Virus genome (UHGV): UHGV-1577189 | DNA: 16,327 nt | Strand: one strand, 5' to 3' | Source of the DNA: a virus | In this document: piece after piece, positions 1-16,327 of the stretch | Numbering within the stretch: position 1 is the first letter of the stretch | Layout: each line of letters opens with the position of its first letter | Translations under genes and position numbers: made by a program | Notes under the pieces: model-generated | Told to the model about the DNA's origin: nothing | Databases searched by the model: none | Seen by the model: the letters and a program-made list of their open reading frames with translations, nothing else

Positions 1-49
1 ACGAGATTCCTCTACGTCTCGTGGGCTCGGAGATGTGTATAAGAGACAG
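1..49. other. Illumina Nextera/Tn5 adapter read-through at contig start (non-biological)
   Basis: Bases 16-49 read GTCTCGTGGGCTCGGAGATGTGTATAAGAGACAG, preceded by ACGAGAT and an 8-nt index-like TCCTCTAC; this is recognisable library adapter, not genome. Confidence 0.85.
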
Positions 50-104
50 GTCTAATAGGAAACGATGTTTCTTACGTTTTATCGCGTTCTGATGGCTACT
101 GTGT
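50..104. repeat. Terminal overlap copy 1 (identical to 16273..16327); indicates a circular molecule with unit length about 16223 bp
   Basis: 55-nt string GTCTAATAGGAAACGATGTTTCTTACGTTTTATCGCGTTCTGATGGCTACTGTGT occurs at both ends of the window. Confidence 0.85.
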
Positions 105-157
105 GCGTATTTATCGACGTTTATTGATAAGGCTCGCCCCTTCCTCCTGCAAAGCCC

Positions 158-314
158 GGCCGTAGGCCTTATTTCGGCCTTATATAAATTGATTTTGTAT
201 AGTTCGAAACGCGCCGTTTCGAAAAGGATGATCAGGCTGCTCCATGCCTCCGGCAAGTGCCGGAGGAGGTATATTTGAGCGTAGCGACTCGAACCGGCGC
301 GAGCTTTAGCTCGC
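158..314. repeat. Cluster of four perfect GC-rich inverted repeats (hairpins) beyond the origin region
   Basis: GGCC-GTA-GGCC/AGGCC..GGCCT (158-181); TTCGAAACG-CGC-CGTTTCGAA (203-223); CCTCCGGCA-AG-TGCCGGAGG (247-266); GCGAGCT-TT-AGCTCGC (299-314). No ORF covers them. Confidence 0.5.
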
Positions 315-359
315 TGCAAGGGCGAACATATTCACAGGCAAAGCCTGCGTAAGTTAAAT

Positions 360-598
360 AAAGAAAGTTTTAATAAAAGAAAGTAATTTTGCATTTATTT
401 GTTTAGTGCATCTATTATAAAAAACCATTTGCATATACATATCAAAACTGTGGATAACTTTATTATCCGATACCTGTAAAGGCGATATTTTTGCTGTGTT
501 CAGGTTTAGAGAAAATTAATTTAGATTGTTTTTTGAACAGATATTTTATTGCGACGTAGATAATCCTCCGGTAAAACCGGATTCATCATTCAGGTGGG
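360..598. promoter_or_regulatory. Candidate replication origin (oriR-like) downstream of repA
   Basis: Strongly AT-rich stretch immediately 3' of repA with a consensus DnaA box TGTGGATAA (reverse of TTATCCACA) at 449-457; IncFII-type origins lie just downstream of repA. Confidence 0.45.
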
Positions 599-1447
599 TT
601 AATGTTGGAGTGATTTCCAGGTCTTTCTTAGCCTGTTATAACGCTGCTCAACGAGGGAGCGTAAATATGCAAGGTCAGCACCAGGATACATGCCATCAGC
701 AAATTCCTGGCTAACCTCTCTAGTGATTTGATGACGAAGTTCGGCCTCTCCCTTTTCCTGAACAAGACGCGCAGCTCTCTCCGCTGCTTTCTGTTTTGCC
801 TTTATCTCTCTGGCCGTCTTCCTCTGACGCCATACATTCTCCATCTGCTCCTGAATAACAATACGCTTATAATCAGCCTCCGTTATCGCTTTTTTAAGCC
901 GTTCGCTATTCTTCGCATTGAAGTAATTAAGTTTCTGGCTAACCGCACGTCTCCATGCTTGTTCAGTAATACCAACTGTTTCCAGCAGTTGATCACGAAT
1001 CTCGATTTTCGCTGGCCAATACTGTTTATTCACCCGATCCCAGCGACGTTCATAATCAATAAAACCTAACTCTTTCAGTTGCGACAACGCCCTTGTACAG
1101 CGCGTTATAGACTTGTTCCCAGCTTCGGATACGGTAGACAGGCCGCAAAAATCAGCCAACGCCTCAGCACTGGCCAGAACCCGCTTAGAAATGATGTTTA
1201 CATGGTGCAAAATCGCAGCAATCACAGCATTAATCGCCCGACGACGATGCTCGTTTATCCGGCGTTTCCGCTCTGACGGTTGATTAACGTAGAACGCAAC
1301 CTCACACGTAAGATCACGACCATTAATGCGCTGTAAAGCATCAGATAACACCAGCGGCAGCTTGTGCGTATGGTGCTTTGGAGGCTGGAACTCCGGCGAC
1401 AAATTACAAACGTAAGCTGAACGTAGAGACGGCATTGGTCTATCCAT
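599..1447 (-). CDS. repA: Plasmid replication initiator RepA (IncFII RepA1 family)
   Basis: Translation aligns by eye with R100/R1 RepA1, e.g. GLSTVSEAGNKSITRCTRALSQLKELGFIDYERRWD against GLATESAAGKLSITRATRALTFLSELGLITYQTEYD. The ORF extends to 1591, but the ATG at 1447 (MDRPMPSL) gives a RepA1-like length and places the CopA-like element in the leader. Confidence 0.8.
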   Translation of the reverse strand: MDRPMPSLRSAYVCNLSPEFQPPKHHTHKLPLVLSDALQRINGRDLTCEVAFYVNQPSERKRRINEHRRRAINAVIAAILHHVNIISKRVLASAEALADFCGLSTVSEAGNKSITRCTRALSQLKELGFIDYERRWDRVNKQYWPAKIEIRDQLLETVGITEQAWRRAVSQKLNYFNAKNSERLKKAITEADYKRIVIQEQMENVWRQRKTAREIKAKQKAAERAARLVQEKGEAELRHQITREVSQEFADGMYPGADLAYLRSLVEQRYNRLRKTWKSLQH

Positions 1448-1492
1448 ATGTTCGCTCTTGCGTCCACGGAAAACCAACGTATAATGGGAGTA

Positions 1493-1575
1493 GTCGAGGC
1501 GCCCATGGTTAGTTGTTGGTTTTCCTTTCCGTGGATGTCGCAAGAAGCCCGCAGATTTATCTGCGGGCTTTTTGT
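1493..1575 (+). ncRNA. CopA-like antisense RNA candidate (copy-number control), antisense to the repA leader
   Basis: Sigma70-like promoter: -35 TTGCGT (1458-1463), 16-nt spacer, -10 TATAAT (1480-1485). Perfect 10-bp stem AAGCCCGCAG/CTGCGGGCTT (1545-1570) followed by TTTGTTT; position and orientation match IncFII CopA. Confidence 0.45.
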
Positions 1576-1762
1576 TTCCATATCTGGTCACTTTTCAACC
1601 AGACACCCACAATTATAACCACTTTACGTGGTTTTAAGAGAACTCTACCACAACACTTTCGGTCATGCACGAAGTCTCTCACTGATCGAACGATAATCCA
1701 CCAGTAAAAGGATCTAAATTGGATCTCGTTTTGCGAGCATCATACTACTGGCCTAACTCCAG

Positions 1763-2317
1763 TCAATGATTCCCAGCCGGAAACCTGCGGTAAAGCGTGG
1801 ATAAGGTAACATCGAAGATAATCGCTATCCGCTTACGTGAAACACCATTCGCAATAAGCCTTCCGATCTGTTCCCATTGCTCTGGTGCCAGCTTTGAGCG
1901 GCGTCCTCCTATCCTGCCGTTAGCCCTTGCCACCGCCAATCCTGCACGCGTTCTTTCAATCATATTTTCCCGCTCCATCTCTGCGACTGCACTCAGCATC
2001 GTGTAGGCAAAGCGGCCAATTGAAGTGCTAATTTTTATCCCTTCCGTAATCGAAATAAACTCAATGTCGTTTGATAAAAAATGGTTAAGTAAATCAACAA
2101 GATGAATCAGAGAACGCCCCATTCGGTCCAGCTTCCAGACAATAACCGTATCGCCCGGTCGTAACACCTTCAGTAGCTTATCAAGTCCTGGTCGTTTTGA
2201 TTTAGCACCGGATATTTTATCTTCAAAAATCCGGTCACATCCTGAACTCCTGAGCGCCTCCAGTTGTAATTCCAAATTCTGGTCAAAAGTTGACACCCTC
2301 GCATAACCATATTGCAT
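1763..2317 (-). CDS. Serine recombinase, resolvase/invertase family (likely plasmid multimer resolvase)
   Basis: 184 aa; N-terminal YARVSTFDQNLELQLEAL with catalytic-serine context and C-terminal HTH, typical of small serine recombinases. Confidence 0.85.
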   Translation of the reverse strand: MQYGYARVSTFDQNLELQLEALRSSGCDRIFEDKISGAKSKRPGLDKLLKVLRPGDTVIVWKLDRMGRSLIHLVDLLNHFLSNDIEFISITEGIKISTSIGRFAYTMLSAVAEMERENMIERTRAGLAVARANGRIGGRRSKLAPEQWEQIGRLIANGVSRKRIAIIFDVTLSTLYRRFPAGNH

Positions 2318-2339
2318 ACTTTCTAAACCACGATTGTTG

Positions 2340-2576
2340 CTAAAAGCGGGAAAAAATATCGTTCAGACGACACAGAGGCAATTCGCAAAAACCTCCTTTA
2401 TTGCGCAAGTGGTTTTTCCAGCGGTTTTGCGCCGCGCTGGGCTTTTTGCAAAAACCACAATCCATCATCCCGTAATATTTCATCAACCCCATCCGTCGGT
2501 TGCTGAGTCTCACCCACTGCCAGACGCCAGGAGCGTTTCTACGAACTAACAGAATCTTTGCTTTACGGTTTTTCAT
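2340..2576 (-). CDS. Small basic hypothetical protein (78 aa)
   Basis: ATG start with strong RBS AGGGGG 6 nt upstream; K/R-rich. It overlaps an inverted-repeat-rich region upstream of the resolvase, so it is uncertain. Confidence 0.35.
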   Translation of the reverse strand: MKNRKAKILLVRRNAPGVWQWVRLSNRRMGLMKYYGMMDCGFCKKPSAAQNRWKNHLRNKGGFCELPLCRLNDIFSRF

Positions 2577-2850
2577 CGTTTGCCCCCTGCTTTTCTGCCC
2601 TTAACACCATGCGAGAATCATCATCCAGCTCCCAATTGATTTCACCGCATTCTGCCATGACAAGATGCCAAACGAGTTGTGCGGCCTCGTTGGTTACATC
2701 ACGACCGCGATCATTGCCTACACGGCGTTTTGTTCCGTCACCTAAATCGCGCATTTTGGCCAACACGATGGTTTTTGATAGCGGTGAAAAACCAAGCTGT
2801 AGCCGTGCGGAATTACTCACTGGTTGCCCCCTGAATACGTTTAAACTCAA
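2563..2850 (-). CDS. Possible small hypothetical ORF, start uncertain (TTG at 2850 or ATG at 2754)
   Basis: Protein-like composition on the same strand as the flanking operon, but no clear start codon or RBS. Confidence 0.2.
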   Translation of the reverse strand: MSLNVFRGQPVSNSARLQLGFSPLSKTIVLAKMRDLGDGTKRRVGNDRGRDVTNEAAQLVWHLVMAECGEINWELDDDSRMVLRAEKQGANDEKP

Positions 2851-3505
2851 TTACCCATACCCACGGGTTAGATAGCCAGTTCTCTTGCCCGTAAATACCG
2901 CGCCAGATATCACCAAAGCCAACGCGATAAACAGCTTCCGGCGGTGTAATCTTGTACGTCGCCGGAGATGCGCCTTCCGCTTTAGCATCTGCCTCGCTCA
3001 TGTCATGCAGCCGTTCCACACGCACGTCGGTAATTTCCAGCAAAATACGCGAAGCCCAGCGCGGCATGTGAATTGATGGACGCCACCCGCCATCAAACTT
3101 TTCATTCACAGTGTGAGGTTTCCAGTCGGCATCATCGGGTATCGACCATAAGCCGTAATCACCCGGCTTTTGCTCACAACTGGCCCGATAAATCCTTGCT
3201 GCGTTCTTCTCATCGCCACGACAAAGGTTGTCGTTCCAGTCCACACTGCAACCATCCTCATTGCCTAATATCGCCCACGCCTCACGGACCCATATGCGAT
3301 CACCAACGTTACCGAACGGGCATAAACCATGTTCAGGTGCATCCATAACGTGGGTATAGACACCATTGCGTTTCTTTGTCGGTTTACGGATAACCAGGCA
3401 GTTATCGGCCCTGACATTTTTTACAGGTCGGCGAGTCTGCGTCTTCCTTCCTTCGAGGATGGCCCTAACCATATCGTCATTAAAAACAACACCACGTTCT
3501 TTCAT
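2813..3505 (-). CDS. Phage-associated hypothetical protein, possibly ASCH-like fold
   Basis: 230 aa; ATG with RBS AAGGTGG; N-terminal MVRAILEGRKTQTRR resembles the GxKxxExR-type ASCH signature from memory. Last gene of a four-gene overlapping operon. Confidence 0.55.
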   Translation of the reverse strand: MKERGVVFNDDMVRAILEGRKTQTRRPVKNVRADNCLVIRKPTKKRNGVYTHVMDAPEHGLCPFGNVGDRIWVREAWAILGNEDGCSVDWNDNLCRGDEKNAARIYRASCEQKPGDYGLWSIPDDADWKPHTVNEKFDGGWRPSIHMPRWASRILLEITDVRVERLHDMSEADAKAEGASPATYKITPPEAVYRVGFGDIWRGIYGQENWLSNPWVWVIEFKRIQGATSE

Positions 3506-3660
3506 TTAGAAGCCACCTTGTTCAATTTCCGGCGACAAGACACGCAATCATCAGGACTCTCAAAAGTGTCTGGCTCACGGTAATCACCAAAATACATCCA
3601 ACGGCCGCAAATGCTGGTTACTTCACCTTCATTAAAATAATGATGTTTATTCGCCTTCAT
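3502..3660 (-). CDS. Small Cys-containing protein (zinc-ribbon-like CxxC near C-terminus)
   Basis: Stop overlaps the next start (ATGA); CVSCRR motif. The ORF could extend to 3756, but that would overlap the upstream gene by about 66 nt. Confidence 0.35.
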   Translation of the reverse strand: MKANKHHYFNEGEVTSICGRWMYFGDYREPDTFESPDDCVSCRRKLNKVASK

Positions 3661-3689
3661 TGGCCTGACCCATCCGGCATTTTTCTTGC

Positions 3690-4055
3690 TCACTTCAACT
3701 CCTCCCGACGACGTTCCTGAAGCTCTAGCATTGCGGCTCGGAAATCCTGCCACCATTCCTCATCTGCAACGGGGGTGTTCCGCTCCAGCACCTTGTCCGC
3801 ATCGGCGATCAGGTTTGCCAGACTCTTGTCTGAAATCTTCGTTACCGGAGTCGTTGGTTGCTCAACCTGCCCGATAGGTTTTATCGTGCTCAAAAGGAGG
3901 CGACGGCGGGAAAGTGGTGCCCCACAACGACGGCCATCTTCCTTGCGATATGTTTCTTTCGGACCAACACACCAGGTTGTCGGCGTTTCGCGCAACTTCA
4001 CTCTTTTCTCACCATCATTGGTAATGATTATTCCGGTATGGGTTTTGATGCTCAT
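3690..4055 (-). CDS. Hypothetical protein (121 aa)
   Basis: ATGA-coupled to the upstream gene at 4052-4055; charged C-terminal helix-like segment; no family recognised. Confidence 0.5.
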   Translation of the reverse strand: MSIKTHTGIIITNDGEKRVKLRETPTTWCVGPKETYRKEDGRRCGAPLSRRRLLLSTIKPIGQVEQPTTPVTKISDKSLANLIADADKVLERNTPVADEEWWQDFRAAMLELQERRREELK

Positions 4056-4333
4056 GCCACAGCCCCTCTCAACGGCTTAACTTTGGCTAATAAGGTGTTA
4101 AACAACATGGAGTTAGGATTCATGCCAAATGGCAATTCCGGTTTAGCGGAGTAGTACAGGCAACCATTTATTTTCCTGGTTGTTATCTGTCCTTCGGCAA
4201 CCATGCTTCTCAGTCTGCAACGCATAGAGTTCTGCGACACACCAATGTGCTCCGCGATTACGTCCACTTTTGAACATGGGTGATCGGTCAGGAAATTAAT
4301 CACATCTTGGGGGTTAATAATTTTGCGTTTCAT
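4052..4333 (-). CDS. Putative winged-helix DNA-binding protein (about 93 aa)
   Basis: ATG at 4333 with RBS AAGGA about 10 nt upstream (the ATG at 4354 has none); first gene after an AT-rich promoter motif. Confidence 0.5.
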   Translation of the reverse strand: MKRKIINPQDVINFLTDHPCSKVDVIAEHIGVSQNSMRCRLRSMVAEGQITTRKINGCLYYSAKPELPFGMNPNSMLFNTLLAKVKPLRGAVA

Positions 4334-4380
4334 TGTCGAGGCGTCCTTATACATTTATATAAATATATAATTCTATATAC

Positions 4381-4398
4381 GGCGGGAGATATCCCGCC
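4381..4398 (-). terminator. GC hairpin downstream of the 4411..5478 gene, candidate terminator
   Basis: 7-bp stem GGCGGGA/TCCCGCC with 4-nt loop, followed on the minus strand by an AU-rich tract. Confidence 0.4.
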
Positions 4399-4410
4399 GT
4401 AGGCTTACTG

Positions 4411-5478
4411 TCAGGCTTTCAATAGCGATTCTTTCAGATATCGGGCATCAGCCAGGGCGTTTGGAGTAATCTTGCGAACCCATGCATTACGGGTTGGACT
4501 CCACTTAAAGGCGCGTGATTTAAGCAGCGAACGAATGTTTGCCTCTGGTTTGCCAGGGAAATAAAACAGGATGCGGTTATCCTCTGGATCTATCTCCATA
4601 GAAAAGCCGTCGTATTCTTCGCGCTGTGCTCCTGTTACAGACTTGACCGATTCAAGCTCCTTAATACGGCTCTGTAGTCGTTTGATTTCGGCCTTATTGT
4701 TGCTCAGTGCGTATGAAGGGAATCCGATGTGCCCACAGAAATCTCCGGCCAGTAACTCTTTGGCTTCGCTTTCTGTAAACCTGAGATCGATTAATGCAGA
4801 AAGCTGCTGTAATTGGTCTTTTTTGTATTTGCGAATGGCCTTATTTGCTGCCTTCATTTTGACGTGTGACTTCATGCAGCCTTGCAGCTTACGAAGCAAC
4901 TTAAATAGCGCATCAGGATCATCAGACGAAATTCCATTACGACCAACACCTGCGGCTTTGCTCTCGTAGTGTGATGCTTTACTTTCGCATTCAACAAACG
5001 CTTTTCTGAATAACGCATCAGCTTTAGACAAACGGCGGCGATGGCCTTTCGCGCTATAATGGTCAACTAAAATCGGCTGGCCTAACGGGATCACATCCAA
5101 CAGGTCATGCGCTCGCTTATGCGCTACCGCACCTTCTTTTCTGGCTTTTTCTGCACGAGCAATATATCGGGCAAGACGCGCGTTCTGGCGTTCCTGATAG
5201 GTGTTTACGTAATCATCTCCGCGCTGCTGCTGTTCAAGCCATGCTTTGCGCAGATCTTCTGTTACGTCCACCAGCTCCGCAGGGATACAACCAGTTTGGG
5301 CTTCATAAGAGTAACCATCCTCATAGATACGCCCATCGTCTTCAACAAAGAAAAAGGTTTCGTGCTCATCGCTTTTGACCATACGACCATTAACATGGCG
5401 TAATAGGTAGCCAGTATCAGTGCTTAACAGGCTGTTAGGGTTGTTGATCCAGTCAGAAATAATTACTTGTTTATTCAT
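4411..5478 (-). CDS. DUF3560-like domain protein (355 aa), function unknown
   Basis: ATG with RBS GGAGAAA; C-terminal half (GQPILVDHYSAKGHRRR, ISSDDPDALFKLLRKL, FKWSPTRNAWVRK) matches my memory of the DUF3560 family. Confidence 0.7.
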   Translation of the reverse strand: MNKQVIISDWINNPNSLLSTDTGYLLRHVNGRMVKSDEHETFFFVEDDGRIYEDGYSYEAQTGCIPAELVDVTEDLRKAWLEQQQRGDDYVNTYQERQNARLARYIARAEKARKEGAVAHKRAHDLLDVIPLGQPILVDHYSAKGHRRRLSKADALFRKAFVECESKASHYESKAAGVGRNGISSDDPDALFKLLRKLQGCMKSHVKMKAANKAIRKYKKDQLQQLSALIDLRFTESEAKELLAGDFCGHIGFPSYALSNNKAEIKRLQSRIKELESVKSVTGAQREEYDGFSMEIDPEDNRILFYFPGKPEANIRSLLKSRAFKWSPTRNAWVRKITPNALADARYLKESLLKA

Positions 5479-5484
5479 CAGATT

Positions 5485-5580
5485 TCTCCGGTTTAACCAG
5501 GGCGGGTATCGCTCGGTTTCGGGTATAACCTTAGGAAATTTTTTCCCACCTGTAAAGCACTTTTTATATAAATCTATAAT
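5485..5580. repeat. 96-bp promoter/leader module, copy 1 (3 mismatches to 14556..14651)
   Basis: Direct comparison of the two segments; lies immediately upstream of the start codon at 5478. Confidence 0.85.
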
Positions 5581-5647
5581 TATATATTTATAGATTTTCG
5601 ATGTTCCCGATGTCTACACACCATCAAAACAGCTCAAAATGACACTT

Positions 5648-6025
5648 TCACTCTCTTCGCTTTTTCAAATAGTCGACAACATACGCCCTGGCTTTTGCCA
5701 GCTTCCGGCGATACTGTCTGAGACTAAGAGAAAGGGCGTGGGCTTTATCAATATGCGGTGCATTTATGTCGAGGCCCCGAATCTCCCACGCCCCGTATTC
5801 AATTCGGACAACCAGCGCCGCAGTCTCATCAACTACCGTGAGGGCCGTCACAGCTCCCTCGATACTGGTTTCCAGTGAGTCATTTGGTGCGCCGCCCCCT
5901 CCGGTAAACTGGCAACGCGTAACCATCATCATTTCTAACATCGACGCGAAACCGCTACGGGCGTTGCAGCCATTGCGCACCCACAGCGCCCATAGCTCAA
6001 ACAAGCTATCCAGATCGCGTCTCAC
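5648..6025 (-). CDS. Putative antitermination protein Q-like (125 aa); identity uncertain
   Basis: GTG start with RBS GGGAG; N-terminal LFELWALW resembles the LExWGxW start of small Q proteins from memory. It is the last gene of the nin-like operon and sits directly upstream of a promoter/leader module, which is the Q position in lambdoid phages. Confidence 0.4.
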   Translation of the reverse strand: MRRDLDSLFELWALWVRNGCNARSGFASMLEMMMVTRCQFTGGGGAPNDSLETSIEGAVTALTVVDETAALVVRIEYGAWEIRGLDINAPHIDKAHALSLSLRQYRRKLAKARAYVVDYLKKRRE

Positions 6026-6028
6026 TGT

Positions 6029-6361
6029 TCAGATCTCCCGTATCGTGACGGGATAAAGCGCCTCTACCTGCTTTTTCTTCATGATGTAGACGTCTGTTCG
6101 CACACCTTTAGTGTCGACACAATCAATCGTCCCATCGTCATAAAACACCATGAAATCAAGTTTATAAACGACACCACCAGGCAGATGAAAAGGCACCTGC
6201 ATAAGAAACGTCACAACGCGGCCAGCTTTTCTCAGTAACTTCAGTTCGCAGTAGTAATCAGCCTCTTTTTTGCTATCAAAAGCGATATCATCGACAACCG
6301 TTTTTTTATTGCCGTATTTGCTTTTCCTGGTCGCTGGTTTGCGAAAGCCGGTATATCTCAT
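6029..6361 (-). CDS. DUF1064 phage protein (110 aa)
   Basis: KYGNKKT...FDSKKEADYY and C-terminal YP match the DUF1064 signature common in lambdoid nin regions; ATGA overlap with the upstream gene. Confidence 0.7.
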   Translation of the reverse strand: MRYTGFRKPATRKSKYGNKKTVVDDIAFDSKKEADYYCELKLLRKAGRVVTFLMQVPFHLPGGVVYKLDFMVFYDDGTIDCVDTKGVRTDVYIMKKKQVEALYPVTIREI

Positions 6362-6762
6362 TTGGTATCCCCTGGTACTTCACCAAGACTAAGATCAAAC
6401 CCAATTTCGTCTTTAACTGACTGCGGCAACAGCTCCCACGTCTGCGCACACAAAAATTCATCGGTGCCATAACGCTCAACAAAGCGAGCACAATTACTCA
6501 GGGGAGGGTGACGAACGGCGATATGCGGAGGCACGCGCCCACCACCAGGCACAACACCGCGATGATGTGGTGCGCACAATCCAAAGCTATGAAAGTGGCA
6601 ATTCTCATCAACGCTGCCGTAATCAGGATCGTGATGTAGCTCCGTCCACAGCTCTGGATTCTCAATTTCACGGCCATCAATAATGCAAGCTATGCAACCC
6701 ACGTGAGTGAGCACCGCTTGTATATAAAGTTTCTCTTTCTTCGTTGGTGTACGTCCGTTCAT
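6358..6762 (-). CDS. Cys/His-rich nin-region protein, possibly HNH/zinc-finger nuclease-like
   Basis: CIACxx...WTELHH...NCHFHSFGLCAPHH spacing resembles HNH-like metal-binding motifs; start and stop overlap neighbours. Confidence 0.55.
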   Translation of the reverse strand: MNGRTPTKKEKLYIQAVLTHVGCIACIIDGREIENPELWTELHHDPDYGSVDENCHFHSFGLCAPHHRGVVPGGGRVPPHIAVRHPPLSNCARFVERYGTDEFLCAQTWELLPQSVKDEIGFDLSLGEVPGDTK

Positions 6763-6995
6763 CAGCGCCCCTTACCATTGATAAAGAGGTTGAACTCGTT
6801 GATTAACTGGACATACATGCTTCTGGCCGCGTAGTTCTTTGCCAGCTCTTTACGGGATGAGATCCCGCAAAACTCACGCAGAATCACAGAGGCCTCAGAA
6901 CTGTTTGAAACGTTCTTCCCTGTTTTACTGGTCAGAAAGCGCCAGAATTGGGGATTCTGGCAATGCATCGCAGCACCGCGAACATAACTACTCAT
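6762..6995 (-). CDS. Hypothetical small phage-like protein (77 aa)
   Basis: Translationally coupled (overlapping start/stop codons) inside the operon. Confidence 0.5.
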   Translation of the reverse strand: MSSYVRGAAMHCQNPQFWRFLTSKTGKNVSNSSEASVILREFCGISSRKELAKNYAARSMYVQLINEFNLFINGKGR

Positions 6996-7507
6996 TGATG
7001 GCCCCCGTCATTTCTGGTGCTTTTCACCGTGCGGCTTCTTAAAAACCTGCCATCACGAACAACAGACACTTCTCGTTTACCCAACCTCATTTCACGGCGG
7101 TAACATTCAGAAAATGCCTCGTCCGGCATCATATAAATGCGACGCTTCGCCTCCGTATCCAGAAGGGAACGGCTTGGGGTTACATATAAAAACGACTCAT
7201 CAATAGGGACAAAACCACGAGCAAGAATTGCTGGCAGAATGCCAGGAAGAACGCAGAAAACAGCTCCACGATGCAGCAACATCTGGTACTCCATGACCTC
7301 CGTTATCCCCGTGACTACTGTTACGGTGTCACGTCTGTTACGGCTGGCAACCAGTCGCTGCACACGTCCAATTTTCTGATCTACAGATAGATGTTTGCTA
7401 TCGTTATCAATATGATCGATAACAAATCCTTTAATCGTTTGATCAAGGTAGTGCACCACCTGCGATTGAATCTGGTGATTATCACCAAAGAAGGCCAGAA
7501 TCATCAT
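6992..7507 (-). CDS. Hypothetical protein (171 aa)
   Basis: ATGA-coupled to the Cro-like gene; occupies the position where lambdoid phages carry cII/O/P; no family recognised. Confidence 0.5.
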   Translation of the reverse strand: MMILAFFGDNHQIQSQVVHYLDQTIKGFVIDHIDNDSKHLSVDQKIGRVQRLVASRNRRDTVTVVTGITEVMEYQMLLHRGAVFCVLPGILPAILARGFVPIDESFLYVTPSRSLLDTEAKRRIYMMPDEAFSECYRREMRLGKREVSVVRDGRFLRSRTVKSTRNDGGHQ

Positions 7508-7998
7508 TCCTCAAGCCTCCCAAGTGCTGAACGCCGGGCGTTGCTAATCTCCTTATGAATCAGCTCGATATCGCTGGAATCTTTATTCTTAAGCTCCAGC
7601 ACGGTAATCGCATCACGAACCTCTGAAACGGTTACGTGTGAGTGTTTCCAGCGAGCAATGAATCGCGGACCGCGTAGATTGCAACGCTCCGCAGGCATCC
7701 CCAGCTCAGAGAAAACCGCTTTCAGCCTTGATAAGCAGTTAACAGGGAGATTCCCTTTGATCTTGTTCTGCCGAACCGATGTGCCATCGCTACGCTGGCG
7801 CTGACGTTCGGCAAAATCTGCCGCCCATTGCTGGACGTTAATCCGGCCTTCCGAATACGCCACCAGCAGCGTCAGGTTATCCGCACGAGGGAATCTCTCG
7901 AAGCGATACCAGGCACCAATCAGTGATGACGTAAAGCCAAACTTTCTGGCAACACCAATTTGGCCTCCATTTTCGTCAACCCACTCCTGAAAGGTCAT
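7504..7998 (-). CDS. Cro-like/YdaS-type HTH protein with C-terminal extension (164 aa)
   Basis: ATG with RBS GGAG; N-terminal WVDENGGQIGVARKFGFTSSLIGAW is a YdaS/Cro-like HTH; divergent from the repressor across the operator cluster. Confidence 0.6.
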   Translation of the reverse strand: MTFQEWVDENGGQIGVARKFGFTSSLIGAWYRFERFPRADNLTLLVAYSEGRINVQQWAADFAERQRQRSDGTSVRQNKIKGNLPVNCLSRLKAVFSELGMPAERCNLRGPRFIARWKHSHVTVSEVRDAITVLELKNKDSSDIELIHKEISNARRSALGRLEE

Positions 7999-8017
7999 TT
8001 AACGAACTCCAGTTAAA

Positions 8018-8135
8018 ACCACGATATGTGGTATTAAAACCACATATCGTGAGTTTTTCAATGGGCGAAACAAAAAATAACCTTCTATTTGTGGTCCACC
8101 TCTCGTCTTACCATGTGAAAACCACTAAATGTGGT
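8018..8135. promoter_or_regulatory. Operator cluster between divergent cro-like and cI-like genes
   Basis: ACCAC-GATAT-GTGGT (8018-8032), ACCAC-ATATC-GTGAG (8039-8053, imperfect), ACCAC-TAAAT-GTGGT (8121-8135), all in A-rich context. Confidence 0.6.
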
Positions 8136-8172
8136 AATGTATAAATAACCCACCATTCACGATTGATGAGAC

Positions 8173-8829
8173 ATGAAAAGCAACGACGAGAACATCAAGA
8201 AAGAAATAGGTCTGCGCATTCAGACTCTACGGAAACAATCCGGCATGACTGCCGGAGATCTCCAGCAAGTCACTGGAATAGGCTTAAGCACCTTGCAGAA
8301 CTATGAGGCCGGATTAAGACAACCATCGATACCTGCCATCAAGAAAATCGCGCACGCCCTGAAAGCATCAGCGCCTTATATCGCGTGCTTAACAGATAAC
8401 CCGTTCCCACCCCAGAATACTAACGCTCCTGTTATTCCTGGGCTTGTAGCTATAAAAAATGACATAGCATCGCACGCCGGAGAAAAGCCAGTGCTGGCGA
8501 TAGAACAGGAGATTCTACGAAGCAAGAACATCAACCCATCGTCTCTGTCAGTTCTCCAGAGCAACGATGAGTTAATGTCACCAACAATATCCCCTGGCTC
8601 CCAAGTCCTGATTAATACAGACGATACAGAGATTCATGAGGGGATCTATGCCCTTGAAGACAGAAATGGCCTGGTTGTTTTGAGGCACTGTAGAGTCATA
8701 CCGGGTGACAATGCTGTTATGCTGTCAACCGAAAGGGATGCTGAAATGAACACTAAGCATCTGAATAACGAGGAATTTAAGCGTTATAAAGTTCTTGGCC
8801 GCGTAGTTAGTGTTGTCAACTGGTTATGA
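8173..8829 (+). CDS. CI-like phage repressor: N-terminal HTH_XRE plus C-terminal S24 (LexA-like) domain
   Basis: 218 aa; HTH LRKQSGMTAGDLQQVTGIGLSTLQNYEAG; C-terminal beta-rich domain with an Ala-Gly dipeptide (SHAGEKP) and conserved Lys (RYKVLGRVV); catalytic Ser context is atypical (ELMSP). Confidence 0.8.
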   Translation: MKSNDENIKKEIGLRIQTLRKQSGMTAGDLQQVTGIGLSTLQNYEAGLRQPSIPAIKKIAHALKASAPYIACLTDNPFPPQNTNAPVIPGLVAIKNDIASHAGEKPVLAIEQEILRSKNINPSSLSVLQSNDELMSPTISPGSQVLINTDDTEIHEGIYALEDRNGLVVLRHCRVIPGDNAVMLSTERDAEMNTKHLNNEEFKRYKVLGRVVSVVNWL

Positions 8830-8871
8830 TACACAGCACGGCGAAAGCCGTGCATTTCTACGCTCAAAAAA

Positions 8872-8886
8872 ACCACATTATGTGGT
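8872..8886. promoter_or_regulatory. Fourth ACCAC-N5-GTGGT operator (ACCAC-ATTAT-GTGGT) between the repressor gene and the next ORF
   Basis: Same palindrome family as 8018-8135; followed by TTGACA (8888-8893) and RBS AGAGG before the ATG at 8922. Confidence 0.5.
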
Positions 8887-8921
8887 TTTGACAACATGTA
8901 AAAGTATAAAAGAGGCTACGC

Positions 8922-9296
8922 ATGGAATTACATACAGCCAATAAAAATGAAACTCTGATCACTGCTGGAATCGAAATCCAAGCGTTGAACATAGCGATTG
9001 AGTGTATGTTATGCCAAATCATTGATAATGAGAAAGATATCGACTGGATAGAATCTATCCTTCATCTGGCATCAGAACAAAAAGTCTGCCTCAAAACGGC
9101 CTTGCAATACGATGTGCCAGCGGTATCGAAGCTGTGCCAGCCATTGATGGCATATAACAGGGCTATTATTTCTGTATGCCTCATGATTCTTGATGAAAAC
9201 ACCCCTCTTAGCGACCGCTCAGAAGCTGCTCTAACCCTCTCACGTAAACAGCGACAGCTAGCAAATCAACTGATATCAACGATAGCTGACCTCTGA
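8922..9296 (+). CDS. Hypothetical protein (124 aa) co-oriented with and downstream of the repressor
   Basis: ATG with RBS AGAGG; followed by a hairpin at 9301-9320; no family recognised. Confidence 0.55.
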   Translation: MELHTANKNETLITAGIEIQALNIAIECMLCQIIDNEKDIDWIESILHLASEQKVCLKTALQYDVPAVSKLCQPLMAYNRAIISVCLMILDENTPLSDRSEAALTLSRKQRQLANQLISTIADL

Positions 9297-9300
9297 CTGC

Positions 9301-9320
9301 AAGCGGGCTAACGCCCGCTT
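9301..9320 (+). terminator. Hairpin terminator candidate after the 8922..9296 gene
   Basis: 8-bp stem AAGCGGGC/GCCCGCTT with loop TAAC, followed by an A/T-rich tract. Confidence 0.4.
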
Positions 9321-9425
9321 ATATGATTATAGATTTATATAATTATATAAAACACTTTCCATCCGCCAAAAAGTTGGTTATGCTTACCTCGTTCTATAAA
9401 TATAGATTTATAGAATTATATAACC
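9321..9425. repeat. AT-rich repeat region upstream of parA (candidate centromere/operator)
   Basis: Two copies of ATAGATTTATA(T/G)AATTATATAA at 9321-9351 and 9394-9423; the same motif family recurs at 4354-4380, 5563-5597, 10099-10131 and 14634-14665. Confidence 0.5.
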
Positions 9426-9446
9426 AAACACATGGAGTCTCGACAA

Positions 9447-10100
9447 ATGACTATCTCTGTAGGTATTTTCAACGGAAAAGGCGGCGTAACCAAATCAACA
9501 ATTGCCCGTGCTTTAGCAGTTGCTTATGCAAAGGCTGGCTGGAATGTATGCCTGATCGATATGGATGTGCTTAACGGAACGGTAACGCGTTGGGTACAAC
9601 GCAGAATGGCCAACAATATCGAACCAGCAATCGCGGCGCAGCCGTGCGGCACACCATCACAAGTCCAGAAAATCATCGAATCAGAAGTATACGACCTGGT
9701 TATCGTTGATGGCGGTGCCTACGCATCTGAATCAGTACCGAAGCTATCTGAATTTCTGGATATGGTTATTTTGCCAACCCGATTCTCTACCGATGACCTG
9801 GAAACCACCGTTAACACTGCTCACGGCATCGTTAAAAAGGGTGTGCCAATCAAGAAAATTTGCATGGTGTTTTCCGGCGCGGCTGAAAATGAAGCTGACT
9901 ATATTGAAGCCCAAGAGTACCTGGCTAATACGCCATACTTTGTTGTCGATAAGTACATTCCCCACAAGCCAGCTCTGAGCAAAGCTCAGGATAAGGGCTT
10001 AAGCCTCATTGAATGCTCATACGTTGCGCCACGCAAAAAGGCAGACGACGTTATTCAGGGGATTATCAACCAGCTTGAGGCTCTGACTACTGCCGCGTAA
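9447..10100 (+). CDS. parA: ParA-family partition ATPase (small type Ib, no N-terminal HTH)
   Basis: Deviant Walker A GKGGVTKST; about 217 aa. ATG at 9447 is preferred over 9432 because GGAG lies 9 nt upstream. Confidence 0.85.
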   Translation: MTISVGIFNGKGGVTKSTIARALAVAYAKAGWNVCLIDMDVLNGTVTRWVQRRMANNIEPAIAAQPCGTPSQVQKIIESEVYDLVIVDGGAYASESVPKLSEFLDMVILPTRFSTDDLETTVNTAHGIVKKGVPIKKICMVFSGAAENEADYIEAQEYLANTPYFVVDKYIPHKPALSKAQDKGLSLIECSYVAPRKKADDVIQGIINQLEALTTAA

Positions 10101-10143
10101 TATATAATTATAGTTTTATAGATTTATATAAGAGGGGATACAC

Positions 10144-10392
10144 ATGGCCGCACCATCAAAACCACCAAAGAAGAACAGCAAAGGCGTACCGCCATCGATC
10201 GAACAACCGCAGGTTTTCGACCCGACTGAAACGCCAACCAGAACCAAATCAGGTGGGGCACAAATGGCGTTTAACGTCGACCCTGAATTTAAACGCGAGT
10301 ACAAAACGTTCGCCAGTTCAATGGATATGTCATTGAAAGAAGTGCTGACAAAATCTTTTGAGTTACTCAAGGCTCAATACAACCAGAAGTAA
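10144..10392 (+). CDS. ParG-like ribbon-helix-helix centromere-binding protein
   Basis: 82 aa, basic disordered N-terminus; C-terminal MAFNVDPEFKREYKTFASSMDMSLKEVL resembles the TP228 ParG RHH segment; RBS AAGAGGGG; directly downstream of parA. Confidence 0.6.
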   Translation: MAAPSKPPKKNSKGVPPSIEQPQVFDPTETPTRTKSGGAQMAFNVDPEFKREYKTFASSMDMSLKEVLTKSFELLKAQYNQK

Positions 10393-10454
10393 GAGAAGGT
10401 GACGGCCTCCAGCGCCAACTGTTGGCCGTCGCGACACAACAAGGGGAATTTGTT

Positions 10455-10604
10455 ATGTCCGAACAACAATATACACGGTTACTAAAAACTCGTCTAATAG
10501 ACCTCAAGCGACTCAAAGCTGGGCGTTTATTTGCCTTGCTATCAACCAGGCCAGAATGGGTACGTGAAGCAGTTCTGAAAGGTTTAATGCGTTCCAGCGT
10601 TTAA
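10455..10604 (+). CDS. Small hypothetical ORF (49 aa)
   Basis: ATG with RBS AAGGGGA 7 nt upstream; the track start at 10422 is a TTG. Confidence 0.3.
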   Translation: MSEQQYTRLLKTRLIDLKRLKAGRLFALLSTRPEWVREAVLKGLMRSSV

Positions 10605-10718
10605 ATGTAGCCATAAAAAAGGCGGGCAACCAACCCGCCTCATTAGAGGTCAACGTCTCTTAGAAACCATCAAATTCGTCATACCGCTTTTTCATATCAA
10701 CCCCGTATTGAAATCGTA

Positions 10719-10733
10719 ACCACATCTTGTGGC
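10719..10733. promoter_or_regulatory. Isolated operator-like site ACCAC-ATCTT-GTGGC
   Basis: Same ACCAC-N5-GTGG architecture as the immunity-region operators, but about 1.8 kb away, between two hairpins. Confidence 0.35.
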
Positions 10734-10792
10734 TCTTACGGTATATAAGCTACTGCAATGGTAAACAGCTATCAAATGCAGGTTGCAGTAAA

Positions 10793-10812
10793 AAAGGCCC
10801 CCGAAGGGGCCT
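10793..10812 (-). terminator. Rho-independent terminator for the small peptide gene
   Basis: Stem AGGCCCC/GGGGCCT with loop CGAA; a T-run follows on the minus strand. Confidence 0.5.
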
Positions 10813-10817
10813 AATCG

Positions 10818-10940
10818 CTACTTGCTGCTAATGTTTATCGTCACATTCAGAGCGTTATCAGTAATCTTCCAACCCTCCCCATGTGGCGTAAACAAAGCTC
10901 CAGTAACAACGATAAAAATACACATGTAGTATTTTTTCAT
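10818..10940 (-). CDS. Small hydrophobic peptide (40 aa: MKKYYMCIFIVVTGALFTPHGEGWKITDNALNVTINISSK), candidate type I toxin-like membrane peptide
   Basis: ATG at 10940 with RBS AAGGG 8 nt upstream (the track start at 11000 is TTG); Lys-rich N-terminus then a hydrophobic segment; terminator immediately downstream. Confidence 0.4.
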   Translation of the reverse strand: MKKYYMCIFIVVTGALFTPHGEGWKITDNALNVTINISSK

Positions 10941-11219
10941 TGTGTGGCCCTTACAGGCCGTTTCACGGCATCCCCACCGACGAAAATGACGCGAGAGCAA
11001 GCACGCTGTTTGTGCCTGCGTGGTACGGCAAGTGGATAATCCTTTCCTGAAAGTCAGTGCCCGGGTGCGAATCGGCGGAAAGGCCCCAAGCCATATTACA
11101 CGTCATACCCTTCATAATGAAGGAATAAAAAACGCTTTTATTACATGAGATTACACGTAAATAAGTTAAAAACCTTCATTTTGCATGAGCTAATGAGCTA
11201 AATTTTTTTATATGAATAG

Positions 11220-11352
11220 TGGACTATTCACCTCAGTTGGGTAAGAATGTAGTTGCTGTTTGTGCTTGCGTGGTTGTATTAGTACAACGACGTTATGCTG
11301 AAAGGACCGCGAATCCGATCAGCACGAAAGAACCGTCCTCAATAGGGCGGTT
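11220..11352 (+). ncRNA. Candidate small RNA ending in a rho-independent terminator
   Basis: Terminator ACCGTCCT-CAAT-AGGGCGGT followed by T7 (11325-11352); carries a 20-nt copy (11255-11274) of a sequence at 11005-11024; possible promoter TTGCAT at 11181-11186. Confidence 0.35.
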
Positions 11353-11429
11353 TTTTTGTTTCTGCCTACCAATAAACCCACGCTATGTGGTTGTCTCTGT
11401 TAAAATCCCTCTGTATTGACATAAATGCG

Positions 11430-11528
11430 CCATTGGTGGACACTTTCCGAGCCGTAGCAAAATCTACGGTCGGGATTGGAACCCCGATAATCATCATGGC
11501 GCATACCGCGTTAGCGGTTTTTTTATGC
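11430..11528 (+). ncRNA. Candidate c4-like antisense RNA of an immI-type antirepressor module
   Basis: Three consecutive hairpins (CCGTAG/CTACGG; TCGGG-ATTGGAA-CCCGA; ACCGC-GTTA-GCGGT plus T7) upstream of a small ORF and ant; the loop GATTGGAACC recurs in the leader hairpin loop at 11638-11647. Confidence 0.35.
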
Positions 11529-11689
11529 GTAAAGCACTGCTACACCCAAATTATGGTGGGGCGTGCGGGGGAGTCGTAAGACTCGCCGGATTCCATGGTG
11601 ACCGGTAGTTCCAACCCTGTACGTCTCACCACCCAATGATTGGAACCAGACGGTGGTGAGTATCCTTAACCTTTAAGGGAACTATCACC

Positions 11690-11881
11690 ATGACAAACTT
11701 ACCCCATGACTATTACGTCAACCTCGTAAAGATCCTTCTCAAGAAAGCCTCATACGCCGATAAATTCCGCCTGGCTGAAATCATCGAGCGCGAAGCTATG
11801 CGCATCGCCAGCAACGATAACGCTGTTTCTGACGCAAAAATCTCCCTCGTAACCAAAGTAGTTATGGGAGGTGCAAAATGA
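11690..11881 (+). CDS. Small ORF (63 aa) translationally coupled to ant (icd-like position)
   Basis: RBS TAAGGGA; its stop overlaps the ant ATG (ATGA at 11878-11881); preceded by a 9-bp-stem leader hairpin at 11625-11662. Confidence 0.45.
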   Translation: MTNLPHDYYVNLVKILLKKASYADKFRLAEIIEREAMRIASNDNAVSDAKISLVTKVVMGGAK

Positions 11882-13023
11882 AAACGCTTCCGACCGTTAA
11901 CACCCTACAGCCTATCCTGCATAACCAAATCCCTGTCATTACTACCGAGTTACTAGCACAGCTTTACGGCACTGAGCCGGTGCGTATTCGCCAGAATCAT
12001 CATGAGAACAAAGCACGTTTCGTTGAAGGGAAACACTTTTTCAAAGTTGTTGGTAATGACCTTAAAGAATTGCGGGTAGCTTTAAACTACTCTCAAAATC
12101 CAGTTTCACCTAAAGTCCGCTCCCTCATCCTCTGGACAGAACGCGGGGCTGCACGTCACGCTAAAATGCTCGAAACCGATCAGGCGTGGGATGTATTCGA
12201 ACGGCTGGAAGACTGCTACTTCAACCAGAACGCGCAAACGGCCGCGACCGTAACCGTCTCACCAAACAATGCTCGTGAGGTTGTCGATACGCTCAACGCT
12301 AAACCAATGTATTACATTAAGGTGTGCAACAACGAGCCACTCACAACCTCAGCCGATGTTGCCCAGGCATTCAGCACCACAAACAATTCCATCGTTATGG
12401 CCATCGATGCGTTACGCATTCCTCGCACAGCTGCGGCGCGTCACTTCTTTAAAGAGCAACGACCGCTGGAAGGAAGCGACCGCGAAATAACAATCTATCG
12501 CATGACAAAAGACGGATTTACCTTGCTCATGGAGAGCATCGACGGTCCAAGCGTGAAAGATATCAAGCTGGCCTACATTGAAGCCTTTAACGCTATCAGC
12601 AGCGTGTTAAAAACACAGTACGAGCGTGATCTGGCTAAACGACTATACCAGGAAAAAACGATTATCCGCGCGGCAACAGAGCATAATCGGCTATTAACGG
12701 AACCGAACTACAGGAAGGAACTAATCAAGGAGTTTGACAAGGCAACAGGGAAAACCAAAGCGGCGCTAAGTCTGCCAGCAATGACTCAGGAAAATGTGAT
12801 ATCAGCCTTACTTCTTGATCTGCTCAGAAACGCCAGAGCACTTATCAGCTTTGACGAAAACCTGAATCCTCAGCTCAAGCTACTACCACCGACAGGCAAA
12901 GTAGTCGACCAAGCAGAACACAACAGCATACTCAGCGTACTGGATGCAAACCTGCCAGCCAGGACACTACAGGATCTGATAAAAACATGTGCTGATAAGC
13001 TGGCACAGAAAAGCAGACCATAA
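11878..13023 (+). CDS. ant: Phage antirepressor Ant
   Basis: 381 aa; N-terminal ITTELLAQLYGTEPVRIRQNHHENKARFVEGKHFFKVVGNDLKEL and SLILWTERGAARHAKMLETDQAWDVFERLEDCYF match the antirepressor N-terminal domain; RBS GGGAGG. Confidence 0.8.
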   Translation: MKTLPTVNTLQPILHNQIPVITTELLAQLYGTEPVRIRQNHHENKARFVEGKHFFKVVGNDLKELRVALNYSQNPVSPKVRSLILWTERGAARHAKMLETDQAWDVFERLEDCYFNQNAQTAATVTVSPNNAREVVDTLNAKPMYYIKVCNNEPLTTSADVAQAFSTTNNSIVMAIDALRIPRTAAARHFFKEQRPLEGSDREITIYRMTKDGFTLLMESIDGPSVKDIKLAYIEAFNAISSVLKTQYERDLAKRLYQEKTIIRAATEHNRLLTEPNYRKELIKEFDKATGKTKAALSLPAMTQENVISALLLDLLRNARALISFDENLNPQLKLLPPTGKVVDQAEHNSILSVLDANLPARTLQDLIKTCADKLAQKSRP

Positions 13024-13028
13024 CTACA

Positions 13029-13060
13029 AGGGGCTACGGCCCCTTACTCTTTTCTCTCTT
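13029..13060 (+). terminator. Rho-independent terminator after ant
   Basis: Stem AGGGGC/GCCCCT with loop TACG, followed by a T/C-rich run. Confidence 0.55.
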
Positions 13061-13762
13061 ATCAACACCAGAGACTTTCTGAAAATCCTTTCGAATAGCG
13101 TCAGCGTCACGCGCCAAGCCCATACTCGAACGTGTCGCCATATGACGAAAATGATCAACTGCCGGAAACAAAGAAATAATGGACCCAATAGCTTGCAGCA
13201 AACTCGCTTTTCTACGCATCATAATTCCACCATAACCGATAGCCACCCTTCAGACACAACCCCCCCTCCCCCCATACAGGGTGCCCTTTACCGGAGTTCC
13301 GGCCCCTTCTCAAAAGCATCAAAAAAAGCTCGAGATCGAGTACCGGAACTCATGCCACCAGATAGCTCCACATCGTTTCCAATGCTTCGCCGCCGTGTGC
13401 GCCCTGTGGCCCACAATCATGCCATTGGTCGTCTGATATACCTTCTTCTGCTCATTGAGCACAGGCGAGTTGTCGCACTCCTGCCTTTCTCAGACTCGAC
13501 TTAGTTTAGATCGCTGTTCCTAGCTTGCGTCAGCACACTTTCCCCTTGTACGCATACCCGCGCGCCACTCCGCCCAAAAACACCGAACCCAACGAAGTGG
13601 CAAAGACAACGACGCGAGCGTGAGTCTGAAACAGGCACCAGTAAAAAAGGGGTTGCAGGCGCAAAAAGATTTGATTATCTTTAGACGCAAGAAAGCCGCC
13701 CCAATCAAGAGGTGTCTTTTTAAATCCAGCCTACCAAGCAAGATTTAAATTTCAGACTGAAA

Positions 13763-13790
13763 ACCGCCCGGCAAGGCGGTTTTTGTCTTT
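13763..13790. terminator. Bidirectional rho-independent terminator
   Basis: Stem ACCGCC/GGCGGT with loop CGGCAA; TTTTTG on the plus side and a T4 run on the minus side; lies downstream of the minus-strand HTH gene. Confidence 0.55.
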
Positions 13791-13832
13791 CTGGCGCTTA
13801 CATTACACCACCATAAAACGATCCGTAAAGGA

Positions 13833-14105
13833 TCATTTGATCCCTTGTTCCAATTCTGACGACACTTTAACCTTTTCCCATACAAGGGTTTGCAGCCTTA
13901 ACAGAATCGCATCTTTATCAAGGTGTGAAAGATCCTTAACCATATCGTCAAACGACAGAACGCGAATGGCCATCTCAATGACCCTCGGCGGCTCCCCCTT
14001 CTCATATCGCTTATATGTAGCCAACGATATCCCAAATTCTTCGGCGGCTCGCTCCTGCGTCCAGTTCATCCCACGACGCCATAATTTCAATTCATAACCC
14101 GTCAT
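13833..14105 (-). CDS. XRE-family HTH transcriptional regulator (about 90 aa)
   Basis: ATG at 14105 with strong RBS GAGGAGG; HTH WTQERAAEEFGISLATYKRYEKG; an 11-bp-arm palindrome lies immediately upstream. Confidence 0.7.
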   Translation of the reverse strand: MTGYELKLWRRGMNWTQERAAEEFGISLATYKRYEKGEPPRVIEMAIRVLSFDDMVKDLSHLDKDAILLRLQTLVWEKVKVSSELEQGIK

Positions 14106-14134
14106 AGCATCCTCCTCGCACAATATTAACACTC

Positions 14135-14159
14135 GCAAAGTGTCAAAATGACACTTTGC
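14135..14159. promoter_or_regulatory. Perfect 11-bp-arm inverted repeat GCAAAGTGTCA-AAA-TGACACTTTGC (operator/terminator candidate)
   Basis: Sits between the stop of the 14169..14549 gene and the RBS of the HTH regulator; a 14-nt half-site copy occurs at 5635-5648. Confidence 0.55.
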
Positions 14160-14168
14160 GCATTGTGT

Positions 14169-14549
14169 TTACTTAACGAGGAATAAAAATGGTTTATTGT
14201 TCGGCGGTGTAATCGGGGCTGGCTCGCTTTTGCTCATGCGATCAGTGTACCAGGCCAGCTCCTTGTCAAAGTAAGCCTGATTAAAATAGGCCATGAATGT
14301 AGTTTCAAATCCATAACGACCGCTAATACGCAGCATCTGATTGCCGTTCTCTGTTTCCAGATATACCTGGGCACGTTCCTGATTCTCCTTCAGCCAGGTT
14401 AAAGCCTCATCGCACGAGGACACACGGTACTCATCATCGTAGCCGTCATCGATGCGGCTTGAAGAAGAACGGCAAATCACGCCAACAGAACCAGCCAGGA
14501 TAGTTTGAATTTTAAGGAAAGCATTTTTGCGGATTTTAATCATGCTCAT
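14169..14549 (-). CDS. Hypothetical protein (126 aa) driven by the duplicated promoter/leader module
   Basis: ATG with RBS GGAGA in the conserved leader; no family recognised. Confidence 0.6.
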   Translation of the reverse strand: MSMIKIRKNAFLKIQTILAGSVGVICRSSSSRIDDGYDDEYRVSSCDEALTWLKENQERAQVYLETENGNQMLRISGRYGFETTFMAYFNQAYFDKELAWYTDRMSKSEPAPITPPNNKPFLFLVK

Positions 14550-14555
14550 CGGGTT

Positions 14556-14651
14556 ATCTCCGGTTTAACCAGGGCGGGTATCGCTCGGTTTCGGTTATAA
14601 CCTTAGGAAATTTTTTCCCACCTGTAAAGCATTTTTTATATAAATATATAA
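14556..14651. repeat. 96-bp promoter/leader module, copy 2 (3 mismatches to 5485..5580)
   Basis: Direct comparison of the two segments; immediately upstream of the start codon at 14549. Confidence 0.85.
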
Positions 14652-14672
14652 TTATATAATTCTATGAGCACA

Positions 14673-14695
14673 AAAAAGCCCCTTTGCAACAGGGG
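14673..14695 (-). terminator. Terminator candidate after the HigBA-like operon
   Basis: Stem AAGCCCC/GGGGCTT flanked by A6 on the plus strand, i.e. a T6 run following the stem on the minus strand. Confidence 0.5.
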
Positions 14696-14712
14696 CTTAT
14701 CATTCGTTCTGA

Positions 14713-15012
14713 TCAGATGTTAAACGCTATTCGTTTTCCTGTGGGAAGCTCAACATCCAGGCTTAATTTGCCTCCCATAGCTTCAACGTAACGCTTTAAT
14801 GTCGCCAGCTTTAAATCATTTCCGCGCTGCTCCAGCTTTGTTACTGCTGGCTGGCTTATACCCATCGCCTCAGCAACCTGTTTTTGTGATAACTGGAGTT
14901 CTTCACGCATCATCTGCAAGCCGACCTCAAGAATCATCTCATCTGCCATTTCTTTAATTCGCGCCTGGCTTTCAGGTGAACGGCTGGCAATCACCTCATC
15001 TAATGTTCTCAT
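14713..15012 (-). CDS. higA: HigA-like HTH antitoxin (addiction module antidote)
   Basis: 99 aa; HTH LSQKQVAEAMGISQPAVTKLEQRGN; directly downstream of and overlapping a RelE/HigB-like toxin gene. Confidence 0.7.
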   Translation of the reverse strand: MRTLDEVIASRSPESQARIKEMADEMILEVGLQMMREELQLSQKQVAEAMGISQPAVTKLEQRGNDLKLATLKRYVEAMGGKLSLDVELPTGKRIAFNI

Positions 15013-15365
15013 TACTTGCTCTCCAGTGTGTTCAGATGTGCTGCAAACTCATCCTCAGCTATACGCACCAGTTTTTCATAAAACCGTTTATCGTTACTTT
15101 TGTCTCCTGCACAAAGAACGATGGCCCGGCGAATCGGATCGAACGCATAAAAGGCTCTTATCGGACGGCCAGAAAACTGAACGCGAAGCTCTTTCATATT
15201 TTTGTACCGAGAACCTTTTACGGTATCGGCATATGGCCTGGGTAACTCAGGTCCGTAAACCTGTAGCTTTTTCAAATCAGCCAAAACCTTTTCCTGAAGA
15301 GCGTCTTCTTGCTCATTTAGCCAGTCGTCAAATCGCTGGCTAAAAAGTACCGTCCACATGCTCAA
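15012..15365 (-). CDS. higB: HigB/RelE-family toxin (addiction module killer protein)
   Basis: 117 aa; motifs LRVQFSGRPIRAFYAF and IVLCAGDKSNDKRFYEK match the killer-protein family; toxin-first gene order is typical of HigBA. Confidence 0.7.
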   Translation of the reverse strand: MSMWTVLFSQRFDDWLNEQEDALQEKVLADLKKLQVYGPELPRPYADTVKGSRYKNMKELRVQFSGRPIRAFYAFDPIRRAIVLCAGDKSNDKRFYEKLVRIAEDEFAAHLNTLESK

Positions 15366-15368
15366 TCC

Positions 15369-15414
15369 TATAACCTGTAGTTTATATCACTAACTATATA
15401 ACCTGTGGGTTATA
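15369..15414. promoter_or_regulatory. Operator/promoter of the HigBA-like operon
   Basis: Perfect inverted repeat TATAACC-TGTG-GGTTATA (15397-15414) plus a related half-site TATAACCTGTAG (15369-15380) directly upstream of the toxin start. Confidence 0.4.
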
Positions 15415-15603
15415 ATTTCAAGAAAAACGGGGCTATTTAACATAATGGACGTTATCGGCACCACCGGATCACCGTTCATTGTCGGATCTAAAAAATCCGC
15501 TCAAAAGATCATGTTTTCCTGGGCGTTTTCCACCGTTTTTTATGTTGCTTATTTGTTAATGAAATCTCGTTTTCAGTTTCGCCTCATTTTCGACGCGAAA
15601 GCC

Positions 15604-15894
15604 CTATTTTTGTGACTTTACTCCTGGCATATGGACTTCCCAGCGACGAATCCCCATAGCTGCGCAAAAATCAGCCACATAATTCAATCCCGCCCATTCG
15701 CGGATACCACCACGGGCTTTTTCAATGAAAACGGCAATCCCTTTTTTATTGAGAGCAAAAAGCCGCCAGCTTTTTGTCACTTCGTCCTGGGTAGCCACAA
15801 CACAAGTGAAAGCTCCCATGCGATACAGGTCCAAGAACTCTTTGCGTGTTTTGCGTACAAGTTCCATAACAAACCTCATATTTGCATGTTTCAA
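15604..15894 (-). CDS. Hypothetical protein (96 aa), second gene of an overlapping two-gene cassette
   Basis: ATGA overlap with the upstream HTH gene at 15891-15894; no family recognised. Confidence 0.5.
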   Translation of the reverse strand: MKHANMRFVMELVRKTRKEFLDLYRMGAFTCVVATQDEVTKSWRLFALNKKGIAVFIEKARGGIREWAGLNYVADFCAAMGIRRWEVHMPGVKSQK

Positions 15895-16178
15895 ACATCT
15901 GTTTTGTTATCAATGAAGATTAACCCTAACCCAGCGAAGTAACACAGCAGCGCCCAGGCTGCATACGGAATGCTGGATCTGGATGTGGACTCCTTTAACA
16001 TCTGCCAGTTGCGAACATTGCGACTATCTTTTAAGCCAAGTTTTTTGGCCAACTGCGATCCGCTCATTCCGGTCAGGCCAATGACTGCCCGAACTTCTCC
16101 ACATGTAGGAGATTCCCATTCATCCGCTTTTTTTAAACAAGCCGGATTCAACATTTTTAAAACAGTATCTTTATCCAT
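15891..16178 (-). CDS. HTH protein with C-terminal hydrophobic (possible transmembrane) segment
   Basis: ATG at 16178 with RBS GGAG 6 nt upstream; HTH-like VIGLTGMSGSQLAKKLGL then IPYAAWALLCYFAGLGLIFI. Confidence 0.55.
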   Translation of the reverse strand: MDKDTVLKMLNPACLKKADEWESPTCGEVRAVIGLTGMSGSQLAKKLGLKDSRNVRNWQMLKESTSRSSIPYAAWALLCYFAGLGLIFIDNKTDV

Positions 16179-16208
16179 AACCATCTCCATTTATTATATC
16201 TACGATGG

Positions 16209-16225
16209 TAGGAAATCTTTTCCTA
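16209..16225. promoter_or_regulatory. Inverted repeat TAGGAAA-TCT-TTTCCTA upstream of the HTH gene (operator candidate)
   Basis: Perfect 7-bp arms; a related palindrome GAAAC-GAT-GTTTC lies at 16282-16294 (also 59-71). Confidence 0.4.
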
Positions 16226-16272
16226 TGTGGCAATAGAAATTTACTACATTGCGTATAAGACAAGTTTTCTAT

Positions 16273-16327
16273 GTCTAATAGGAAACGATGTTTCTTACGT
16301 TTTATCGCGTTCTGATGGCTACTGTGT
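16273..16327. repeat. Terminal overlap copy 2 (identical to 50..104)
   Basis: Exact 55-nt match to the start of the biological sequence. Confidence 0.85.

Follow-up and report, generated by a model that had tools for sequence, protein, structure and literature searches.

The locus described here lies on the minus strand of a 16,327-nucleotide stretch of viral DNA (UHGV virus genome UHGV-1577189), which is referred to as the window. It contains four closely packed open reading frames, namely 4354 or 4333 to 4052, 4055 to 3690, 3660 to 3502, and 3505 to 2813, which encode a winged-helix protein, a 121-aa protein (p121), a small cysteine-containing protein (p63), and a 230-aa protein with an ASCH fold (Table 1). 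The sequence ATGA occurs at both 4055-4052 and 3505-3502, and thus the start/stop overlaps reported in an earlier note on this DNA are correct. Each of the four genes is preceded by a Shine-Dalgarno-like sequence, and the same reading frames are annotated by NCBI PGAP on related plasmids. Each of the four products has a match among the PHROG phage families, at E-values of 5e-32 to 1e-88 (the entry for p63 is PHROG 2358, E 2.4e-24), and diverged protein homologues are found in other genera. On the basis of these matches and homologues, the four reading frames are real genes. NCBIfam provides no family for any of the proteins. Homologues were found only for the minus-strand products, and plus-strand reading frames within the region, such as 3775-4080 and 3073-3348, were accordingly taken to be shadows.

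Table 1. Positions of the features at the locus, numbered as in the window
Feature	Position	Strand	Basis
DUF7446 gene, 85 aa, GTG start	2563..2820	-	Pfam DUF7446 E 2.4e-15; PHROG 1578; PGAP
230-aa ASCH-fold protein, P1 PmgT family	2813..3505	-	PHROG 874; YqfB-type core
p63, probable zinc site	3502..3693	-	GTG 3693 start; earlier annotated as 52 aa from ATG 3660
121-aa mosaic protein (p121)	3690..4055	-	
Small winged-helix DNA-binding protein, 93 aa	4052..4333	-	PHROG 1687; PGAP start 4333
31-nt AT-rich motif, one of six copies	4347..4377	-	Repeat family D1; six-copy alignment
GC-rich hairpin ACGGCGGGATATCTCCCGCCGT	4379..4400	-	RNA fold; between DUF3560 and winged-helix genes
DUF3560 gene, 355 aa	4411..5478	-	Pfam DUF3560 E 3.7e-31; PHROG 6744

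The winged-helix, p121, and p63 proteins

The longest reading frame of the winged-helix gene opens at ATG 4354 and corresponds to 100 residues. This codon is located inside the non-coding AT-rich motif, and ATG 4333, the start chosen by PGAP, is more likely. The protein belongs to PHROG 1687, annotated as "MarR family transcription regulator" (E 5.2e-32), and its Pfam matches to FaeA, HTH_24, TrmB, and PaaX all fall below the gathering thresholds. A PDB sequence search with it gave nothing significant. The PHROG assignment, along with the weak HTH_24 and FaeA matches, bears out the winged helix that the earlier note had recognized. Homologues with amino acid sequence identities of 27-37% are carried mostly by Klebsiella siphoviruses, which account for 46 of the 56 matching phage records.

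From its N- to its C-terminus, p121 consists of a five-stranded β-barrel (residues 1-60), a linker that is disordered, and a helical hairpin (residues 76-120). Module exchange of the Ead/Ea22 type is observed in this protein, and stand-alone module homologues occur in other contexts. A PDB sequence search with p121 likewise yielded nothing significant.

Judging from its homologues, the third gene encodes 63 rather than 52 residues. The homologous proteins, 62-72 residues in length, open with MSKKAGWARP, and VSKKNAGWVRP is found in the window in frame upstream of ATG 3660. Gly 7, Trp 8, and Pro 11 of this extension are invariant among homologues with identities as low as 33%, and tblastn alignments to phage genomes begin at residues 1-7 of the longer form. 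The GTG at 3693 overlaps the TGA of the p121 gene (GTGA), and a Shine-Dalgarno sequence, GGGAGGAG, is positioned 7 nt upstream. Across eight sequences (33-81% identity), His 18, Phe 20, Ser 27, Cys 29, Cys 50, and Cys 53 are also invariant. His 18, Cys 29, and the Cys 50-x2-Cys 53 knuckle make up a four-ligand set, a probable zinc site by sequence, in keeping with the cysteine ribbon originally suggested. Wifcevirus, Mu-like, and other phages encode the protein, and several members of the family lack it. The revised gene model amounts to a minor correction of the annotation, one that can be applied to many RefSeq plasmids.

The ASCH protein and its YqfB-type core

The 230-aa protein matches PHROG 874 over residues 1-229 (E 1e-88), and the central 329 nt of its gene are 91% identical to pmgT of phage P1. 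The PmgT family is represented by more than 43,000 cluster representatives and is found in temperate-phage and prophage genomes. Close relatives are named "ASCH domain-containing protein" by PGAP. The Pfam ASCH model (PF04266) scores below its gathering threshold (15 versus 21.2 bits, E 0.04) and covers residues 156-181 only, and PDB sequence searches with either the protein or the family profile provided nothing usable. The connection to E. coli YqfB came through structure comparison only. The protein displays an ASCH/PUA-like β-barrel, for which the YqfB structures rank at the top in Foldseek with target TM-scores of 0.73-0.74. YqfB comes closest to it in rmsd as well as in sequence identity (27%). 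The ASCH-like signature of the earlier note is thus strongly supported and can be sharpened to YqfB-type.

The YqfB-type core is formed by residues 1-27, 63-80, and about 150-230. Two insertions, at about 28-62 and 81-149, split the ASCH domain, and the family has invariant residues of its own at Gly 65, Glu 75, Arg 149, and Arg 153. The insertions are arginine-rich and family-specific, and with Arg 149 and Arg 153 they may provide a nucleic-acid-binding surface. Residues 1-27 align with YqfB without gaps, and Gly 19, Arg 20, Lys 21, Thr 22, Thr 24, and Arg 26 are identical. The octapeptide G19-R-K21-T-Q-T24-R-R26 conforms to the G-x-K-x-x-[E/T/S]-x-R sequence characteristic of the N-terminal region of ASCH proteins (PMC9599836). 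In an alignment of 61 diverse homologues, Lys 21 and Glu 177 are invariant, and Thr 24, Arg 26, and Asp 173 are at least 90% conserved. The Thr-type motif, G-x-K-x-x-T-x-R, is present in 251 of 270 homologues, with the remainder being fragments or single substitutions, and in none of the 270 is the threonine replaced by glutamate or serine. His 70 of YqfB, which together with Tyr 89 frames the substrate, and the catalytic Glu 74 are paired by hhalign with Asp 173 and Glu 177 in a weak local match (probability 11.6%), and the proposed equivalence of Glu 74 with Glu 177 is based on this match and on the global superposition. The predicted active site is composed of Lys 21, Thr 24, Arg 26, Asp 173, Glu 177, and Trp 201. 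Among the products of the locus, this is the only one whose chemistry can be predicted.

In YqfB the K21A, T24A, and R26A variants are inactive, and the activity of E74A is reduced 100- to 1000-fold (PMC6972931). If the catalytic roles are as in YqfB, Lys 21 would function as the base, Thr 24 as the nucleophile, and Glu 177 as the acid, with Arg 26 contributing to the oxyanion hole. The most likely reaction would be the hydrolysis of an N4-acyl group from cytidine, either in free ac4C or in RNA, for example, ac4C34 of elongator tRNA-Met. In vitro, ac4C was removed from bacterial tRNA by every one of 19 ASCH proteins assayed; ZmASCH and TRIP4, which carry the Glu-type GKER octapeptide and not the Thr-type one of the window protein, did not hydrolyze the free ac4C nucleoside (preprint 10.64898/2026.02.27.708502). 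The fold alone, in light of ZmASCH and TRIP4, is no guarantee of activity. The fold, the complete catalytic motif, and the strong conservation allow the amidohydrolase assignment rather than demonstrate it, and we place enzymatic activity of the protein itself at slightly short of an even chance. In a protein twice the size of YqfB, the insertions might change, abolish, or retarget the activity, for example, toward a reader role.

A wider proposal is that the PmgT-family proteins are phage N4-acylcytidine amidohydrolases that early on erase ac4C from host RNA or act on some N4-acylated cytosine compound. We regard this as rather unlikely. The proposed timing would be early after induction or infection, with the wobble ac4C34 of elongator tRNA-Met as the target in E. 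coli. We know of no benefit that a phage would derive from the removal of ac4C. The parent phage-plasmids carry a tRNA(CAU) gene, and a linkage between such a gene and the ASCH gene was considered. It was rejected on the basis of 58 other loci, none of which had a tRNA(CAU) gene within ±5 kb, the only tRNA genes there being those for tRNA-Arg and tRNA-Leu at attachment sites. The tRNA(CAU) gene in the parent elements is probably coincidental.

Transcriptional context and the rival readings

The window represents a mini-plasmid. Its relatives include E. coli plasmids of ∼48 kb with terminase, holins, ParA, and IncFII RepA, a 48.5-kb plasmid of E. coli ATCC 25922, and the virion-forming Yersinia phages vB_YpM_39/41/44. 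A P1-type C4/isrK immunity RNA is present on the element, and a cI-like repressor (HTH_3 and Peptidase_S24) is divergently encoded at 8173. The genes that had been described as a four-gene coupled operon are real and overlapping, but the unit neither begins at 4354 nor ends at 2813. Upstream it continues through eight same-strand genes back to 7998, including the DUF3560 gene, which ends 77 nt before the four-gene stretch. Downstream the DUF7446 gene, preceded by the Shine-Dalgarno sequence AGGGGG, shares 8 nt with the ASCH gene and extends the overlapping series to five genes. Ahead of the DUF3560 gene itself are a sigma-70-like promoter (TTTACA at 5556-5551, a 17-nt spacer, and TAAGGT at 5533-5528) and a copy of the AT-rich motif, and this 108-nt promoter/leader cassette is repeated at 14557-14664. 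Within 2563-4420 there are no sites resembling the repressor operator AAACCAC-N6-GTGGTTT.

The hairpin between the DUF3560 and winged-helix genes has a 10-bp stem and lies in a 101-nt region with a z-score of -2.35. It lacks a U tract and so is not a canonical intrinsic terminator, and it was not called in the terminator scan. Among relatives only the loop varies, the one change in the stem being G-C to G-U, and the hairpin occurs once in the window and once in the examined 25.9-kb stretch of the parent plasmid. A palindromic operator was rejected, and an RNA hairpin favored, because the element is single-copy and varies in the loop rather than in the stem.

We consider it likely that 2813-4354 is the promoter-distal part of the leftward early operon in a temperate phage-plasmid and that it encodes independent accessory proteins, including a YqfB-type ASCH protein. 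Transcription would most likely start near 8000-8170, at the promoter diverging from the gene of the cI-like repressor, with possible reinforcement from the sigma-70-like promoter that precedes the DUF3560 gene. Polymerase would read through the hairpin into the winged-helix, p121, p63, ASCH, and DUF7446 genes, and ribosomes would be handed from one gene to the next over the 4- or 8-nt overlaps, in presumed translational coupling. The independent accessory products would have been assembled through modular recombination.

The alternatives at the level of the locus are a separate promoter and a dedicated defence module. The earlier note had the operon driven by an AT-rich motif promoter. The motif is real, being built of four 8-bp units (TATAnAWW three times and TATATAA) and occurring at six intergenic loci in the window, with none expected from 200 shuffles and with an orientation that follows the downstream gene. 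Both gaps of the leftward unit carry a copy, three copies are positioned just upstream of sigma-70-like hexamers, and the hairpin could stop transcripts arriving from upstream. A genuine promoter or operator at 4347-4377 would give the winged-helix to DUF7446 genes a regulated transcript of their own. This copy, however, revealed no sigma-70-type -35/-10 pair, and the motif directly adjoins the ribosome-binding site of the winged-helix gene. A -10 element within it would leave a leader of only a few nucleotides. The three copies abutting ribosome-binding sites, namely ParA copy 2 and those of the winged-helix gene and of the gene after ParA, which encodes 82 aa at 10144-10392, resemble operator or translation-control sites more than promoters, and the lack of a U tract argues against the hairpin as a stop. 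A separate transcript is possible but doubtful. The motif could be an unconventional or activator-dependent promoter for the five genes. Copies flank the ParA gene, and a small centromere-binding or omega-like protein would be a possible controller. The second alternative, a defence or counter-defence module made up of the four (or five) genes, as had also been proposed, is quite improbable. In such a module, sensing or regulation would fall to the winged-helix protein, an adaptor function to the zinc protein and p121, and recognition of a modified base or RNA to the ASCH domain. The overlaps do not set these genes apart, as such junctions are the rule across the 12-gene early operon of which they are part and are equally common upstream. 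The components also fail to co-occur. Indeed, at 80 diverse viral ASCH loci the other three genes are present at just one, a locus of the same family, and the homologues of each gene reside in unrelated phage contexts, those of the winged-helix protein and p63 in non-overlapping sets of phages. Within the family the p63 gene is optional, and ASCH alleles (72-100% identity) are swapped independently. The proteins contain no nuclease, ATPase, or other effector domain. In PADLOC-DB v2, five of the six proteins had no match, and the SoFic match of the winged-helix protein was no better than chance (E 0.0063, 13.9 bits). The ASCH protein might by itself act in counter-defence; a literature search for ASCH proteins in anti-defence revealed nothing relevant.

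Two further alternatives concern the ASCH protein. It could be a non-catalytic reader that binds RNA or DNA when modified or structured, a role suggested for many PUA-like domains, or it could resemble ZmASCH in being a ribonuclease. We judge this unlikely, since the predicted YqfB-type catalytic set is conserved in full in the 61 aligned and 270 motif-scanned homologues from the >43,000 cluster representatives, the pattern expected from purifying selection on catalysis. YqfB being the closest structure argues in the same direction, and amidohydrolase activity has been observed for the Thr-type octapeptide proteins assayed to date (PMC6972931; preprint 10.64898/2026.02.27.708502). A role in virion assembly, as implied by the P1 annotation and by the name "Morphogenetic protein" among the UniRef matches, is exceedingly improbable. 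In P1, pmgT is dispensable for lytic growth, with plaque formation unaffected by its knock-down or deletion (PMC10695390), and it is located behind a C1-controlled early operator rather than a late promoter. The fold is that of an enzyme or RNA-binding protein. The gene is situated among early recombination and regulatory genes here and at the 80 other loci, the neighbors in other prophages being RecT, exonuclease, methyltransferase, TraR/DksA, and integrase genes. The mini-plasmid, moreover, has retained it despite the loss of all structural genes.

Significance and comparison with known systems

The operon itself is ordinary. Shuffled accessory genes in a phage early region are normally packed with closely overlapping starts and stops, and the locus illustrates how such packing can mimic a dedicated system. 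The PmgT family has been labeled "putative morphogenetic" since the annotation of the P1 genome and is of "unknown function" in PHROGs. There is now a concrete hypothesis for it that would be cheap to test, namely a YqfB-type amidohydrolase employing Lys 21, Thr 24, Arg 26, and Glu 177. Recent work describes ASCH proteins as tRNA ac4C erasers, and the accompanying structure-based tree mentions viral members for the Glu-type (GKER) rather than the Thr-type (preprint 10.64898/2026.02.27.708502). A Thr-type phage family of this size would extend that picture and, if the proposal is true, would constitute a very large, unrecognized viral class of epitranscriptome or nucleotide-modifying enzymes. 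One would then have to ask why an enzyme of this kind is needed by temperate phages.

The winged-helix protein is similar to the MarR and FaeA/PapI-like regulators in having a single winged helix of ∼70 residues. At 93 aa, however, as opposed to ∼140-150 aa, it is too short for the MarR dimerization helices, and Pfam MarR does not exceed its threshold. The PHROG label is a loose annotation. The lambdoid nin and ea (b2) regions likewise consist of small, overlapping, dispensable early genes shuffled as modules. The present locus differs from them in that its element is not integrated but is a plasmid-prophage with IncFII RepA, ParA, and a P1-type C4 immunity RNA, and no named Nin or Ea protein is among the four products. 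The possibility raised earlier, that these are ordinary phage nin-like genes with known roles, holds for their location and not for the known roles.

The ASCH protein has the fold and, by prediction, the catalytic set of E. coli YqfB, an N4-acetylcytidine amidohydrolase (PDB 9KYF/9KYH). YqfB is a 103-aa protein, whereas the window protein, at 230 aa with its two insertions, exceeds the ∼100-aa single domain of that type; it is also phage-borne, probably expressed early, and below the Pfam ASCH threshold. In P1, pmgT is the first gene of a small operon of its own (pmgT-pmgU-pmgV) and has different neighbors, and the protein (gp095) is annotated as 309 aa under a name that implies a morphogenetic role without supporting evidence. 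Nevertheless, P1 PmgT is a direct homologue belonging to the same PHROG, and both genes reside in repressor-controlled early units of phage-plasmids.

Gene models and the leftward operon

The element is a phage-plasmid. The window displays 97-98% identity to ~48-kb circular E. coli plasmids whose cargo includes terminase, holins, endolysin, tail-fibre genes with an invertase, an IncFII RepA, and ParA. Further matches are to the Yersinia phages vB_YpM_39/41/44, which form virions. The RNAs detected with Rfam (see table) represent a P1/P7-type immI immunity region, positioned upstream of an ORF6N/Rha antirepressor-like gene (11878-13023). The leftward operon (7998 to 2563) diverges from the gene for a cI-like repressor and consists of twelve genes, in the order p164, p171, a 77-aa ORF, Ref nuclease, DUF1064, p125, DUF3560, wHTH (a winged-helix protein), p121 (121 aa), p63 (a Cys protein), ASCH (230 aa, a member of the P1 PmgT family), and DUF7446. 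From 2563 to 5478 coding is exclusively on the minus strand. Most junctions are overlaps of a few nucleotides or 3-nt spacings, and the only real gaps are the 169 nt before DUF3560 and the 77 nt before wHTH. Tight coupling is a property of the whole operon and does not single out a four-gene system. The unit is longer in the 48-kb relatives, where three further small genes carry it on to the lysis cassette. Candidate operators for the repressor take the form of inverted repeats, AAAACCAC-N6-GTGGTTTT, found in the interval that separates its gene from the leftward operon, downstream of that gene, and also upstream of repA; as such they would tie lytic control to plasmid replication.

The four ORFs that the earlier note had described as a coupled operon, wHTH to ASCH, are present, and the same ORFs are annotated by PGAP on plasmids of close relatives. 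All four products match PHROG families (1687, 7520, 2358, and 874; E 5e-32 to 1e-88), and diverged homologues occur in other genera. On this evidence the genes are real and translated, which decides in favour of the note one of its own refuting conditions, a lack of translation of ORFs 3502-3660 and 3690-4055. Both overlaps it cited are ATGA on the minus strand, fusing the stop of the first gene with the start of the second at 4055-4052 and the stop of the third with the start of the fourth at 3505-3502. The string is not limited to four genes, however, as the DUF7446 gene overlaps the ASCH gene, and it therefore comprises at least five.

Two start codons were reconsidered. Homologues of p63 are 62-72 aa in length with the N-terminus MSKKAGWARP, and VSKKNAGWVRP is encoded in frame immediately 5' of ATG 3660. 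An alignment that takes in Wifcevirus and Cedarrivervirus homologues at only 33-44% identity contains invariant G7, W8, and P11 within this N-terminal extension, in addition to H18, F20, S27, C29, C50, and C53, and tblastn matches in phage genomes begin within the first seven residues of the 63-aa product. The start is thus assigned from these comparisons to GTG 3693, which is preceded by GGGAGGAG and overlaps the TGA of p121 (GTGA), and the 29-nt gap of the earlier model vanishes. For the wHTH gene the probable start is ATG 4333, the one chosen by PGAP, which gives 93 aa; ATG 4354 falls within a non-coding repeat motif.

The winged-helix, Cys-ribbon, and ASCH-like assignments made earlier proved correct. 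The wHTH product belongs to PHROG 1687 ("MarR family"; E 5e-32), with sub-threshold Pfam matches to FaeA, HTH_24, and TrmB, and its phage homologues, at 27-37% identity, are mostly from Klebsiella siphoviruses. With 93 aa it falls short of the length of a true MarR protein. The invariant set in p63 is H-x10-C-x20-C-x2-C; homologues are encoded by virulent Wifcevirus phages, by a Mu-like prophage, where the gene sits between DUF2786 and GemA/Mor, and by phage Sf11, beside a ParB/KorB-like gene.

Positions of features in the window
Feature	Position	Strand	Remarks
Nextera adapter	1-49
Terminal repeat, 55 nt	50-104; 16273-16327
Inverted repeats	1613-1637; 8015-8056; ~8130-8150; 8869-8894
Deletion junction	~2393-2407		TTCGCAAAAACCTCC|TTTATTGCGCAAG
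DUF7446 gene	2820..2563	-	Pfam E 2.4e-15; 8-nt overlap with ASCH gene
ASCH gene	2813..3505	-
AT-rich motif copies	4347-4377; 5564-5594; 9320-9350; 9393-9423; 10101-10131; 14636-14666
GC-rich hairpin	4400-4379
DUF3560 gene	4411..5478	-
108-nt cassette	5485-5592; 14557-14664		95% identity
Sigma-70-like promoter upstream of DUF3560	5556-5551; 5533-5528		TTTACA, 17-nt spacer, TAAGGT
cI-like repressor gene	8173-8829	+	HTH_3 + Peptidase_S24
ryfA	10790-11088	-	Rfam, 134.6 bits
P1/P7-type C4 antisense RNA with its c4-a1b1 targets, isrK	11438-11636	+	Rfam

The AT-rich motif and the source of transcription

Six intergenic copies of a 31-nt AT-rich motif, each made up of four 8-bp units, are present against an expectation of none (200 shuffles), and every copy is co-oriented with the gene downstream. 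Sigma-70-like hexamers follow three of the six. The copy before DUF3560 forms part of a 108-nt cassette that is repeated upstream of the gene at 14549. The cassette consists of the motif, a TTTACA-N17-TAAGGT promoter, and a common 5' leader ending GGAG-N7-ATG; it is also found in the parent phage-plasmid L001 (7912-8039 and 24343-24461), with 92-97% identity across the repeats, and precedes unrelated genes, namely DUF3560, a 126-aa gene, and, in the parent, an MT-A70 methyltransferase. These repeats suggest a co-regulated set of promoters and leaders.

The remaining three copies (the second before ParA, that before the gene after ParA, and that before wHTH) end 9-14 nt from the start codon, and thus there is no space for a normal leader. 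Of the three copies around ParA, two precede the gene, the second directly adjoining its start codon, and the third follows shortly after the gene, against the RBS of the next one; the arrangement resembles the iterated operator/centromere arrays known from type Ib partition and from global regulators of the omega type. Just upstream of the wHTH copy is a 10-bp GC-rich hairpin without a U tract. In eleven relatives its variation is confined to the loop, apart from one stem change from G-C to G-U, which favours an RNA hairpin rather than a DNA operator.

The operon had been proposed to be driven from one of these motifs. The motif itself is real, but a promoter scan of the wHTH copy detected no -35/-10 pair. 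Transcription from wHTH to DUF7446 most likely arises by read-through from upstream; a dedicated factor-dependent promoter at the motif is less likely.

Distribution of the genes and structure of the contig

The proposal of a defence or counter-defence operon is not supported by comparison with other genomes, where the gene set is not kept. Among 80 viral loci with PmgT homologues, wHTH, p121, or p63 accompanies the ASCH gene in only one, which is from the same family. Phage records with wHTH homologues do not overlap those with p63 homologues, and at loci with stand-alone homologues of the p121 N-terminal region or p63 the other genes are not present. Within the family, DUF3560, wHTH, and p121 are constant while p63 and ASCH vary: p63 is absent from several members, among them one whose ASCH allele is 98% identical; alleles of the ASCH gene, at 72-100% identity, have been swapped; and in one member, over the 5.4 kb of its sequence that was covered, the ASCH gene is lacking. 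No protein matched the PADLOC defence models. Given this lack of co-occurrence, the optional p63, the exchanged alleles, and the PADLOC result, the genes do not form a module.

The usual neighbours of the ASCH gene in the 80 diverse loci are integrase, RecT, lambda-Exo/YqaJ-type exonuclease, DNA methyltransferase, Ead/Ea22-like proteins, and cI-like repressors; this is where temperate phages carry their early accessory genes. The commonest immediate neighbour, directly downstream in 23 of the 80, is a 73-aa TraR/DksA-type C4 zinc-finger gene starting no more than a few bases from the PmgT-homologue stop; it is a possible functional partner. P1 has pmgT as the first gene after the C1-controlled operator Op88. 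CRISPRi and deletion both show pmgT to be dispensable for plaque formation (PMC10695390). The name "morphogenetic" is unsupported. The gene is annotated as 309 aa (NC_005856.1 84488-85417; L003 3601-4530) and overlaps pmgU by ~200 nt. Family members are typically 200-236 aa, and in the P1 annotation the 3' end of pmgT may have been placed too far downstream.

The first 49 bases of the window, an Illumina Nextera adapter (...GTCTCGTGGGCTCGGAGATGTGTATAAGAGACAG), are an assembly contaminant foreign to the element; database matches all begin at base 50-52. The identical terminal repeats show that the molecule is circular and 16,223 bp long; across the join it is collinear with the 48-kb relatives. 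Relative to the parent phage-plasmid, ~32 kb is missing, comprising tail fibres, structural genes, terminase, ParB/Srx genes, MT-A70, tRNA, lysis, and three small genes. At the deletion junction (compared with L002 19270-19295 and L001 ~11791), the left half of an invertase crossover site adjoins sequence from just downstream of the DUF7446 gene. The loss looks like an invertase-mediated deletion leaving a replicating mini-plasmid, which retains RepA, ParA, the RelE/ParE toxin-antitoxin, and the immunity and early genes.

The PmgT family as proposed YqfB-type amidohydrolases

The remaining interest lies in the PmgT family, which can be proposed by structure and motif as a YqfB-type amidohydrolase. 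The family numbers 43,282 cluster representatives at E<=1e-3 (31,972 at E<=1e-10) and includes P1 PmgT, with 91% nucleotide identity across the central 329 nt. An alignment of 61 diverse members reveals an N-terminal block, MKERPILF..MVRAIL.GRKTQTRR, a central block, CP.G..GDRLWVRE.W, and C-terminal blocks, WRPSIHMPRWASRI.LEIT.VRVERL.DISE.DA.AEG and F..LW..I.G..SW..NPWVWVIEFK, separated by variable inserts.

Residues 1-27 align without gaps to YqfB, the E. coli N4-acetylcytidine amidohydrolase, with G19, R20, K21, T22, T24, and R26 identical. With hhalign, YqfB 52-79 is placed onto residues 155-182, and H70 and E74 onto D173 and E177, in a match of low probability. The YqfB "DIY89...YVIEFK" corresponds to "DIW201...WVIEFK". 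In YqfB the K21A, T24A, and R26A mutants are inactive and E74A is reduced 100- to 1000-fold; the proposed mechanism employs a Lys base, a Thr nucleophile, a Glu acid, and an Arg oxyanion hole (PMC6972931). All 61 members share K21 and E177, and conservation of T24, R26, and D173 is at least 90%. Of 270 homologues, 251 carry the G-x-K-x-x-T-x-R motif, and in none is the Thr replaced by Glu or Ser. A 2026 preprint reports that ac4C is stripped from tRNA by every one of the 19 ASCH proteins it tested; in its structure-based tree, viral members are mentioned for the Glu-type group, not the Thr-type (10.64898/2026.02.27.708502). The Pfam ASCH model scores the protein below threshold.

The parent plasmids carry a CAU-anticodon tRNA (L001 8933-9008; L004 1588-1663), absent from the window, which is called tRNA-Ile by PGAP and tRNA-Met by ARAGORN and in the Yersinia phage record. 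Its presence beside a putative ac4C amidohydrolase is of note, since in E. coli it is elongator tRNA-Met that carries ac4C34. No CAU tRNA was found near PmgT homologues at 58 other loci.

Given the ungapped alignment, the conserved catalytic residues, and the motif, the ASCH protein is best read, by inference, as an N4-acylcytidine amidohydrolase of the YqfB type carrying two insertions, at about 28-62 and 81-149. These have their own invariant residues, G65, E75, R149, and R153, and may provide a binding surface for a nucleic-acid substrate. That the family possesses the predicted activity is, on structural and motif grounds, quite possible if tentative; that the enzyme acts on host RNA to the benefit of the phage seems improbable. 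The PmgT proteins are proposed to be of the same kind as the known YqfB-type amidohydrolases, from which they differ by a large insertion.

Follow-up and report, generated by a model that had tools for sequence, protein, structure and literature searches.

The closest described relatives of the locus analysed here are the kil-kor promoters of IncP-1 plasmids, where several near-identical promoters of one replicon are controlled by a KorC-family repressor encoded by the element itself. The promoters klcAp, kleAp, and kleCp of RK2/RP4 are KorC-regulated (Thomas et al. 1988, as cited in PMC7314908), and klcA of RP4, which is held very low by KorA together with KorC, shows a ~224-fold rise upon entry into a new cell (PMC7314908). 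Aca regulators of anti-CRISPR operons act in a similar manner, and Aca11 controls two near-identical promoters (PMC12658196). A further type is represented by lambda Q and AlpA, whose binding elements lie between the -35 and the -10 and of which AlpA serves two promoters (PMC7969949), and by Q21, which binds direct repeats (10.1101/651190). Here we describe a cassette that is repeated within a family of phage-plasmids and compare it with these systems. Its sequence features make it fairly probable that the copies form a kil-kor-style regulon, in which a modular promoter-operator-leader cassette would be jointly repressed by a KorC-like protein and a partition protein and would deliver a burst of expression upon entry.

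The whole stretch of DNA that was analysed, referred to below as the window, is 16,327 nt long and comprises the replication, partition, and immunity region of a phage-plasmid family of ~48 kb. This family includes 60-odd plasmid records in E. coli, Salmonella, and Klebsiella, a plasmid of E. coli ATCC 25922 among them, as well as three isolated Yersinia myophages. Bases 1-49 of the window are Illumina Nextera adapter (…GTCTCGTGGGCTCGGAGATGTGTATAAGAGACAG), and bases 50-104 are repeated exactly at 16273-16327, which means that the window derives from an assembly contig of 16,223 bp that is circularly permuted and has an adapter tip. About 31 kb of the 48-kb plasmids is absent from it, namely the lysis, methylase, head, tail, and tail-fibre genes and the third copy of the cassette. 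The deletion junction lies near 2393-2395 (region 2380-2410), in the TC core of a DNA-invertase crossover site (TTCGCAAAAACC TC / CTTTATTGCG) that is joined to a look-alike site from elsewhere, and this suggests that the ~31-kb deletion is either a mini-plasmid made by the invertase or an assembly artefact. Rfam matches in the window comprise ryfA, isrK, and a P1-type C4 antisense RNA, located just upstream of a small ORF and of an antirepressor-like gene of 381 aa; the set of C4 RNA, small ORF, and antirepressor-like gene looks like a P1 immI-like (c4-icd-ant) immunity module, with coordinates 10790-11088 (minus strand), 11451-11524, 11549-11636, and 11690-13023 (all plus strand). Literature searches on phage names and DUF3560 returned nothing about this element.

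A preliminary description of the window had pointed to a 96-bp block duplicated ahead of two unrelated genes. The duplication is real: the segments 5485-5580 and 14557-14652 show 3 mismatches in 96 nt, and the block ends at the start codons of the following genes. Copy 1 had been placed correctly, but copy 2 had been given as 14556-14651, one base off, a register that yields 56 mismatches. The full repeat extends to 108 nt (5485-5592 and 14557-14664) with 5 mismatches, at 5523, 5560, 5574, 5587, and 5590. It is far above chance expectation and is shared beyond this contig. The similarity between the copies stops at the start codons, and both cassettes and both downstream genes lie on the minus strand. 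These payload genes are as follows.

4411-5478, minus strand: payload gene 1, encoding a 355-aa DUF3560 protein (PF12083, Pfam E 3.7e-31)
14169-14549, minus strand: payload gene 2, encoding a 126-aa protein of PHROG 8090, without a Pfam family

pO157 likewise has DUF3560 among its SOS-induced genes, with ssb and an antirestriction gene nearby (PMC11125564). Neither Pfam nor PDB, when searched with single sequences, gave a match to the 126-aa protein or to the 125-aa and 82-aa proteins discussed below.

The preliminary description had also proposed a search for the block in other plasmids and prophages, and most of it is indeed present in 62 plasmid records and 3 Yersinia phage records. Full-length relatives carry the block at three places in each record, among the matches listed. 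In the ATCC 25922 plasmid, which was checked directly, copy 3 directly adjoins the stop codon of an MT-A70 methylase gene; behind it lies an 89-aa gene, the first in a run of genes toward the terminase and structural genes. This third copy is absent from the window because the window is a 16.2-kb circular deletion derivative.

The comparison of cassette anatomy covered E. coli, two variants from Salmonella, and a phage-plasmid of the siphovirus type from Serratia, together with three more lineages that were reached via homologs of neighbouring genes. In the window, the two copies are composed of the following parts.

5564-5595, minus strand: copy 1, four 8-bp boxes (ATCTATAA ATATATAA TTATAGAT TTATATAA), ending 7 nt upstream of the -35
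5528-5556, minus strand: copy 1, sigma-70-type promoter with TTTACA (5556-5551), a 17-nt spacer, and TAAGGT (5533-5528)
5532-5548, minus strand: copy 1, 17-bp palindrome TGGGAAAAAATTTCCTA, a putative operator in the spacer, whose last TA begins the -10
5495-5518, minus strand: copy 1, leader stem-loop AACCG-A-GCG-AUACC-CGC-CC-UGGUU
5476-5489, minus strand: copy 1, Shine-Dalgarno GGAG (5489-5486) and ATG of the DUF3560 gene (5478-5476)
14636-14667, minus strand: copy 2, 8-bp box array, directly after the intrinsic terminator of higBA (14698-14676)
14600-14628, minus strand: copy 2, promoter with TTTACA (14628-14623), TAAGGT (14605-14600), and the palindrome (14604-14620)
14567-14590, minus strand: copy 2, leader stem-loop (z -3.3), followed by GGAG (14561-14558) and ATG (14549-14547)

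The promoter is variable in sequence and constant in layout. Its -35 is TTTACA, TTGCAG, TTGTCG, or TTGTAA across lineages, and a -10 of the form TAnnnT at 17 bp is kept in five of them (TAAGGT, TATGGT, TAGTGT, TATTCT, TAATAT, TATTAT, and TATAAT), the perfect TATAAT being found in one lineage. A simple scan for sigma-70 promoters made no call at the cassette, because TTTACA-17-TAAGGT scores 8/12 and the scan applies a 9/12 rule. As the strong higBA terminator directly precedes copy 2, this copy must start its own transcript. The idea of a promoter/leader module reused before unrelated genes is thus borne out, whereas its reading as a block transcribed in full as a 5' UTR is not: the block itself holds the -35, the spacer, and the -10, and only its last ~45 nt are leader. 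A pattern scan of genome contigs gave chance matches only, in unrelated phyla.

The leader, ~45 nt in each cassette, presents first the stem-loop and then a strong ribosome-binding site with GGAG, followed by ATG, the stem-loop beginning 2-4 nt after the predicted transcript start (~5520 in copy 1). Structure prediction for the leader RNA, as the preliminary description had advised, found this stem-loop, and its pairing is preserved in 72/72 cells (12 sequences from five lineages, few of which are independent). Three of the stem pairs show compensatory changes, twice from AU to GC and once in a series GC>GU>AU, which argues for an RNA structure in the leader. One might therefore think of control at the RNA level, with the stem-loop as the main target of a translational repressor, an sRNA, or an Aca2-like HTH protein and with a constitutive promoter. 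The hairpin, which is backed by the compensatory changes, has the ribosome-binding site just downstream of it, and Aca2 is reported to bind RNA in addition to DNA (cited in PMC12658196). However, the ribosome-binding site is free in the conserved fold, no Rfam family matches the leader (Rfam at gathering and E-value thresholds gave nothing at the cassette), and the sequence of the stem varies by lineage while the loop is loosely kept, which is more in keeping with a structural or stabilising function than with a site of specific binding. We regard RNA-level control as very unlikely, and the 5' stem-loop probably stabilises the transcripts.

In Salmonella, the three copies are mutually identical over ~105 nt and show about ten differences from those of E. 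coli. Within the E. coli type of element, the copy that carries a given 3' end variant (AAATCTG or ATAACCCG) changes from genome to genome, and the same is true of the -10 variants TAAGGT and TATGGT. This is the pattern of ongoing gene conversion, which would keep the copies alike. The same facts, namely an identity of 95-100% within one genome and the exchange of 3' end variants between copies, could also be taken to indicate a recent recombination scar or a small mobile repeat without a regulatory role, the former having been named in the preliminary description as an outcome that would speak against a module. However, E. coli and Salmonella carry their copies at the same three positions, Serratia has homologous three-copy cassettes before other genes, and further lineages carry the cassette at 60-70% identity. 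The repeat also ends exactly at the start codons, is devoid of terminal inverted repeats and target duplications, and has its conserved positions in the promoter and the hairpin. Conservation of both position and architecture across lineages rules out a recent scar, and a repeat of either kind without regulatory role is extremely improbable.

The spacer holds a palindrome of the type TAGGAAA-N3-TTTCCTA, which spans 17 bp and whose last two bases open the -10. The E. coli cassettes have TGGGAAAAAATTTCCTA, with one mismatch in the left arm (TGGGAAA); the Salmonella form is TAGGAAAATATTTCCTA, that of Serratia is TAGGAAAAAAAGTCCTA, and two other lineages share TAGGACTAAAAGTCCTA. The pattern RGGA-N7-TCCTA has 3 sites in the window against 0.19 expected. 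With the pattern RGG-N8/9-TCCTAnnnT, exactly four forward-strand promoter sites are obtained per complete genome in E. coli, Salmonella, and Serratia, and in each of them three of the four belong to the cassettes and one to the promoter of a homolog of one 99-aa gene, the encoded homologs being 72% and 32% identical. The inner base of the half-site shifts by lineage in all four sites jointly (TTTCCTA vs AGTCCTA). In the window, the 99-aa gene and its promoter are located as follows.

16205-16233, minus strand: promoter of the 99-aa gene, with TTGCCA, CA-TAGGAAAAGATTTCC, and TACCAT (17 bp) and a perfect palindrome at 16209-16225
15891-16190, minus strand: 99-aa KorC-family HTH protein, the proposed repressor on the basis of profile matches and an IncP relative; its true start is probably at 16178

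This promoter has neither a box array nor a hairpin leader, and the palindromic promoter is kept before the homolog of the 99-aa gene in the Salmonella and Serratia relatives. With the profile of the 99-aa family, matches were obtained to AcrIF24, in its C-terminal HTH domain (E 5e-8), and to Aca3 (E 0.0045). A relative that is 52% identical to the 99-aa protein (P0164) is encoded after klcA-klcB in an IncP-1-type backbone, that is, at the korC position, and relatives of P0164 are annotated as KorC.

That the spacer dyad is conserved and not covarying argues for a protein site. The alternative of an RNA helix was rejected on the same ground, and one of its pairs is broken in one lineage. Two other candidate binders were also rejected. 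The CI-like repressor has a different palindrome, AACCAC-N6-GTGGTT, between its gene and the divergent early operon, which is taken to be its operator. Palindromes of this kind occur in the window at 8013-8056, 8867-8896, and 1613-1637, that is, in the divergent region beside the CI-like (HTH and S24 peptidase) gene, after that gene, and between the repA and invertase genes, and the set is probably a CI-like repressor regulon. The 190-aa HTH regulator of relatives is missing from the window, and other lineages retain the palindrome without it; its gene occupies the place corresponding to 11363-11374 in pHN68-3 and in the ATCC 25922 plasmid, both of them close relatives.

The IncP plasmids allow the cassette to be placed. 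At the klcA promoter of an IncP-type plasmid (L041), the sequence GTTTAGCTAAAC, the KorA operator, is followed by TAGGGCATTATGCCCTA and then by TAAT (-10 TATAAT), and the klcA leader reads ...ACCGAGC...CAAACCGGAGAAAGACCGATG. From the palindrome to the start codon the two sequences align in register, which makes the cassette a relative of the klcA/kle promoters that KorC controls in the kil-kor regulon. The features in common are several near-identical promoters per replicon (here three cassettes plus the repressor promoter, in three complete genomes), a 17-bp TAGG-N9-CCTA palindrome running into the -10 (here at 5532-5548, 14604-14620, and 16209-16225), a KorC-family repressor encoded by the element itself, sites of a second global regulator (putative here) just upstream, and a homologous leader (ACCGAGC ... 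CAAACCGGAGA ... GATG). There are also differences. The host is a phage-plasmid here and a conjugative plasmid in IncP-1, the core of the palindrome is GGAAA...TTTCC rather than GGGCA...TGCCC, and the payload genes are others. The KorA operator is replaced by four 8-bp boxes linked to a ParG-type partition protein; a search of the window for GTTTAGCTAAAC with up to 2 mismatches gave no match. Finally, the repressor's own promoter is here a separate, simpler member of the set.

The likeness to Aca-controlled anti-CRISPR operons lies in the HTH of the 99-aa family, with its matches to the AcrIF24 C-terminal domain and to Aca3, in a dimer-type inverted repeat inside a strong promoter, in the ability of one regulator to serve more than one near-identical promoter (Aca11), and in variable small genes downstream. 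Unlike the case for those operons, no known anti-CRISPR gene was identified downstream of the cassettes, where the genes carry no functional annotation, and the regulator is located outside the operon of three of its four presumed targets.

The second set of sites consists of the AT-rich boxes. An AT-rich motif ahead of each copy had been noted previously, and it is indeed present, with six four-box arrays in the window, all between genes, against 0 in shuffles; its earlier interpretation as a promoter, on the other hand, has to be abandoned, since the motif is an array of four 8-bp boxes that accompanies a ParA/small-protein pair.

9432-10100, plus strand: Walker-type ParA, with the promoter TTTCCA, 17 bp, TATGCT
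10144-10392, plus strand: 82-aa ParG-like protein, the proposed binder of the boxes on the basis of weak ribbon-helix-helix matches and co-occurrence with the boxes

Box arrays stand on either side of the parA promoter (9319-9350 and 9392-9423), and one more separates parA from the 82-aa gene (10100-10131). A box-bracketed parA promoter is found in 6/6 lineages, the box varying between TTATAKAW, TTAAATAW, and GATATAAA/TATATCTT. In the 82-aa protein, a strand-helix-helix pattern comes after a disordered, basic tail; the matches of the protein are weak, with an E of 0.06 to SvtR and an hhalign probability of 34% to a ParG sequence. An unrelated conjugative MOBC/T4SS plasmid encodes a ParA that is 45% identical and a small protein that is 39% identical, and has TTATAnAA arrays at parA, at the junction of parA and the small gene, and at two sites in the transfer operon. 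No homolog of the 125-aa Q-like protein discussed below was found in this plasmid. As the boxes occur with the par pair in a plasmid lacking the Q-like gene, they belong to the partition pair, and for the same reason the possibility that they are Q21-type 8-bp subsites was rejected.

Partition proteins that double as global regulators have precedents in omega of pSM19035 and KorB of RK2, and near-palindromic boxes with a period of 8 bp are the sites used by MetJ and ParG. With omega, ParG (TP228), and KorB, the present system shares short tandem repeats near promoters, a small protein encoded after a Walker ParA (its binding being putative here), sites spread across several operons, and an 8-bp period resembling the operators of ParG and MetJ. 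It differs in the box itself (TTATAKAW), in the fixed four-box format, and in that the fold of the 82-aa protein is weakly supported.

Several observations concern the boxes outside the cassette. In a cfr-carrying conjugative plasmid (L007, NZ_CP037908.1), a remnant of the cassette cut by IS26 lies beside higBA at 1444-1490, and the same 8-bp box arrays are located inside the type IV secretion operon, at 11984 and 13759, which suggests that the partition protein regulates transfer genes in NZ_CP037908.1. A second, short reusable cassette consists of a box array followed by GGAnnCTCGACAA(A)TG. It is found in the window at 4347-4381 (start 4354) and 9392-9434 and in relatives L006 (27727), L031 (6386), L032 (7006), and L037 (8122), and is common to parA, a 100-aa winged-helix-like gene, and unrelated genes of other lineages; the stretch from its array to the start codon showed no recognisable promoter. 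In relative L003, an extra box array (31392-31430) lies ahead of a tRNA-like sequence with a CAT anticodon (about 31560-31640, by eye), which, as in full-length relatives, sits between the lysis genes and the methylase gene. Another lineage has a tRNA-like stretch as well (L037 7519-8134, by eye).

The position of copy 1 raises the question of a late promoter of the Q type, as had been proposed from the outset, and the gene concerned is the following.

5648-6025, minus strand: 125-aa remote Q21/AlpA-family (sigma region 4-like) protein, encoded by the last gene of the early operon, upstream of copy 1

Copy 1 does lie directly after this gene, which ends at 5648, about 50 nt upstream of the array. 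As for the designation of the 125-aa ORF as Q-like, the protein is a remote relative of Q21/AlpA: its profile matches Q21 with an E of 1.1e-4, and Q21 is the best full-length fold match to an AF2 model built from 97 sequences, a model from a shallow alignment (pLDDT 58) having been discarded. A BFVD fold search with this protein gave matches to unnamed proteins only. Over its full length, the protein also matches the NCBIfam "PA0613 family" weakly (E 2.5e-4), PA0613 being a gene in the pyocin cluster of P. aeruginosa, beside its lysis genes.

According to the proposal, the cassette would be a Q-dependent late promoter, at which the 125-aa protein would bind the spacer element and load onto RNA polymerase, leading to read-through into lysis and structural genes. 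The gene order is lambdoid, with a CI-like S24 repressor and a divergent early operon that ends in Ref, DUF1064, and the Q-like gene, followed by cassette 1. The cassette is 0-1 genes downstream of the Q-like gene in 4/6 lineages, the distance being about 50 nt in E. coli and one gene lying between them in Salmonella, Serratia, and L037. As with the elements of lambda Q and of AlpA, which has two promoters (PMC7969949), the conserved element sits between the -35 and the -10, and the Q-like protein could bind the same spacer element. In addition, strong co-directional terminators are present after cassette 3 (L003 33133-33156 and 33832-33852) and before the holin gene (29739-29766), so that expression of the late genes would seem to require antitermination, or else additional promoters, in the full-length element. 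The two terminators after cassette 3 lie within 1.2 kb of it (0.5-1.2 kb), ahead of the packaging genes. In these respects, that is, a remote Q21-family gene just upstream, a conserved element between the -35 and the -10, and terminators further downstream in full-length relatives, the locus resembles the Q/AlpA cassettes of lambda PR', phage 21, and P. aeruginosa alpB.

However, the cassette differs from them in lacking both a sigma-dependent pause element and a promoter-proximal terminator. No conserved -10-like pause element occurs in the first 25 transcribed bases, where the early transcript offers only loops of the GATACC/CATACC type, which in most lineages have no T at position 6. No terminator separates the promoter from the first gene, and the only terminator candidates of this kind inside the window are hairpins without T-runs. 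Moreover, the spacer element is palindromic, suiting a symmetric dimer, while Q21 binds direct repeats (10.1101/651190). The same palindrome is found at the promoter of the KorC-family gene and at klcAp of IncP, where no Q protein exists, and relatives L031 and L032 have a different short cassette after the Q-like gene. Because of the missing pause element and proximal terminator, the shared palindrome, and this other short cassette, the link to Q is kept as a rival only, and we regard it as unlikely. That the palindrome is common to the promoter of the KorC-family repressor and that the cassette aligns with the IncP-1 klcA promoter points to repressor control and not to a wiring of the payload genes to a Q switch.

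In the kil-kor-style regulon that we favour, the palindrome would be the operator of the element's own 99-aa KorC-family repressor, whose promoter has this palindrome too, and the boxes would be bound by the ParG-like partner of ParA, doubling as a co-repressor. Once the plasmid is established, the cassettes would be held down by the 99-aa and ParG-like proteins. A naive cell that the DNA reaches through infection or transformation has neither repressor, so that the strong promoters would give a burst of expression of the payload genes (DUF3560, 126-aa, and 89-aa) there until the repressors accumulate. The 5' stem-loop would stabilise the cassette transcripts, and gene conversion would keep the copies similar. 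Such entry-burst expression, which we infer, resembles that of KorA/KorC at klcA/kle in IncP-1 and of Aca at anti-CRISPR operons, and it is by analogy only that an anti-defence or establishment role may be attributed to the payload genes.

A combination of both inputs can also be envisaged, namely a dual-input switch in which the palindrome is held by the KorC-like repressor in the plasmid state and becomes a Q21-like loading site after induction. We consider this decidedly unlikely. If true, three dispersed promoters would turn from repressed establishment promoters to terminator-proof late promoters, with the partition boxes as a third input, and the variable cassette genes would constitute a catalogue of anti-defence and host-takeover genes marked by their operator rather than by a neighbour.

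As a kind of system, the kil-kor-style regulon is already known from KorC/Aca-type repressed multi-copy promoters and from global regulation by partition proteins. The combination of the two and the phage-plasmid setting appear to be new to the literature. The family concerned is common in E. coli, comprising the plasmid of the reference strain ATCC 25922, many clinical isolates, and isolated Yersinia phages, and its regulation has essentially hardly been described so far. An IncP-style KorC operator/promoter cassette joined to partition-linked sites provides a concrete wiring diagram for it, and links the control of phage-plasmids to kil-kor and acr-aca logic, in which a burst of expression on entry is followed by shut-off. 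The cassettes also offer a clean example of concerted evolution in regulatory DNA. Finally, the genes behind the cassettes, including those for the DUF3560, 126-aa, and 89-aa proteins and other small genes in Serratia and other lineages, are candidates for establishment or anti-defence functions, and further candidates of this kind may be found by searching for the operator.

Follow-up and report, generated by a model that had tools for sequence, protein, structure and literature searches.

Gene content of a 16-kb circle and its relatives

The stretch of DNA analysed here (the window; UHGV virus genome UHGV-1577189, 16,327 nucleotides) begins with 49 non-biological bases, an Illumina Nextera i7 adapter (1–49; ACGAGAT, index TCCTCTAC, then GTCTCGTGGGCTCGGAGATGTGTATAAGAGACAG); database matches all begin at base 50–52 and none lies inside 1–49. 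The following 55 nucleotides (50–104) recur with 100% identity at 16273–16327, an assembly overlap that marks closure of a circle, and trimming both adapter and end overlap leaves 16,223 bp. Three copies of this circle would measure 48,669 bp, approximately the genome size of the p-p47 family discussed below, which may be coincidence. No virion, lysis or integrase genes were found in the circle by inspection of the ORF list and by Pfam and PHROG profile searches, and the same profile searches revealed no terminase, portal, capsid or contractile tail genes. The original prediction, made from the letters and ORFs alone, of a 16.2-kb circle lacking capsid, tail, terminase, lysis and integrase genes was thus borne out by Pfam and PHROG searches, with the addition that a serine DNA invertase is also present (1763–2317, minus strand).

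Replication is encoded by repA (599–1591, minus strand; start placed by gene callers at 1435 or 1579), an IncFII-type initiator that matches PF02387 (E = 5.5e-44, 151 bits) and lies above the NCBIfam cutoff for NF040977 (232 versus 70 bits), in agreement with the plasmid RepA proposed at the outset. Opposite the repA leader, on the plus strand at 1462–1577, a GC-rich hairpin (GCCCGCAG-N6-CTGCGGGC) followed by the T-run TTTTTG forms an opposite-strand terminator that suggests a probable CopA-like antisense RNA; an Rfam search of this region returned no CopA match, with sub-threshold matches to terminator-bearing RNAs. A Walker-type ATPase gene, parA, and a gene for an 82-aa partner are located at 9432–10392 (plus strand). 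CbiA, ParA and MipZ profile matches support the predicted ParA. Its partner has a ribbon–helix–helix-like C terminus and matched no HMM in Pfam, NCBIfam or other profile sets; the earlier label of ParG drew on position and sequence pattern and found no HMM or structural backing. The circle also carries genes for a HigB/RelE-type toxin (15012–15365; annotated RelE/ParE in relatives) and an HTH antitoxin (14713–15012), both on the minus strand and belonging to the Gp49 and HTH_37 families, as well as a ryfA-family RNA (10790–11088, minus strand; RF00126, 134.6 bits; gathering score, 80), which we take to be an accessory type I toxin–antitoxin locus, presumably TimP/TimR. A 124-aa protein encoded between cI and parA (8922–9296, plus strand) has no family matches.

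Divergent from the gene for a CI-like repressor (8173–8829, plus strand) are six minus-strand genes in which each stop overlaps or adjoins the next start, running from 7504–7998 down to 5648 as the predicted six-gene operon. The first of these (7504–7998) occupies the Cro position and encodes 164 aa, but its Cro-like label lacks HMM or structural support: the product has no Pfam, NCBIfam or PDB match, its AF2 model is all-helical (pLDDT 56) and its family is narrow (15 clusters, with aligned full-length relatives at least 71% identical). It is followed by 77-aa and 171-aa proteins whose sole matches are PHROGs of unknown function (6762–7507), by a Cys/His-rich protein that proved to be a Ref-family RecA-dependent nuclease (6358–6762; PF16786, E = 1.6e-11), by the expected DUF1064 protein (6029–6361; PF06356, E = 6.8e-19) and by a 125-aa candidate late regulator (5648–6025), whose Q21-like or sigma-region-4-like fold lends modest support to its previous description as Q-like. 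Directly downstream of this last gene, a promoter/leader/RBS cassette of about 125 nt (5479–5600) extends up to the ATG of a gene for a 355-aa DUF3560 protein (4411–5478, minus strand; PF12083, E = 3.7e-31), and a second copy of the promoter/leader cassette (14550–14670) lies upstream of a 126-aa gene (14169–14549), both cassettes being on the minus strand. The distal early genes (2563–4354, minus strand) encode a DUF7446 protein of 85 aa, a 230-aa protein with a PmgT-like segment, and proteins of 52/84, 121 and 93/100 aa, the last of which matches a PHROG annotated as MarR-family.

Positions 50–16327 of the window are about 98% identical (range, 97–99%) to one contiguous 16-kb block of larger elements and, circular permutation aside, are colinear with 24 plasmids and three phages. 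The plasmids are all 47–52 kb long, and each spans 80% or more of the window at 97–99% identity, while three 49-kb Yersinia myophages (vB_YpM_39, vB_YpM_41 and vB_YpM_44) match it at 98.7%. These full-length relatives encode terminase, portal, capsid, sheath and tube, baseplate, tail fibres, holins and endolysin. One of them, CP032086 of strain ATCC 25922, shares its gene order with the window and is listed as a member of the named p-p47 family, which ranges in size from 42 to 56 kb and includes p-p49, an element with virion-dependent horizontal transfer (bioRxiv 10.64898/2026.08.19.745698). The circle shares with the p-p47 family (p-p49, the ATCC 25922 48.5-kb plasmid NZ_CP009073/CP032086, pHN68-3 NZ_CP141847 and vB_YpM_39/41/44) the IncFII RepA, ParA, HigBA, the CI/early operon, the antirepressor module and the invertase, in the same order over 16.2 kb. 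Unlike the family, it measures 16.2 kb rather than 42–56 kb and is missing about 32.5 kb of packaging, head, contractile tail, tail-fibre and lysis genes, together with a tRNA and a methyltransferase.

The circle, hereafter the mini-plasmid, is the retained replication, partition and immunity third of a ~48-kb E. coli phage-plasmid, and its gene content supports a self-replicating element with a phage immunity switch and without virion or lysis genes. Particles are not expected to form or to mediate its transfer without structural genes. RepA and ParA are indeed present in place of phage O/P, as first noted, but this is normal in the family, whose intact phages also use IncFII RepA. A distinct kind of plasmid with accessory genes under a phage-type switch was considered and rejected given the ~98% identity to a block of full phage-plasmids: the window is a remnant of an element with head, tail and lysis modules, comparison with known phage-plasmids did not bear out novelty as a plasmid type, and the lambda-style switch is a leftover, not a new mode of plasmid gene control.

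The immunity circuit

The CI-like repressor (218 aa) contains an HTH_3 domain (E = 4.5e-11), matches PHROG 4, 'transcriptional repressor' (E = 1e-26), and scores weakly, below threshold, for Peptidase_S24 (E = 0.0018; 18.4 bits, cutoff 23.3). In a MAFFT alignment of four sequences, including LexA, lambda CI and UmuD as references, the Ala-Gly of CI aligns with the cleavage site and the S24-like domain appears to lack the catalytic dyad, with Glu at the Ser position and Arg at the Lys position; anchoring by eye on the M-x-P-T motif places Leu, not Glu, at the Ser position. Of the predicted HTH and S24-like repressor with an Ala-Gly dipeptide, the HTH and the dipeptide therefore stand, while the S24 match remains below threshold and the Ser/Lys dyad is absent. 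Because the dyad is missing, LexA boxes in the window are not above chance and p-p49 is not induced by mitomycin C or ciprofloxacin (bioRxiv 10.64898/2026.08.19.745698), SOS-driven self-cleavage of CI appears unlikely, which speaks against the SOS-responsive switch that had been suggested.

The palindrome ACCAC-N5-GTGGT occurs at four perfect and two one-mismatch sites, compared with 0.24 expected, and none of 200 shuffles reached six sites. Three such operators had been predicted between cI and the Cro-position gene; the 174-bp gap between cI and the early operon does contain two perfect sites, but the third is degenerate. All three lie over −35 and −10 elements that were assigned by hand, a strict promoter scanner having missed the promoters assigned in this way. 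At the early promoter (8018–8061, minus strand; −10 TTTAAT at 8038→8033, −35 TTGAAA at 8061→8056), the perfect OR1 occupies 8018–8032 and OR2, with two mismatches (ACCAC-N5-GTGAG), falls in the spacer at 8039–8053. The perfect operator O3 (8121–8135) overlaps the −35 and spacer of the presumed cI promoter (8121–8145, plus strand; −10 TATAAA at 8140–8145), and the perfect O4 (8872–8886, plus strand) lies after the terminator-like hairpin of cI and before the 124-aa gene. Elsewhere, the −10 of the repA promoter (TATAAT, 1617→1612) abuts a perfect operator at 1618–1632 (together 1612–1632, minus strand), and a one-mismatch site at 11377–11391 (plus strand), which precedes the −35 of the antirepressor operon by about 25 nt, is perfect in relative L004. 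The operator at the repA promoter is kept at the same place in relatives L001, L002 and L004, O3 and O4 are also kept in relatives, and in three full-length elements every perfect operator lies inside the 16 kb retained by the mini-plasmid.

The antirepressor operon begins with an isrK-like RNA (11451–11524; RF01394, 70.2 bits against a gathering score of 50) and a C4 antisense RNA (11549–11636; RF01695, 84.3 bits against 45), both on the plus strand, with the C4 RNA upstream of its target on the same strand. Segments of C4 are complementary to 11640–11646 (7 nt) and to 11685–11692 (8 nt), the latter covering the ATG at 11690 that opens a 63-aa ORF in the icd position; this ORF overlaps at ATGA with the gene for a 381-aa antirepressor (both within 11690–13023, plus strand). 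The antirepressor matches ORF6N (E = 3e-20) and Phage_pRha (E = 1.8e-12), and its gene is about 91% identical at the nucleotide level to the Ant genes of Stx phages. Judged from this arrangement of C4 RNA, icd-like ORF and ORF6N/Rha antirepressor, control of the switch by an antirepressor, also raised in the original prediction, is likely.

From the positions of the sites, we infer that CI binds the 15-bp ACCAC-N5-GTGGT palindromes. Two adjacent sites covering the early promoter would hold the early operon off, another overlaps the putative promoter of cI itself, the site in the repA-promoter spacer would tie replication rate to immunity, and further operators flank cI and the antirepressor operon. 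A CI without the Ser/Lys dyad would be unable to cleave itself, so that release would need the ORF6N/Rha antirepressor, the translation of which would be held down by C4-type RNA pairing with the start of the coupled 63-aa ORF. Derepression of the mini-plasmid would turn on the early genes and increase repA transcription, but yield no particles or lysis.

This switch resembles those of P1 and N15 more closely than that of lambda. As in P1 immI, a C4-family antisense RNA heads the antirepressor operon and would pair with the start region of a short ORF located upstream and, as in both P1 and N15, repressor operators are spread over several promoters, including that of the replication gene. In N15, the CB repressor controls repA and the antirepressor locus has a small RNA. 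The components differ, however: compared with P1, the repressor is of lambda-type HTH_3/S24 fold rather than C1, the antirepressor is of ORF6N/Rha type and the operators are 15-bp palindromes, whereas P1 C1 operators are asymmetric; the replicon is IncFII-type, not P1 RepA/oriR or N15 RepA.

The deletion junction and the origin of the mini-plasmid

The serine invertase is of the Hin/Gin/Cin/Pin type (Resolvase, E = 3.6e-44, plus HTH_7), and its gene is 90% identical at the nucleotide level to pin of phage SJ46. As in Cin, Gin and Hin systems, the invertase lies beside a 26-bp site that, in relatives, flanks an invertible tail-fibre segment, and the identical invertase protein adjoins this segment in full-length relatives. 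The genuine site reads TTCGCAAAAACC-TC-GGTTTACAGGAA and is taken to be a real crossover site because a partner in inverted orientation lies 3 kb from it, within the tail-fibre gene (in L001, the two 26-bp sites are at 20183(+) and 23230(−)). The window, by comparison, has a single hybrid site (2382–2407, plus strand), consisting of the half-site TTCGCAAAAACC, the central TC at 2394–2395 and the foreign half CTTTATTGCGCA, and has no invertible segment. Window positions 52–2395 follow the relatives without interruption as far as the invertase site, and from position 2393 the match picks up again about 16.7 kb away; the two partners overlap by CTC alone (3 nt), and about 32.5 kb are missing relative to full-length elements. 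The second deletion endpoint is a TC in the ribosome-binding site of an early-region gene. This quasi-site, intact in L003 and L001, shares the central TC with the genuine site in direct orientation, with about 8–9 of 24 flanking positions alike in a by-eye count, barely more than chance. Besides the half invertase site, scars in the circle include an orphan late-regulator candidate with promoter cassettes and a fused terminal ORF of 78 aa (2340–2576, minus strand), whose C terminus spans the junction and serves as a tag for the deletion.

Because one endpoint coincides with the central TC of a Gin/Cin-type crossover site by the tail-fibre invertase gene, the junction points to excision by the invertase. 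We consider it likely, with good confidence, that the 16,223-bp mini-plasmid was derived from a ~48-kb p-p47 temperate myovirus by one ~32.5-kb invertase deletion that kept the immunity circuit. The invertase would have recombined the genuine site with the directly oriented quasi-site, excising the replicon-bearing segment as a circle, and the reciprocal 32-kb circle, without a replicon, would have been lost. Such a deletion would have taken the tail-fibre inversion segment, the head, tail and packaging genes, holin and endolysin and the distal part of the early region, and left a complete lysogeny-maintenance system: RepA with its probable CopA-like RNA, ParA and its partner, HigBA, the ryfA-type locus and the immunity circuit. 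A secondary site with a poor match but the same central dinucleotide is also reported as the partner in Cin quasi-site recombination (Iida & Hiestand-Nauer 1987). Unlike inversion by Cin, Gin or Hin, the outcome judged from the scar would be excision of a 16-kb replicon.

An unlikely alternative is illegitimate joining at microhomology, perhaps following an incomplete invertase cut or slipped replication, that happened to end at the site. Here, if the site had been broken and then rejoined through CTC, the 3 nt that are all the partners share at the junction, the same product would result, and the similarity of the quasi-site to the genuine site is near-random by the by-eye count. Hin/Gin-type invertases also normally disfavour deletion between direct sites, as expected of the classical invertasome. 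Such joining would, however, have had to place an endpoint no more than 1 nt from the midpoint of a 26-bp site, a chance of about 3 in 48,000 per endpoint in a 48-kb genome, and to select a partner with the same central TC in direct orientation, as the Cin quasi-site rule specifies (Iida & Hiestand-Nauer 1987).

The exact protein of the fusion ORF was found in nine contigs from six assemblies, which may come from just two studies and in some cases re-assemble the same runs; record names indicate two assembly pipelines (ENA NODE_ contigs and Logan contigs). None of these contigs exceeds 20 kb (the longest-contig classes end at 10–20 kb), all nine read through the junction at ~100% identity, and L006 and L008, contigs from other samples, cross the closure point. 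Neither the 5,426 complete E. coli genomes nor the 72,556 plasmids searched contained the junction. Because junction and closure point recur across independent assemblies, the mini-plasmid is a real circle and not the chimera of plasmid and prophage reads against which the original prediction had cautioned.

The deleted form also appears to be dominant or sole, since all six assemblies read through the junction and no contig is longer than 20 kb. It is therefore improbable that the circle is continually regenerated as a by-product of a full-length phage-plasmid sharing its cells, rather than being inherited independently: a minority form would not assemble as an unbranched cycle, and the circle holds repA, par and toxin–antitoxin loci for autonomous maintenance, even though an active invertase and the quasi-site both exist in full-length relatives. 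Slightly more remote is a satellite or hitch-hiker that is packaged by a co-infecting full-length relative, for example as a 48.7-kb trimer, or that blocks its relatives. The threefold size match with the family genome would suit this reading, as would retention of the family CI immunity, antirepressor and RepA replicon, the last with a probable CopA-like determinant of incompatibility. The size match may nevertheless be coincidental, and the satellite-like element initially envisaged found no support, with no terminase-proximal sequence, capsid-remodelling genes or integrase retained and no genes for capsid-size redirection or helper sensing, as in P4- or PICI-type satellites, detected by Pfam or PHROGs.

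A wrongly circularized fragment or chimera of an ordinary 48-kb phage-plasmid is very improbable. The window is a short-read metagenome contig with adapter at one end, beside an invertible, repeat-flanked region, but its junction, with a 3-nt overlap, falls outside any repeat, and the identical junction and closure in independent assemblies of other samples largely refute an artefact. Least credible is the reverse direction, in which an ancestral plasmid backbone later gained a myovirus module. The plasmid-like replicon and partition genes are not specific to this reading. Against it stand features of the circle that make sense as remnants (one half of a crossover site, an invertase left without a segment to invert, an early ORF cut short and fused, a candidate late regulator together with its late-type promoter cassettes, and an immunity circuit), ~98% identity to one block of full-length plasmids and phages, and the presence of the exact invertase protein on 20–50-kb contigs in 311 collection blocks.

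From phage-plasmid to plasmid

Conversions of phage-plasmids to plasmids in P1-like elements have been inferred by comparative genomics, without a defined mechanism (PMC10879196). The mini-plasmid is like these cases in that loss of phage genes turns a phage-plasmid into a non-phage plasmid, but it belongs to another family, carries a single clean deletion with a site-specific endpoint, has lost the entire virion and lysis complement rather than scattered genes, and has no sign of acquired oriT or conjugation functions. It also recalls lambda-dv, mini-P1 and mini-N15, small circles that retain just the replication and regulatory part of a temperate phage genome and are inherited as plasmids. 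Those mini-replicons are laboratory-made or selected, and lambda-dv is without cI and runs on Cro/O/P. The mini-plasmid, in contrast, is of natural origin and has kept repressor, antirepressor, partition and toxin–antitoxin genes. It represents a clean, sequence-resolved natural case of one-step conversion of a phage-plasmid to a plain plasmid, for which the tail-fibre invertase of the phage itself, working on a quasi-site, was the likely tool.

An improbable reading is that the mini-plasmid, far from being a dead end, was selected as an 'immunity plasmid', shielding its host from lytic infection and establishment by homoimmune p-p47 elements, with protection provided by CI and its operators, RepA with the probable antisense incompatibility determinant, partition and two toxin–antitoxin loci. 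If this were true, its one-third genome size might let trimers ride in helper capsids, and invertase excision would be a recurrent, built-in route by which these phages shed self-sufficient plasmids.

Metagenome contigs of 16 kb of this type should not be scored as novel plasmids or satellites. For the p-p47 family itself, the retained genes offer a first sketch of regulatory wiring: a presumably non-cleavable CI, operators at the early, cI, repA and antirepressor regions, and a P1-like c4-icd-ant module. Copy-up mutations in the family map to CopA/CopT, and one copy-up mutant maps to a 'potential transcriptional regulator' (bioRxiv 10.64898/2026.08.19.745698). The proposed wiring would explain why these elements are not induced by DNA damage and may explain how a regulator mutation raises copy number, which has clinical relevance in that copy number drives beta-lactam heteroresistance in the p-p47 family.

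A 16.2-kb relative of the p-p47 phage-plasmids

Megablast matched at least 80% of the window, at 97–99% identity, to 24 plasmids of 47–52 kb, nearly all from E. coli and typed as non-mobilizable. Three Yersinia phages of 49 kb (vB_YpM_39, vB_YpM_41 and vB_YpM_44) were 98.7% identical to it, and the 48.5-kb plasmid of ATCC 25922 was 98.1% identical. CP032086, an ATCC 25922 accession with the gene order of the window, is listed in the 'new p-p47 family' of 47–54-kb E. coli phage-plasmids (118 members) described in an August 2026 preprint (bioRxiv 10.64898/2026.08.19.745698), and the identity and gene order shared with these relatives place the window in p-p47 by sequence, leaving unsupported the earlier suggestion of a novel plasmid class or satellite. 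What the relatives carry in addition are genes for head and packaging (terminase, portal, ClpP-type protease and major capsid), tail (sheath and tube, tape measure, baseplate, and tail fibers with an invertible segment) and lysis (two holins and a GH108 endolysin). According to the preprint, p-p47 copy number is governed by RepA with CopA/CopT, a tail gene is required for transfer, and a p-p47 element was uninduced by mitomycin C and by ciprofloxacin. The pSLy3 group, initially suspected as the window's family, was rejected as belonging to the ~100-kb SSU5 supergroup, and NZ_CP103765 was dropped as a preprint isolate, not being among those listed.

Several observations concern the relatives themselves. 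No invertase gene is annotated beside the tail-fiber genes of NZ_CP103765.1, and family members may differ in their invertase and invertible segment. The ATCC 25922 record NZ_CP032086.1 (pL25922_3), a size outlier in the preprint's list, is linear and 94,204 bp long, about twice the 48.5-kb plasmid, and a number of its genes have frameshifts; dimeric or duplicated assembly of long reads is a more probable source than a truly larger element. Positions 2393–3322 of the window, from the distal early region, share 91–98% identity with portions of P1 and P1-like plasmids (pmgT region) as well as with other E. coli prophages, and the segment occurs in hundreds of genomes, which indicates a putative mosaic module swapped between phage-plasmid families.

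Bases 1–49 of the window read ACGAGAT-TCCTCTAC-GTCTCGTGGGCTCGGAGATGTGTATAAGAGACAG, which we take to be an Illumina Nextera i7 adapter with the 8-nt index TCCTCTAC, and all database matches start at base 50–52, none before. An adapter fused to the contig start represents contamination in a public metagenome assembly. Positions 50–104 are identical to 16273–16327, a repeat that we read as the k-mer overlap of a circular short-read assembly path, so the biological object is a circle of 16,223 bp. Three times this length is 48,669 bp, nearly the same as a full-length family genome (48.5–49.0 kb).

The deletion junction and its origin

Positions 52–2395 match the relatives over the replicon and onward past the invertase gene, ending at the edge of the tail-fiber segment; from 2393 on, the alignment continues in the distal early region ~16.7 kb away, with an overlap of only CTC. 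The junction was not found in 5,426 complete E. coli genomes and 72,556 plasmids, where no record covered at least 80% of 2330–2460 and every match began at 2393, and exact junction scans of JGI metagenome contigs and IMG/VR likewise returned no match. An exact-protein look-up of the 78-aa fusion ORF whose C-terminus crosses the junction (2340–2576, minus strand) recovered nine contigs, the window's own source (ENA ERZ652835, NODE_303_length_16327_cov_24.28) among them. They come from six assemblies (ERZ652835, ERZ653858, SRR5156134, SRR5155787, SRR6028574 and SRR6028575), these being assembly records and not necessarily independent samples. The largest size classes of these contigs end at 10–20 kb; all those retrieved hold the junction and are 99.98–100% identical to the window, and two from other samples, L006 and L008, cross its closure point. 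Recurrence of the junction and the crossed closure point argue against a misassembled chimera of plasmid and prophage reads. Because two assembly pipelines, as judged from record names, both run unbroken through the junction, the deleted form appears, among assembled contigs, to be the dominant or only one in those samples.

The site beside the invertase gene in the relatives is TTCGCAAAAACC-TC-GGTTTACAGGAA, the reverse complement of which, TTCCTGTAAACCGAGGTTTTTGCGAA, is almost the gix sequence of Mu. Its inverted partner lies 3 kb away within the tail-fiber gene, which identifies it as a real crossover site. The window carries TTCGCAAAAACC-TC-CTTTATTGCGCA at 2382–2407, while the undeleted quasi-site of close relatives, ...ATCACTC-TC-CTTTAGTGCGCA, lies over the Shine–Dalgarno sequence of an early-region gene. 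Comparison of these sites puts the break at the central dinucleotide, the cut position of serine invertases. The TC is in direct orientation in both deletion partners, and the chance of a random endpoint falling within 1 nt of the site center is ~6e-5. Iida and Hiestand-Nauer are said to have found in 1987 that Cin uses 'quasi' sites chosen largely by their central dinucleotide. Less probably, the junction came from a cut-and-misjoin event, as favored by the resemblance of the quasi-site to the genuine site at only ~8–9 of 24 flanking positions (counted by eye) and by the fact that classical invertasomes disfavor deletions. Under invertase-mediated deletion, recombination between the genuine site and the quasi-site would free the intervening segment as a circle retaining repA, and the window would be that circle.

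Repressor, operators and antirepressor

The CI-like repressor and overlapping six-gene operon of the original prediction are both present, as are the operon's DUF1064 gene and a plasmid replicon, with an IncFII-type RepA. HTH_3 (E = 4.5e-11) and PHROG 4 'transcriptional repressor' (E = 1e-26) both recognize the repressor (218 aa, 8173–8829, plus strand); Peptidase_S24 does so only below threshold. The motif ACCAC-N5-GTGGT occurs in four perfect and two one-mismatch copies versus 0.24 expected, and none of 200 shuffles reached six. Three such operators had been proposed for the cI/cro gap, where two are perfect (8018 and 8121) but the third is only degenerate (8039); the other two perfect sites lie at 1618 and 8872. 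Operator positions are kept in three full-length relatives, and every perfect site of these three 48-kb elements falls within the 16 kb retained in the window.

A strict sigma-70 scan of 7900–9000 returned no promoter in the cI/cro gap, and promoters there were assigned by hand. The early promoter (minus strand; TTGAAA 8061–8056, 17-nt spacer, TTTAAT 8038–8033) has the degenerate operator in its spacer and a perfect one immediately downstream, and CI bound at these would block the early operon; the operator at 8121–8135 overlaps the presumed cI promoter. Upstream of repA, the operator at 1618–1632 abuts a perfect TATAAT (1617–1612), a position that presumably corresponds to that of CopB repression of the repA promoter in plasmid R1. 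The repA leader had no Rfam CopA match. In lysogeny CI would damp repA transcription, and its inactivation would boost replication. Such control may also account for the single copy-up mutant of the preprint in which a 'potential transcriptional regulator' carries a SNP.

In a four-sequence alignment of CI with LexA, lambda CI and UmuD, its Ala-Gly fell at the cleavage site, with the nucleophilic Ser apparently replaced by Glu (Leu if anchored on M-x-P-T) and the general-base Lys by Arg. LexA boxes were not above chance in the window (six with one mismatch versus 4.55 expected, none perfect), and an SOS-controlled antirepressor was rejected as unsupported on this basis. The apparent loss of the Ser and Lys, together with LexA boxes at chance level, is consistent with the reported absence of SOS induction.

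An isrK-like RNA (11451–11524) and a C4 antisense RNA (11549–11636), both above the Rfam gathering score, are followed immediately by a 63-aa ORF, which in turn overlaps the gene for a 381-aa ORF6N/Rha antirepressor. The C4 segment CAUGGUGA is complementary to 11685–11692, across the ATG of the 63-aa ORF, and GUUCCAA to 11640–11646, an arrangement whose predicted logic is that of P1 immI. An operator-like site (11377–11391) is located ~25 nt upstream of the antirepressor operon's −35. Nearby, 10790–11088 (minus strand) is a full-length match to the ryfA family (RF00126, 134.6 bits) enclosing a small hydrophobic ORF (10818–11000), and looks like a type I toxin–antitoxin locus; the segment differs between family members, with 10624–10788 unmatched in relatives L001 and L002.

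Early operon and place among known systems

The operon runs from 7998 to 5648 on the strand opposite cI, each stop codon overlapping or adjoining the next start codon, and encodes proteins of 164, 171 and 77 aa, a Ref-family RecA-dependent nuclease, a DUF1064 protein and a 125-aa protein. The Cro-like label gained no backing from HMMs or structure: no function could be assigned to the protein in that position by loose-threshold Pfam and NCBIfam searches, a PDB sequence search, tblastn on phage genomes, a homologue search or an AF2 model (pLDDT 56). ParG lacked such support as well, but ParA was upheld. For the Q-like 125-aa protein there was no Pfam match, a weak one to an NCBIfam PA0613-family model (21 bits; cutoff, 100) and only a non-significant HTH match in a profile-versus-PDB search, but its AF2 model (pLDDT 77) had phage 21 Q as top Foldseek match (probability ≤0.94, E ~0.3). 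This lends modest support to a sigma-region-4/Q21-like fold and a candidate late regulator.

Directly after the 125-aa gene is a promoter/leader/RBS cassette of ~125 nt, conserved to the ATG, in which an AT-rich box is followed by an 85-nt leader and a ribosome-binding site (5479–5600); a second copy precedes a 126-aa gene (14550–14670). In full-length relatives a further copy (L002, 46129–46259; L001, 44068–44198) precedes the first gene of a cluster leading to terminase and packaging genes, such that three unrelated genes in all follow the cassette and the window retains two of the three copies. The cassette is a plausible target of the 125-aa protein. Its 85-nt leader had no unusual structure (z = −0.69), and a riboswitch or attenuator there was dropped on that score. 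The AT-rich box (~TATAGATTTATATAATTATATAA) is present in six intergenic regions (4347–4381, 5564–5598, 9319–9353, 9392–9426, 10100–10134 and 14636–14670), with two copies upstream of parA and one between parA and an 82-aa RHH-like gene, and could be a partition-protein centromere or operator, or a shared promoter element. Residues 173–351 of a DUF3560 protein (4411–5478, minus strand) match phrog_19458 (E = 3e-36), which PHROGs annotates as primase, and the protein may be a replication-associated early-region product. PADLOC found no defense-system match among ten proteins of unknown function.

Being p-p47 by sequence without the family's defining phage features, the window is best classed as a phage-plasmid-derived plasmid. 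Earlier work (PMC10879196) reported this kind of event in P1-like elements, and lambda-dv and mini-P1 are conceptually similar to the 16.2-kb circle. New here are this specific derivative with its invertase-site scar and a regulatory map of p-p47, a family whose preprint contains neither the word 'repressor' nor 'immunity'. The switch works like a hybrid, in which a lambda-type repressor fold is combined with the P1/N15-type logic of dispersed operators, an operator on the replication-gene promoter and an RNA-gated antirepressor. The predicted control of repA by CI would explain why phages of this family need no separate lytic replicon.

Follow-up and report, generated by a model that had tools for sequence, protein, structure and literature searches.

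Six AT-rich blocks in an enterobacterial phage-plasmid sequence are probably arrays of binding sites for an 82-aa, ParG-like ribbon-helix-helix (RHH) protein, serving both partition and the control of several operons. The DNA analysed, hereafter the window, is the whole stretch of 16,327 nucleotides. As judged from sequence comparison, what points to this protein is that the arrays stay with the parA/RHH gene pair on unrelated backbones and co-vary with it, the behavior expected of cognate sites. An earlier sequence-only reading had proposed that a ParG-like protein or another factor acts at sites beside the par genes that have spread to other operons. Comparison of relatives backs this proposal, and from it we infer binding and centromere activity.

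Four phased 8-bp units at each of six sites

The sequence-only reading described a motif of about 22 bp that recurs at six sites. All six are present where it placed them, within a few bases. The recurrence was confirmed, but the repeating structure is different: each site spans 32 bp and consists of exactly four 8-bp units in phase, with the consensus TTATAKAW (6/6 sites; Table 1), and its edges against G+C-containing DNA are sharp. The palindrome TTATATAA is the commonest unit (8 of the 24), followed in our count by TTATAGAT (3 of the 24). Units occur in both orientations, with TTATATAA being the gene-proximal unit at five of the six sites, and the unit core (TAKA) is A/T-only. GC hairpins, previously noticed beside several sites, adjoin S1, S3 and S6.

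Although the blocks are 88-100% A+T, their periodicity is not a by-product of AT-richness, since no shuffled block reproduced it. Identity at lag 8 within blocks was 0.757 and at lag 16 was 0.72, with all other lags from 1 to 15 at or below 0.59, whereas none of 5000 dinucleotide shuffles of the blocks reached the lag-8 value (mean 0.43, maximum 0.59). A three-unit pattern allowing up to three mismatches gave 22 matches in the window, all within the six sites, and none in 200 shuffles of the window. In addition, 29 or more A/T within 32 nt is reached nowhere in the 16.3 kb except at the six sites, and the next most AT-rich stretches showed lag-8 identities of 0.21-0.46. The earlier reading had itself raised the possibility that random AT-rich DNA would match equally well; the pattern scan and the shuffles place the sites far beyond chance.

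Table 1. Features of the window, in order of position. Array units are written on the coding strand of the downstream gene.
Feature	Position	Strand	Details
repA	599-1591		IncFII-type
DNA invertase gene	1763-2317		
Winged-helix (MarR-like) gene	ATG at 4333	-	93 aa; heads operon extending to Ead/Ea22-like gene
Array S1	4347-4378	-	ATATAGAA TTATATAT TTATATAA ATGTATAA
GC hairpin at S1	4381-4400		
DUF3560 gene	5478 to 4411	-	
Array/promoter/leader cassette, copy 1	5485-5592	-	108 nt, 95% identical to copy 2
Putative promoter at S2	5551-5556 and 5528-5533	-	TTTACA, 17-bp spacer, TAAGGT; array ends 7 nt upstream
Array S2	5564-5595	-	ATCTATAA ATATATAA TTATAGAT TTATATAA
CI-like HTH/S24 repressor gene	8173-8829		
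124-aa ORF	8922-9296		just upstream of parA
GC hairpin at S3	9302-9319		
Array S3 (distal par array)	9319-9350	+	TTATATGA TTATAGAT TTATATAA TTATATAA
Putative sigma-70 parA promoter	9356-9384	+	TTTCCA (9356-9361), 17-bp spacer, TATGCT (9379-9384)
Array S4 (proximal par array)	9392-9423	+	TTCTATAA ATATAGAT TTATAGAA TTATATAA
parA	9447-10100	+	217 aa; small Walker-type (type Ib-like) partition ATPase
Array S5	10100-10131	+	ATATATAA TTATAGTT TTATAGAT TTATATAA
RHH gene	10144-10392	+	82 aa; candidate ParG-like centromere-binding protein
126-aa gene	14549 to 14169	-	
Array/promoter/leader cassette, copy 2	14557-14664	-	
Putative promoter at S6	14623-14628 and 14600-14605	-	TTTACA, 17-bp spacer, TAAGGT; cassette as at S2
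Array S6	14636-14667	-	TCATAGAA TTATATAA TTATATAT TTATATAA
GC hairpin at S6	14676-14698		
HigBA-like toxin-antitoxin pair	14713-15365	-	
Inverted repeat AACCAC-N5-GTGGTT	1617-1633, 8017-8033, 8038-8054, 8120-8136, 8871-8887, 10718-10734, 11376-11392		

The element and its gene content

The window is a circular contig of 16,223 bp, bases 50-104 being identical to bases 16273-16327 (55 bases). Contamination of the record accounts for bases 1-49, an Illumina Nextera adapter that ends CTGTCTCTTATACACATCT in reverse complement. The window corresponds to the plasmid-maintenance, immunity and early-gene portion of a family of ~48-kb E. coli phage-plasmids, to which pHN68-3, Yersinia phage vB_YpM_39 and an ATCC 25922 plasmid belong, at 97-99% identity. 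Phage-plasmids of this family are often met in E. coli, where the reference strain ATCC 25922 carries one, and also occur in Salmonella and among phages isolated on Yersinia. About 32.5 kb of the 48.7-kb pHN68-3 is absent from the window, comprising the lysis, methyltransferase, packaging, head, tail and tail-fibre genes. A junction segment (about 2396-2829) has no match in pHN68-3 and adjoins the invertase gene. The window could be a natural mini-derivative in which only plasmid and early functions are retained; otherwise it is an artefact of assembly.

Besides the genes for RepA, the repressor and partition, the window carries an ORF6N/Rha antirepressor-like gene and leftward early genes, including Ref, DUF1064 and DUF3560 genes and the small winged-helix gene. 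Residues 173-351 of the DUF3560 protein, its C-terminal half, match PHROG 19458, which is annotated as primase (E = 3e-36), and this gene, which is preceded by an array, may be replication-related. The HigBA-like pair, whose toxin is HigB/RelE-like (Gp49 family in relatives) and whose antitoxin has an HTH, lies directly upstream of the terminator that precedes S6.

A second dispersed motif was observed in the window. The inverted repeat AACCAC-N5-GTGGTT occurs seven times compared with 0.62 expected. The CI-like repressor gene has three copies beside it, in the divergent region, and repA has one directly upstream; a further copy precedes the 124-aa gene and par operon, and the remaining two are found upstream of the antirepressor-like region. 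These repeats are probably operators of the CI-like repressor. If so, immunity would be tied to replication and partition.

A ParA and an RHH protein of a previously unannotated family

The ParA lacks an N-terminal HTH. It matches Pfam CbiA, ParA and MipZ as well as PHROG 164 (ParA-like), aligns over its full length with NCBIfam ParA_partition, below the cut-off of that model (78.6 vs 180 bits), and gives weak PDB matches to ParF (4dzz) and ParA (5u1g).

The gene that follows parA encodes a protein with a disordered basic N-terminal tail (~1-40) and a C-terminal RHH domain (strand ~41-46, helices 47-59 and 64-80). Searched as a single sequence against PDB, Pfam and NCBIfam, it gave no match, and it falls in PHROG 6024, annotated "unknown function". 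While a word-indexed homologue search returned close relatives only, an exhaustive profile-free search reached a wider RHH family of ~55 proteins (62-105 aa, 33-48% identity). The family alignment keeps a basic, proline-rich N-terminus (MA..KPPKK..KG.PP), followed by a variable linker and a C-terminal block, LNF.V..EF.RE.K.FA...D.SM.ELL...FEL.K, which corresponds to strand, helix and helix as in RHH proteins. Pfam matches among 55 family members were to RHH_10 (19/55), Antitox_RHH (12/55) and ParG (1/55, E = 0.018); the 82-aa protein itself falls outside Pfam ParG (PF09274). Family members that we checked are labelled "hypothetical protein" throughout in public sources.

Structure prediction agreed with the alignment. 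In the AF2 model, built from the 55-sequence alignment, residues 41-80 had pLDDT of 89-94, and residues 1-40 had pLDDT of 60-67 and no secondary structure. The best 50 Foldseek matches in PDB were nearly all RHH proteins, including the PutA DNA-binding domain, CdbA, AmrZ, CopG, Arc and ParD; the best dozen had target-normalised TM-scores of 0.63-0.87 and rmsd of 1.0-2.4 Å over 42-46 columns. Compared with TP228 ParG (PDB 1p94), the family profile gave E = 0.68, and hhalign placed the RHH domains in register with 53% probability and E = 1.4e-4. By these comparisons, the family is only distantly ParG-like, and the 82-aa protein is ParG-like in architecture and lies outside the ParG sequence family. 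We found no literature on the partition system of this phage-plasmid group.

Arrays occupy two fixed positions in control regions

Every array lies just upstream of a gene and on the coding strand of that gene (6/6). The transcription units concerned are those of parA (two arrays), the RHH gene, the DUF3560 gene, the 126-aa gene and the winged-helix gene, with all promoters being predicted ones: the calls are weak consensus matches below the threshold of a consensus scan, and the -10 hexamer TAAGGT matches at 3/6 positions. Distal arrays (S2, S3 and S6) end 5-7 bp upstream of a -35-like hexamer and cover about -41 to -72; S3 ends 5 nt upstream of the putative parA -35. At the position of the parA promoter, relatives have TTTACA-17-TAAGCT, TTTACC-17-TAAGAT or TTTACA-17-TATGCT, and TTGCAG-17-TAATAT is also found in relatives where a promoter follows a distal array. 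Proximal arrays (S1, S4 and S5) precede the ribosome-binding site, on the downstream side of the transcription start or of the preceding gene. S4 would form about +1 to +32 of the transcript predicted for parA; it stops 23 nt short of the ATG of that gene and about 10 nt upstream of the ribosome-binding site. S5 extends from the parA stop codon to the Shine-Dalgarno sequence of the RHH gene. S1, which is preceded by its hairpin and has no recognisable promoter of its own, directly abuts the Shine-Dalgarno sequence of the winged-helix gene.

Arrays S2 and S6 belong to duplicated cassettes composed of array, promoter and leader, of which a third copy is present in full-length relatives including pHN68-3. 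Taken with the ribosome-binding site, a cassette of ~110-125 nt fronts three unrelated genes (5474-5592 and 14546-14671 in the window, and 46126-46251 in relative L012) with 92-95% identity. We rejected an RNA element in the shared leader, where predicted structure is not significant (fold z-score -0.96). The ribosome-binding regions after S1 (ggacgcctcgacaATG, 4333-4346) and S4 (ggagtctcgacaaATG, 9424-9449) are also similar, and the proximal parA operator and ribosome-binding site may have been copied to the front of the winged-helix gene as the S1 cassette.

These positions bear on whether the RHH protein, if it binds all arrays, uses S1, S2 and S6 only as extra centromeres and leaves the neighboring genes unregulated. 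There is precedent for dispersed centromeres in the phage-plasmid N15, which has four separate sites (IR1-4), and four contiguous repeats are the ParA-activation threshold in pSM19035, where any single omega site suffices as centromere. We nevertheless consider this explanation unlikely, as all arrays are intergenic and keep to two positions, either just before the -35 or abutting or within ~10 nt of the ribosome-binding site, and none is found inside a gene or in the structural-gene half of the genome. Moreover, the array travels within a cassette that serves three different genes, and a four-dimer RHH coat at such positions is hard to square with unchanged transcription.

Arrays co-vary with the RHH protein among relatives

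We compared 12 relatives (L002, L003, L005, L007, L008, L009, L010, L011, L013, L014, L015 and L016), whose RHH proteins are 33-96% identical and whose backbones are those of phage-plasmids, conjugative plasmids and metagenomic contigs. They include the close relatives L002 and L003, the syntenic phage-plasmids Serratia marcescens p2 (L005), a Pantoea element (L010), L007, L008 and L016, two T4SS plasmids (L011 and L014) and three short contigs (L009, L013 and L015). The RHH gene follows a small parA in these relatives, except in L013 and L015, whose contigs are too short to tell. Phased 8-bp arrays were detected in all 12, upstream of parA and either in the parA-RHH gap or immediately downstream of the RHH gene. 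Four units per array is the usual count among the 12.

The unit differs between elements and tracks the two residues flanking a Phe that is invariant in the predicted beta-strand, at positions expected to face DNA. Proteins with A/S-F-N (window, L002 and L003) are accompanied by the unit TTATAKAW, N-F-N (L005, L008 and L010) by TTAAAKAT, T-F-N (L007) by WWATACAT, K-F-A and K-F-G (L015 and L013, respectively) by WWTGTACA, and F-F-W (L014) by WWTCATGM. The N-F-K proteins of L016, L009 and L011 pair with three different units, TTAAAGAA, TTAGCGAW and WTTAACGA (cores AAGA, GCGA and ACGA), so the two residues do not fully fix the core and the code is not clean. In cross-scans, each element showed enrichment for its own unit only. 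Cognate units occurred at 0.9-1.2 per kb compared with 0.04-0.24 for the unit of the sister lineage: TTATAKAW was found at 1.16 per kb in the window and 0.04 in Serratia, and TTAAAKAW at 0.24 and 1.04, respectively. Serratia homologues of the S2/S6 cassette have the -35, 17-bp spacer and -10 in place, with a related leader that shares the ribosome-binding region, and carry Serratia-type units in the array. This co-variation across backbones favors the ParG-like protein as the binder, rather than generic promoter DNA or sites for host proteins.

The number of arrays also differs between lineages. The 48.7-kb pHN68-3 has eight, all of four units and all in its early/plasmid half, with none in the 25-kb structural-gene half. 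Nine arrays were found within 24 kb of Serratia p2 and eight within 14 kb of the Pantoea contig. In the non-phage plasmids L011 and L014, arrays were found at the par locus only, so it is the phage-plasmid lineage alone that has them at other promoters. In this lineage, an ORF of 72-133 aa (124 aa in the window) is always located just upstream of parA, and its product may be a co-factor at the dispersed sites.

In a more distant case, Yersinia pestis pTP33 (L006), TCAC/GTGA boxes with ~6-10 bp spacing (~11200-11260) precede a more distant ParG-like homologue. These boxes are not 8-bp AT units and recall omega-type heptads.

Two further explanations place a different binder, or no plasmid-specific binder, on the arrays. 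The first would assign them to another element-encoded factor, either the 93-aa winged-helix protein or the 124-aa protein. Genes for both are conserved in the phage-plasmid lineage, the 124-aa homologue always lying between the CI-like repressor gene and parA, and the winged-helix gene itself has S1 in front of it. However, arrays with co-varying cores flank the parA/RHH pair in L011, L014 and the short contigs L013 and L015 without either gene, which leaves the RHH gene with its ParA as the sole constant neighbor of the arrays; the 8-bp register with 4-bp cores is, in addition, the pattern of RHH arrays in TP228. We therefore regard either protein as a rather improbable binder.

Slightly less probable still is that the blocks are generic AT-rich promoter DNA (-10/UP-element-like or curved) or targets of H-NS, Fis or IHF. 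Their composition, the many TATAAT-like hexamers on both strands and the location of the distal arrays in UP-element territory would fit this explanation, and arrays this AT-rich could act as UP elements or attract H-NS. It does not account for the strict 8-bp phasing, unmatched by shuffles of the same blocks, or for exactly four units at 6/6 sites here and 8/8 in the full-length relative. The unit changes together at all sites of an element, as with position 4, which is T here and A in Serratia, Pantoea and others, and units differ between elements even though all hosts are Enterobacterales. Relatives also have the G+C-containing cores GTAC, CATG, ACGA and GCGA in equivalent positions. These cores, and the separate -35/17-bp/-10 candidates that adjoin the arrays, also speak against the alternative offered in the sequence-only reading, that the motif marks a shared promoter class, and against simple -10 elements. 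Rep iterons were rejected: RepA is IncFII-type, and the array nearest to it is over 1.5 kb away on the circle.

Proposed mechanism and implications

In the explanation that we favor, with the RHH protein acting in partition and in the control of several operons, its binding, stoichiometry, direction of regulation and centromere role are modeled on TP228 ParG and omega. By this analogy, one RHH dimer would read the 4-bp core of each 8-bp unit via its beta-ribbon, and four dimers would cooperatively coat the 32 bp. S3, S4 and S5 would act as the centromere, where the disordered N-terminal tails of the RHH protein engage ParA, and also as the operator through which parA and the RHH gene are autoregulated. 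The DUF3560 gene, the 126-aa gene and the winged-helix operon would each have received a copy of the array in its control region, with two more copies in full-length relatives. Beyond segregation, the partition protein would thereby control plasmid-state and early genes globally, most likely by repression, and each array could be an extra centromere.

If this holds, the centromere-binding protein of these phage-plasmids is named and their centromeres are mapped. The arrays would then define a small regulon in which replication-associated and regulatory genes are expressed according to the level of the partition protein, making the system a counterpart of omega in a Gram-negative phage-plasmid. 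An RHH partition protein acting as a multi-promoter regulator is not a mechanism new in kind; the protein family is a previously unannotated one. The pairing of beta-strand residues with repeat cores across the family offers directly testable specificity swaps.

A bolder proposal, which we put forward as possible but doubtful, is that the ParG-like protein is the master switch of plasmid state in a widespread phage-plasmid lineage of E. coli, Salmonella and Serratia, and that its family has a readable RHH code. On entry into a naive cell, which lacks the ParG-like protein, the arrayed promoters would fire, namely those of the DUF3560/primase-like gene, the regulators and, in full-length elements, the methyltransferase region. 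As the protein accumulates, it would shut these promoters and build partition complexes at 6-9 dispersed centromeres, with the array of 4 x 8 bp serving as a portable operator/centromere cassette. If this were true, the code, from beta-strand residues to 4-bp core, could be used to design orthogonal RHH-operator pairs.

Comparison with known partition systems

The sequence-only reading likened the dispersed sites to those of KorB, a partition protein with sites at many IncP promoters that coordinates partition with global gene control. The analogy extends to functional logic only. KorB is a large HTH protein of the ParB family that acts at a distance from 13-bp palindromes, whereas the candidate here is an 82-aa RHH protein with tandem 8-bp arrays; the window has no ParB-family ORF or ParB/KorB-type HTH gene, and the sites are not palindromic OB sites. 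N15 is a precedent as a phage-plasmid that has several separate centromere sites. Its four natural IR sites are dispersed around the genome, near the lysogeny and replication control regions. N15 differs in having a type Ia system, in which an HTH ParB (SopB) recognizes single 16-bp palindromes.

The par locus of the window has the traits of type Ib systems, with a small Walker ParA without HTH, a tail-plus-RHH protein downstream and 8-bp repeats beside par. In TP228, ParG binds ACTC boxes separated by 4-bp AT-rich spacers, with one dimer per box and in both orientations, and these sites are both operator and centromere (PMC3130281). The likeness to ParF/ParG lies in the gene order, a small Walker ParA and then a ~80-aa protein whose N-terminal tail is flexible and whose C-terminal domain is RHH, and in the arrays, which have an 8-bp register (4-bp core plus 4-bp AT-rich spacer), mixed orientations and a location upstream of the operon. 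In contrast, TP228 has 20 boxes in one contiguous region (parH/OF), whereas here four-unit blocks are found at six to eight places, including non-partition promoters; the core TAKA is A/T-only, the commonest unit is palindromic and similarity between the protein sequences is marginal (E = 0.68 to 1p94).

Omega of pSM19035, whose centromeres are parS1-3, represses the copS, delta and omega promoters via arrays of 7-bp heptads (PMC2441792). Full activation of its ParA requires no fewer than four contiguous repeats (PMC9499535), which fits the four units per array here. Both systems have short, unspaced repeat arrays before a parA-like gene, before the gene of the RHH protein itself and before non-partition genes. 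In pSM19035 the RHH centromere protein is a multi-promoter repressor and its arrays double as centromeres; we propose the same dual role here, repression being the part that we infer. The two differ in the repeats, with 7-10 WATCACW heptads per site in omega arrays compared with four 8-bp units, and in their hosts, a Gram-positive theta plasmid (Inc18, Firmicutes) compared with an enterobacterial phage-plasmid. Omega structures were absent from PDB sequence searches with the 82-aa protein or its family, and there is no detectable sequence relationship between them. The omega regulon comprises copy control and a toxin-antitoxin system, and the candidate regulon here comprises the DUF3560/primase-like gene, the winged-helix operon, the 126-aa gene and, in full-length relatives, the region before the methyltransferase gene. 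By sequence the 82-aa protein belongs to neither family; by analogy, the system that it would form resembles a hybrid of the two, combining the geometry of ParG with the regulon logic of omega.

Follow-up and report, generated by a model that had tools for sequence, protein, structure and literature searches.

A probable timPR-family type I toxin-antitoxin locus on a phage-plasmid

The timP-like mRNA and its peptide

The window analyzed here, the whole stretch of 16,327 nt from the virus genome UHGV-1577189, contains two divergently oriented predicted transcription units. On the minus strand we located a timP-like toxin mRNA of ~299 nt (10790..11088), matched by the Rfam family ryfA (RF00126) along the entire model (positions 1-296 of 296) with a score of 134.6 bits (gathering score 80, E=7.6e-35, cmscan of the window). 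On the plus strand there is a TimR/RyfB-like sRNA (11255..11357), a putative antitoxin recognized by full-length alignment with chromosomal TimR and by a consensus fold. A blastn search of complete genomes showed that window positions 10888-11086 are ~70% identical to an E. coli chromosomal gene annotated in RefSeq as timP. The name ryfA is an old one for the timP mRNA, which encodes the toxic inner-membrane protein TimP; TimR is the divergently encoded sRNA repressing timP, formerly called STnc2070 and known in Shigella as RyfB (PMC7667032).

We regard the locus as a timPR-family type I toxin-antitoxin system carried by a phage-plasmid, with a probability of about 85%; its transcription, toxicity and repression are predicted from the sequence. 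The initial annotation of this DNA had pointed to a divergent type I toxin-antitoxin arrangement, and the full-length ryfA/timP match, the TimR/RyfB-homologous sRNA and the position of a 20-nt pairing site in stem-loop SL2 of the mRNA bear this out. That reading is supported as right in kind; it left unnamed the family, which is already known as timPR.

A candidate -10 element of the timP-like promoter, TAATAT, is located at 11093..11098 on the minus strand and predicts an mRNA 5'-end at ~11086-11088. The hexamer pattern TAANAT at 11098-11093 was kept in all seven phage-plasmid variants (7/7) amid highly variable intergenic DNA. At the other end of the unit, the terminator previously proposed to follow the peptide ORF was found by a terminator scan: it is an intrinsic terminator (10790..10812, minus strand) with a stem at 10812-10795 made of seven pairs, six of them G-C, and then a T-run. 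This terminator corresponds to the terminal hairpin of the Rfam ryfA model. The start of the same model coincides with the predicted 5'-end at ~11086-11088.

The leader was aligned among 14 homologues, five from phage-plasmids and viruses and nine chromosomal; the Salmonella arizonae locus L023, where the TimR motif anomalously overlaps the ryfA match, was omitted from the alignments. Four stem-loops, SL1-SL4, were recovered in the consensus fold of these 14 leaders (RNAalifold), with compensatory changes in 12 of the 35 pairs; one of the SL4 pairs (columns 134/147) shows a change from U-A to C-G specific to the phage-plasmid clade. The Shine-Dalgarno sequence AAGGG (10948..10952, minus strand), read directly, is situated within the 3' side of SL4 (~10946-10959) and 7 nt upstream of the ATG of a 40-aa ORF. 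The ORF (10940..10818), also read directly, has a ribosome-binding site of its own, as had been stated earlier.

Positions of the pseudoknot and of sites 1-4 were derived from complementarity and from the text of the papers on Salmonella timP. Site 1, CACUGAC (11053..11059, minus strand; mRNA nt 30-36, upper SL1), pairs with site 3, GUCGGUG (10975..10981, minus strand; mRNA nt 108-114, SL3 loop), at seven of seven positions in the window. Over the 14 homologues 100% of the alignment cells of this pseudoknot are paired, with two-sided changes in three of the seven pairs; none of 500 shuffles matched the observed values, and slid registers were 17-72% paired. The chromosomal pseudoknot is made by C(G/A)CUGGC with GCCAG(U/C)G, and in the phage-plasmid clade two positions are changed on both sides.

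Site 2, GCCGU (11025..11029, minus strand; mRNA nt 60-64), pairs with site 4, ACGGC, in the 5' flank of SL4 (10957..10961, minus strand; mRNA nt 128-132). All cells of this 5-bp contact are paired as well (100%, 14 homologues); the changes are one-sided only, therefore covariation adds no support for it. The putative sRNA-binding site (11005..11024, minus strand; mRNA +65..+84) begins in the 5' flank of SL2 (10997-11019, minus strand) and includes its loop and the 5' strand of its stem. Each RNA element for which Salmonella timP has provided experimental evidence has a predicted counterpart here: SL1-SL4, the sequestered Shine-Dalgarno sequence, the SL1-SL3 pseudoknot, the pairing of site 2 with site 4, and a TimR site within SL2.

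The TimP-like ORF of 40 aa (10818..10940 including the stop codon, minus strand; mRNA +149..+271) encodes MKKYYMCIFIVVTGALFTPHGEGWKITDNALNVTINISSK. It is nested in a longer, 60-aa TTG ORF. The NCBIfam model NF040796 (toxic_TimP) matched the peptide over positions 1-40 of 40 with E=1.2e-4 and 22.2 bits, under the curated cut-off of 45 bits. Identity to TimP of E. coli K-12 is 33%, to the Pseudocitrobacter homologue 36%, and over the chromosomal TimP homologues it ranges from 26 to 36%. The peptide and its homologues have in common the pattern MK.Y.C..L.V.G.LF...W...NV, made up of an N-terminal pattern and an NV motif near the C-terminus, while the C-terminal half of the peptide (GEGWKITDNALNVTINISSK) is unlike chromosomal TimP. 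We take the peptide for a TimP that has diverged.

Residues 1-20 have a mean Kyte-Doolittle hydropathy of 0.89, the remainder of the peptide one of -0.34; the most hydrophobic 11-aa window starts from residue 7, as it does in K-12 TimP. The initial annotation described a hydrophobic helix behind a Lys-rich N-terminus; a Sec-signal-like hydrophobic segment, uncleaved in Salmonella TimP, is a better description of the N-terminus than a simple transmembrane helix.

No family for the peptide was found in Pfam or PHROGs, and the exact peptide is present in nr solely as 'hypothetical protein'. The matching plasmids carry no RefSeq annotation of the timPR region, as the peptide scores below the NF040796 cut-off.

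In every phage-plasmid and viral locus the ORF is open and has kept both its position and its length. Comparison with the most distant mobile-element homologue (L010) gave 14, 2 and 19 differences at the first, second and third codon positions, respectively, with 10 codon changes synonymous; one phage-plasmid variant has an in-frame deletion of 3 nt in the ORF, and neither a frameshift nor an early stop was seen among the variants. The codon-position pattern, the synonymous changes and the in-frame deletion indicate that the ORF behaves as a coding sequence.

These observations bear on the role of the minus-strand RNA. In Shigella as well as in avian and uropathogenic E. coli, RyfA has been reported to be a regulatory RNA; by analogy, the minus-strand RNA could be mainly regulatory, with the plus-strand RNA as its sponge or regulator and with an ORF that is incidental or secondary. 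In uropathogenic E. coli the phenotypes of a ryfA deletion were complemented by alleles with a disrupted TimP-like ORF (PMC8205139), and coding for a toxic peptide by E. coli ryfA is still called undetermined (PMC13188913). We consider such a role unlikely for the RNA described here: not only does the ORF change in the manner of a coding sequence but also the sequestration of the Shine-Dalgarno sequence, the pseudoknot and the site 2-site 4 contact are conserved, which is sensible only if translation matters. The notion of RyfA as a regulator is hard to reconcile with a conserved ORF accompanied by elements of translational control.

The putative antitoxin sRNA and its predicted pairing with the leader

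The 20-mer GCTGTTTGTGCCTGCGTGGT occupies positions 11005-11024 and is present again at 11255-11274 with one mismatch (C/T at position 12), both copies being on the plus strand. With up to three mismatches allowed, no further match was found on either strand of the 16.3-kb window; likewise, the window contains on neither strand another target of the seed with at least 17 of 20 matches. None of 200 dinucleotide-preserving shuffles of the window yielded any match to the 20-mer. Since the two copies are the sole matches and the shuffles produced none, the repeat with one change, as first noted, is real and far above chance. The same pair was recovered independently by a repeat search (family D3).

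As both copies are on the plus strand, a minus-strand mRNA across 11005-11024 is complementary to a plus-strand RNA across 11255-11274, and the single mismatch of the repeat makes a G-U pair in the RNA duplex. The complementarity of ~20 nt between mRNA and sRNA, claimed earlier together with the G-U pair, is one of 20 contiguous pairs with one G-U among them.

The sRNA (plus strand) starts with its 5' seed at 11255-11274, complementary to the leader site, followed by hairpin 1 (11273-11288), which is common to TimR homologues, by hairpin 2 (11297-11323) and by the terminator (stem 11331-11352, T-run of seven T residues at 11351-11357). The strong plus-strand terminator seen in the initial annotation was missed by a simple scanner; nevertheless, it folds into a strong hairpin. 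We could align the sRNA full length with nine chromosomal TimR/RyfB homologues from E. coli K-12 and other Enterobacteriaceae. All share the same order of elements: a variable 5' seed that ends with CYUGCRU is followed first by a short hairpin and then by a conserved one, GCUGR-AARGRCCGCGAAYC-YCAGC, after which come an A-rich linker and the terminator. In the consensus fold, hairpin 2 has two compensatory pairs, differing as G-C to A-U between the phage-plasmid and the chromosomal clades.

The z-score of the sRNA fold is -5.2. The minimum-energy fold of the isolated sRNA hides the seed (-44.1 kcal/mol, versus -31.1 kcal/mol with the seed free). No Rfam family covers the sRNA, even at a relaxed threshold. 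An RNAI-like match stayed below threshold (25.9 bits versus 47), and we attributed it to a common shape, that of several hairpins and a terminator.

A candidate sRNA promoter is located at 11220..11248 on the plus strand, with -35 TGGACT (11220-11225), a 17-nt spacer and -10 AAGAAT (11243-11248). Both this promoter and that of the mRNA were placed by blocks conserved among seven variants. No part of the locus varies as much between these variants as the intergenic region, and TGGACT/TGGACA, AAGAAT/TAAAAT and TAANAT are the only blocks conserved in it. The sRNA promoter matches the consensus at 8 of 12 positions, which is below the scanner threshold, and the variant hexamers TGGACA and TAAAAT are closer to consensus. 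A strict scan of positions 10650-11700 found no sigma-70 promoter, both candidates being weak matches to the consensus. The initial annotation had assumed an sRNA of ~130 nt starting at ~11220. This should be revised: the conserved promoter-like hexamers put the 5'-end at ~11255, and the sRNA would probably be ~97 nt long (~11255-11352) with the seed as its 5'-end, which is where the seed has been described for TimR (PMC7667032).

The cognate duplex of 20 contiguous base pairs has a predicted energy of -41.1 kcal/mol; shuffled seeds gave -17.6 +/- 3.4 kcal/mol with a minimum of -30.7. These energies were computed for the seed versus the SL2 region with shuffled controls, since RNAduplex applied to the complete RNAs returned long duplexes with bulges and no meaning. 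Between seed and SL2 the duplex is preserved across 13 cognate loci despite widely differing sequences: 90% of cells are paired, versus 70% for shuffles and 26-44% for slid registers, and 16 of the 21 pairs show two-sided changes; the register was set around the conserved GCARG/CYUGC anchor, a choice that favours pairing. Among the phage-plasmid variants, a change at seed positions 3 and 5 (T/T to C/C) in one copy is accompanied by the same change in the other, and positions 12 and 17 show one-sided changes only, with G-U or A-U pairs kept.

Cross-duplexes between the window and the K-12 chromosomal locus have energies of about -20 to -22 kcal/mol, the background level, in comparison with -39 to -41 kcal/mol for cognate ones. 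The phage-plasmid and K-12 systems are thus predicted not to cross-react.

A direct repeat near parA could also be a site acting at the DNA level, bound by a partition or replication protein, with no RNA pairing involved. Its copies are in direct orientation, as in iterons, ~600-860 nt downstream of a ParA-like gene and its small partner ORF. This reading has very little to recommend it, though, because chromosomal timPR loci, which lack par genes, have the same two-copy layout at the same homologous RNA positions; the chromosomal repeat sequences are unrelated to those of the window and yet mutually complementary. Moreover, the tolerated one-sided changes are compatible with G-U pairs, which fits RNA pairing and not protein-DNA recognition. 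On the chromosomal layout and the G-U tolerance we rejected the 20-mer as a protein-binding iteron or a parS-type repeat.

Genomic context and distribution

Window positions 10780-11360 are 100% identical to a region of the Escherichia fergusonii plasmid pRHB41-C23_4, a circle of 46.4 kb. It carries genes for RepA, ParA, a holin and a tail fibre, and this combination indicates a phage-plasmid. The phage-plasmid family, found in Escherichia, also includes infectious phages: the Yersinia myophages vB_YpM_39, 41 and 44 have 98.7% identity to the window over 90% of its length.

The timPR locus lies between partition and immunity genes. One flank contains a CI-like repressor (8173-8829) together with a ParA-like gene (9432-10100) and the small ORF that is the partner of the latter (10144-10392). 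In the other flank we found isrK (11451-11524), the C4 antisense RNA (11549-11636) and an ORF6N/Rha anti-repressor (11878-13023), an immunity region resembling immI of P1.

In PLSDB, the locus is present in 58 plasmids with at least 80% query coverage and 82-100% identity; the neighbouring par genes are also present in 58 plasmids, with 95-100% identity, and both sets are presumably made of the same plasmids. Judging by these counts and identities, the locus looks like a core part of the family evolving faster than its neighbours. The locus is present in 72 of 5,426 complete E. coli genomes, nearly always on a plasmid. In E. coli ATCC 25922 it is found at 20303-20874 of plasmid NZ_CP009073, with 99.1% identity.

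The ryfA score of 134.6 bits is low in comparison with 227-317 bits for chromosomal copies; together with a peptide under the NCBIfam cut-off and promoters weak against consensus, it might suggest a relic, i.e. a timPR locus that came from a chromosome and is decaying, without function, on the phage-plasmid. We find this quite improbable. The locus is present in as many plasmids as the par genes, no variant carries a frameshift or an early stop, and clade-specific compensatory changes maintain pairing in SL4, in the pseudoknot and in hairpin 2 of the sRNA as well as between seed and leader.

Two loci, L010 and L036, have a more distant version with a ryfA score of 162 bits; their sources are a viral contig of 80 kb and a metagenome-assembled genome of Buttiauxella. 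In the viral contig this version is present in the same stretch as isrK and C4. A search of public collections with a degenerate TimR-hairpin pattern produced matches in nine viral contigs and at 19 genome loci, of which all nine and 17, respectively, were scanned with Rfam. We saw ryfA nearby on the opposite strand in eight of the nine viral contigs; in the ninth the motif is 7 nt from the contig end, with the flank missing. The same was true for 14 of the 17 genome loci, and in two of the three exceptions the motif is at most ~230 nt from the end of the stretch.

Proposed regulation, possible role and relation to known systems

In Salmonella, the timP leader folds into SL1-SL4 with the Shine-Dalgarno sequence trapped in SL4 (PMC11228461, PMC13000454). 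The 7-bp pseudoknot between SL1 and SL3 (sites 1 and 3) is essential for timP translation (PMC11228461); translation also needs the single-stranded site 2 and site 4 in the 5' flank of SL4, whose contact frees the Shine-Dalgarno sequence (PMC13000454). TimR binds in SL2, far upstream of the ribosome-binding site (PMC11228461), and its binding breaks the pseudoknot (PMC11228461, PMC13000454). The ORF of Salmonella timP covers +145..+261 (PMC7667032).

By homology, the minus strand of our locus would give rise to a stable mRNA of ~300 nt (11088..10790) encoding the 40-aa TimP-like inner-membrane toxin, with its Shine-Dalgarno sequence locked by SL4. Translation would require two long-range contacts, the pseudoknot between upper SL1 and the SL3 loop and the contact of site 2 with site 4, the latter opening SL4. 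The divergent plus-strand sRNA of ~97 nt may pair by its 5'-end, over 20 nt, with SL2 of the mRNA; this pairing is expected to destabilize the active fold of the mRNA and to block translation, so that the toxin would be produced only once the shorter-lived sRNA is exhausted. What the sequences themselves show is homology, complementarity and the conservation of each RNA element; that both units are transcribed, that the peptide is toxic and that it is repressed in this way is predicted. The divergent clade, in its turn, gives independent comparative support to the pseudoknot and the refolding mechanism of timP.

As to its role for the carrier, one may tentatively think of an addiction module (post-segregational killing) or of a superinfection-exclusion module of the plasmid prophage, a possibility to which we give somewhat less than even odds. 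The locus is apparently a part of the core gene set of the family, being present in all members examined, it has its position between par genes and the immunity region, and the chromosomal TimR of K-12 is predicted to be unable to neutralize an mRNA with the diverged recognition sequence; all this fits addiction or exclusion. On the other hand, native TimP does not slow growth of a Salmonella timR deletion strain (PMC7667032). This lack of an effect on growth argues against a role in maintenance or exclusion and makes toxicity at natural levels doubtful even for the founding member.

When timPR was deleted in Salmonella, growth, persister formation, biofilm morphotype and P22 infection were not clearly affected (PMC7667032). 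Presence throughout a phage-plasmid family points to a role that can be tested, the candidates being maintenance of the plasmid prophage and exclusion of phages. If either proved true, the element, unlike the chromosomal systems, for which a phenotype is not known, would be a natural setting for finding the function of TimP, and its locus would be the first timPR with a clear biological role.

The system is of a kind already known and well studied. We found no plasmid- or phage-borne timPR or ryfA in the literature, in a search that was incomplete and leaves absence unproven. Within the literature searched, a mobile-element clade of timPR, its fixed place in the phage-plasmid backbone and its divergence below the NCBI naming threshold are not described. 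Because the NCBI TimP model misses this clade and Rfam is without a family for TimR, annotation as it now stands does not show the locus on these plasmids, including that of the reference strain ATCC 25922.

Among known type I systems, hok/sok of plasmid R1 is likewise extrachromosomal, with a small membrane toxin, a stable structured mRNA and a labile antisense RNA; it has no sequence or Rfam relationship to the locus described here. Expression of hok depends on 3' processing of the mRNA and on coupling of its translation to that of mok, and sok is encoded in cis, in overlap with its target, whereas timP becomes active through refolding, with no processing step, and TimR comes from a neighbouring gene in trans (PMC11228461).

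The chromosomal E. coli pairs zorO-orzO, shoB-ohsC, tisB-istR1 and dinQ-agrB likewise have an adjacent and divergent toxin mRNA and sRNA, which pair by way of a short repeat in the leader of the toxin mRNA. Their sequences show no relationship to our locus, and their toxin mRNAs need processing (PMC7667032). The initial annotation had compared the arrangement with zor/orz and shoB/ohsC; the discoverers of timPR name the same systems as similar to it in gene arrangement (PMC7667032). No other family of type I toxins or antitoxins reached its Rfam gathering score in the window. The best sub-threshold match, OrzO-P with 15.3 bits versus 60, covered the terminator only.

The closest known system is timP/TimR (ryfA/STnc2070) of Salmonella enterica serovar Typhimurium (PMC7667032, PMC11228461, PMC13000454). 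There, too, the mRNA is ~300 nt long with a leader of four stem-loops, SL4 encloses the Shine-Dalgarno sequence, SL1 and SL3 form a pseudoknot, site 2 makes contact with site 4, and an ORF of ~40 aa from ~+145/+149 starts with a signal-like hydrophobic N-terminus; TimR is also a divergent upstream sRNA whose 5'-end pairs over 18-20 nt with SL2. The Salmonella genes are situated between sseA and sseB, unlike the locus on the phage-plasmid; the recognition sequences differ as well.

The same RNA families include RyfA1/RyfB1 and RyfA2 of Shigella dysenteriae and the E. coli K-12 pair ryfA/ryfB (PMC5333039), of which the latter has the same divergent layout and TimR-like sRNAs with the same hairpins. 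The divergent promoters of our locus are predicted to be ~165 nt apart. The distance from the TimR hairpin motif to the mRNA 5'-end is 209 nt here versus ~116-123 nt in chromosomal loci. The K-12 and S. flexneri loci examined contain two tandem TimR-like copies, only one of which matches the leader of the resident timP, whereas the phage-plasmid has a single copy.

Promoter region and predicted sRNA fold

Among the phage-plasmid variants, the intergenic promoter region of the timPR locus (window 11089-11254; columns ∼310-490 of the seven-variant alignment A1) was far more variable than the RNAs on either side of it or the par genes (the ParA-like gene and its small partner ORF); identity over the whole timPR locus was 82-100%, compared with 95-100% for par. 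This region contains a near-perfect 15-bp palindrome, CCTTCATAATGAAGG, at window 11109-11123, overlapping the -35 region predicted for the timP-like promoter, and a partial copy of it, CCTTCATTTTGCATGA, 64 nt away at 11173-11188, between both promoters. The palindrome was kept in four of the seven variants and absent from the other three; it may be the operator of some regulator.

For the TimR-like sRNA taken in isolation, the predicted minimum-energy fold (window 11255-11323, -44.1 kcal/mol) joined hairpin 2, through its 3′ half, to the 5′ seed, which may be masked in the mature RNA; the family-type fold, in which the seed is free, was predicted at -31.1 kcal/mol.

Chromosomal timPR loci

Two tandem TimR-like genes were found in E. 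coli K-12 (locus L003, 868-972 and 1190-1300), and likewise in Shigella flexneri (L020). The resident timP leader is matched by the distal copy in K-12 and by the proximal copy in S. flexneri; in both species, the remaining copy looks like an orphan.

Furthermore, at the locus from Salmonella enterica subsp. arizonae (L023), the TimR hairpin motif (1180-1207) overlaps the 5′-end of a ryfA match on the opposite strand (1187-1458), which is shortened to 272 nt; because of this overlap, the locus as extracted has 51 nt of perfect antisense overlap. The locus may have been rearranged, or the overlap may be an artefact caused by the way in which the bounds of both matches were set.

Immunity region and other modules of the element

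Beside the timPR locus, we saw matches to isrK (70.2 bits) and to the C4 antisense RNA (84.3 bits) at window 11451-11636, directly followed by a 63-aa ORF and then by an ORF6N/Rha anti-repressor (together 11690-13023). The stretch of the 63-aa ORF is labelled 'ash family' in the annotation of the identical plasmid, and the order of these four features resembles that in the immI immunity region of P1. Two copies of a 10-mer, GATTGGAACC, are present at 11474 and 11638, and a partially complementary arm is found at 11608-11624; these could be C4 target sites.

In the E. coli ATCC 25922 plasmid (L001), a 573-nt helix-turn-helix gene (6551-7123) lies on the opposite strand between the TimR-like terminator and isrK, as it does in many relatives; the window, in contrast, lacks this gene, and its terminator-isrK gap is only ∼100 nt (11352-11450).

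A Gp49/HigB-like toxin (15012-15365, minus strand) and a helix-turn-helix antitoxin (14713-15012, minus strand) were also found; thus the element has a type II toxin-antitoxin pair besides the type I locus. At 1763-2317 on the minus strand, the window encodes a Hin/Cin-like DNA invertase (phrog_125). In Salmonella phage SJ46, the corresponding stretch carries the annotations pin invertase and tail protein, suggesting a switchable tail-fibre segment like those of P1 or Mu.

Follow-up and report, generated by a model that had tools for sequence, protein, structure and literature searches.

The antirepressor locus of a phage-plasmid

The window that we analyzed, a stretch of 16,327 nucleotides from virus genome UHGV-1577189, belongs to a circular element with a P2-like tail module. 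Positions 11376–13055 hold an operon whose parts are all intact: an operator-like inverted repeat, a probable sigma-70 promoter, a terminated IsrK-type RNA, a C4 antisense RNA, a leader hairpin, a small open reading frame (ORF63), the antirepressor-type gene ant and, at the operon end, a terminator-like hairpin (13028–13055, + strand; AAGGGGCTACGGCCCCTT with a T-rich tail after it). We identify the region as a true antisense-RNA module of the C4 type that controls an antirepressor gene on a ~48-kb E. coli phage-plasmid, and we consider this call settled because the Rfam matches reach gathering level and the pairing sites covary across 17 + 20 loci. The module was found in 73 of 5,426 complete E. 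coli genomes (~1.3%), and E. coli ATCC 25922 is one carrier strain (plasmid NZ_CP009073.1). Hits numbered 258 for plasmids and 135 for E. coli. The locus also occurs in three isolated Yersinia phages, and the copy of the module in an isolated Yersinia phage shows 100% identity; a literature search for phages vB_YpM_39, vB_YpM_41 and vB_YpM_44 found no report. RefSeq labels the locus only "hypothetical protein / ORF6N domain protein".

A sequence-only reading of this DNA had proposed an antirepressor operon of the P1 immI kind, under C4 antisense control and located on a plasmid prophage, in which the stop of a small ORF overlaps the ant start. That proposal stands, and every feature described in it is present, at most 1–2 nt from where it had been placed. 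The pieces had been found, but the roles of the two RNAs were swapped, and the true C4 was seen only as a "near-complement".

The operon is probably transcribed from a sigma-70 promoter at 11416–11444 (+ strand), with TTGACA at -35 (11416–11421), a 17-nt spacer and GACACT at -10 (11439–11444). Because a consensus promoter scan of 11100–13300 returned no site, we assigned this promoter by positional conservation: the same -35/17 nt/-10 geometry precedes isrK, at an equivalent position, in 14 other phages. These include Gifsy-1, for which our transcript numbering agreed with 10 of 10 published positions. The proposed -10 hexamer is weak. Transcription probably starts near G11451, and a second promoter with an extended -10 (TGtTAAAAT, 11398–11406), which would be overlapped by the operator, is possible. 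The operator-like inverted repeat itself, ACCCACGCTATGTGGT (11376–11391, no strand assigned), has the core CCAC-N5-GTGG and lies 25 nt upstream of the -35 hexamer. Its core occurs six times in the window, compared to 0.15 expected, and three operator-like sites cluster in the intergenic region adjoining the CI-like gene (8017–8135). The repeat is conserved in relatives, one of which (L001) has a recombination junction immediately upstream of it. To judge from these sequence features, it is presumably a binding site for the CI-like repressor encoded at 8173–8829.

An IsrK-type RNA and a C4 RNA lie in tandem

The first RNA of the operon (11451–11525, + strand) is an IsrK / seqA / c4-a1b1-type leader RNA with three hairpins (11451–11470, 11471–11486 and 11505–11518), the last of which forms an intrinsic terminator with the TTTTTTT run at 11519–11525. 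It matches the Rfam isrK family (RF01394) with 70.2 bits at 11451–11524, above the gathering score of 50. The c4-a1b1 family (RF03163) gives 38.2 bits (E = 5e-8) at 11438–11490, short of the gathering score of 46.7, even though the RNA does contain sites a1 and b1: a1 (UUGGAAC, 11476–11482) occupies the loop of hairpin 2, and b1 (UCAUCAUGG, 11491–11499) lies just 3' of that hairpin. The three hairpins and T7 run had been assigned to 11430–11528, of which 11430–11450 is promoter rather than RNA. We also considered a C4-sensitive antiterminator hairpin (11497–11513) that would compete with the IsrK terminator; as it is weak and not evidently conserved, it enters only into a rival explanation (below). 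No isrJ was found downstream by Rfam search.

After a gap of 24 nt, a C4 antisense RNA follows at 11549–11636 (+ strand), matching the C4 family (RF01695) over its full length (model positions 1–87) with 84.3 bits, compared to a gathering score of 45 (E = 1e-15). The isrK and C4 matches have the expected order and strand. The covariance-model check proposed earlier does find the C4 family here, but not in the upstream RNA for which it had been suggested. The C4 fold has a minimum free energy (MFE) of -44.3 kcal/mol (z = -4.57), none of 200 shuffles being as stable, and consists of a 17-bp closing stem, hairpin 1, hairpin 2 and a single-stranded junction. The hairpin-2 loop holds site b' (CCAUGGUGA, 11593–11601), and the junction holds site a' (GUUCCAA, 11608–11614). 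A near-complement of the shared loop sequence, AGTTCCAACC, had been located correctly at 11607–11616; the second complementarity set, between CCAUGGUGA (11593–11601) and both UCAUCAUGG (11491–11499) and UCACCAUG (11685–11692), had been missed.

In phage P1, excision of C4 involves RNase P, whose substrate is a tRNA-like closing stem that has ACC at its 3' end; RNase P cuts at the 5' end, and the stable product of ~77 nt represses ant in trans. By analogy with the annotated ends of P1 C4, the mature RNA is predicted to span 11555–11633 (79 nt). An acceptor-like stem is visible here, and the 3' CCACC is invariant in 17 of 17 loci. Several annotated "proteins" start inside C4 RNA genes, namely those of the Ash family, N15 gene 32 and Gifsy-1 orf45.

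Two sets of pairing sites covary independently

Each C4 site is complementary to one sequence upstream and one downstream. Site a' pairs with a1 and a2, both UUGGAAC, and b' pairs with b1 and b2 (UCACCAUG), with 7–9 bp at each of the four. All four complementarities together occurred in 0 of 20,000 shuffles, while each occurred singly in 0.7–4.8%. The shared 10-nt sequence GATTGGAACC is present exactly twice in the window (11474–11483 and 11638–11647), as had been read, and in a whole-window search this repeat alone is not significant. The significance of the repeats therefore comes from the joint shuffle test and from covariation, not from the single 10-mer.

We examined covariation in 17 loci that include P1, D6, Gifsy-1, ST64B, phiP27, Stx phages, Klebsiella phages and P88. 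Both a':a1 and a':a2 are Watson-Crick at 7 of 7 positions in every locus despite nine different a sequences, and the b sites covary independently of the a sites. Mean duplex energies for the a sites are -8.8/-8.9 kcal/mol for cognate partners, compared to -6.1/-5.9 for non-cognate ones; the corresponding values for the b sites are -11.2/-11.5 and -6.4/-6.9 kcal/mol.

The same behavior is seen within the plasmid family that bears ORF63, in which at least five a/b combinations occur, each compensated and each with b2 over the AUG. Besides the window's own type (UUGGAAC/CCAUGGUGA), these include UUGGCGU/UCAUGAUGA and UUAGCCU/CAUUGUGU. Among close family members the sequence of b2 varies (UCACCAUG, UCAUCAUGA, CACAAUGAC), yet it lies over the AUG in every case. 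For L019, L027 and L030 the automatic b2 picks were spurious GU-rich matches to the GGUGGUGA box and were discarded; inspection of the sequences places b2 as UCACAAUG over the AUG. The a/b sites of L033, L034 and L036 were read by eye only.

The leader may hide the ORF63 start site

Between C4 and ORF63, the leader hairpin (11625–11660, + strand) pairs the 3' arm of C4, CUCACCACC (11625–11633), with the conserved GGUGGUGAG box (11652–11660), and its loop contains a2 (11640–11646). The perfect 9-bp stem described earlier (CTCACCACC, 11625–11633, with GGTGGTGAG, 11652–11660) is therefore present, but not as an independent element, since one and the same segment serves as its 5' arm and as the 3' arm of the C4 closing stem. 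The hairpin is conserved, but it is an alternative fold that excludes the outer part of that stem. Over the 17 loci, 86% of alignment cells are paired, compared to 31–63% when the arms are slid, and three pairs show double changes. The hairpin has -16.1 kcal/mol alone, and enforcing it yields -59.6 kcal/mol versus an MFE of -62.4.

The translation-initiation region of ORF63 (11663–11692, + strand) comprises a Shine-Dalgarno (SD) hairpin and b2. The SD, AAGGG (11675–11679), lies in the 3' arm of a 7-bp hairpin (11663–11679), and b2 (11685–11692) includes the ORF63 AUG at 11690. Site b2 and the AUG provide an alternative partner for the GGUGGUGAG box, with the sequence UCACCAU. Pairing of the GGUGGUGA box with b2 or the AUG is possible in the window, Gifsy-1, SW-37, TL-2011b and Kp020009; as several loci but not all have this property, we rejected the box as a universal anti-start-codon element.

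ORF63 and Ant

ORF63 (11690–11881, + strand) encodes a conserved small protein of 63 aa, and its TGA overlaps the ant ATG (ATGA, 11878–11881), as recognized earlier. It matches phrog_7886 over its full length (E = 2e-47). From its sequence, we judge it to be a real coding gene under coding constraint: nucleotide differences from homologues at the three codon positions number 3/3/19, 7/4/29 and 19/7/37. Homologues form only 39 clusters, all from Enterobacterales, always ~50 nt downstream of a C4-type RNA and with the ATGA overlap conserved, and tblastn matches came only from the same phage family. One relative, L035, carries a disrupted ORF63. An AlphaFold model (pLDDT 81.7) predicts a three-helix bundle, for which Foldseek gave no fold match in the PDB; searches of Pfam and NCBIfam likewise gave no match for the protein. 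Although ORF63 occupies the position of P1 icd, the suggestion that it is the icd counterpart fails at the level of homology: it has no match to the Icd model NF033153, whereas P1 Icd scores 52.6 bits, and BLASTP against P1 Icd gives no alignment.

The ant gene (11878–13023, + strand) encodes a 381-aa antirepressor-type protein with an ORF6N domain (aa 12–97; Pfam 72.7 bits, threshold 27.8), a Rha domain (aa 156–240; Phage_pRha 48.1 bits, threshold 29.9) and a C-terminal stretch of ~120 aa without annotation. It also has a hypervariable segment. It matches the PHROG anti-repressor families 2379, 1760, 4792 and 377. Residues 1–115 are 53% identical to AnrP of Gifsy-1 (E = 1e-48), and both proteins match phrog_2379. 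BLASTP found no pairwise similarity between Ant and P1 Ant1; the two share matches to phrog_63 and phrog_1726 through an ORF6N/Bro-like domain. In some relatives PGAP calls only the Rha half of ant.

Relation to known immunity modules

The P1/P7 immI operon (c4-icd-ant1/ant2), one of the closest known systems, has the same order of promoter, a1/b1, C4, a2/b2, small ORF and ant, and here a putative operator lies near the promoter. The P1 record annotates a1, b1, c4, a2, b2, icd and ant1, the last with a 4-nt overlap, and a C1 operator at the promoter. That overlap between small ORF and ant is shared, as are the locations of a' (3' junction) and b' (hairpin-2 loop), the plasmid prophage lifestyle and the diversification of specificity by a/b changes, as in P1/P7 heteroimmunity. 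In contrast to P1/P7, ORF63 is unrelated to Icd, Ant is linked to Ant1 only by domain-level PHROG matches, b2 lies over the AUG and not over the SD, the upstream element reaches the gathering score of isrK but not that of c4-a1b1, and C4 lies 49 nt rather than 29 nt from b2. The putative operator here lies upstream of the main -35 hexamer and is shared with the CI-like gene region.

The isrK-orf45 (STnc1160)-anrP locus of Gifsy-1 is similar in having IsrK with its terminator, a C4-type RNA ~25 nt downstream, a GGUGGUGA box after a2 and an antirepressor with the related N-terminal domain. It differs in lacking a separate leader gene, as its orf45 begins inside C4 and runs to anrP; the equivalent AUG here (11553) meets a stop after eight codons, and the distinct ORF63 is present. 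Gifsy-1 is also a lambdoid chromosomal prophage, whereas the present element is a plasmid prophage with no isrJ downstream. The compensatory mutants G28A/C162U and G31A/C159U of Gifsy-1 map precisely to a1:a' pairs, and the G28:C162 and G31:C159 pairs have been verified experimentally (PMC4825925). In Gifsy-1, IsrK supplied in trans raised anrP translation 139-fold, and expression of AnrP induces the prophage (PMC4825925).

N15 immA (CA RNA-icd-antA/antB) likewise combines isrK, C4, small ORFs and Ant on a plasmid prophage. We located this module at 27.0–28.5 kb; bases 36000–46375 of N15 contain no C4. Ravin et al. (1999), as relayed in PMC3632133 and PMC4488713, describe a small RNA processed from the operon leader and control by premature termination. 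N15 differs in having an icd gene and an annotated gene 32 that overlaps C4, and it is a linear siphovirus, while the present element is circular with a P2-like tail module. Finally, IsrK and C4 are Rfam structural homologues of P4 seqA and CI (PMC3632133, PMC10111431). As in P4 (seqA-CI RNA (seqB)-seqC), a single RNA has its pairing sites on both sides, upstream as well as downstream; the P4 system controls replication genes through termination rather than an antirepressor, and P4-like genes are absent here.

A model for control of ant, and its alternatives

Taken together, the locus is very probably best explained as an "anti-immunity" operon that is governed by a C4-type antisense RNA and belongs to a P2-tailed phage-plasmid of ~48 kb. 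Transcription would start near 11451, and most transcripts would probably end at the U7 run, giving an IsrK-like RNA of ~75 nt that carries a1 and b1. Read-through transcripts would carry C4, the leader, ORF63 and ant, and C4 (11555–11633) would probably be excised from them, by analogy with P1. Its junction site a' could then pair with a2, and its hairpin-2 loop b' (CAUGGUGA) with b2 including the ORF63 start codon, which would block ribosome loading on ORF63; the leader SD hairpin and the GGUGGUGA:UCACCAU helix would strengthen this block. As the ant start codon and the ORF63 stop share the ATGA, ant would then fall silent through lost translational coupling and probably also Rho polarity, although its own strong SD (GGAGG, 11867–11871, inside ORF63) means that coupling is not guaranteed. 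We transfer the P1 genetics by analogy of layout only, since ORF63 is not Icd and Ant lacks pairwise similarity to Ant1.

The a1 and b1 sites would bind the same C4 loops, most likely as a feedback of C4 on its own transcript, similar to P4 seqA. If the short RNA accumulated, it would titrate C4 and switch on ORF63-ant, as over-expressed IsrK does in Gifsy-1, and Ant would then inactivate a prophage repressor, presumably the CI-like protein (8173–8829). Indirect support for an action of Ant on this repressor, or on those of other prophages, comes only from the identity of its N-terminal domain to AnrP. In Gifsy-1, however, expression went up, not down, when a1 was mutated in cis, so a simple decoy role for a1/b1 is incomplete.

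A related account, which we find plausible without favoring it, is that Gifsy-1-type logic dominates: the long RNA would silence itself in cis, with a1/b1 paired to a'/b' and the SD and AUG sequestered, a short IsrK-like RNA would activate in trans, and repression by excised C4 would be secondary. The MFE structure of 11451–11720 (-100.8 kcal/mol) indeed pairs the middle of IsrK with the C4 loops and buries the SD and AUG, the leader by itself also buries them, and Gifsy-1 genetics back IsrK:C4-region pairing in cis and in trans. However, the orf45-like frame from the AUG in the C4 5' arm stops after eight codons, so the Gifsy-1 coupling route is absent here. Moreover, the full C4 fold and 3' CCACC are strictly conserved and covariation of a2/b2 is perfect, which speaks for action of a folded, excised C4 on the leader, as happens in P1. 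Neither model excludes the other.

More speculatively, and on balance rather doubtfully, several elements could be read jointly as a multi-state RNA relay, the leader then being more than a plain antisense target, with C4 as a start-codon mask, a/b incompatibility groups and ORF63 as a new effector. Three near-identical GGUG-type segments, the C4 5' arm (UAUGGUGG), b' (CAUGGUGA) and the GGUGGUGAG box, may compete for pairing with b1, b2/AUG and the C4 3' arm, all three of CACC type. Excision of C4 or binding of IsrK may thereby select between masking of the start codon in cis, its masking in trans and a free start codon, and C4 may mask it directly through an invariant anti-AUG "CAU" in b'.

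It is unlikely that C4 pairing at a1/b1 and/or a2/b2 acts mainly by premature transcription termination. In its favor, the literature treats P4 CI RNA and N15 CA RNA as termination factors, b1 borders directly on the IsrK terminator, a competing hairpin in the nascent RNA (11497–11513) overlaps b1 by 3 nt, and IsrK in trans raised a transcriptional fusion 8-fold in Gifsy-1. On the other hand, the stretch from C4 to ant has no predicted intrinsic terminator, the position of b2 on the start codon is a signature of translational block, and the antiterminator-like hairpin is weak (-5.9 to -6.7 versus -8.0 kcal/mol) and not evidently conserved. Termination could also follow blocked translation through Rho polarity, as reported for P1.

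Two further readings are highly improbable. One is that the module is a decayed, non-functional immunity remnant carried passively by the plasmid, as the PGAP calls of a half-length ant and the disrupted ORF63 of L035 might suggest; its parts are intact, it recurs unchanged in an isolated Yersinia phage and is found in 73 E. coli genomes, and compensated specificity changes within the family argue for ongoing selection. The other, the original proposal, takes the three-hairpin terminated RNA at 11430–11528 as a c4-like regulator of the leader hairpin, since it is a structured small RNA directly upstream that has GATTGGAACC in common with the leader loop. The two loops cannot pair, because they are identical rather than complementary; the complement lies in the intervening RNA, which is the real C4, the upstream RNA scores as isrK, and the equivalent upstream sites in P1 are annotated as the targets a1 and b1.

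Implications for phage-plasmid immunity

An RNA switch of this kind is already well known (P1/N15/P4/Gifsy-1 type), and the principle of C4/CI-type control is unchanged. Our analysis supplies a correct functional annotation for a locus that ~1.3% of complete E. coli genomes carry, and links the IsrK genetics of Gifsy-1 to the classical a1:a' pairing of P1. The differing, compensated RNA specificities within one phage-plasmid family predict heteroimmunity classes. If the relay reading were true, the at least five a/b specificities among 48-kb phage-plasmids that are otherwise ~95% identical would set up anti-immunity incompatibility groups and so determine which relatives, co-resident or incoming, can induce each other, and ORF63 would be a new small effector replacing Icd.

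An IsrK-type element and a C4 antisense RNA precede ant

An Rfam scan at gathering thresholds identified two RNA genes upstream of the antirepressor-type gene ant, an isrK match at 11451-11524 (70.2 bits) and a full-length C4 antisense RNA at 11549-11636 (84.3 bits). The c4-a1b1 model, curated as "a1, b1 targets of C4", scored 38.2 bits at 11438-11490, below its threshold of 46.7. The sequence-only reading had proposed P1-type c4-icd-ant control with 11430-11528 as the c4-like regulator. Its three hairpins are present (11451-11518) and are followed by seven T at 11519-11525, but the Rfam assignments make this RNA the upstream element of the IsrK/seqA type, seqA being its P4 counterpart. Judging by sequence, the true antisense RNA is instead the 88-nt segment between this element and the leader, which is strongly structured (MFE -44.3 kcal/mol, z=-4.57).

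Following P1 nomenclature, a1 (UUGGAAC, 11476-11482) occupies the loop of IsrK hairpin 2, with b1 (UCAUCAUGG) at 11491-11499. C4 carries b' (CCAUGGUGA, 11593-11601) in the loop of its hairpin 2 and a' (GUUCCAA, 11608-11614) at its 3' junction, while a2 (UUGGAAC, 11640-11646) and b2 (UCACCAUG, 11685-11692) lie downstream, the latter including the AUG of a 63-codon ORF, ORF63. The 10-nt loop sequence reported earlier as shared, GATTGGAACC, is present exactly twice (11474-11483 and 11638-11647), with AGTTCCAACC at 11607-11616. Because the two copies are identical and not complementary, they cannot pair with each other; both are C4 targets.

The pairing sites covary across relatives

Any single complementarity to C4 arose in 0.7-4.8% of shuffled sequences, and all four jointly in 0/20,000. 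Comparative evidence makes a stronger case for more-than-chance pairing. We fetched 16 loci from widely differing phages, among them P1, D6, Gifsy-1, ST64B, phiP27, Stx phages, P88 and two Klebsiella phages; in each of them C4 is preceded by isrK or c4-a1b1. With the window included, a':a1 and a':a2 are Watson-Crick at 7/7 positions in 17/17 loci despite nine a-types, and the b sites, of about 15 types, vary independently with complementarity kept. Cognate duplexes beat non-cognate ones by about 3-5 kcal/mol. In Gifsy-1 (locus positions 2399-2584), compensatory mutations have been published in IsrK and orf45 (G28A/C162U, G31A/C159U); the pairs they change, G28:C162 and G31:C159, are exactly a1:a', joining IsrK hairpin 2 to the C4 junction; 10/10 published positions agree with our numbering.

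The window's plasmid family keeps ORF63 at 90-100% identity but has at least five different a/b combinations, and in each the changes are compensated at every site: UUGGAAC with UCACCAUG or CACAAUG, UUGGCGU with UCAUCAUGA or CACAAUGACAAAC, and UUAGCCU with CACAAUGAC. In every close member b2 overlaps the ORF63 AUG. To judge from these sequences, this is the pattern expected for P1/P7-type heteroimmunity. The two ORF63 loci that diverge most have an upstream RNA scoring as sRNA-Xcc1 (RF02221, 70-76 bits; L033:1379-1464 and L034:1376-1460) in place of C4, which suggests that both Rfam families cover one kind of RNA.

ORF63 is a conserved leader gene overlapping ant

ORF63 (11690-11881) ends in an ATGA overlap with the 381-codon ant (11878-13023), as the earlier reading had it. 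The c4-icd-ant layout it proposed holds insofar as a small ORF is in place; ORF63 itself has no similarity to P1 Icd. No Pfam or NCBIfam model matched ORF63, and phrog_7886 matched over its full length. Its 39 clusters are all from Enterobacterales. Differences from homologues fall mostly at the third codon position (3/3/19, 7/4/29, 19/7/37), homologues keep the ATGA overlap with the ORF6N-type or Rha-type gene that follows, and a C4-type RNA lies ~50 nt upstream in 14/14 homologous loci. On this sequence evidence we consider ORF63 a real gene. Its AlphaFold model is a three-helix bundle (pLDDT 81.7) with no match in the PDB.

Several annotated proteins begin inside C4. The PGAP "ash family protein" of relatives (L020:678-965, L021:693-980) is ORF63 extended upstream into C4; N15 gene 32 (L038:8083-8373, minus strand) and Gifsy-1 orf45 (L003:2505-2642) also start there, the latter at an AUG that is conserved in the C4 5' arm. 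The region matched by Pfam Phage_ASH (PF10554; 26.1 bits) is exactly what the 3' half of C4 and the leader encode, and the Ash model therefore seems to describe, at least partly, a translated RNA gene.

Ant has ORF6N and Rha domains. Over residues 1-115 it shares 53% identity with Gifsy-1 AnrP (E=1e-48), whose expression induces Gifsy-1 (PMC4825925); pairwise comparison with P1 Ant1 found no similarity. Compared with an E. albertii plasmid (L001) and five further relatives (L018-L022), a hypervariable, indel-rich segment (11960-12135, aa ~28-85) lies between nearly invariant blocks (MKTLPTVNTLQPILHNQIPVITTELLA ... RSLILWTERGAARHAKMLETDQAWDVFERLEDCYF) and may be a specificity determinant for the target repressor.

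The leader hairpin competes with C4

The perfect 9-bp stem noticed before ORF63 does exist, CTCACCACC (11625-11633) with GGTGGTGAG (11652-11660), but it is not an independent element, as its 5' arm doubles as the final 9 nt of the C4 closing stem. If the annotated ends of P1 C4 are a guide, this arm would be the 3' end of mature C4. The 3' arm is a GGUGGUGA(G/U) box kept after a2 in all loci. Over 17 loci the helix is 86% paired, compared with 31-63% when slid, and at three pairs both partners have changed. The helix requires an unprocessed transcript and the loss of the outer C4 stem; enforcing it costs ~3 kcal/mol (-59.6 versus -62.4).

With C4 removed, the box is predicted to pair with UCACCAU (b2 plus AUG), and the ORF63 SD AAGGG (11675-11679) falls within a separate predicted 7-bp hairpin. 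The initiation region would therefore be occluded in cis, besides being a target in trans. In the window's specificity type, the b' loop CAUGGUGA (11593-11601), C4 5' arm UAUGGUGG (11553-11560) and box GGUGGUGA (11652-11660) are near-repeats, set against 11491-11499, 11625-11633 and 11685-11693. The start-codon region therefore has three alternative partners, and predicted precursor folds that differ by no more than ~3 kcal/mol draw on different combinations. Box:b2 or box:AUG pairing is seen in several other loci, not in all. That cis-folding, relieved through activation by IsrK, dominates control is a tentative possibility.

Putative operators and the surrounding element

The window's family is a ~48-kb circular, non-mobilizable phage-plasmid with RepA, ParA and P2-like tail genes, and a CI-like HTH/S24 repressor gene lies at 8173-8829. 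An inverted repeat, AACCAC-N5-GTGGT, occurs at 1617-1633, 8017-8032, 8039-8054, 8120-8135, 8871-8887, 10719-10734 and 11376-11391; its exact core, CCAC-N5-GTGG, is found six times against 0.15 expected. Three copies sit in the divergent region beside the repressor gene, and these repeats are probably its operators. Positional conservation points to a promoter (TTGACA, 17 nt, GACACT) with a start near 11451, which a consensus promoter scan did not report. The 11376-11391 repeat lies just upstream, 25 nt from the -35 hexamer, an arrangement like that of the C1 operator at the P1 c4 promoters, and in relatives conservation of its block extends to the edge of a recombination junction. Some relatives have ~0.67 kb of additional DNA carrying an HTH gene (L001:12140-12712; also Yersinia phages) inserted between a ryfA-like locus and the operator/promoter, with the junction immediately upstream of the repeat.

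Directly upstream of the C4 module, the sequence resembles a timP/timR (ryfA) type I toxin-antitoxin pair. A ryfA-family RNA (10790-11088, minus strand, 134.6 bits in Rfam) holds a ~40-codon hydrophobic ORF (MKKYYMCIFIVVTGALF...). On the plus strand, a divergent, terminated RNA candidate (about 11220-11358) contains GCUGUUUGUGCUUGCGUGG (11253-11272), whose complement in the ryfA RNA is encoded at 11005-11024.

A model for control of ant

We strongly favor the following C4 mechanism. Transcription would begin near 11451, and the U7 terminator would stop most transcripts, yielding an IsrK-like RNA. Read-through transcripts would yield C4, which would then be excised and whose a' and b' would pair with a2 and b2 to mask the ORF63 start codon. 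With ORF63 untranslated, ant would stay silent via lost coupling and probably Rho polarity. Because a1/b1 would bind the same C4 loops, they could feed back on the transcript as it is made, in the manner of P4 seqA, and the short RNA, when abundant, could titrate C4. Direct experimental support comes only from relatives: P1 (annotation), P4, N15 and Gifsy-1, where, besides the compensated a1:a' pairs, supplying IsrK in trans increased anrP translation 139-fold and transcription 8-fold. Termination control as the main mode is unlikely; both it and dominant cis-folding differ from the C4 mechanism mainly in emphasis.

The resemblance to P1 stood up, as isrK, C4, a2/b2, small ORF and ant with a 4-nt overlap follow the order of its GenBank record (a1, b1, c4, a2, b2, icd, ant1, with a 4-nt icd/ant1 overlap and a C1 operator at the promoter). 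The window differs from P1 in placing b2 on the AUG instead of the SD and in replacing icd with the family-specific ORF63. The IsrK-C4 pair has been described as an immunity system common to P4, P1, P7, N15 and lambdoid prophages (PMC3632133), and in N15, also a phage-plasmid, the parts come in the same order; the module thus belongs to a known kind. Both Rfam models have already been used to annotate such loci (PMC10111431), and a 2025 review still treats IsrK and c4 as separate systems.

Particular to the window are the composite ORF6N+Rha Ant and RNA genes unannotated in public records. Positions 11440-11700 are 100% identical in Yersinia phage vB_YpM_39, and 11360-11900 is found at ≥80% coverage in 73/5,426 complete E. 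coli genomes, annotated there only as "hypothetical protein" and "ORF6N domain-containing protein". A broader reading, which we think somewhat improbable, is a multi-state helix relay with start-codon masking, combined with anti-immunity groups defined by RNA among phage-plasmids.

Follow-up and report, generated by a model that had tools for sequence, protein, structure and literature searches.

A perfect palindrome in front of hth, a gene encoding a 90-aa helix-turn-helix (HTH) protein of the XRE family, is probably the operator of this protein and would serve its negative autoregulation. In the mechanism we propose, hth would have its own promoter with an extended -10 element in addition to the read-through from a leader promoter further upstream. 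A dimer of the hth product bound to the palindrome would block access of RNA polymerase to the hth promoter and might, in addition, impede the read-through, and the regulator would thus be held at a set level. The main argument for this reading is that the same site accompanies the gene in unrelated genetic surroundings.

The analysed stretch of DNA (16,327 nt, the window) represents the replication, maintenance and early region of a family of phage-plasmids of about 48 kb, which possess a contractile tail and an IncFII-type RepA. Relatives with 97-99% identity are many E. coli plasmids, including the 48.5-kb plasmid of ATCC 25922, as well as the Yersinia phages vB_YpM_39, 41 and 44; no paper was found on phage vB_YpM_39. 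Diverged phage-plasmid relatives occur in Salmonella, Klebsiella aerogenes, Yokenella and Citrobacter. The name pSLy3 was rejected for this group of about 48 kb, as pSLy3 belongs to the SSU5 supergroup of about 100 kb. Positions 1-49 of the window are an Illumina Nextera adapter (...GTCTCGTGGGCTCGGAGATGTGTATAAGAGACAG). Positions 50-104 are identical to the last 55 nt (16273-16327), and therefore the contig closes to a circle of 16,223 bp. Thereby, repA/invertase are joined directly to ead and the early region, and the circle is devoid of all lysis and structural genes found in the 48-kb relatives. Either a deletion has produced a mini-plasmid, or the circle is an artefact of the assembly.

All genes of the operon around the palindrome are located on the minus strand, in the order AT-rich repeat and leader promoter, 126-aa gene, palindrome, hth and terminator (Table 1). 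The promoter/leader unit is present in two copies in the window and in three copies in the complete plasmids (the third e.g. at 32529-32648 of L087). No family or fold match, toxin families included, and no known anti-defence match was found for the 126-aa protein. By its distribution described below, the 126-aa gene is variable cargo and not an obligate partner of hth. A HigB/HigA-type pair adjoins at 14713-15365. The AT-rich repeat, TATAAATnTATAATTATATA, was detected in six copies (4347-4381, 5564-5598, 9319-9353, 9392-9426, 10100-10134 and 14636-14670). Copies immediately precede the -35 of the duplicated leader promoters, and parA is flanked by copies as well. This repeat, and not the palindrome, is the common element of the leader units; it is probably a site of a global repressor or a partition protein.

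Table 1. Features of the hth region and of the second locus in the window.
Feature	Position	Strand	Basis or remark
Putative operator of hth (O_hth)	14134..14160	.	Sequence, simulations, same motif at hth homologues and in 6 diverged phage-plasmid lineages
Family core AAGTG-N9-CACTT	14138-14156		Within O_hth
hth, 90-aa XRE-family HTH protein	13833..14105	-	Pfam HTH_3, HTH_31, phrog_6962
Shine-Dalgarno sequence GAGGAGG of hth	14111..14117	-	From sequence
Predicted extended -10 TGtTAATAT of the hth promoter	14123..14131	-	Conservation in 7 lineages
126-aa gene	14169..14549	-	phrog_8090, no other annotation
Promoter/leader unit driving the 126-aa gene	14557..14664	-	Other window copy at 5485-5592, 95% identity
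G+C-rich stem-loop with T-runs, ends the operon after hth	13758..13785	.	Terminator-like, 9-bp arms
Isolated 15-nt copy of one operator half and centre	5634..5648	.	Statistics, no partner arm, relatives

An earlier note on this DNA had described the palindrome as GCAAAGTGTCA-AAA-TGACACTTTGC at 14135-14159 and had placed it between the 126-aa gene and the ribosome-binding site of the HTH gene. We found it exactly there, with the stop codon of the 126-aa gene on one side and the GAGGAGG sequence of hth on the other. The full perfect palindrome extends one base further on each side (CGCAAAGTGTCA-AAA-TGACACTTTGCG) and has 12-bp arms. This exceeds chance, because arms of at least 12 bp were reached in only 1 of 100 second-order Markov simulations of the window. 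Further long palindromes of the window are located at 1545-1570 and 8020-8051. In a scan, the window, the complete 48.5-kb relative and two Salmonella relatives each contained one full operator and no further one.

For the comparison with homologues, 34 loci of Enterobacterales encoding homologues with 40-66% identity were retrieved on the basis of an alignment of 23 homologues of the hth product. They comprise plasmids and chromosomal or genomic islands with unrelated neighbouring genes. The sequence AAGTG-N9-CACTT or a close variant was detected upstream of 31 of the 34 homologous genes, typically 12-35 nt before the start codon. In its strict form, the motif occurred 34 times in the upstream windows of 130 nt compared to 5 times in about 157 kb of flanking sequence. 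In plasmids of Providencia and Serratia the site is situated 19 nt before the ATG and there is no co-directional gene upstream, for which reason it has to be assigned to hth and not to the 126-aa gene. Phage-plasmid lineages with a 70-76% identical HTH protein lead to the same result. The upstream gene has been swapped or lost in these lineages, so that hth is preceded by the 126-aa gene, by a HicB-like gene together with a 146-aa gene, or directly by a HigB/HigA-type pair. All of them have nevertheless kept GTGTCA-N3-TGAyACTTT, which therefore is a property of the regulator gene. A two-fold symmetric site next to its own gene is thus conserved across contexts, at 31/34 homologues and in 7/7 phage-plasmid lineages, and the proposal of the earlier note that the palindrome is a regulator site tied to the adjacent XRE gene gains support from these unrelated surroundings. 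The 126-aa gene itself is absent beside hth in the phage-plasmids of Citrobacter and Yokenella and in all island and plasmid homologues.

Nine of the loci (L013, L014, L022, L028 and L035-L039) carry a second AAGTG-N9-CACTT about 57 bp upstream of the first, i.e. at about -90 from the HTH start codon. The window does not contain such a second site. Its presence points to cooperative binding in these island-borne members, or else to a divergent promoter being controlled there.

The hth product contains a helix-turn-helix domain of the Cro/C1 type according to Pfam (HTH_3 with 29.8 bits, cut-off 23, E 6e-7; HTH_31 with 27.6 bits, cut-off 27) and to its predicted structure, which has the five-helix layout of XRE proteins (pLDDT 81). 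The best NCBIfam match, the RstR family HTH, was below threshold, and so was the MqsA HTH. In profile searches against the PDB only weak matches were obtained, to MqsA (E 0.0025), Aca2 (E 0.0045) and HipB, and the top Foldseek matches were generic XRE structures, all with E above 0.1. The homologues form 44 protein clusters with an invariant N-terminus MTGxELxLWR. Nothing points to a role of the hth product as immunity repressor, since the element has a separate CI-like repressor with other operators.

The promoter of hth was deduced from the phage-plasmid comparison. At a fixed spacing from the palindrome, TG-TA---T is invariant in 7/7 aligned lineages, and the surrounding bases diverge. This corresponds to an extended -10 element (TGnTAnnnT) which begins 5 nt past the TTT of the conserved core and 3 nt past the full palindrome. 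It reads TGtTAATAT in the window (14131-14123) and TGaTAAAAT or TGtTAAAAT in relatives. A generic sigma-70 -35/-10 scan did not reveal a promoter in 13650-14750, hence it is the conservation on which the promoter call is based. A canonical -35/-10 promoter with TTGACA inside the palindrome was rejected, as the spacer to TAATAT would be only 12 nt and none was detected by the scan. Transcription of hth would start near 14116. With the -10 just past the palindrome, the operator would consequently extend over about -44 to -18, i.e. the -35/spacer region. In the islands, the homologues have a TAnAAT hexamer immediately next to the operator, on its upstream side, a geometry that would place the site over the transcription start. 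Both geometries, that of the phage-plasmids and that of the islands, therefore predict autorepression. We assume in this model that the hth product binds the palindrome as a dimer, that the hth promoter is active and that the effect of binding is repression.

Some relatives (L064, L075 and six listed plasmids) contain a 575-bp cassette whose insertion point lies exactly behind the -10 hexamer and which separates the operator from the ribosome-binding site of hth. It occupies 974-1547 of L075 and 1508-2082 of L064, the insertion point corresponding to 14115-14122 of the window. The cassette carries an antisense ORF of 141 aa with a hydrophobic N-terminus, for which no Pfam or PADLOC match was obtained. 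That the insertion leaves operator and -10 together counts for autorepression. Against it counts that the regulator gene of these variants is about 600 bp away from its own operator. The predicted 5' UTR of hth, only about 11 nt long, also speaks against this reading, and so does the palindromy itself, which is longer than expected for the binding of a dimer whose recognition helix has not changed, and which shows compensatory changes in its outer bases.

The excess palindromy together with these compensatory changes is a hint of selection on a hairpin. The palindrome might mainly act at the RNA level, as a 12-bp hairpin in read-through transcripts from the leader promoter. Such a hairpin could end or stabilise the mRNA of the 126-aa gene, or it could be the top of a longer stem hiding the ribosome-binding site of hth until ribosomes finish the 126-aa gene (translational coupling). 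The 96-nt read-through RNA indeed folds at -34.8 kcal/mol (z = -5.4 compared to shuffles), and in the minimum-free-energy fold the Shine-Dalgarno sequence of hth (CGAGGAG) is paired with the final codons of the 126-aa gene (UUCCUCG). A similar sequestering fold was obtained for the two K. aerogenes versions, but not for the versions of Salmonella, Yokenella and Citrobacter. The outer arm bases differ between the lineages and are still complementary (CGC/GCG, ATGCTC/GAGCAT, GTGG/CCAC). The outer pairs covary, with changes on both sides in 3 pairs and with pairing in 91% of cells, and the one mismatch in Salmonella is a G.U pair on the sense strand. Beyond the core, palindromy amounts to 2.6 bp on average compared to 0.99 when flanks are re-paired between loci, and the observed value was reached in 0/2000 shuffles, although the recognition helix is identical. 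Template switching at quasi-palindromes could, however, keep the arms matched without selection, and the covariation is compatible with selection on a hairpin as well as with such neutral homogenisation. Moreover, the inner arm positions are asymmetric in many island homologues, and the motif also occurs at homologous genes without any gene in front from which transcription could continue into them. Transcripts of hth that start from the conserved -10 would not contain the hairpin. The gene strand also lacks a U-tract, and an intrinsic terminator on this strand was rejected because the stem is followed on the minus strand by AGUGUUAAUAUUGUG; a terminator-type site at the palindrome was flagged on the plus strand only, antisense to both genes. 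Rfam yielded no match in 13950-14350 even at E up to 5. Taken together, a mainly RNA-level function is unlikely.

Alternatively it might be that the palindrome has a double duty, as hth operator in the DNA and as translation-gating hairpin in the read-through mRNA. The HTH regulators Aca1 and Aca2 recognise one inverted repeat both in the DNA and, once transcribed, as an RNA stem-loop, and their RNA motifs are also found between genes inside operons (PMC13551039). In a similar way, the hairpin could be used by the HTH protein or by the ribosome traffic from the upstream gene. We consider this combination, including its Aca-like use of the hairpin, quite improbable. If true, it would explain why the lineage-specific outer bases remain complementary despite the unchanged recognition helix, and a new XRE subfamily, located on phage-plasmids of enterobacteria, would join the HTH proteins that exert control through both RNA and DNA.

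The 126-aa gene and hth could also form a toxin-antitoxin (TA)-like pair with the toxin first, as in higBA and mqsRA; the palindrome would then be the antitoxin operator at an internal antitoxin promoter. The pair resembles higBA of Rts1 in gene order and internal promoter, and the nearest relatives of the HTH domain in sequence and structure are the antitoxin domains of MqsA, HipB and HigA2. This explanation is nevertheless very improbable. Neither by family nor by fold does the 126-aa protein match a toxin, hth does without the 126-aa gene in the phage-plasmids of Citrobacter and Yokenella and in all island and plasmid homologues, the operator is not at the operon promoter, and next to hth there is no obligate toxin gene whose family could be recognised. 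Scarcely probable at all is that another protein, such as the CI-like repressor, a HigA-like antitoxin or a host factor, binds the site and that its adjacency to hth is incidental. The element does encode at least 4 HTH proteins besides the 90-aa hth product, but the site accompanies hth homologues in plasmids and islands without those proteins, and the CI-like repressor (8173-8829) has a repeated palindrome of its own. This palindrome, AACCAC-N6-GTGGTT, is distinct from that of hth.

Copies of AAAACCAC-N6-GTGGTTTT recur at 1613-1637, 8015-8056 and 8869-8889 of the window. Two of them abut in the gap that separates the CI-like repressor gene from the divergent early operon, one is located downstream of this gene and one just upstream of repA. 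They are likely operators of the CI-like repressor, which would tie replication to immunity. Above the gathering score, Rfam matches were obtained for ryfA (10790-11088, minus strand), isrK (11451-11524, plus strand) and the C4 antisense RNA (11549-11636, plus strand). The latter two are located just upstream of a 63-aa ORF (11690-11881) and an ORF6N/Rha antirepressor gene (11878-13023). This group represents an immI module of the P1/P7 type (c4-icd-ant).

The earlier note had furthermore reported an exact 14-nt copy of one half of the palindrome at 5635-5648 and had proposed that the regulator links the two duplicated leader units. The copy is real and comprises 15 nt (TCAAAATGACACTTT, 5634-5648, corresponding to 14143-14157). 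It overlaps the TGA stop codon (5648-5650) of a 125-aa gene (5648-6025, minus strand). For this gene the label 'Q-like' had been used and could not be confirmed, as no Pfam match to a Q antiterminator family was obtained; there is a full-length, sub-threshold NCBIfam match to PA0613_fam (E 2.5e-4, 21 bits compared to a cut-off of 100). The statement that such a repeat is unlikely by chance applies to this particular palindrome, for which a recurrence of at least 14 nt was observed in 4 of 2000 simulations. Exact repeats of this size are, however, more frequent in the window than expected, with six sporadic ones of 14-15 nt compared to 1.3, which makes the match less exceptional than claimed.

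Binding of the HTH protein to this copy, coupling the two leader units, is extremely improbable. In its favour are the rarity of the match for this palindrome and its invariance in 10 near-identical E. coli-type contigs; the latter is uninformative, because these contigs are about 99% identical overall. Against it, the copy represents a half-site only, since the left arm is missing (AACAGCTCA instead of the necessary AAAGTGTCA). It lies 42 nt outside the duplicated leader (5485-5592) and about 95 nt upstream of the leader -35. Neither this half-site nor anything similar is present at the third leader copy of the complete plasmids. In the relatives from Salmonella and Yokenella (three Salmonella plasmids and the Yokenella-type contig L070), the 125-aa gene and the DUF3560 leader are separated by an intact ORF of 147 aa (26287-26730 of L006). 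Window positions 5600-5655 align to pieces of this ORF as its collapsed remnant. The homologous position inside the ORF reads AAAGGCTCA, AAAGGTGCA or AAAAGCTCA, and the homologous stretch is AAAGGCTCATTTTGAGCT, AAAGGTGCATTTTGAGCT or AAAAGCTCATTTTGAGCT in these relatives compared to AAAGTGTCATTTTGAGCT in the window. Thereby the GTG core is lost, and the same relatives still keep the operator at hth. A bindable second operator, with both half-sites, at the other promoter and conserved, is not present. The 15-nt copy is probably non-functional, either a relic of coding sequence resembling one half-site or a chance match. The proposed regulatory link between duplicated early promoters of the phage-plasmid is thus unsupported and can be removed.

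Through autoregulation at the palindrome, a small regulator family that lacks annotation and is frequent on phage-plasmids, plasmids and genomic islands of enterobacteria would acquire a cis-element as well as a probable function, namely to limit its own expression. With AAGTG-N9-CACTT a searchable operator motif is gained, of which we know no earlier description. The understanding of such regulators in general is unchanged.

In context tests the hth product was rejected as an established Aca member, as a controller of a restriction-modification (R-M) system and as a TA antitoxin, and it shares features with each of these groups. The XRE antitoxins of type II systems (MqsA, HigA, HipB) are the nearest relatives of its HTH domain and autoregulate through palindromes. 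Unlike in these systems, no toxin partner of hth can be recognised, the gene in the partner position varies or is missing, and the operator lies inside the operon. With Aca1 and Aca2, hth has in common that a mobile element carries a short operon in which the small HTH gene comes last, preceded by a small gene that is variable and lacks annotation, and that an inverted repeat able to form a stable RNA hairpin is situated near the ribosome-binding site. The profile similarity to Aca2 (7ezy_A, E 0.0045, residues 1-68; N-terminus MTxYEL) is weak, and the Foldseek match (E 0.21, TM 0.37) is at the level of the general XRE fold. In contrast to Aca2, the repeat of hth lies between the genes, and none was found at the leader promoter or in the operon 5' UTR, the location of Aca2 repeats upstream of an acr gene. 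Furthermore, the upstream gene has no anti-defence annotation, Rfam gives no match and most hth homologues are monocistronic.

The controller (C) proteins of R-M systems are XRE proteins of about 80-90 aa, too, with a palindromic 'C-box' just upstream of their own gene. Their transcripts are sometimes leaderless or have a short leader, and two sites about 57 bp apart are found at many hth homologues. They differ from hth in that no R-M genes adjoin it in the window or the sampled loci, in the motif, and in the fold, C.Esp1396I being only a weak match to the hth product. To the Cro/CI-type XRE repressors (Cro and CI of lambda and 434, RstR of CTX-phi) the hth product is similar as a small HTH_3 protein with its best NCBIfam match, sub-threshold, in the RstR family, and by its site, which has two-fold symmetry, spans about two helical turns and is predicted to overlap the promoter of hth. 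Unlike in these systems, there is a single operator instead of a tripartite OR, no divergent lytic promoter is present at hth, and there is no sign of hth encoding the immunity repressor, the element having a separate CI-like repressor and a P1-type c4/ant module. The hth product is a generic XRE protein that would act like an autoregulator of the Cro/CI or C-protein type, and the palindrome is most likely an ordinary autoregulatory operator of an uncharacterised XRE subfamily.

Follow-up and report, generated by a model that had tools for sequence, protein, structure and literature searches.

In the IncP-1 plasmids RK2/RP4, R751 and R772, KorC represses kilC (klcA) and kilE (kle), acting as a global repressor of the klcA and kle promoters, which give a burst of expression on entry (PMC7314908). 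In the IncU plasmid RA3, several modules are under KorC control, and korC shares a bicistronic operon with kfrC (PMC9455977, PMC7783346). In the IncL plasmid pOXA-48, korC is encoded together with orf24, its site lies between the -35 and -10 elements of its own operon, and the gene is needed for maintenance (PMC12365149). Autorepression from an inverted repeat in the repressor's own promoter is also the logic of Aca proteins and of AcrIF24, a homodimer whose HTH domain represses its own promoter (PMC9001735). Small bicistronic operons that combine an HTH protein with a promoter palindrome are found, finally, among type II toxin-antitoxin systems with XRE antitoxins (HigBA, HipBA).

The DNA considered here is a stretch of 16,327 nucleotides (hereafter the window) that corresponds to a ~16.2-kb circular contig, its circularity being indicated by a 55-nt terminal repeat, derived from a ~48-kb E. 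coli/Yersinia phage-plasmid. The contig carries two neighbouring minus-strand genes, a korC-like gene and orf87 (Table 1), which databases annotate as "hypothetical" or merely as "helix-turn-helix domain-containing", and the korC-orf87 locus is present in about 60 to 100 public records. We consider it probable that the two genes form an autoregulated phage-plasmid operon, in which the first gene encodes a KorC-family transcriptional repressor that acts on the operators predicted below. Across the circular junction, the origin region (105-598) and korC come directly after repA, and the gene order in relatives is repA-ori-korC-orf87-higBA, a HigB/HigA-like module being located at 14713-15365, immediately downstream of korC-orf87. 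The KorC circuit of RA3 likewise adjoins the replication module (PMC9455977). A literature search for KorC in phage-plasmids found nothing relevant.

Table 1. Features of the korC-orf87 operon and of related predicted regulatory sites, in coordinates of the 16,327-nt window.
Feature	Position	Strand	Basis or remark
Third predicted operator copy, identical to the second	5532..5548	.	54-70 nt upstream of a 355-aa DUF3560 gene, 4411..5478(-)
Promoter-leader cassette, copy 2	5479..5590	-	Sequence comparison
IncFII-type repA	599..1591	-	Pfam IncFII_repA, E 5.5e-44
Second predicted operator copy, TGGGAAAAAATTTCCTA (gene strand)	14604..14620	.	55-71 nt upstream of a 126-aa gene, 14169..14549(-)
Promoter-leader cassette, copy 1	14550..14660	-	AT-rich upstream region, TTTACA, operator, TAAGGT, conserved 5' leader ending in GGAG
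orf87, 87-aa basic α/β protein, second gene of the operon	15604..15867	-	pI 9.9; start ATG 15867 (MELVRK...)
Intercistronic spacer, 20 nt after the 3-nt korC stop, with GAGG ribosome-binding site	15868..15890	-	Sequence
korC-like gene, 95-aa XRE-type HTH repressor (predicted)	15891..16178	-	ORF; PGAP start in relatives; homology
Codons for the hydrophobic segment IPYAAWALLCYFAGLGLIFI, residues 70-89	15909..15968	-	Family-wide; modelled
Sigma-70-like promoter TTGCCA-17-TACCAT	16205..16233	-	Same geometry in relatives
Predicted KorC operator, perfect 17-bp palindrome TAGGAAAAGATTTCCTA (gene strand)	16209..16225	.	Recurrence, IncP likeness, conserved arms
Second palindrome GAAAC-GAT-GTTTC	16282..16294	.	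Judged a chance feature

Read from its first ATG, the HTH gene would begin at 16190 (15891..16190, 99 aa), yet the alternative ATG at 16178 (95 aa, MDKDTV...) is the likely start, because it is preceded 6 nt upstream by GGAG and is the one used by PGAP in records that are 99.7-99.8% identical. In a BLASTP comparison with the R772 KorC (IncP-1) the product showed 51% identity over 80 residues (E 4e-23), including the hydrophobic C-terminus, where IncP-1 KorC and the phage-plasmid protein share IPYAAWA(L/I)LC..AGLG(L/V)I. The homology to IncP-1 KorC is full-length, and the protein is, as KorC family members are, a small single-domain HTH protein (about 85-100 aa). In IncP-like contigs the korC position behind klcA-klcB is taken by a 52%-identical homologue, and relatives were found by tblastn in 3,928 plasmid records, several of them annotated korC. 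Unlike in IncP-1, korC here follows repA-ori and not klcA-klcB, nor does it have klcA/klcB as neighbours, as it does in IncP and IncU plasmids; however, the klcA-klcB-korC (kilC) position is a feature of IncP, from which RA3 and pOXA-48 differ too. Scans of the HTH protein against Pfam, NCBIfam and PADLOC gave no model above cut-off, and its similarity to TIGR02612, "mobile mystery protein A", is weak (E 1e-4, far below the cut-off of that model). In PHROGs it belongs to phrog_8351, and both proteins of the operon fall into families of unknown function. The AF2 model (pLDDT 83.6) has a five-helix XRE-type fold, with helices listed at residues 26-36, 40-46, 53-59 and 72-81, and its Foldseek matches are AcrIF24 (the best, TM 0.70) and the HTH dimers of Aca1, HipB and C-proteins. 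The homology to AcrIF24 is detectable in sequence as well: a profile search matched its HTH domain (residues 154-218) with E 1.6e-7 and Aca3 with E 0.0024. Unlike AcrIF24, the protein is a stand-alone one of 95 residues, without an Acr domain fusion. Judged from its homology and modelled fold, the product of the first gene is a KorC-family transcriptional repressor with a soluble XRE-type HTH.

Upstream of korC, the sequence TAGGAAA-TCT-TTTCCTA forms a perfect 7-3-7 palindrome, a class of which there are five in the window as opposed to 1.1 in shuffles. It fills the spacer of the TTGCCA-17-TACCAT promoter and overlaps the -10 element by the latter's first two bases, a placement between -35 and -10 of the gene's own promoter that is also seen in pOXA-48 (PMC7783346, PMC12365149). 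In contrast to RA3, where the korC promoter is described as constitutive (PMC7783346), the best predicted operator is here located in the promoter of korC itself. In Enterobacter relatives, whose KorC is ~62% identical overall (69% in the aligned part), the promoter has the same geometry (TTGCAA-17-TACCAT), and both the arms TAGGAAA/TTTCCTA and the two promoter elements (-35 and -10) have been kept, whereas the flanks have diverged; the korC promoter of a Serratia phage-plasmid reads TTGCTA-ac-TAGGATAAAAAGTCCTA-TTGT. A TATAAT at 16193-16198 was also considered as the -10 element and was rejected, since its -35 would be AAAAGA and TTGCCA/TACCAT is the pair conserved in relatives. The IncP sites TAGGGCATTATGCCCTA, TAGGACATTTTGCCCTA and TAGGGCATTTTGCCCTA, which are found 56-72 nt upstream of klcA and kleA (in L004 and L021), have the same 17-bp length and the same TAGG-N9-CCTA ends, so that in both cases a TAGG...CCTA palindrome overlaps the promoter about 55-70 nt upstream of a start codon, although the core is A/T-rich here (GAAA...TTTC) and GGCA...TGCC in IncP. 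By its position, symmetry, recurrence and co-variation, all of them assessed in silico, this palindrome is a candidate KorC operator.

The preliminary description had implied that the HTH protein acts on a palindrome upstream of its gene, and our comparison points the same way, since the predicted site lies within the promoter of that same gene, persists in relatives that have diverged, and belongs to the KorC operator class. It had also paired this palindrome with a second, related one. Both exist, and the first is perfect and recurrent, but the second is an ordinary 5-3-5 palindrome, of which there are 43 in the window, and the two share only GAAA/TTTC. In three 99%-identical relatives (L001, L002, L011) the second palindrome reads GAAACATCATTTC and is broken by a G>A change. 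It also overlaps a lone TTTCCTA half-site (16276-16282). As an operator it was rejected, being statistically ordinary and without conservation, and it looks like a product of chance.

The motif of the first palindrome recurs at two more places in the window with at most one mismatch (Table 1), which gives three predicted operators, and the full-length 48.6-kb relative has four, compared with 0.24 expected (none of 100 shuffles reached four). All of them lie between a -35 and a -10 element, 31-71 nt upstream of minus-strand genes. Sites other than the autogenous one are of the cassette type, the window having two of them and full-length relatives three, and they differ from the autogenous site at a single arm position (TGGGAAA vs TAGGAAA); binding to them could be weaker, or could be by another protein. 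The Serratia phage-plasmid, whose KorC is 32% identical, has four perfect TAGGA-N7-TCCTA sites (0.71 expected), of which one is located at korC itself and the remaining three belong to homologous cassettes, 53-69 nt ahead of genes. Four altered sites in matching positions accompany a diverged KorC, and the predicted operator has therefore changed together with the repressor. Several (predicted) operators per replicon are a trait shared with IncP-1 and with the KorC family in general. Differences from IncP-1 are that the replicon harbouring them is a phage-plasmid with an IncFII-type RepA instead of a conjugative IncP plasmid, that KorA and KorB partners are lacking, and that the putative target operons consist of uncharacterised phage/plasmid genes and not of klcA/kle.

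The downstream gene had been taken for a 96-aa ORF whose start overlaps the korC stop as ATGA, and this does not hold. A 96-aa version requires TTG at 15894, overlapping the TGA stop as TTGA, whereas ATG 15867, from which orf87 is 87 codons long, has GAGG 5 nt upstream, is the start used by PGAP, and is aligned with the Met at which homologues from other genera begin. The intercistronic spacer in Serratia is similar (...GGAGGTTTGTTTG). A bicistronic operon of a global or autogenous repressor is a point of likeness to RA3 (korC-kfrC) and pOXA-48 (orf24-korC), whose partner genes kfrC and orf24 may well be unrelated to orf87. The homology search proposed for this protein did yield phage and prophage homologues, but no match among Pfam, NCBIfam and PADLOC families or toxin folds. 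An exhaustive profile search with orf87 recovered just 27 representatives; matches over multiple stretches to P0040, P0046 and P0049 were discarded as spurious, these being repetitive or unrelated proteins. The gene is restricted to phages and prophages and occupies typical accessory positions, i.e. between convergent tail genes or in the nin region next to dinI. A replicon function, considered in view of the adjoining repA-ori, was rejected, since homologues are found in the tail and nin regions of integrated prophages. We take orf87 to be a co-transcribed cargo gene encoding a small basic phage protein, and our best guess is that it serves as an establishment or host-modulating factor, possibly a nucleic-acid-binding one.

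Two other interpretations of the pair had been put forward, a membrane-anchored regulator and a toxin-antitoxin-like module. As for the former, the HTH gene and its strongly hydrophobic segment are indeed present, and one may consider an HTH domain held at the inner membrane by a transmembrane helix made of the 20 hydrophobic residues at the C-terminus: the segment is at the extreme C-terminus, and its mean Kyte-Doolittle value, taken over 19 residues, is 1.77, which exceeds the classical threshold of 1.6. However, the modelled terminal helix has just 10 residues (72-81, block pLDDT 91), short of the ~18-20 or more of a transmembrane helix, and gives way to a stretch that is rich in Gly and not helical (82-89, block pLDDT 72). 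In its N-terminal part the segment has IPYAAWALL, which is aligned with ISFAAWHYL of the AcrIF24 HTH domain, a solved and soluble one. The segment typifies the KorC family and is invariant across it, IncP KorC included; its equivalent in R772 KorC, IPYAAWAILCDQAGLGVIW, has D and Q inside and a mean of 1.18. Moreover, KorC proteins are soluble repressors (PMC7314908, PMC9455977), and a 95-aa tail-anchored protein with 6 residues past the segment would be unusual. An anchor is thus highly improbable, and the model makes the segment the C-terminal helix of a soluble XRE-type fold, followed by a short extension; the tail would consist of a buried helix and, probably, a dimer contact. Decidedly improbable, too, is a type II toxin-antitoxin-like pair, in which the HTH protein would be the antitoxin, regulating its own expression, and the product of the small second gene the toxin. 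The order of an HTH gene and a small gene behind a promoter palindrome would fit such a pair, as would the weak TIGR02612 similarity and the HipB fold matches, the pair has been kept in two phage-plasmid lineages, and KorC proteins were historically described as "overriding" host-lethal kil genes (PMC12365149). Yet the genes are 20 nt apart with no start/stop overlap, orf87 resembles no toxin family or fold in the libraries above, and the two genes do not form an obligate pair. In Enterobacter phage-plasmids, as in IncP plasmids, korC is present and orf87 absent; nine prophage loci, phage SPN3UB and a Photobacterium plasmid have orf87 without korC or another HTH partner; and only the E. coli and Serratia phage-plasmids keep both. 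The presence of the same predicted operator at three other promoters is, in addition, the behaviour of a global regulator and not of a local antitoxin.

If the recurring palindrome were instead the site of another regulator, the korC promoter would be cross-regulated and not autoregulated. Several further HTH proteins are indeed encoded nearby (a CI-like 218-aa repressor, a 90-aa HTH protein at 13833-14105 and HigA), and the cassette sites are one arm base off the korC site. We nevertheless regard this as improbable: the best, perfect site is found in the korC promoter of the E. coli, Enterobacter and Serratia elements alike, the motif class matches that of the IncP KorC operators, in Serratia the site has changed along with the diverged KorC, and HigA has distinct repeats of its own in the higBA promoter (TATAACC-N4-GGTTATA). 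A rather unlikely alternative is control of the Aca type, where orf87 would be a defence inhibitor (anti-restriction- or anti-CRISPR-like) that is expressed in a burst on entry and is then shut down by the KorC/Aca-type repressor. The repressor does, after all, share sequence homology with Aca3 and with the HTH domain, of Aca type, in AcrIF24; among the genes under IncP KorC control is klcA, an anti-restriction gene with an induction of about 120-fold upon entry (PMC7314908); and orf87 is small, with the phage-restricted, accessory distribution described above. On the other hand, it has no similarity to known anti-defence proteins in the libraries searched, it is basic, unlike many DNA-mimic inhibitors, which are acidic, and most of its homologues have no Aca-like neighbour; unlike Aca operons, this one has no known acr gene, and its repressor gene comes first, the reverse of most acr-aca operons. 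Such Aca-like control is compatible with a KorC-repressed operon, of which it would be a refinement.

Under the KorC reading that we favour, a KorC dimer would bind the predicted operators and block RNA polymerase. When the element enters a KorC-free cell, four promoters would fire, and as KorC accumulates its own operon and the cassette-driven operons would be turned down, with the output of orf87 capped by KorC. Such a circuit would follow the kil-kor, or zygotic-induction, scheme of IncP and IncU plasmids, which also underlies Aca control of anti-CRISPR operons; the KorC/Aca-type HTH homology links two literatures that share a "burst on entry, then repress" principle. Global regulation of the kil-kor type, known from conjugative IncP, IncU and IncL plasmids, would then be used by a phage-plasmid as well, and the KorC identity with its predicted operator set offers a testable regulatory map for a widespread ~48-kb E. 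coli/Yersinia phage-plasmid family. Since its expression is predicted to be tied to the KorC circuit, orf87 is a reasonable candidate for a screen of establishment or anti-defence functions. One may tentatively go further, to a scenario that we find possible but doubtful, in which KorC, a global repressor of the plasmid type, has been wired into the phage genome and, through the operator-promoter-leader cassette copied before several operons, serves as a switch that is thrown on entry and brings phage expression into line with plasmid maintenance, and orf87 is a new establishment/anti-defence effector of the initial burst. In full-length relatives, one of the cassette-driven operons leads into ParB-like, terminase and head genes.

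The helix-turn-helix (HTH) gene spans 99 aa when read from its first ATG (15891..16190); a 95-aa product (MDKDTV...) results from ATG 16178, which lies 6 nt downstream of a GGAG and is the PGAP start in records that are 99.7-99.8% identical. Its product had no match above threshold in Pfam or NCBIfam. A homologue 52% identical to it (P0027) is encoded on IncP-like contigs in the korC position, with klcA (Antirestrict) and klcB directly before it, and with trfA on one side and the kleE-korA-incC-korB genes on the other. A tblastn search of plasmids with the HTH protein matched features annotated korC, and KorC of the IncP-1β plasmid R772 is 51% identical to it (E 4e-23), spanning both the HTH and the C-terminal motif (IPYAAWAILCDQAGLGVIW). 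The AlphaFold model (pLDDT 83.6; helices 26-36, 40-46, 53-59 and 72-81) best matches AcrIF24 (TM 0.70), followed by Aca1, HipB and controller proteins of R-M systems. Homology of KorC-family repressors (alignment A3) to the Aca-type HTH domain of AcrIF24 and to Aca3 is also detectable in sequence, the family profile finding both (E 1.6e-7 for AcrIF24). On sequence grounds we assign the gene, korC hereafter, to the KorC-family repressors, relatives of which are found in some 3,900 plasmid records, often with no annotation beyond "hypothetical".

The 17-bp spacer of the korC promoter (TTGCCA-17-TACCAT) is occupied by a perfect 7-3-7 palindrome, TAGGAAAAGATTTCCTA (gene strand, 16225-16209), whose final two bases also begin the -10 element. 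The IncP KorC operators that we recovered, TAGGGCATTATGCCCTA ahead of klcA in the IncP-like contig L004 and TAGGACATTTTGCCCTA ahead of klcA and TAGGGCATTTTGCCCTA ahead of kleA in R772, share its length and ends, and lie 56-72 nt upstream of start codons. At no more than one mismatch, the motif recurs in the window at 14604-14620 and 5532-5548, and the complete 48.6-kb relative has four copies versus 0.24 expected (0 of 100 shuffles reached four). The preliminary description guessed rightly, as far as sequence can tell, that the HTH protein and a palindrome are linked, the predicted site being in the korC promoter, recurrent and co-varied. Of the two palindromes it had paired, only this one stands. 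The other, GAAAC-GAT-GTTTC (16282-16294), was rejected as an operator: it is of a 5-3-5 type found 43 times in the window and is broken by a G>A change in three 99%-identical relatives. It overlaps a lone TTTCCTA half-site. Perfect 7-3-7 palindromes number five in the window versus 1.1 in shuffles; the four further ones (Table) are possible operators or terminator stems.

In Enterobacter phage-plasmids KorC is about 62% identical overall (69% over the aligned part), and the upstream sequence has diverged, yet TTGCAA-tt-TAGGAAAATATTTCCTA-CCAT is kept. The Serratia siphovirus-type phage-plasmid pJSRIV006_2 (L025) has, downstream of repA, a KorC-like ORF (about 16340-16627; 32% identity, E 2.6e-9) that is absent from the plasmid's PLSDB gene table, followed by a homologue of the second gene (56% identity). 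This element contains four perfect TAGGA-N7-TCCTA sites versus 0.71 expected. The korC promoter has one, and the other three, located 53-69 nt ahead of genes, belong to homologous AT-rich/TTGCA/operator/leader cassettes. Its operator core is AGTCCTA versus TTTCCTA in the window, so site and protein have changed together. Such conservation supports the predicted repressor-operator assignment.

Each of the three non-autogenous sites of the 48.6-kb relative falls within a ~110-bp cassette repeated almost verbatim: an AT-rich upstream region, TTTACA, gg, TGGGAAAAAATTTCCTA, AGGT and a conserved leader ending CCGGAGA-N5-7-ATG. There are three copies per element, and the 5' leader folds as a small bipartite hairpin (z-scores -2.0 to -3.0), the outer stem being AACC/GGUU in E. 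coli versus GGCC/GGCC in Serratia, a compensatory change. Just ahead of the Shine-Dalgarno sequence there may be a leader whose structure is conserved.

The partner gene is real, but the 96 aa first given for it require a TTG start at 15894, where the overlap with the korC stop reads TTGA, not ATGA. The supported start, also used by PGAP, is ATG 15867, 20 nt past the korC stop and 5 nt after GAGG, which yields 87 aa (MELVRK...; orf87); the aligned Met is the start in homologues from Citrobacter, Scandinavium, Leclercia, Klebsiella and Salmonella phage SPN3UB. The protein falls in phrog_4595, a PHROGs family of unknown function. Its family is small: a word search gave 12 clusters, and an exhaustive profile search across 1.84 billion proteins gave 27 representatives. 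Most members are from Enterobacterales, and one, from Photobacterium, represents the Vibrionaceae; A-R-G-G-(I/V)-R-E-W-x-G-L-(N/D) and G-I-x-x-W-E-V-H are conserved. Only its basic charge (pI 9.9; homologues 9.2-9.7) and the weakly eL38-like fold of its model (pLDDT 89.2; β-α-β-β-β-α-β) suggest that it may bind nucleic acid. Nine chromosomal prophage loci, none with a KorC-like neighbour, carry homologues of 41-51% identity, most of which lie at the junction of baseplate/tail genes and convergent tail-fibre genes. The SPN3UB homologue lies between an Eaa-like region and dinI/ninB, and that on a Photobacterium plasmid follows an acidic non-HTH protein. korC without orf87 also occurs. Since each gene is found without the other, they are modules independent of one another, which two phage-plasmid lineages happen to carry in a single operon. 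The most plausible guess for orf87 is an establishment, host-modulating or anti-defence role.

Several other explanations should be considered. The hydrophobic segment IPYAAWALLCYFAGLGLIFI is present in KorC as described (Kyte-Doolittle mean 1.77 over 19 residues), and could be read as a C-terminal anchor tethering the HTH protein to the membrane. Such an anchor is extremely improbable, given the AlphaFold model, a homologue solved as a soluble structure and polar residues inside the same segment of R772 KorC. Because of the KorC homology, the model and the AcrIF24/Aca matches, the "tail" is the final helix of an XRE-type soluble domain, followed by a short stretch rich in Gly; it is conserved across the whole family of soluble repressors, and we infer a core or dimer element. 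The proposed toxin-antitoxin pair is very unlikely, as the genes do not overlap, show no toxin family or fold and are distributed independently, while the regulon spans several promoters. It is also very unlikely that another regulator uses the recurring sites, since three lineages have a perfect site in the korC promoter, and the site co-varies with KorC in Serratia. The locus is a predicted KorC-family repressor circuit in an unusual host, a phage-plasmid, plus the cargo gene orf87.

What we demonstrate is the homology and the fold, the placement of the operator inside the promoter, and that the site recurs and co-varies; these findings would fit the following model. KorC dimers would sit on the operators, occluding RNA polymerase; in a newly entered naive cell the four promoters would fire, and KorC would then accumulate to give low steady-state expression, orf87 being made in the entry burst. 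The same burst-then-repress behaviour is described for IncP KorC, with klcA induced about 120-fold in transconjugants (PMC7314908), for RA3 KorC (PMC9455977, PMC7783346), for pOXA-48 korC (PMC12365149) and for Aca/AcrIF24 autorepression (PMC9001735). This model would also be compatible with an anti-defence gene under Aca-like control, a rather unlikely reading.

Both genes and the palindromes are on the minus strand. Both ~48-kb non-mobilizable E. coli plasmids and the Yersinia phages vB_YpM_39/41/44 match the region at 99.2-99.8% identity, which makes the element a phage-plasmid, with the order tail fibre, hin, repA, ~640-bp origin region, korC, orf87, HigB/HigA-like module ... ParA, CI-like repressor. 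An Illumina Nextera adapter (...CTCGTGGGCTCGGAGATGTGTATAAGAGACAG) occupies bases 1-49, and the sequence of 16273-16327 recurs unchanged at 50-104. Apart from this adapter artefact at one end, the window is thus an assembled circular contig of ~16,223 bp, and repA and the origin region fall directly upstream of korC/orf87. About 31.7 kb of the full-length 48.6-kb phage-plasmids (tail, head, terminase, ParB-like and lysis genes and tRNA-Ile) is missing (about 2395-2581 versus 14037-45742 in L011, a full-length relative). Either the window is a mini-plasmid that arose by deletion and retained the genes for replication, maintenance and regulation, or the assembly took a shortcut. The HigB/HTH_3 pair is a bona fide one and has its own promoter, TTGAAA-17-TATAGT, with two TATAACC-N4-GGTTATA repeats (15378-15423) that are probably HigA operators. 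Three Rfam matches exceed the gathering score (Table); two of them, isrK and C4, closely precede an ORF6N/Rha antirepressor gene (11878-13023), an arrangement like that of P1 immI, where an antirepressor is under antisense control.

Table. Coordinates of features in the window and in related elements
Feature	Position	Strand	Remark
Origin region	105-598		
IncFII-type repA	599..1591	-	
DUF3560 operon	4411..5478 and onward		cassette ahead, 5479-5590
126-aa gene	14169..14549		cassette ahead, 14550-14660
Third cassette, full-length relatives	L011 41876-41990		ahead of operon leading into ParB-like, terminase and head genes
Serratia cassettes (three)	L025 16900-17026, 19240-19365, 26200-26322		
HigB-like (Gp49/RelE-ParE family) and HTH_3 antitoxin pair	14713-15365	-	stop and start overlap; directly downstream of orf87
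7-3-7 palindrome	205-221		
7-3-7 palindrome	3218-3234		
7-3-7 palindrome	8871-8887		just after CI-like gene
7-3-7 palindrome	14139-14155		between 126-aa gene and 90-aa HTH gene
ryfA	10790-11088	-	Rfam
isrK	11451-11524	+	Rfam
C4 antisense RNA	11549-11636	+	Rfam
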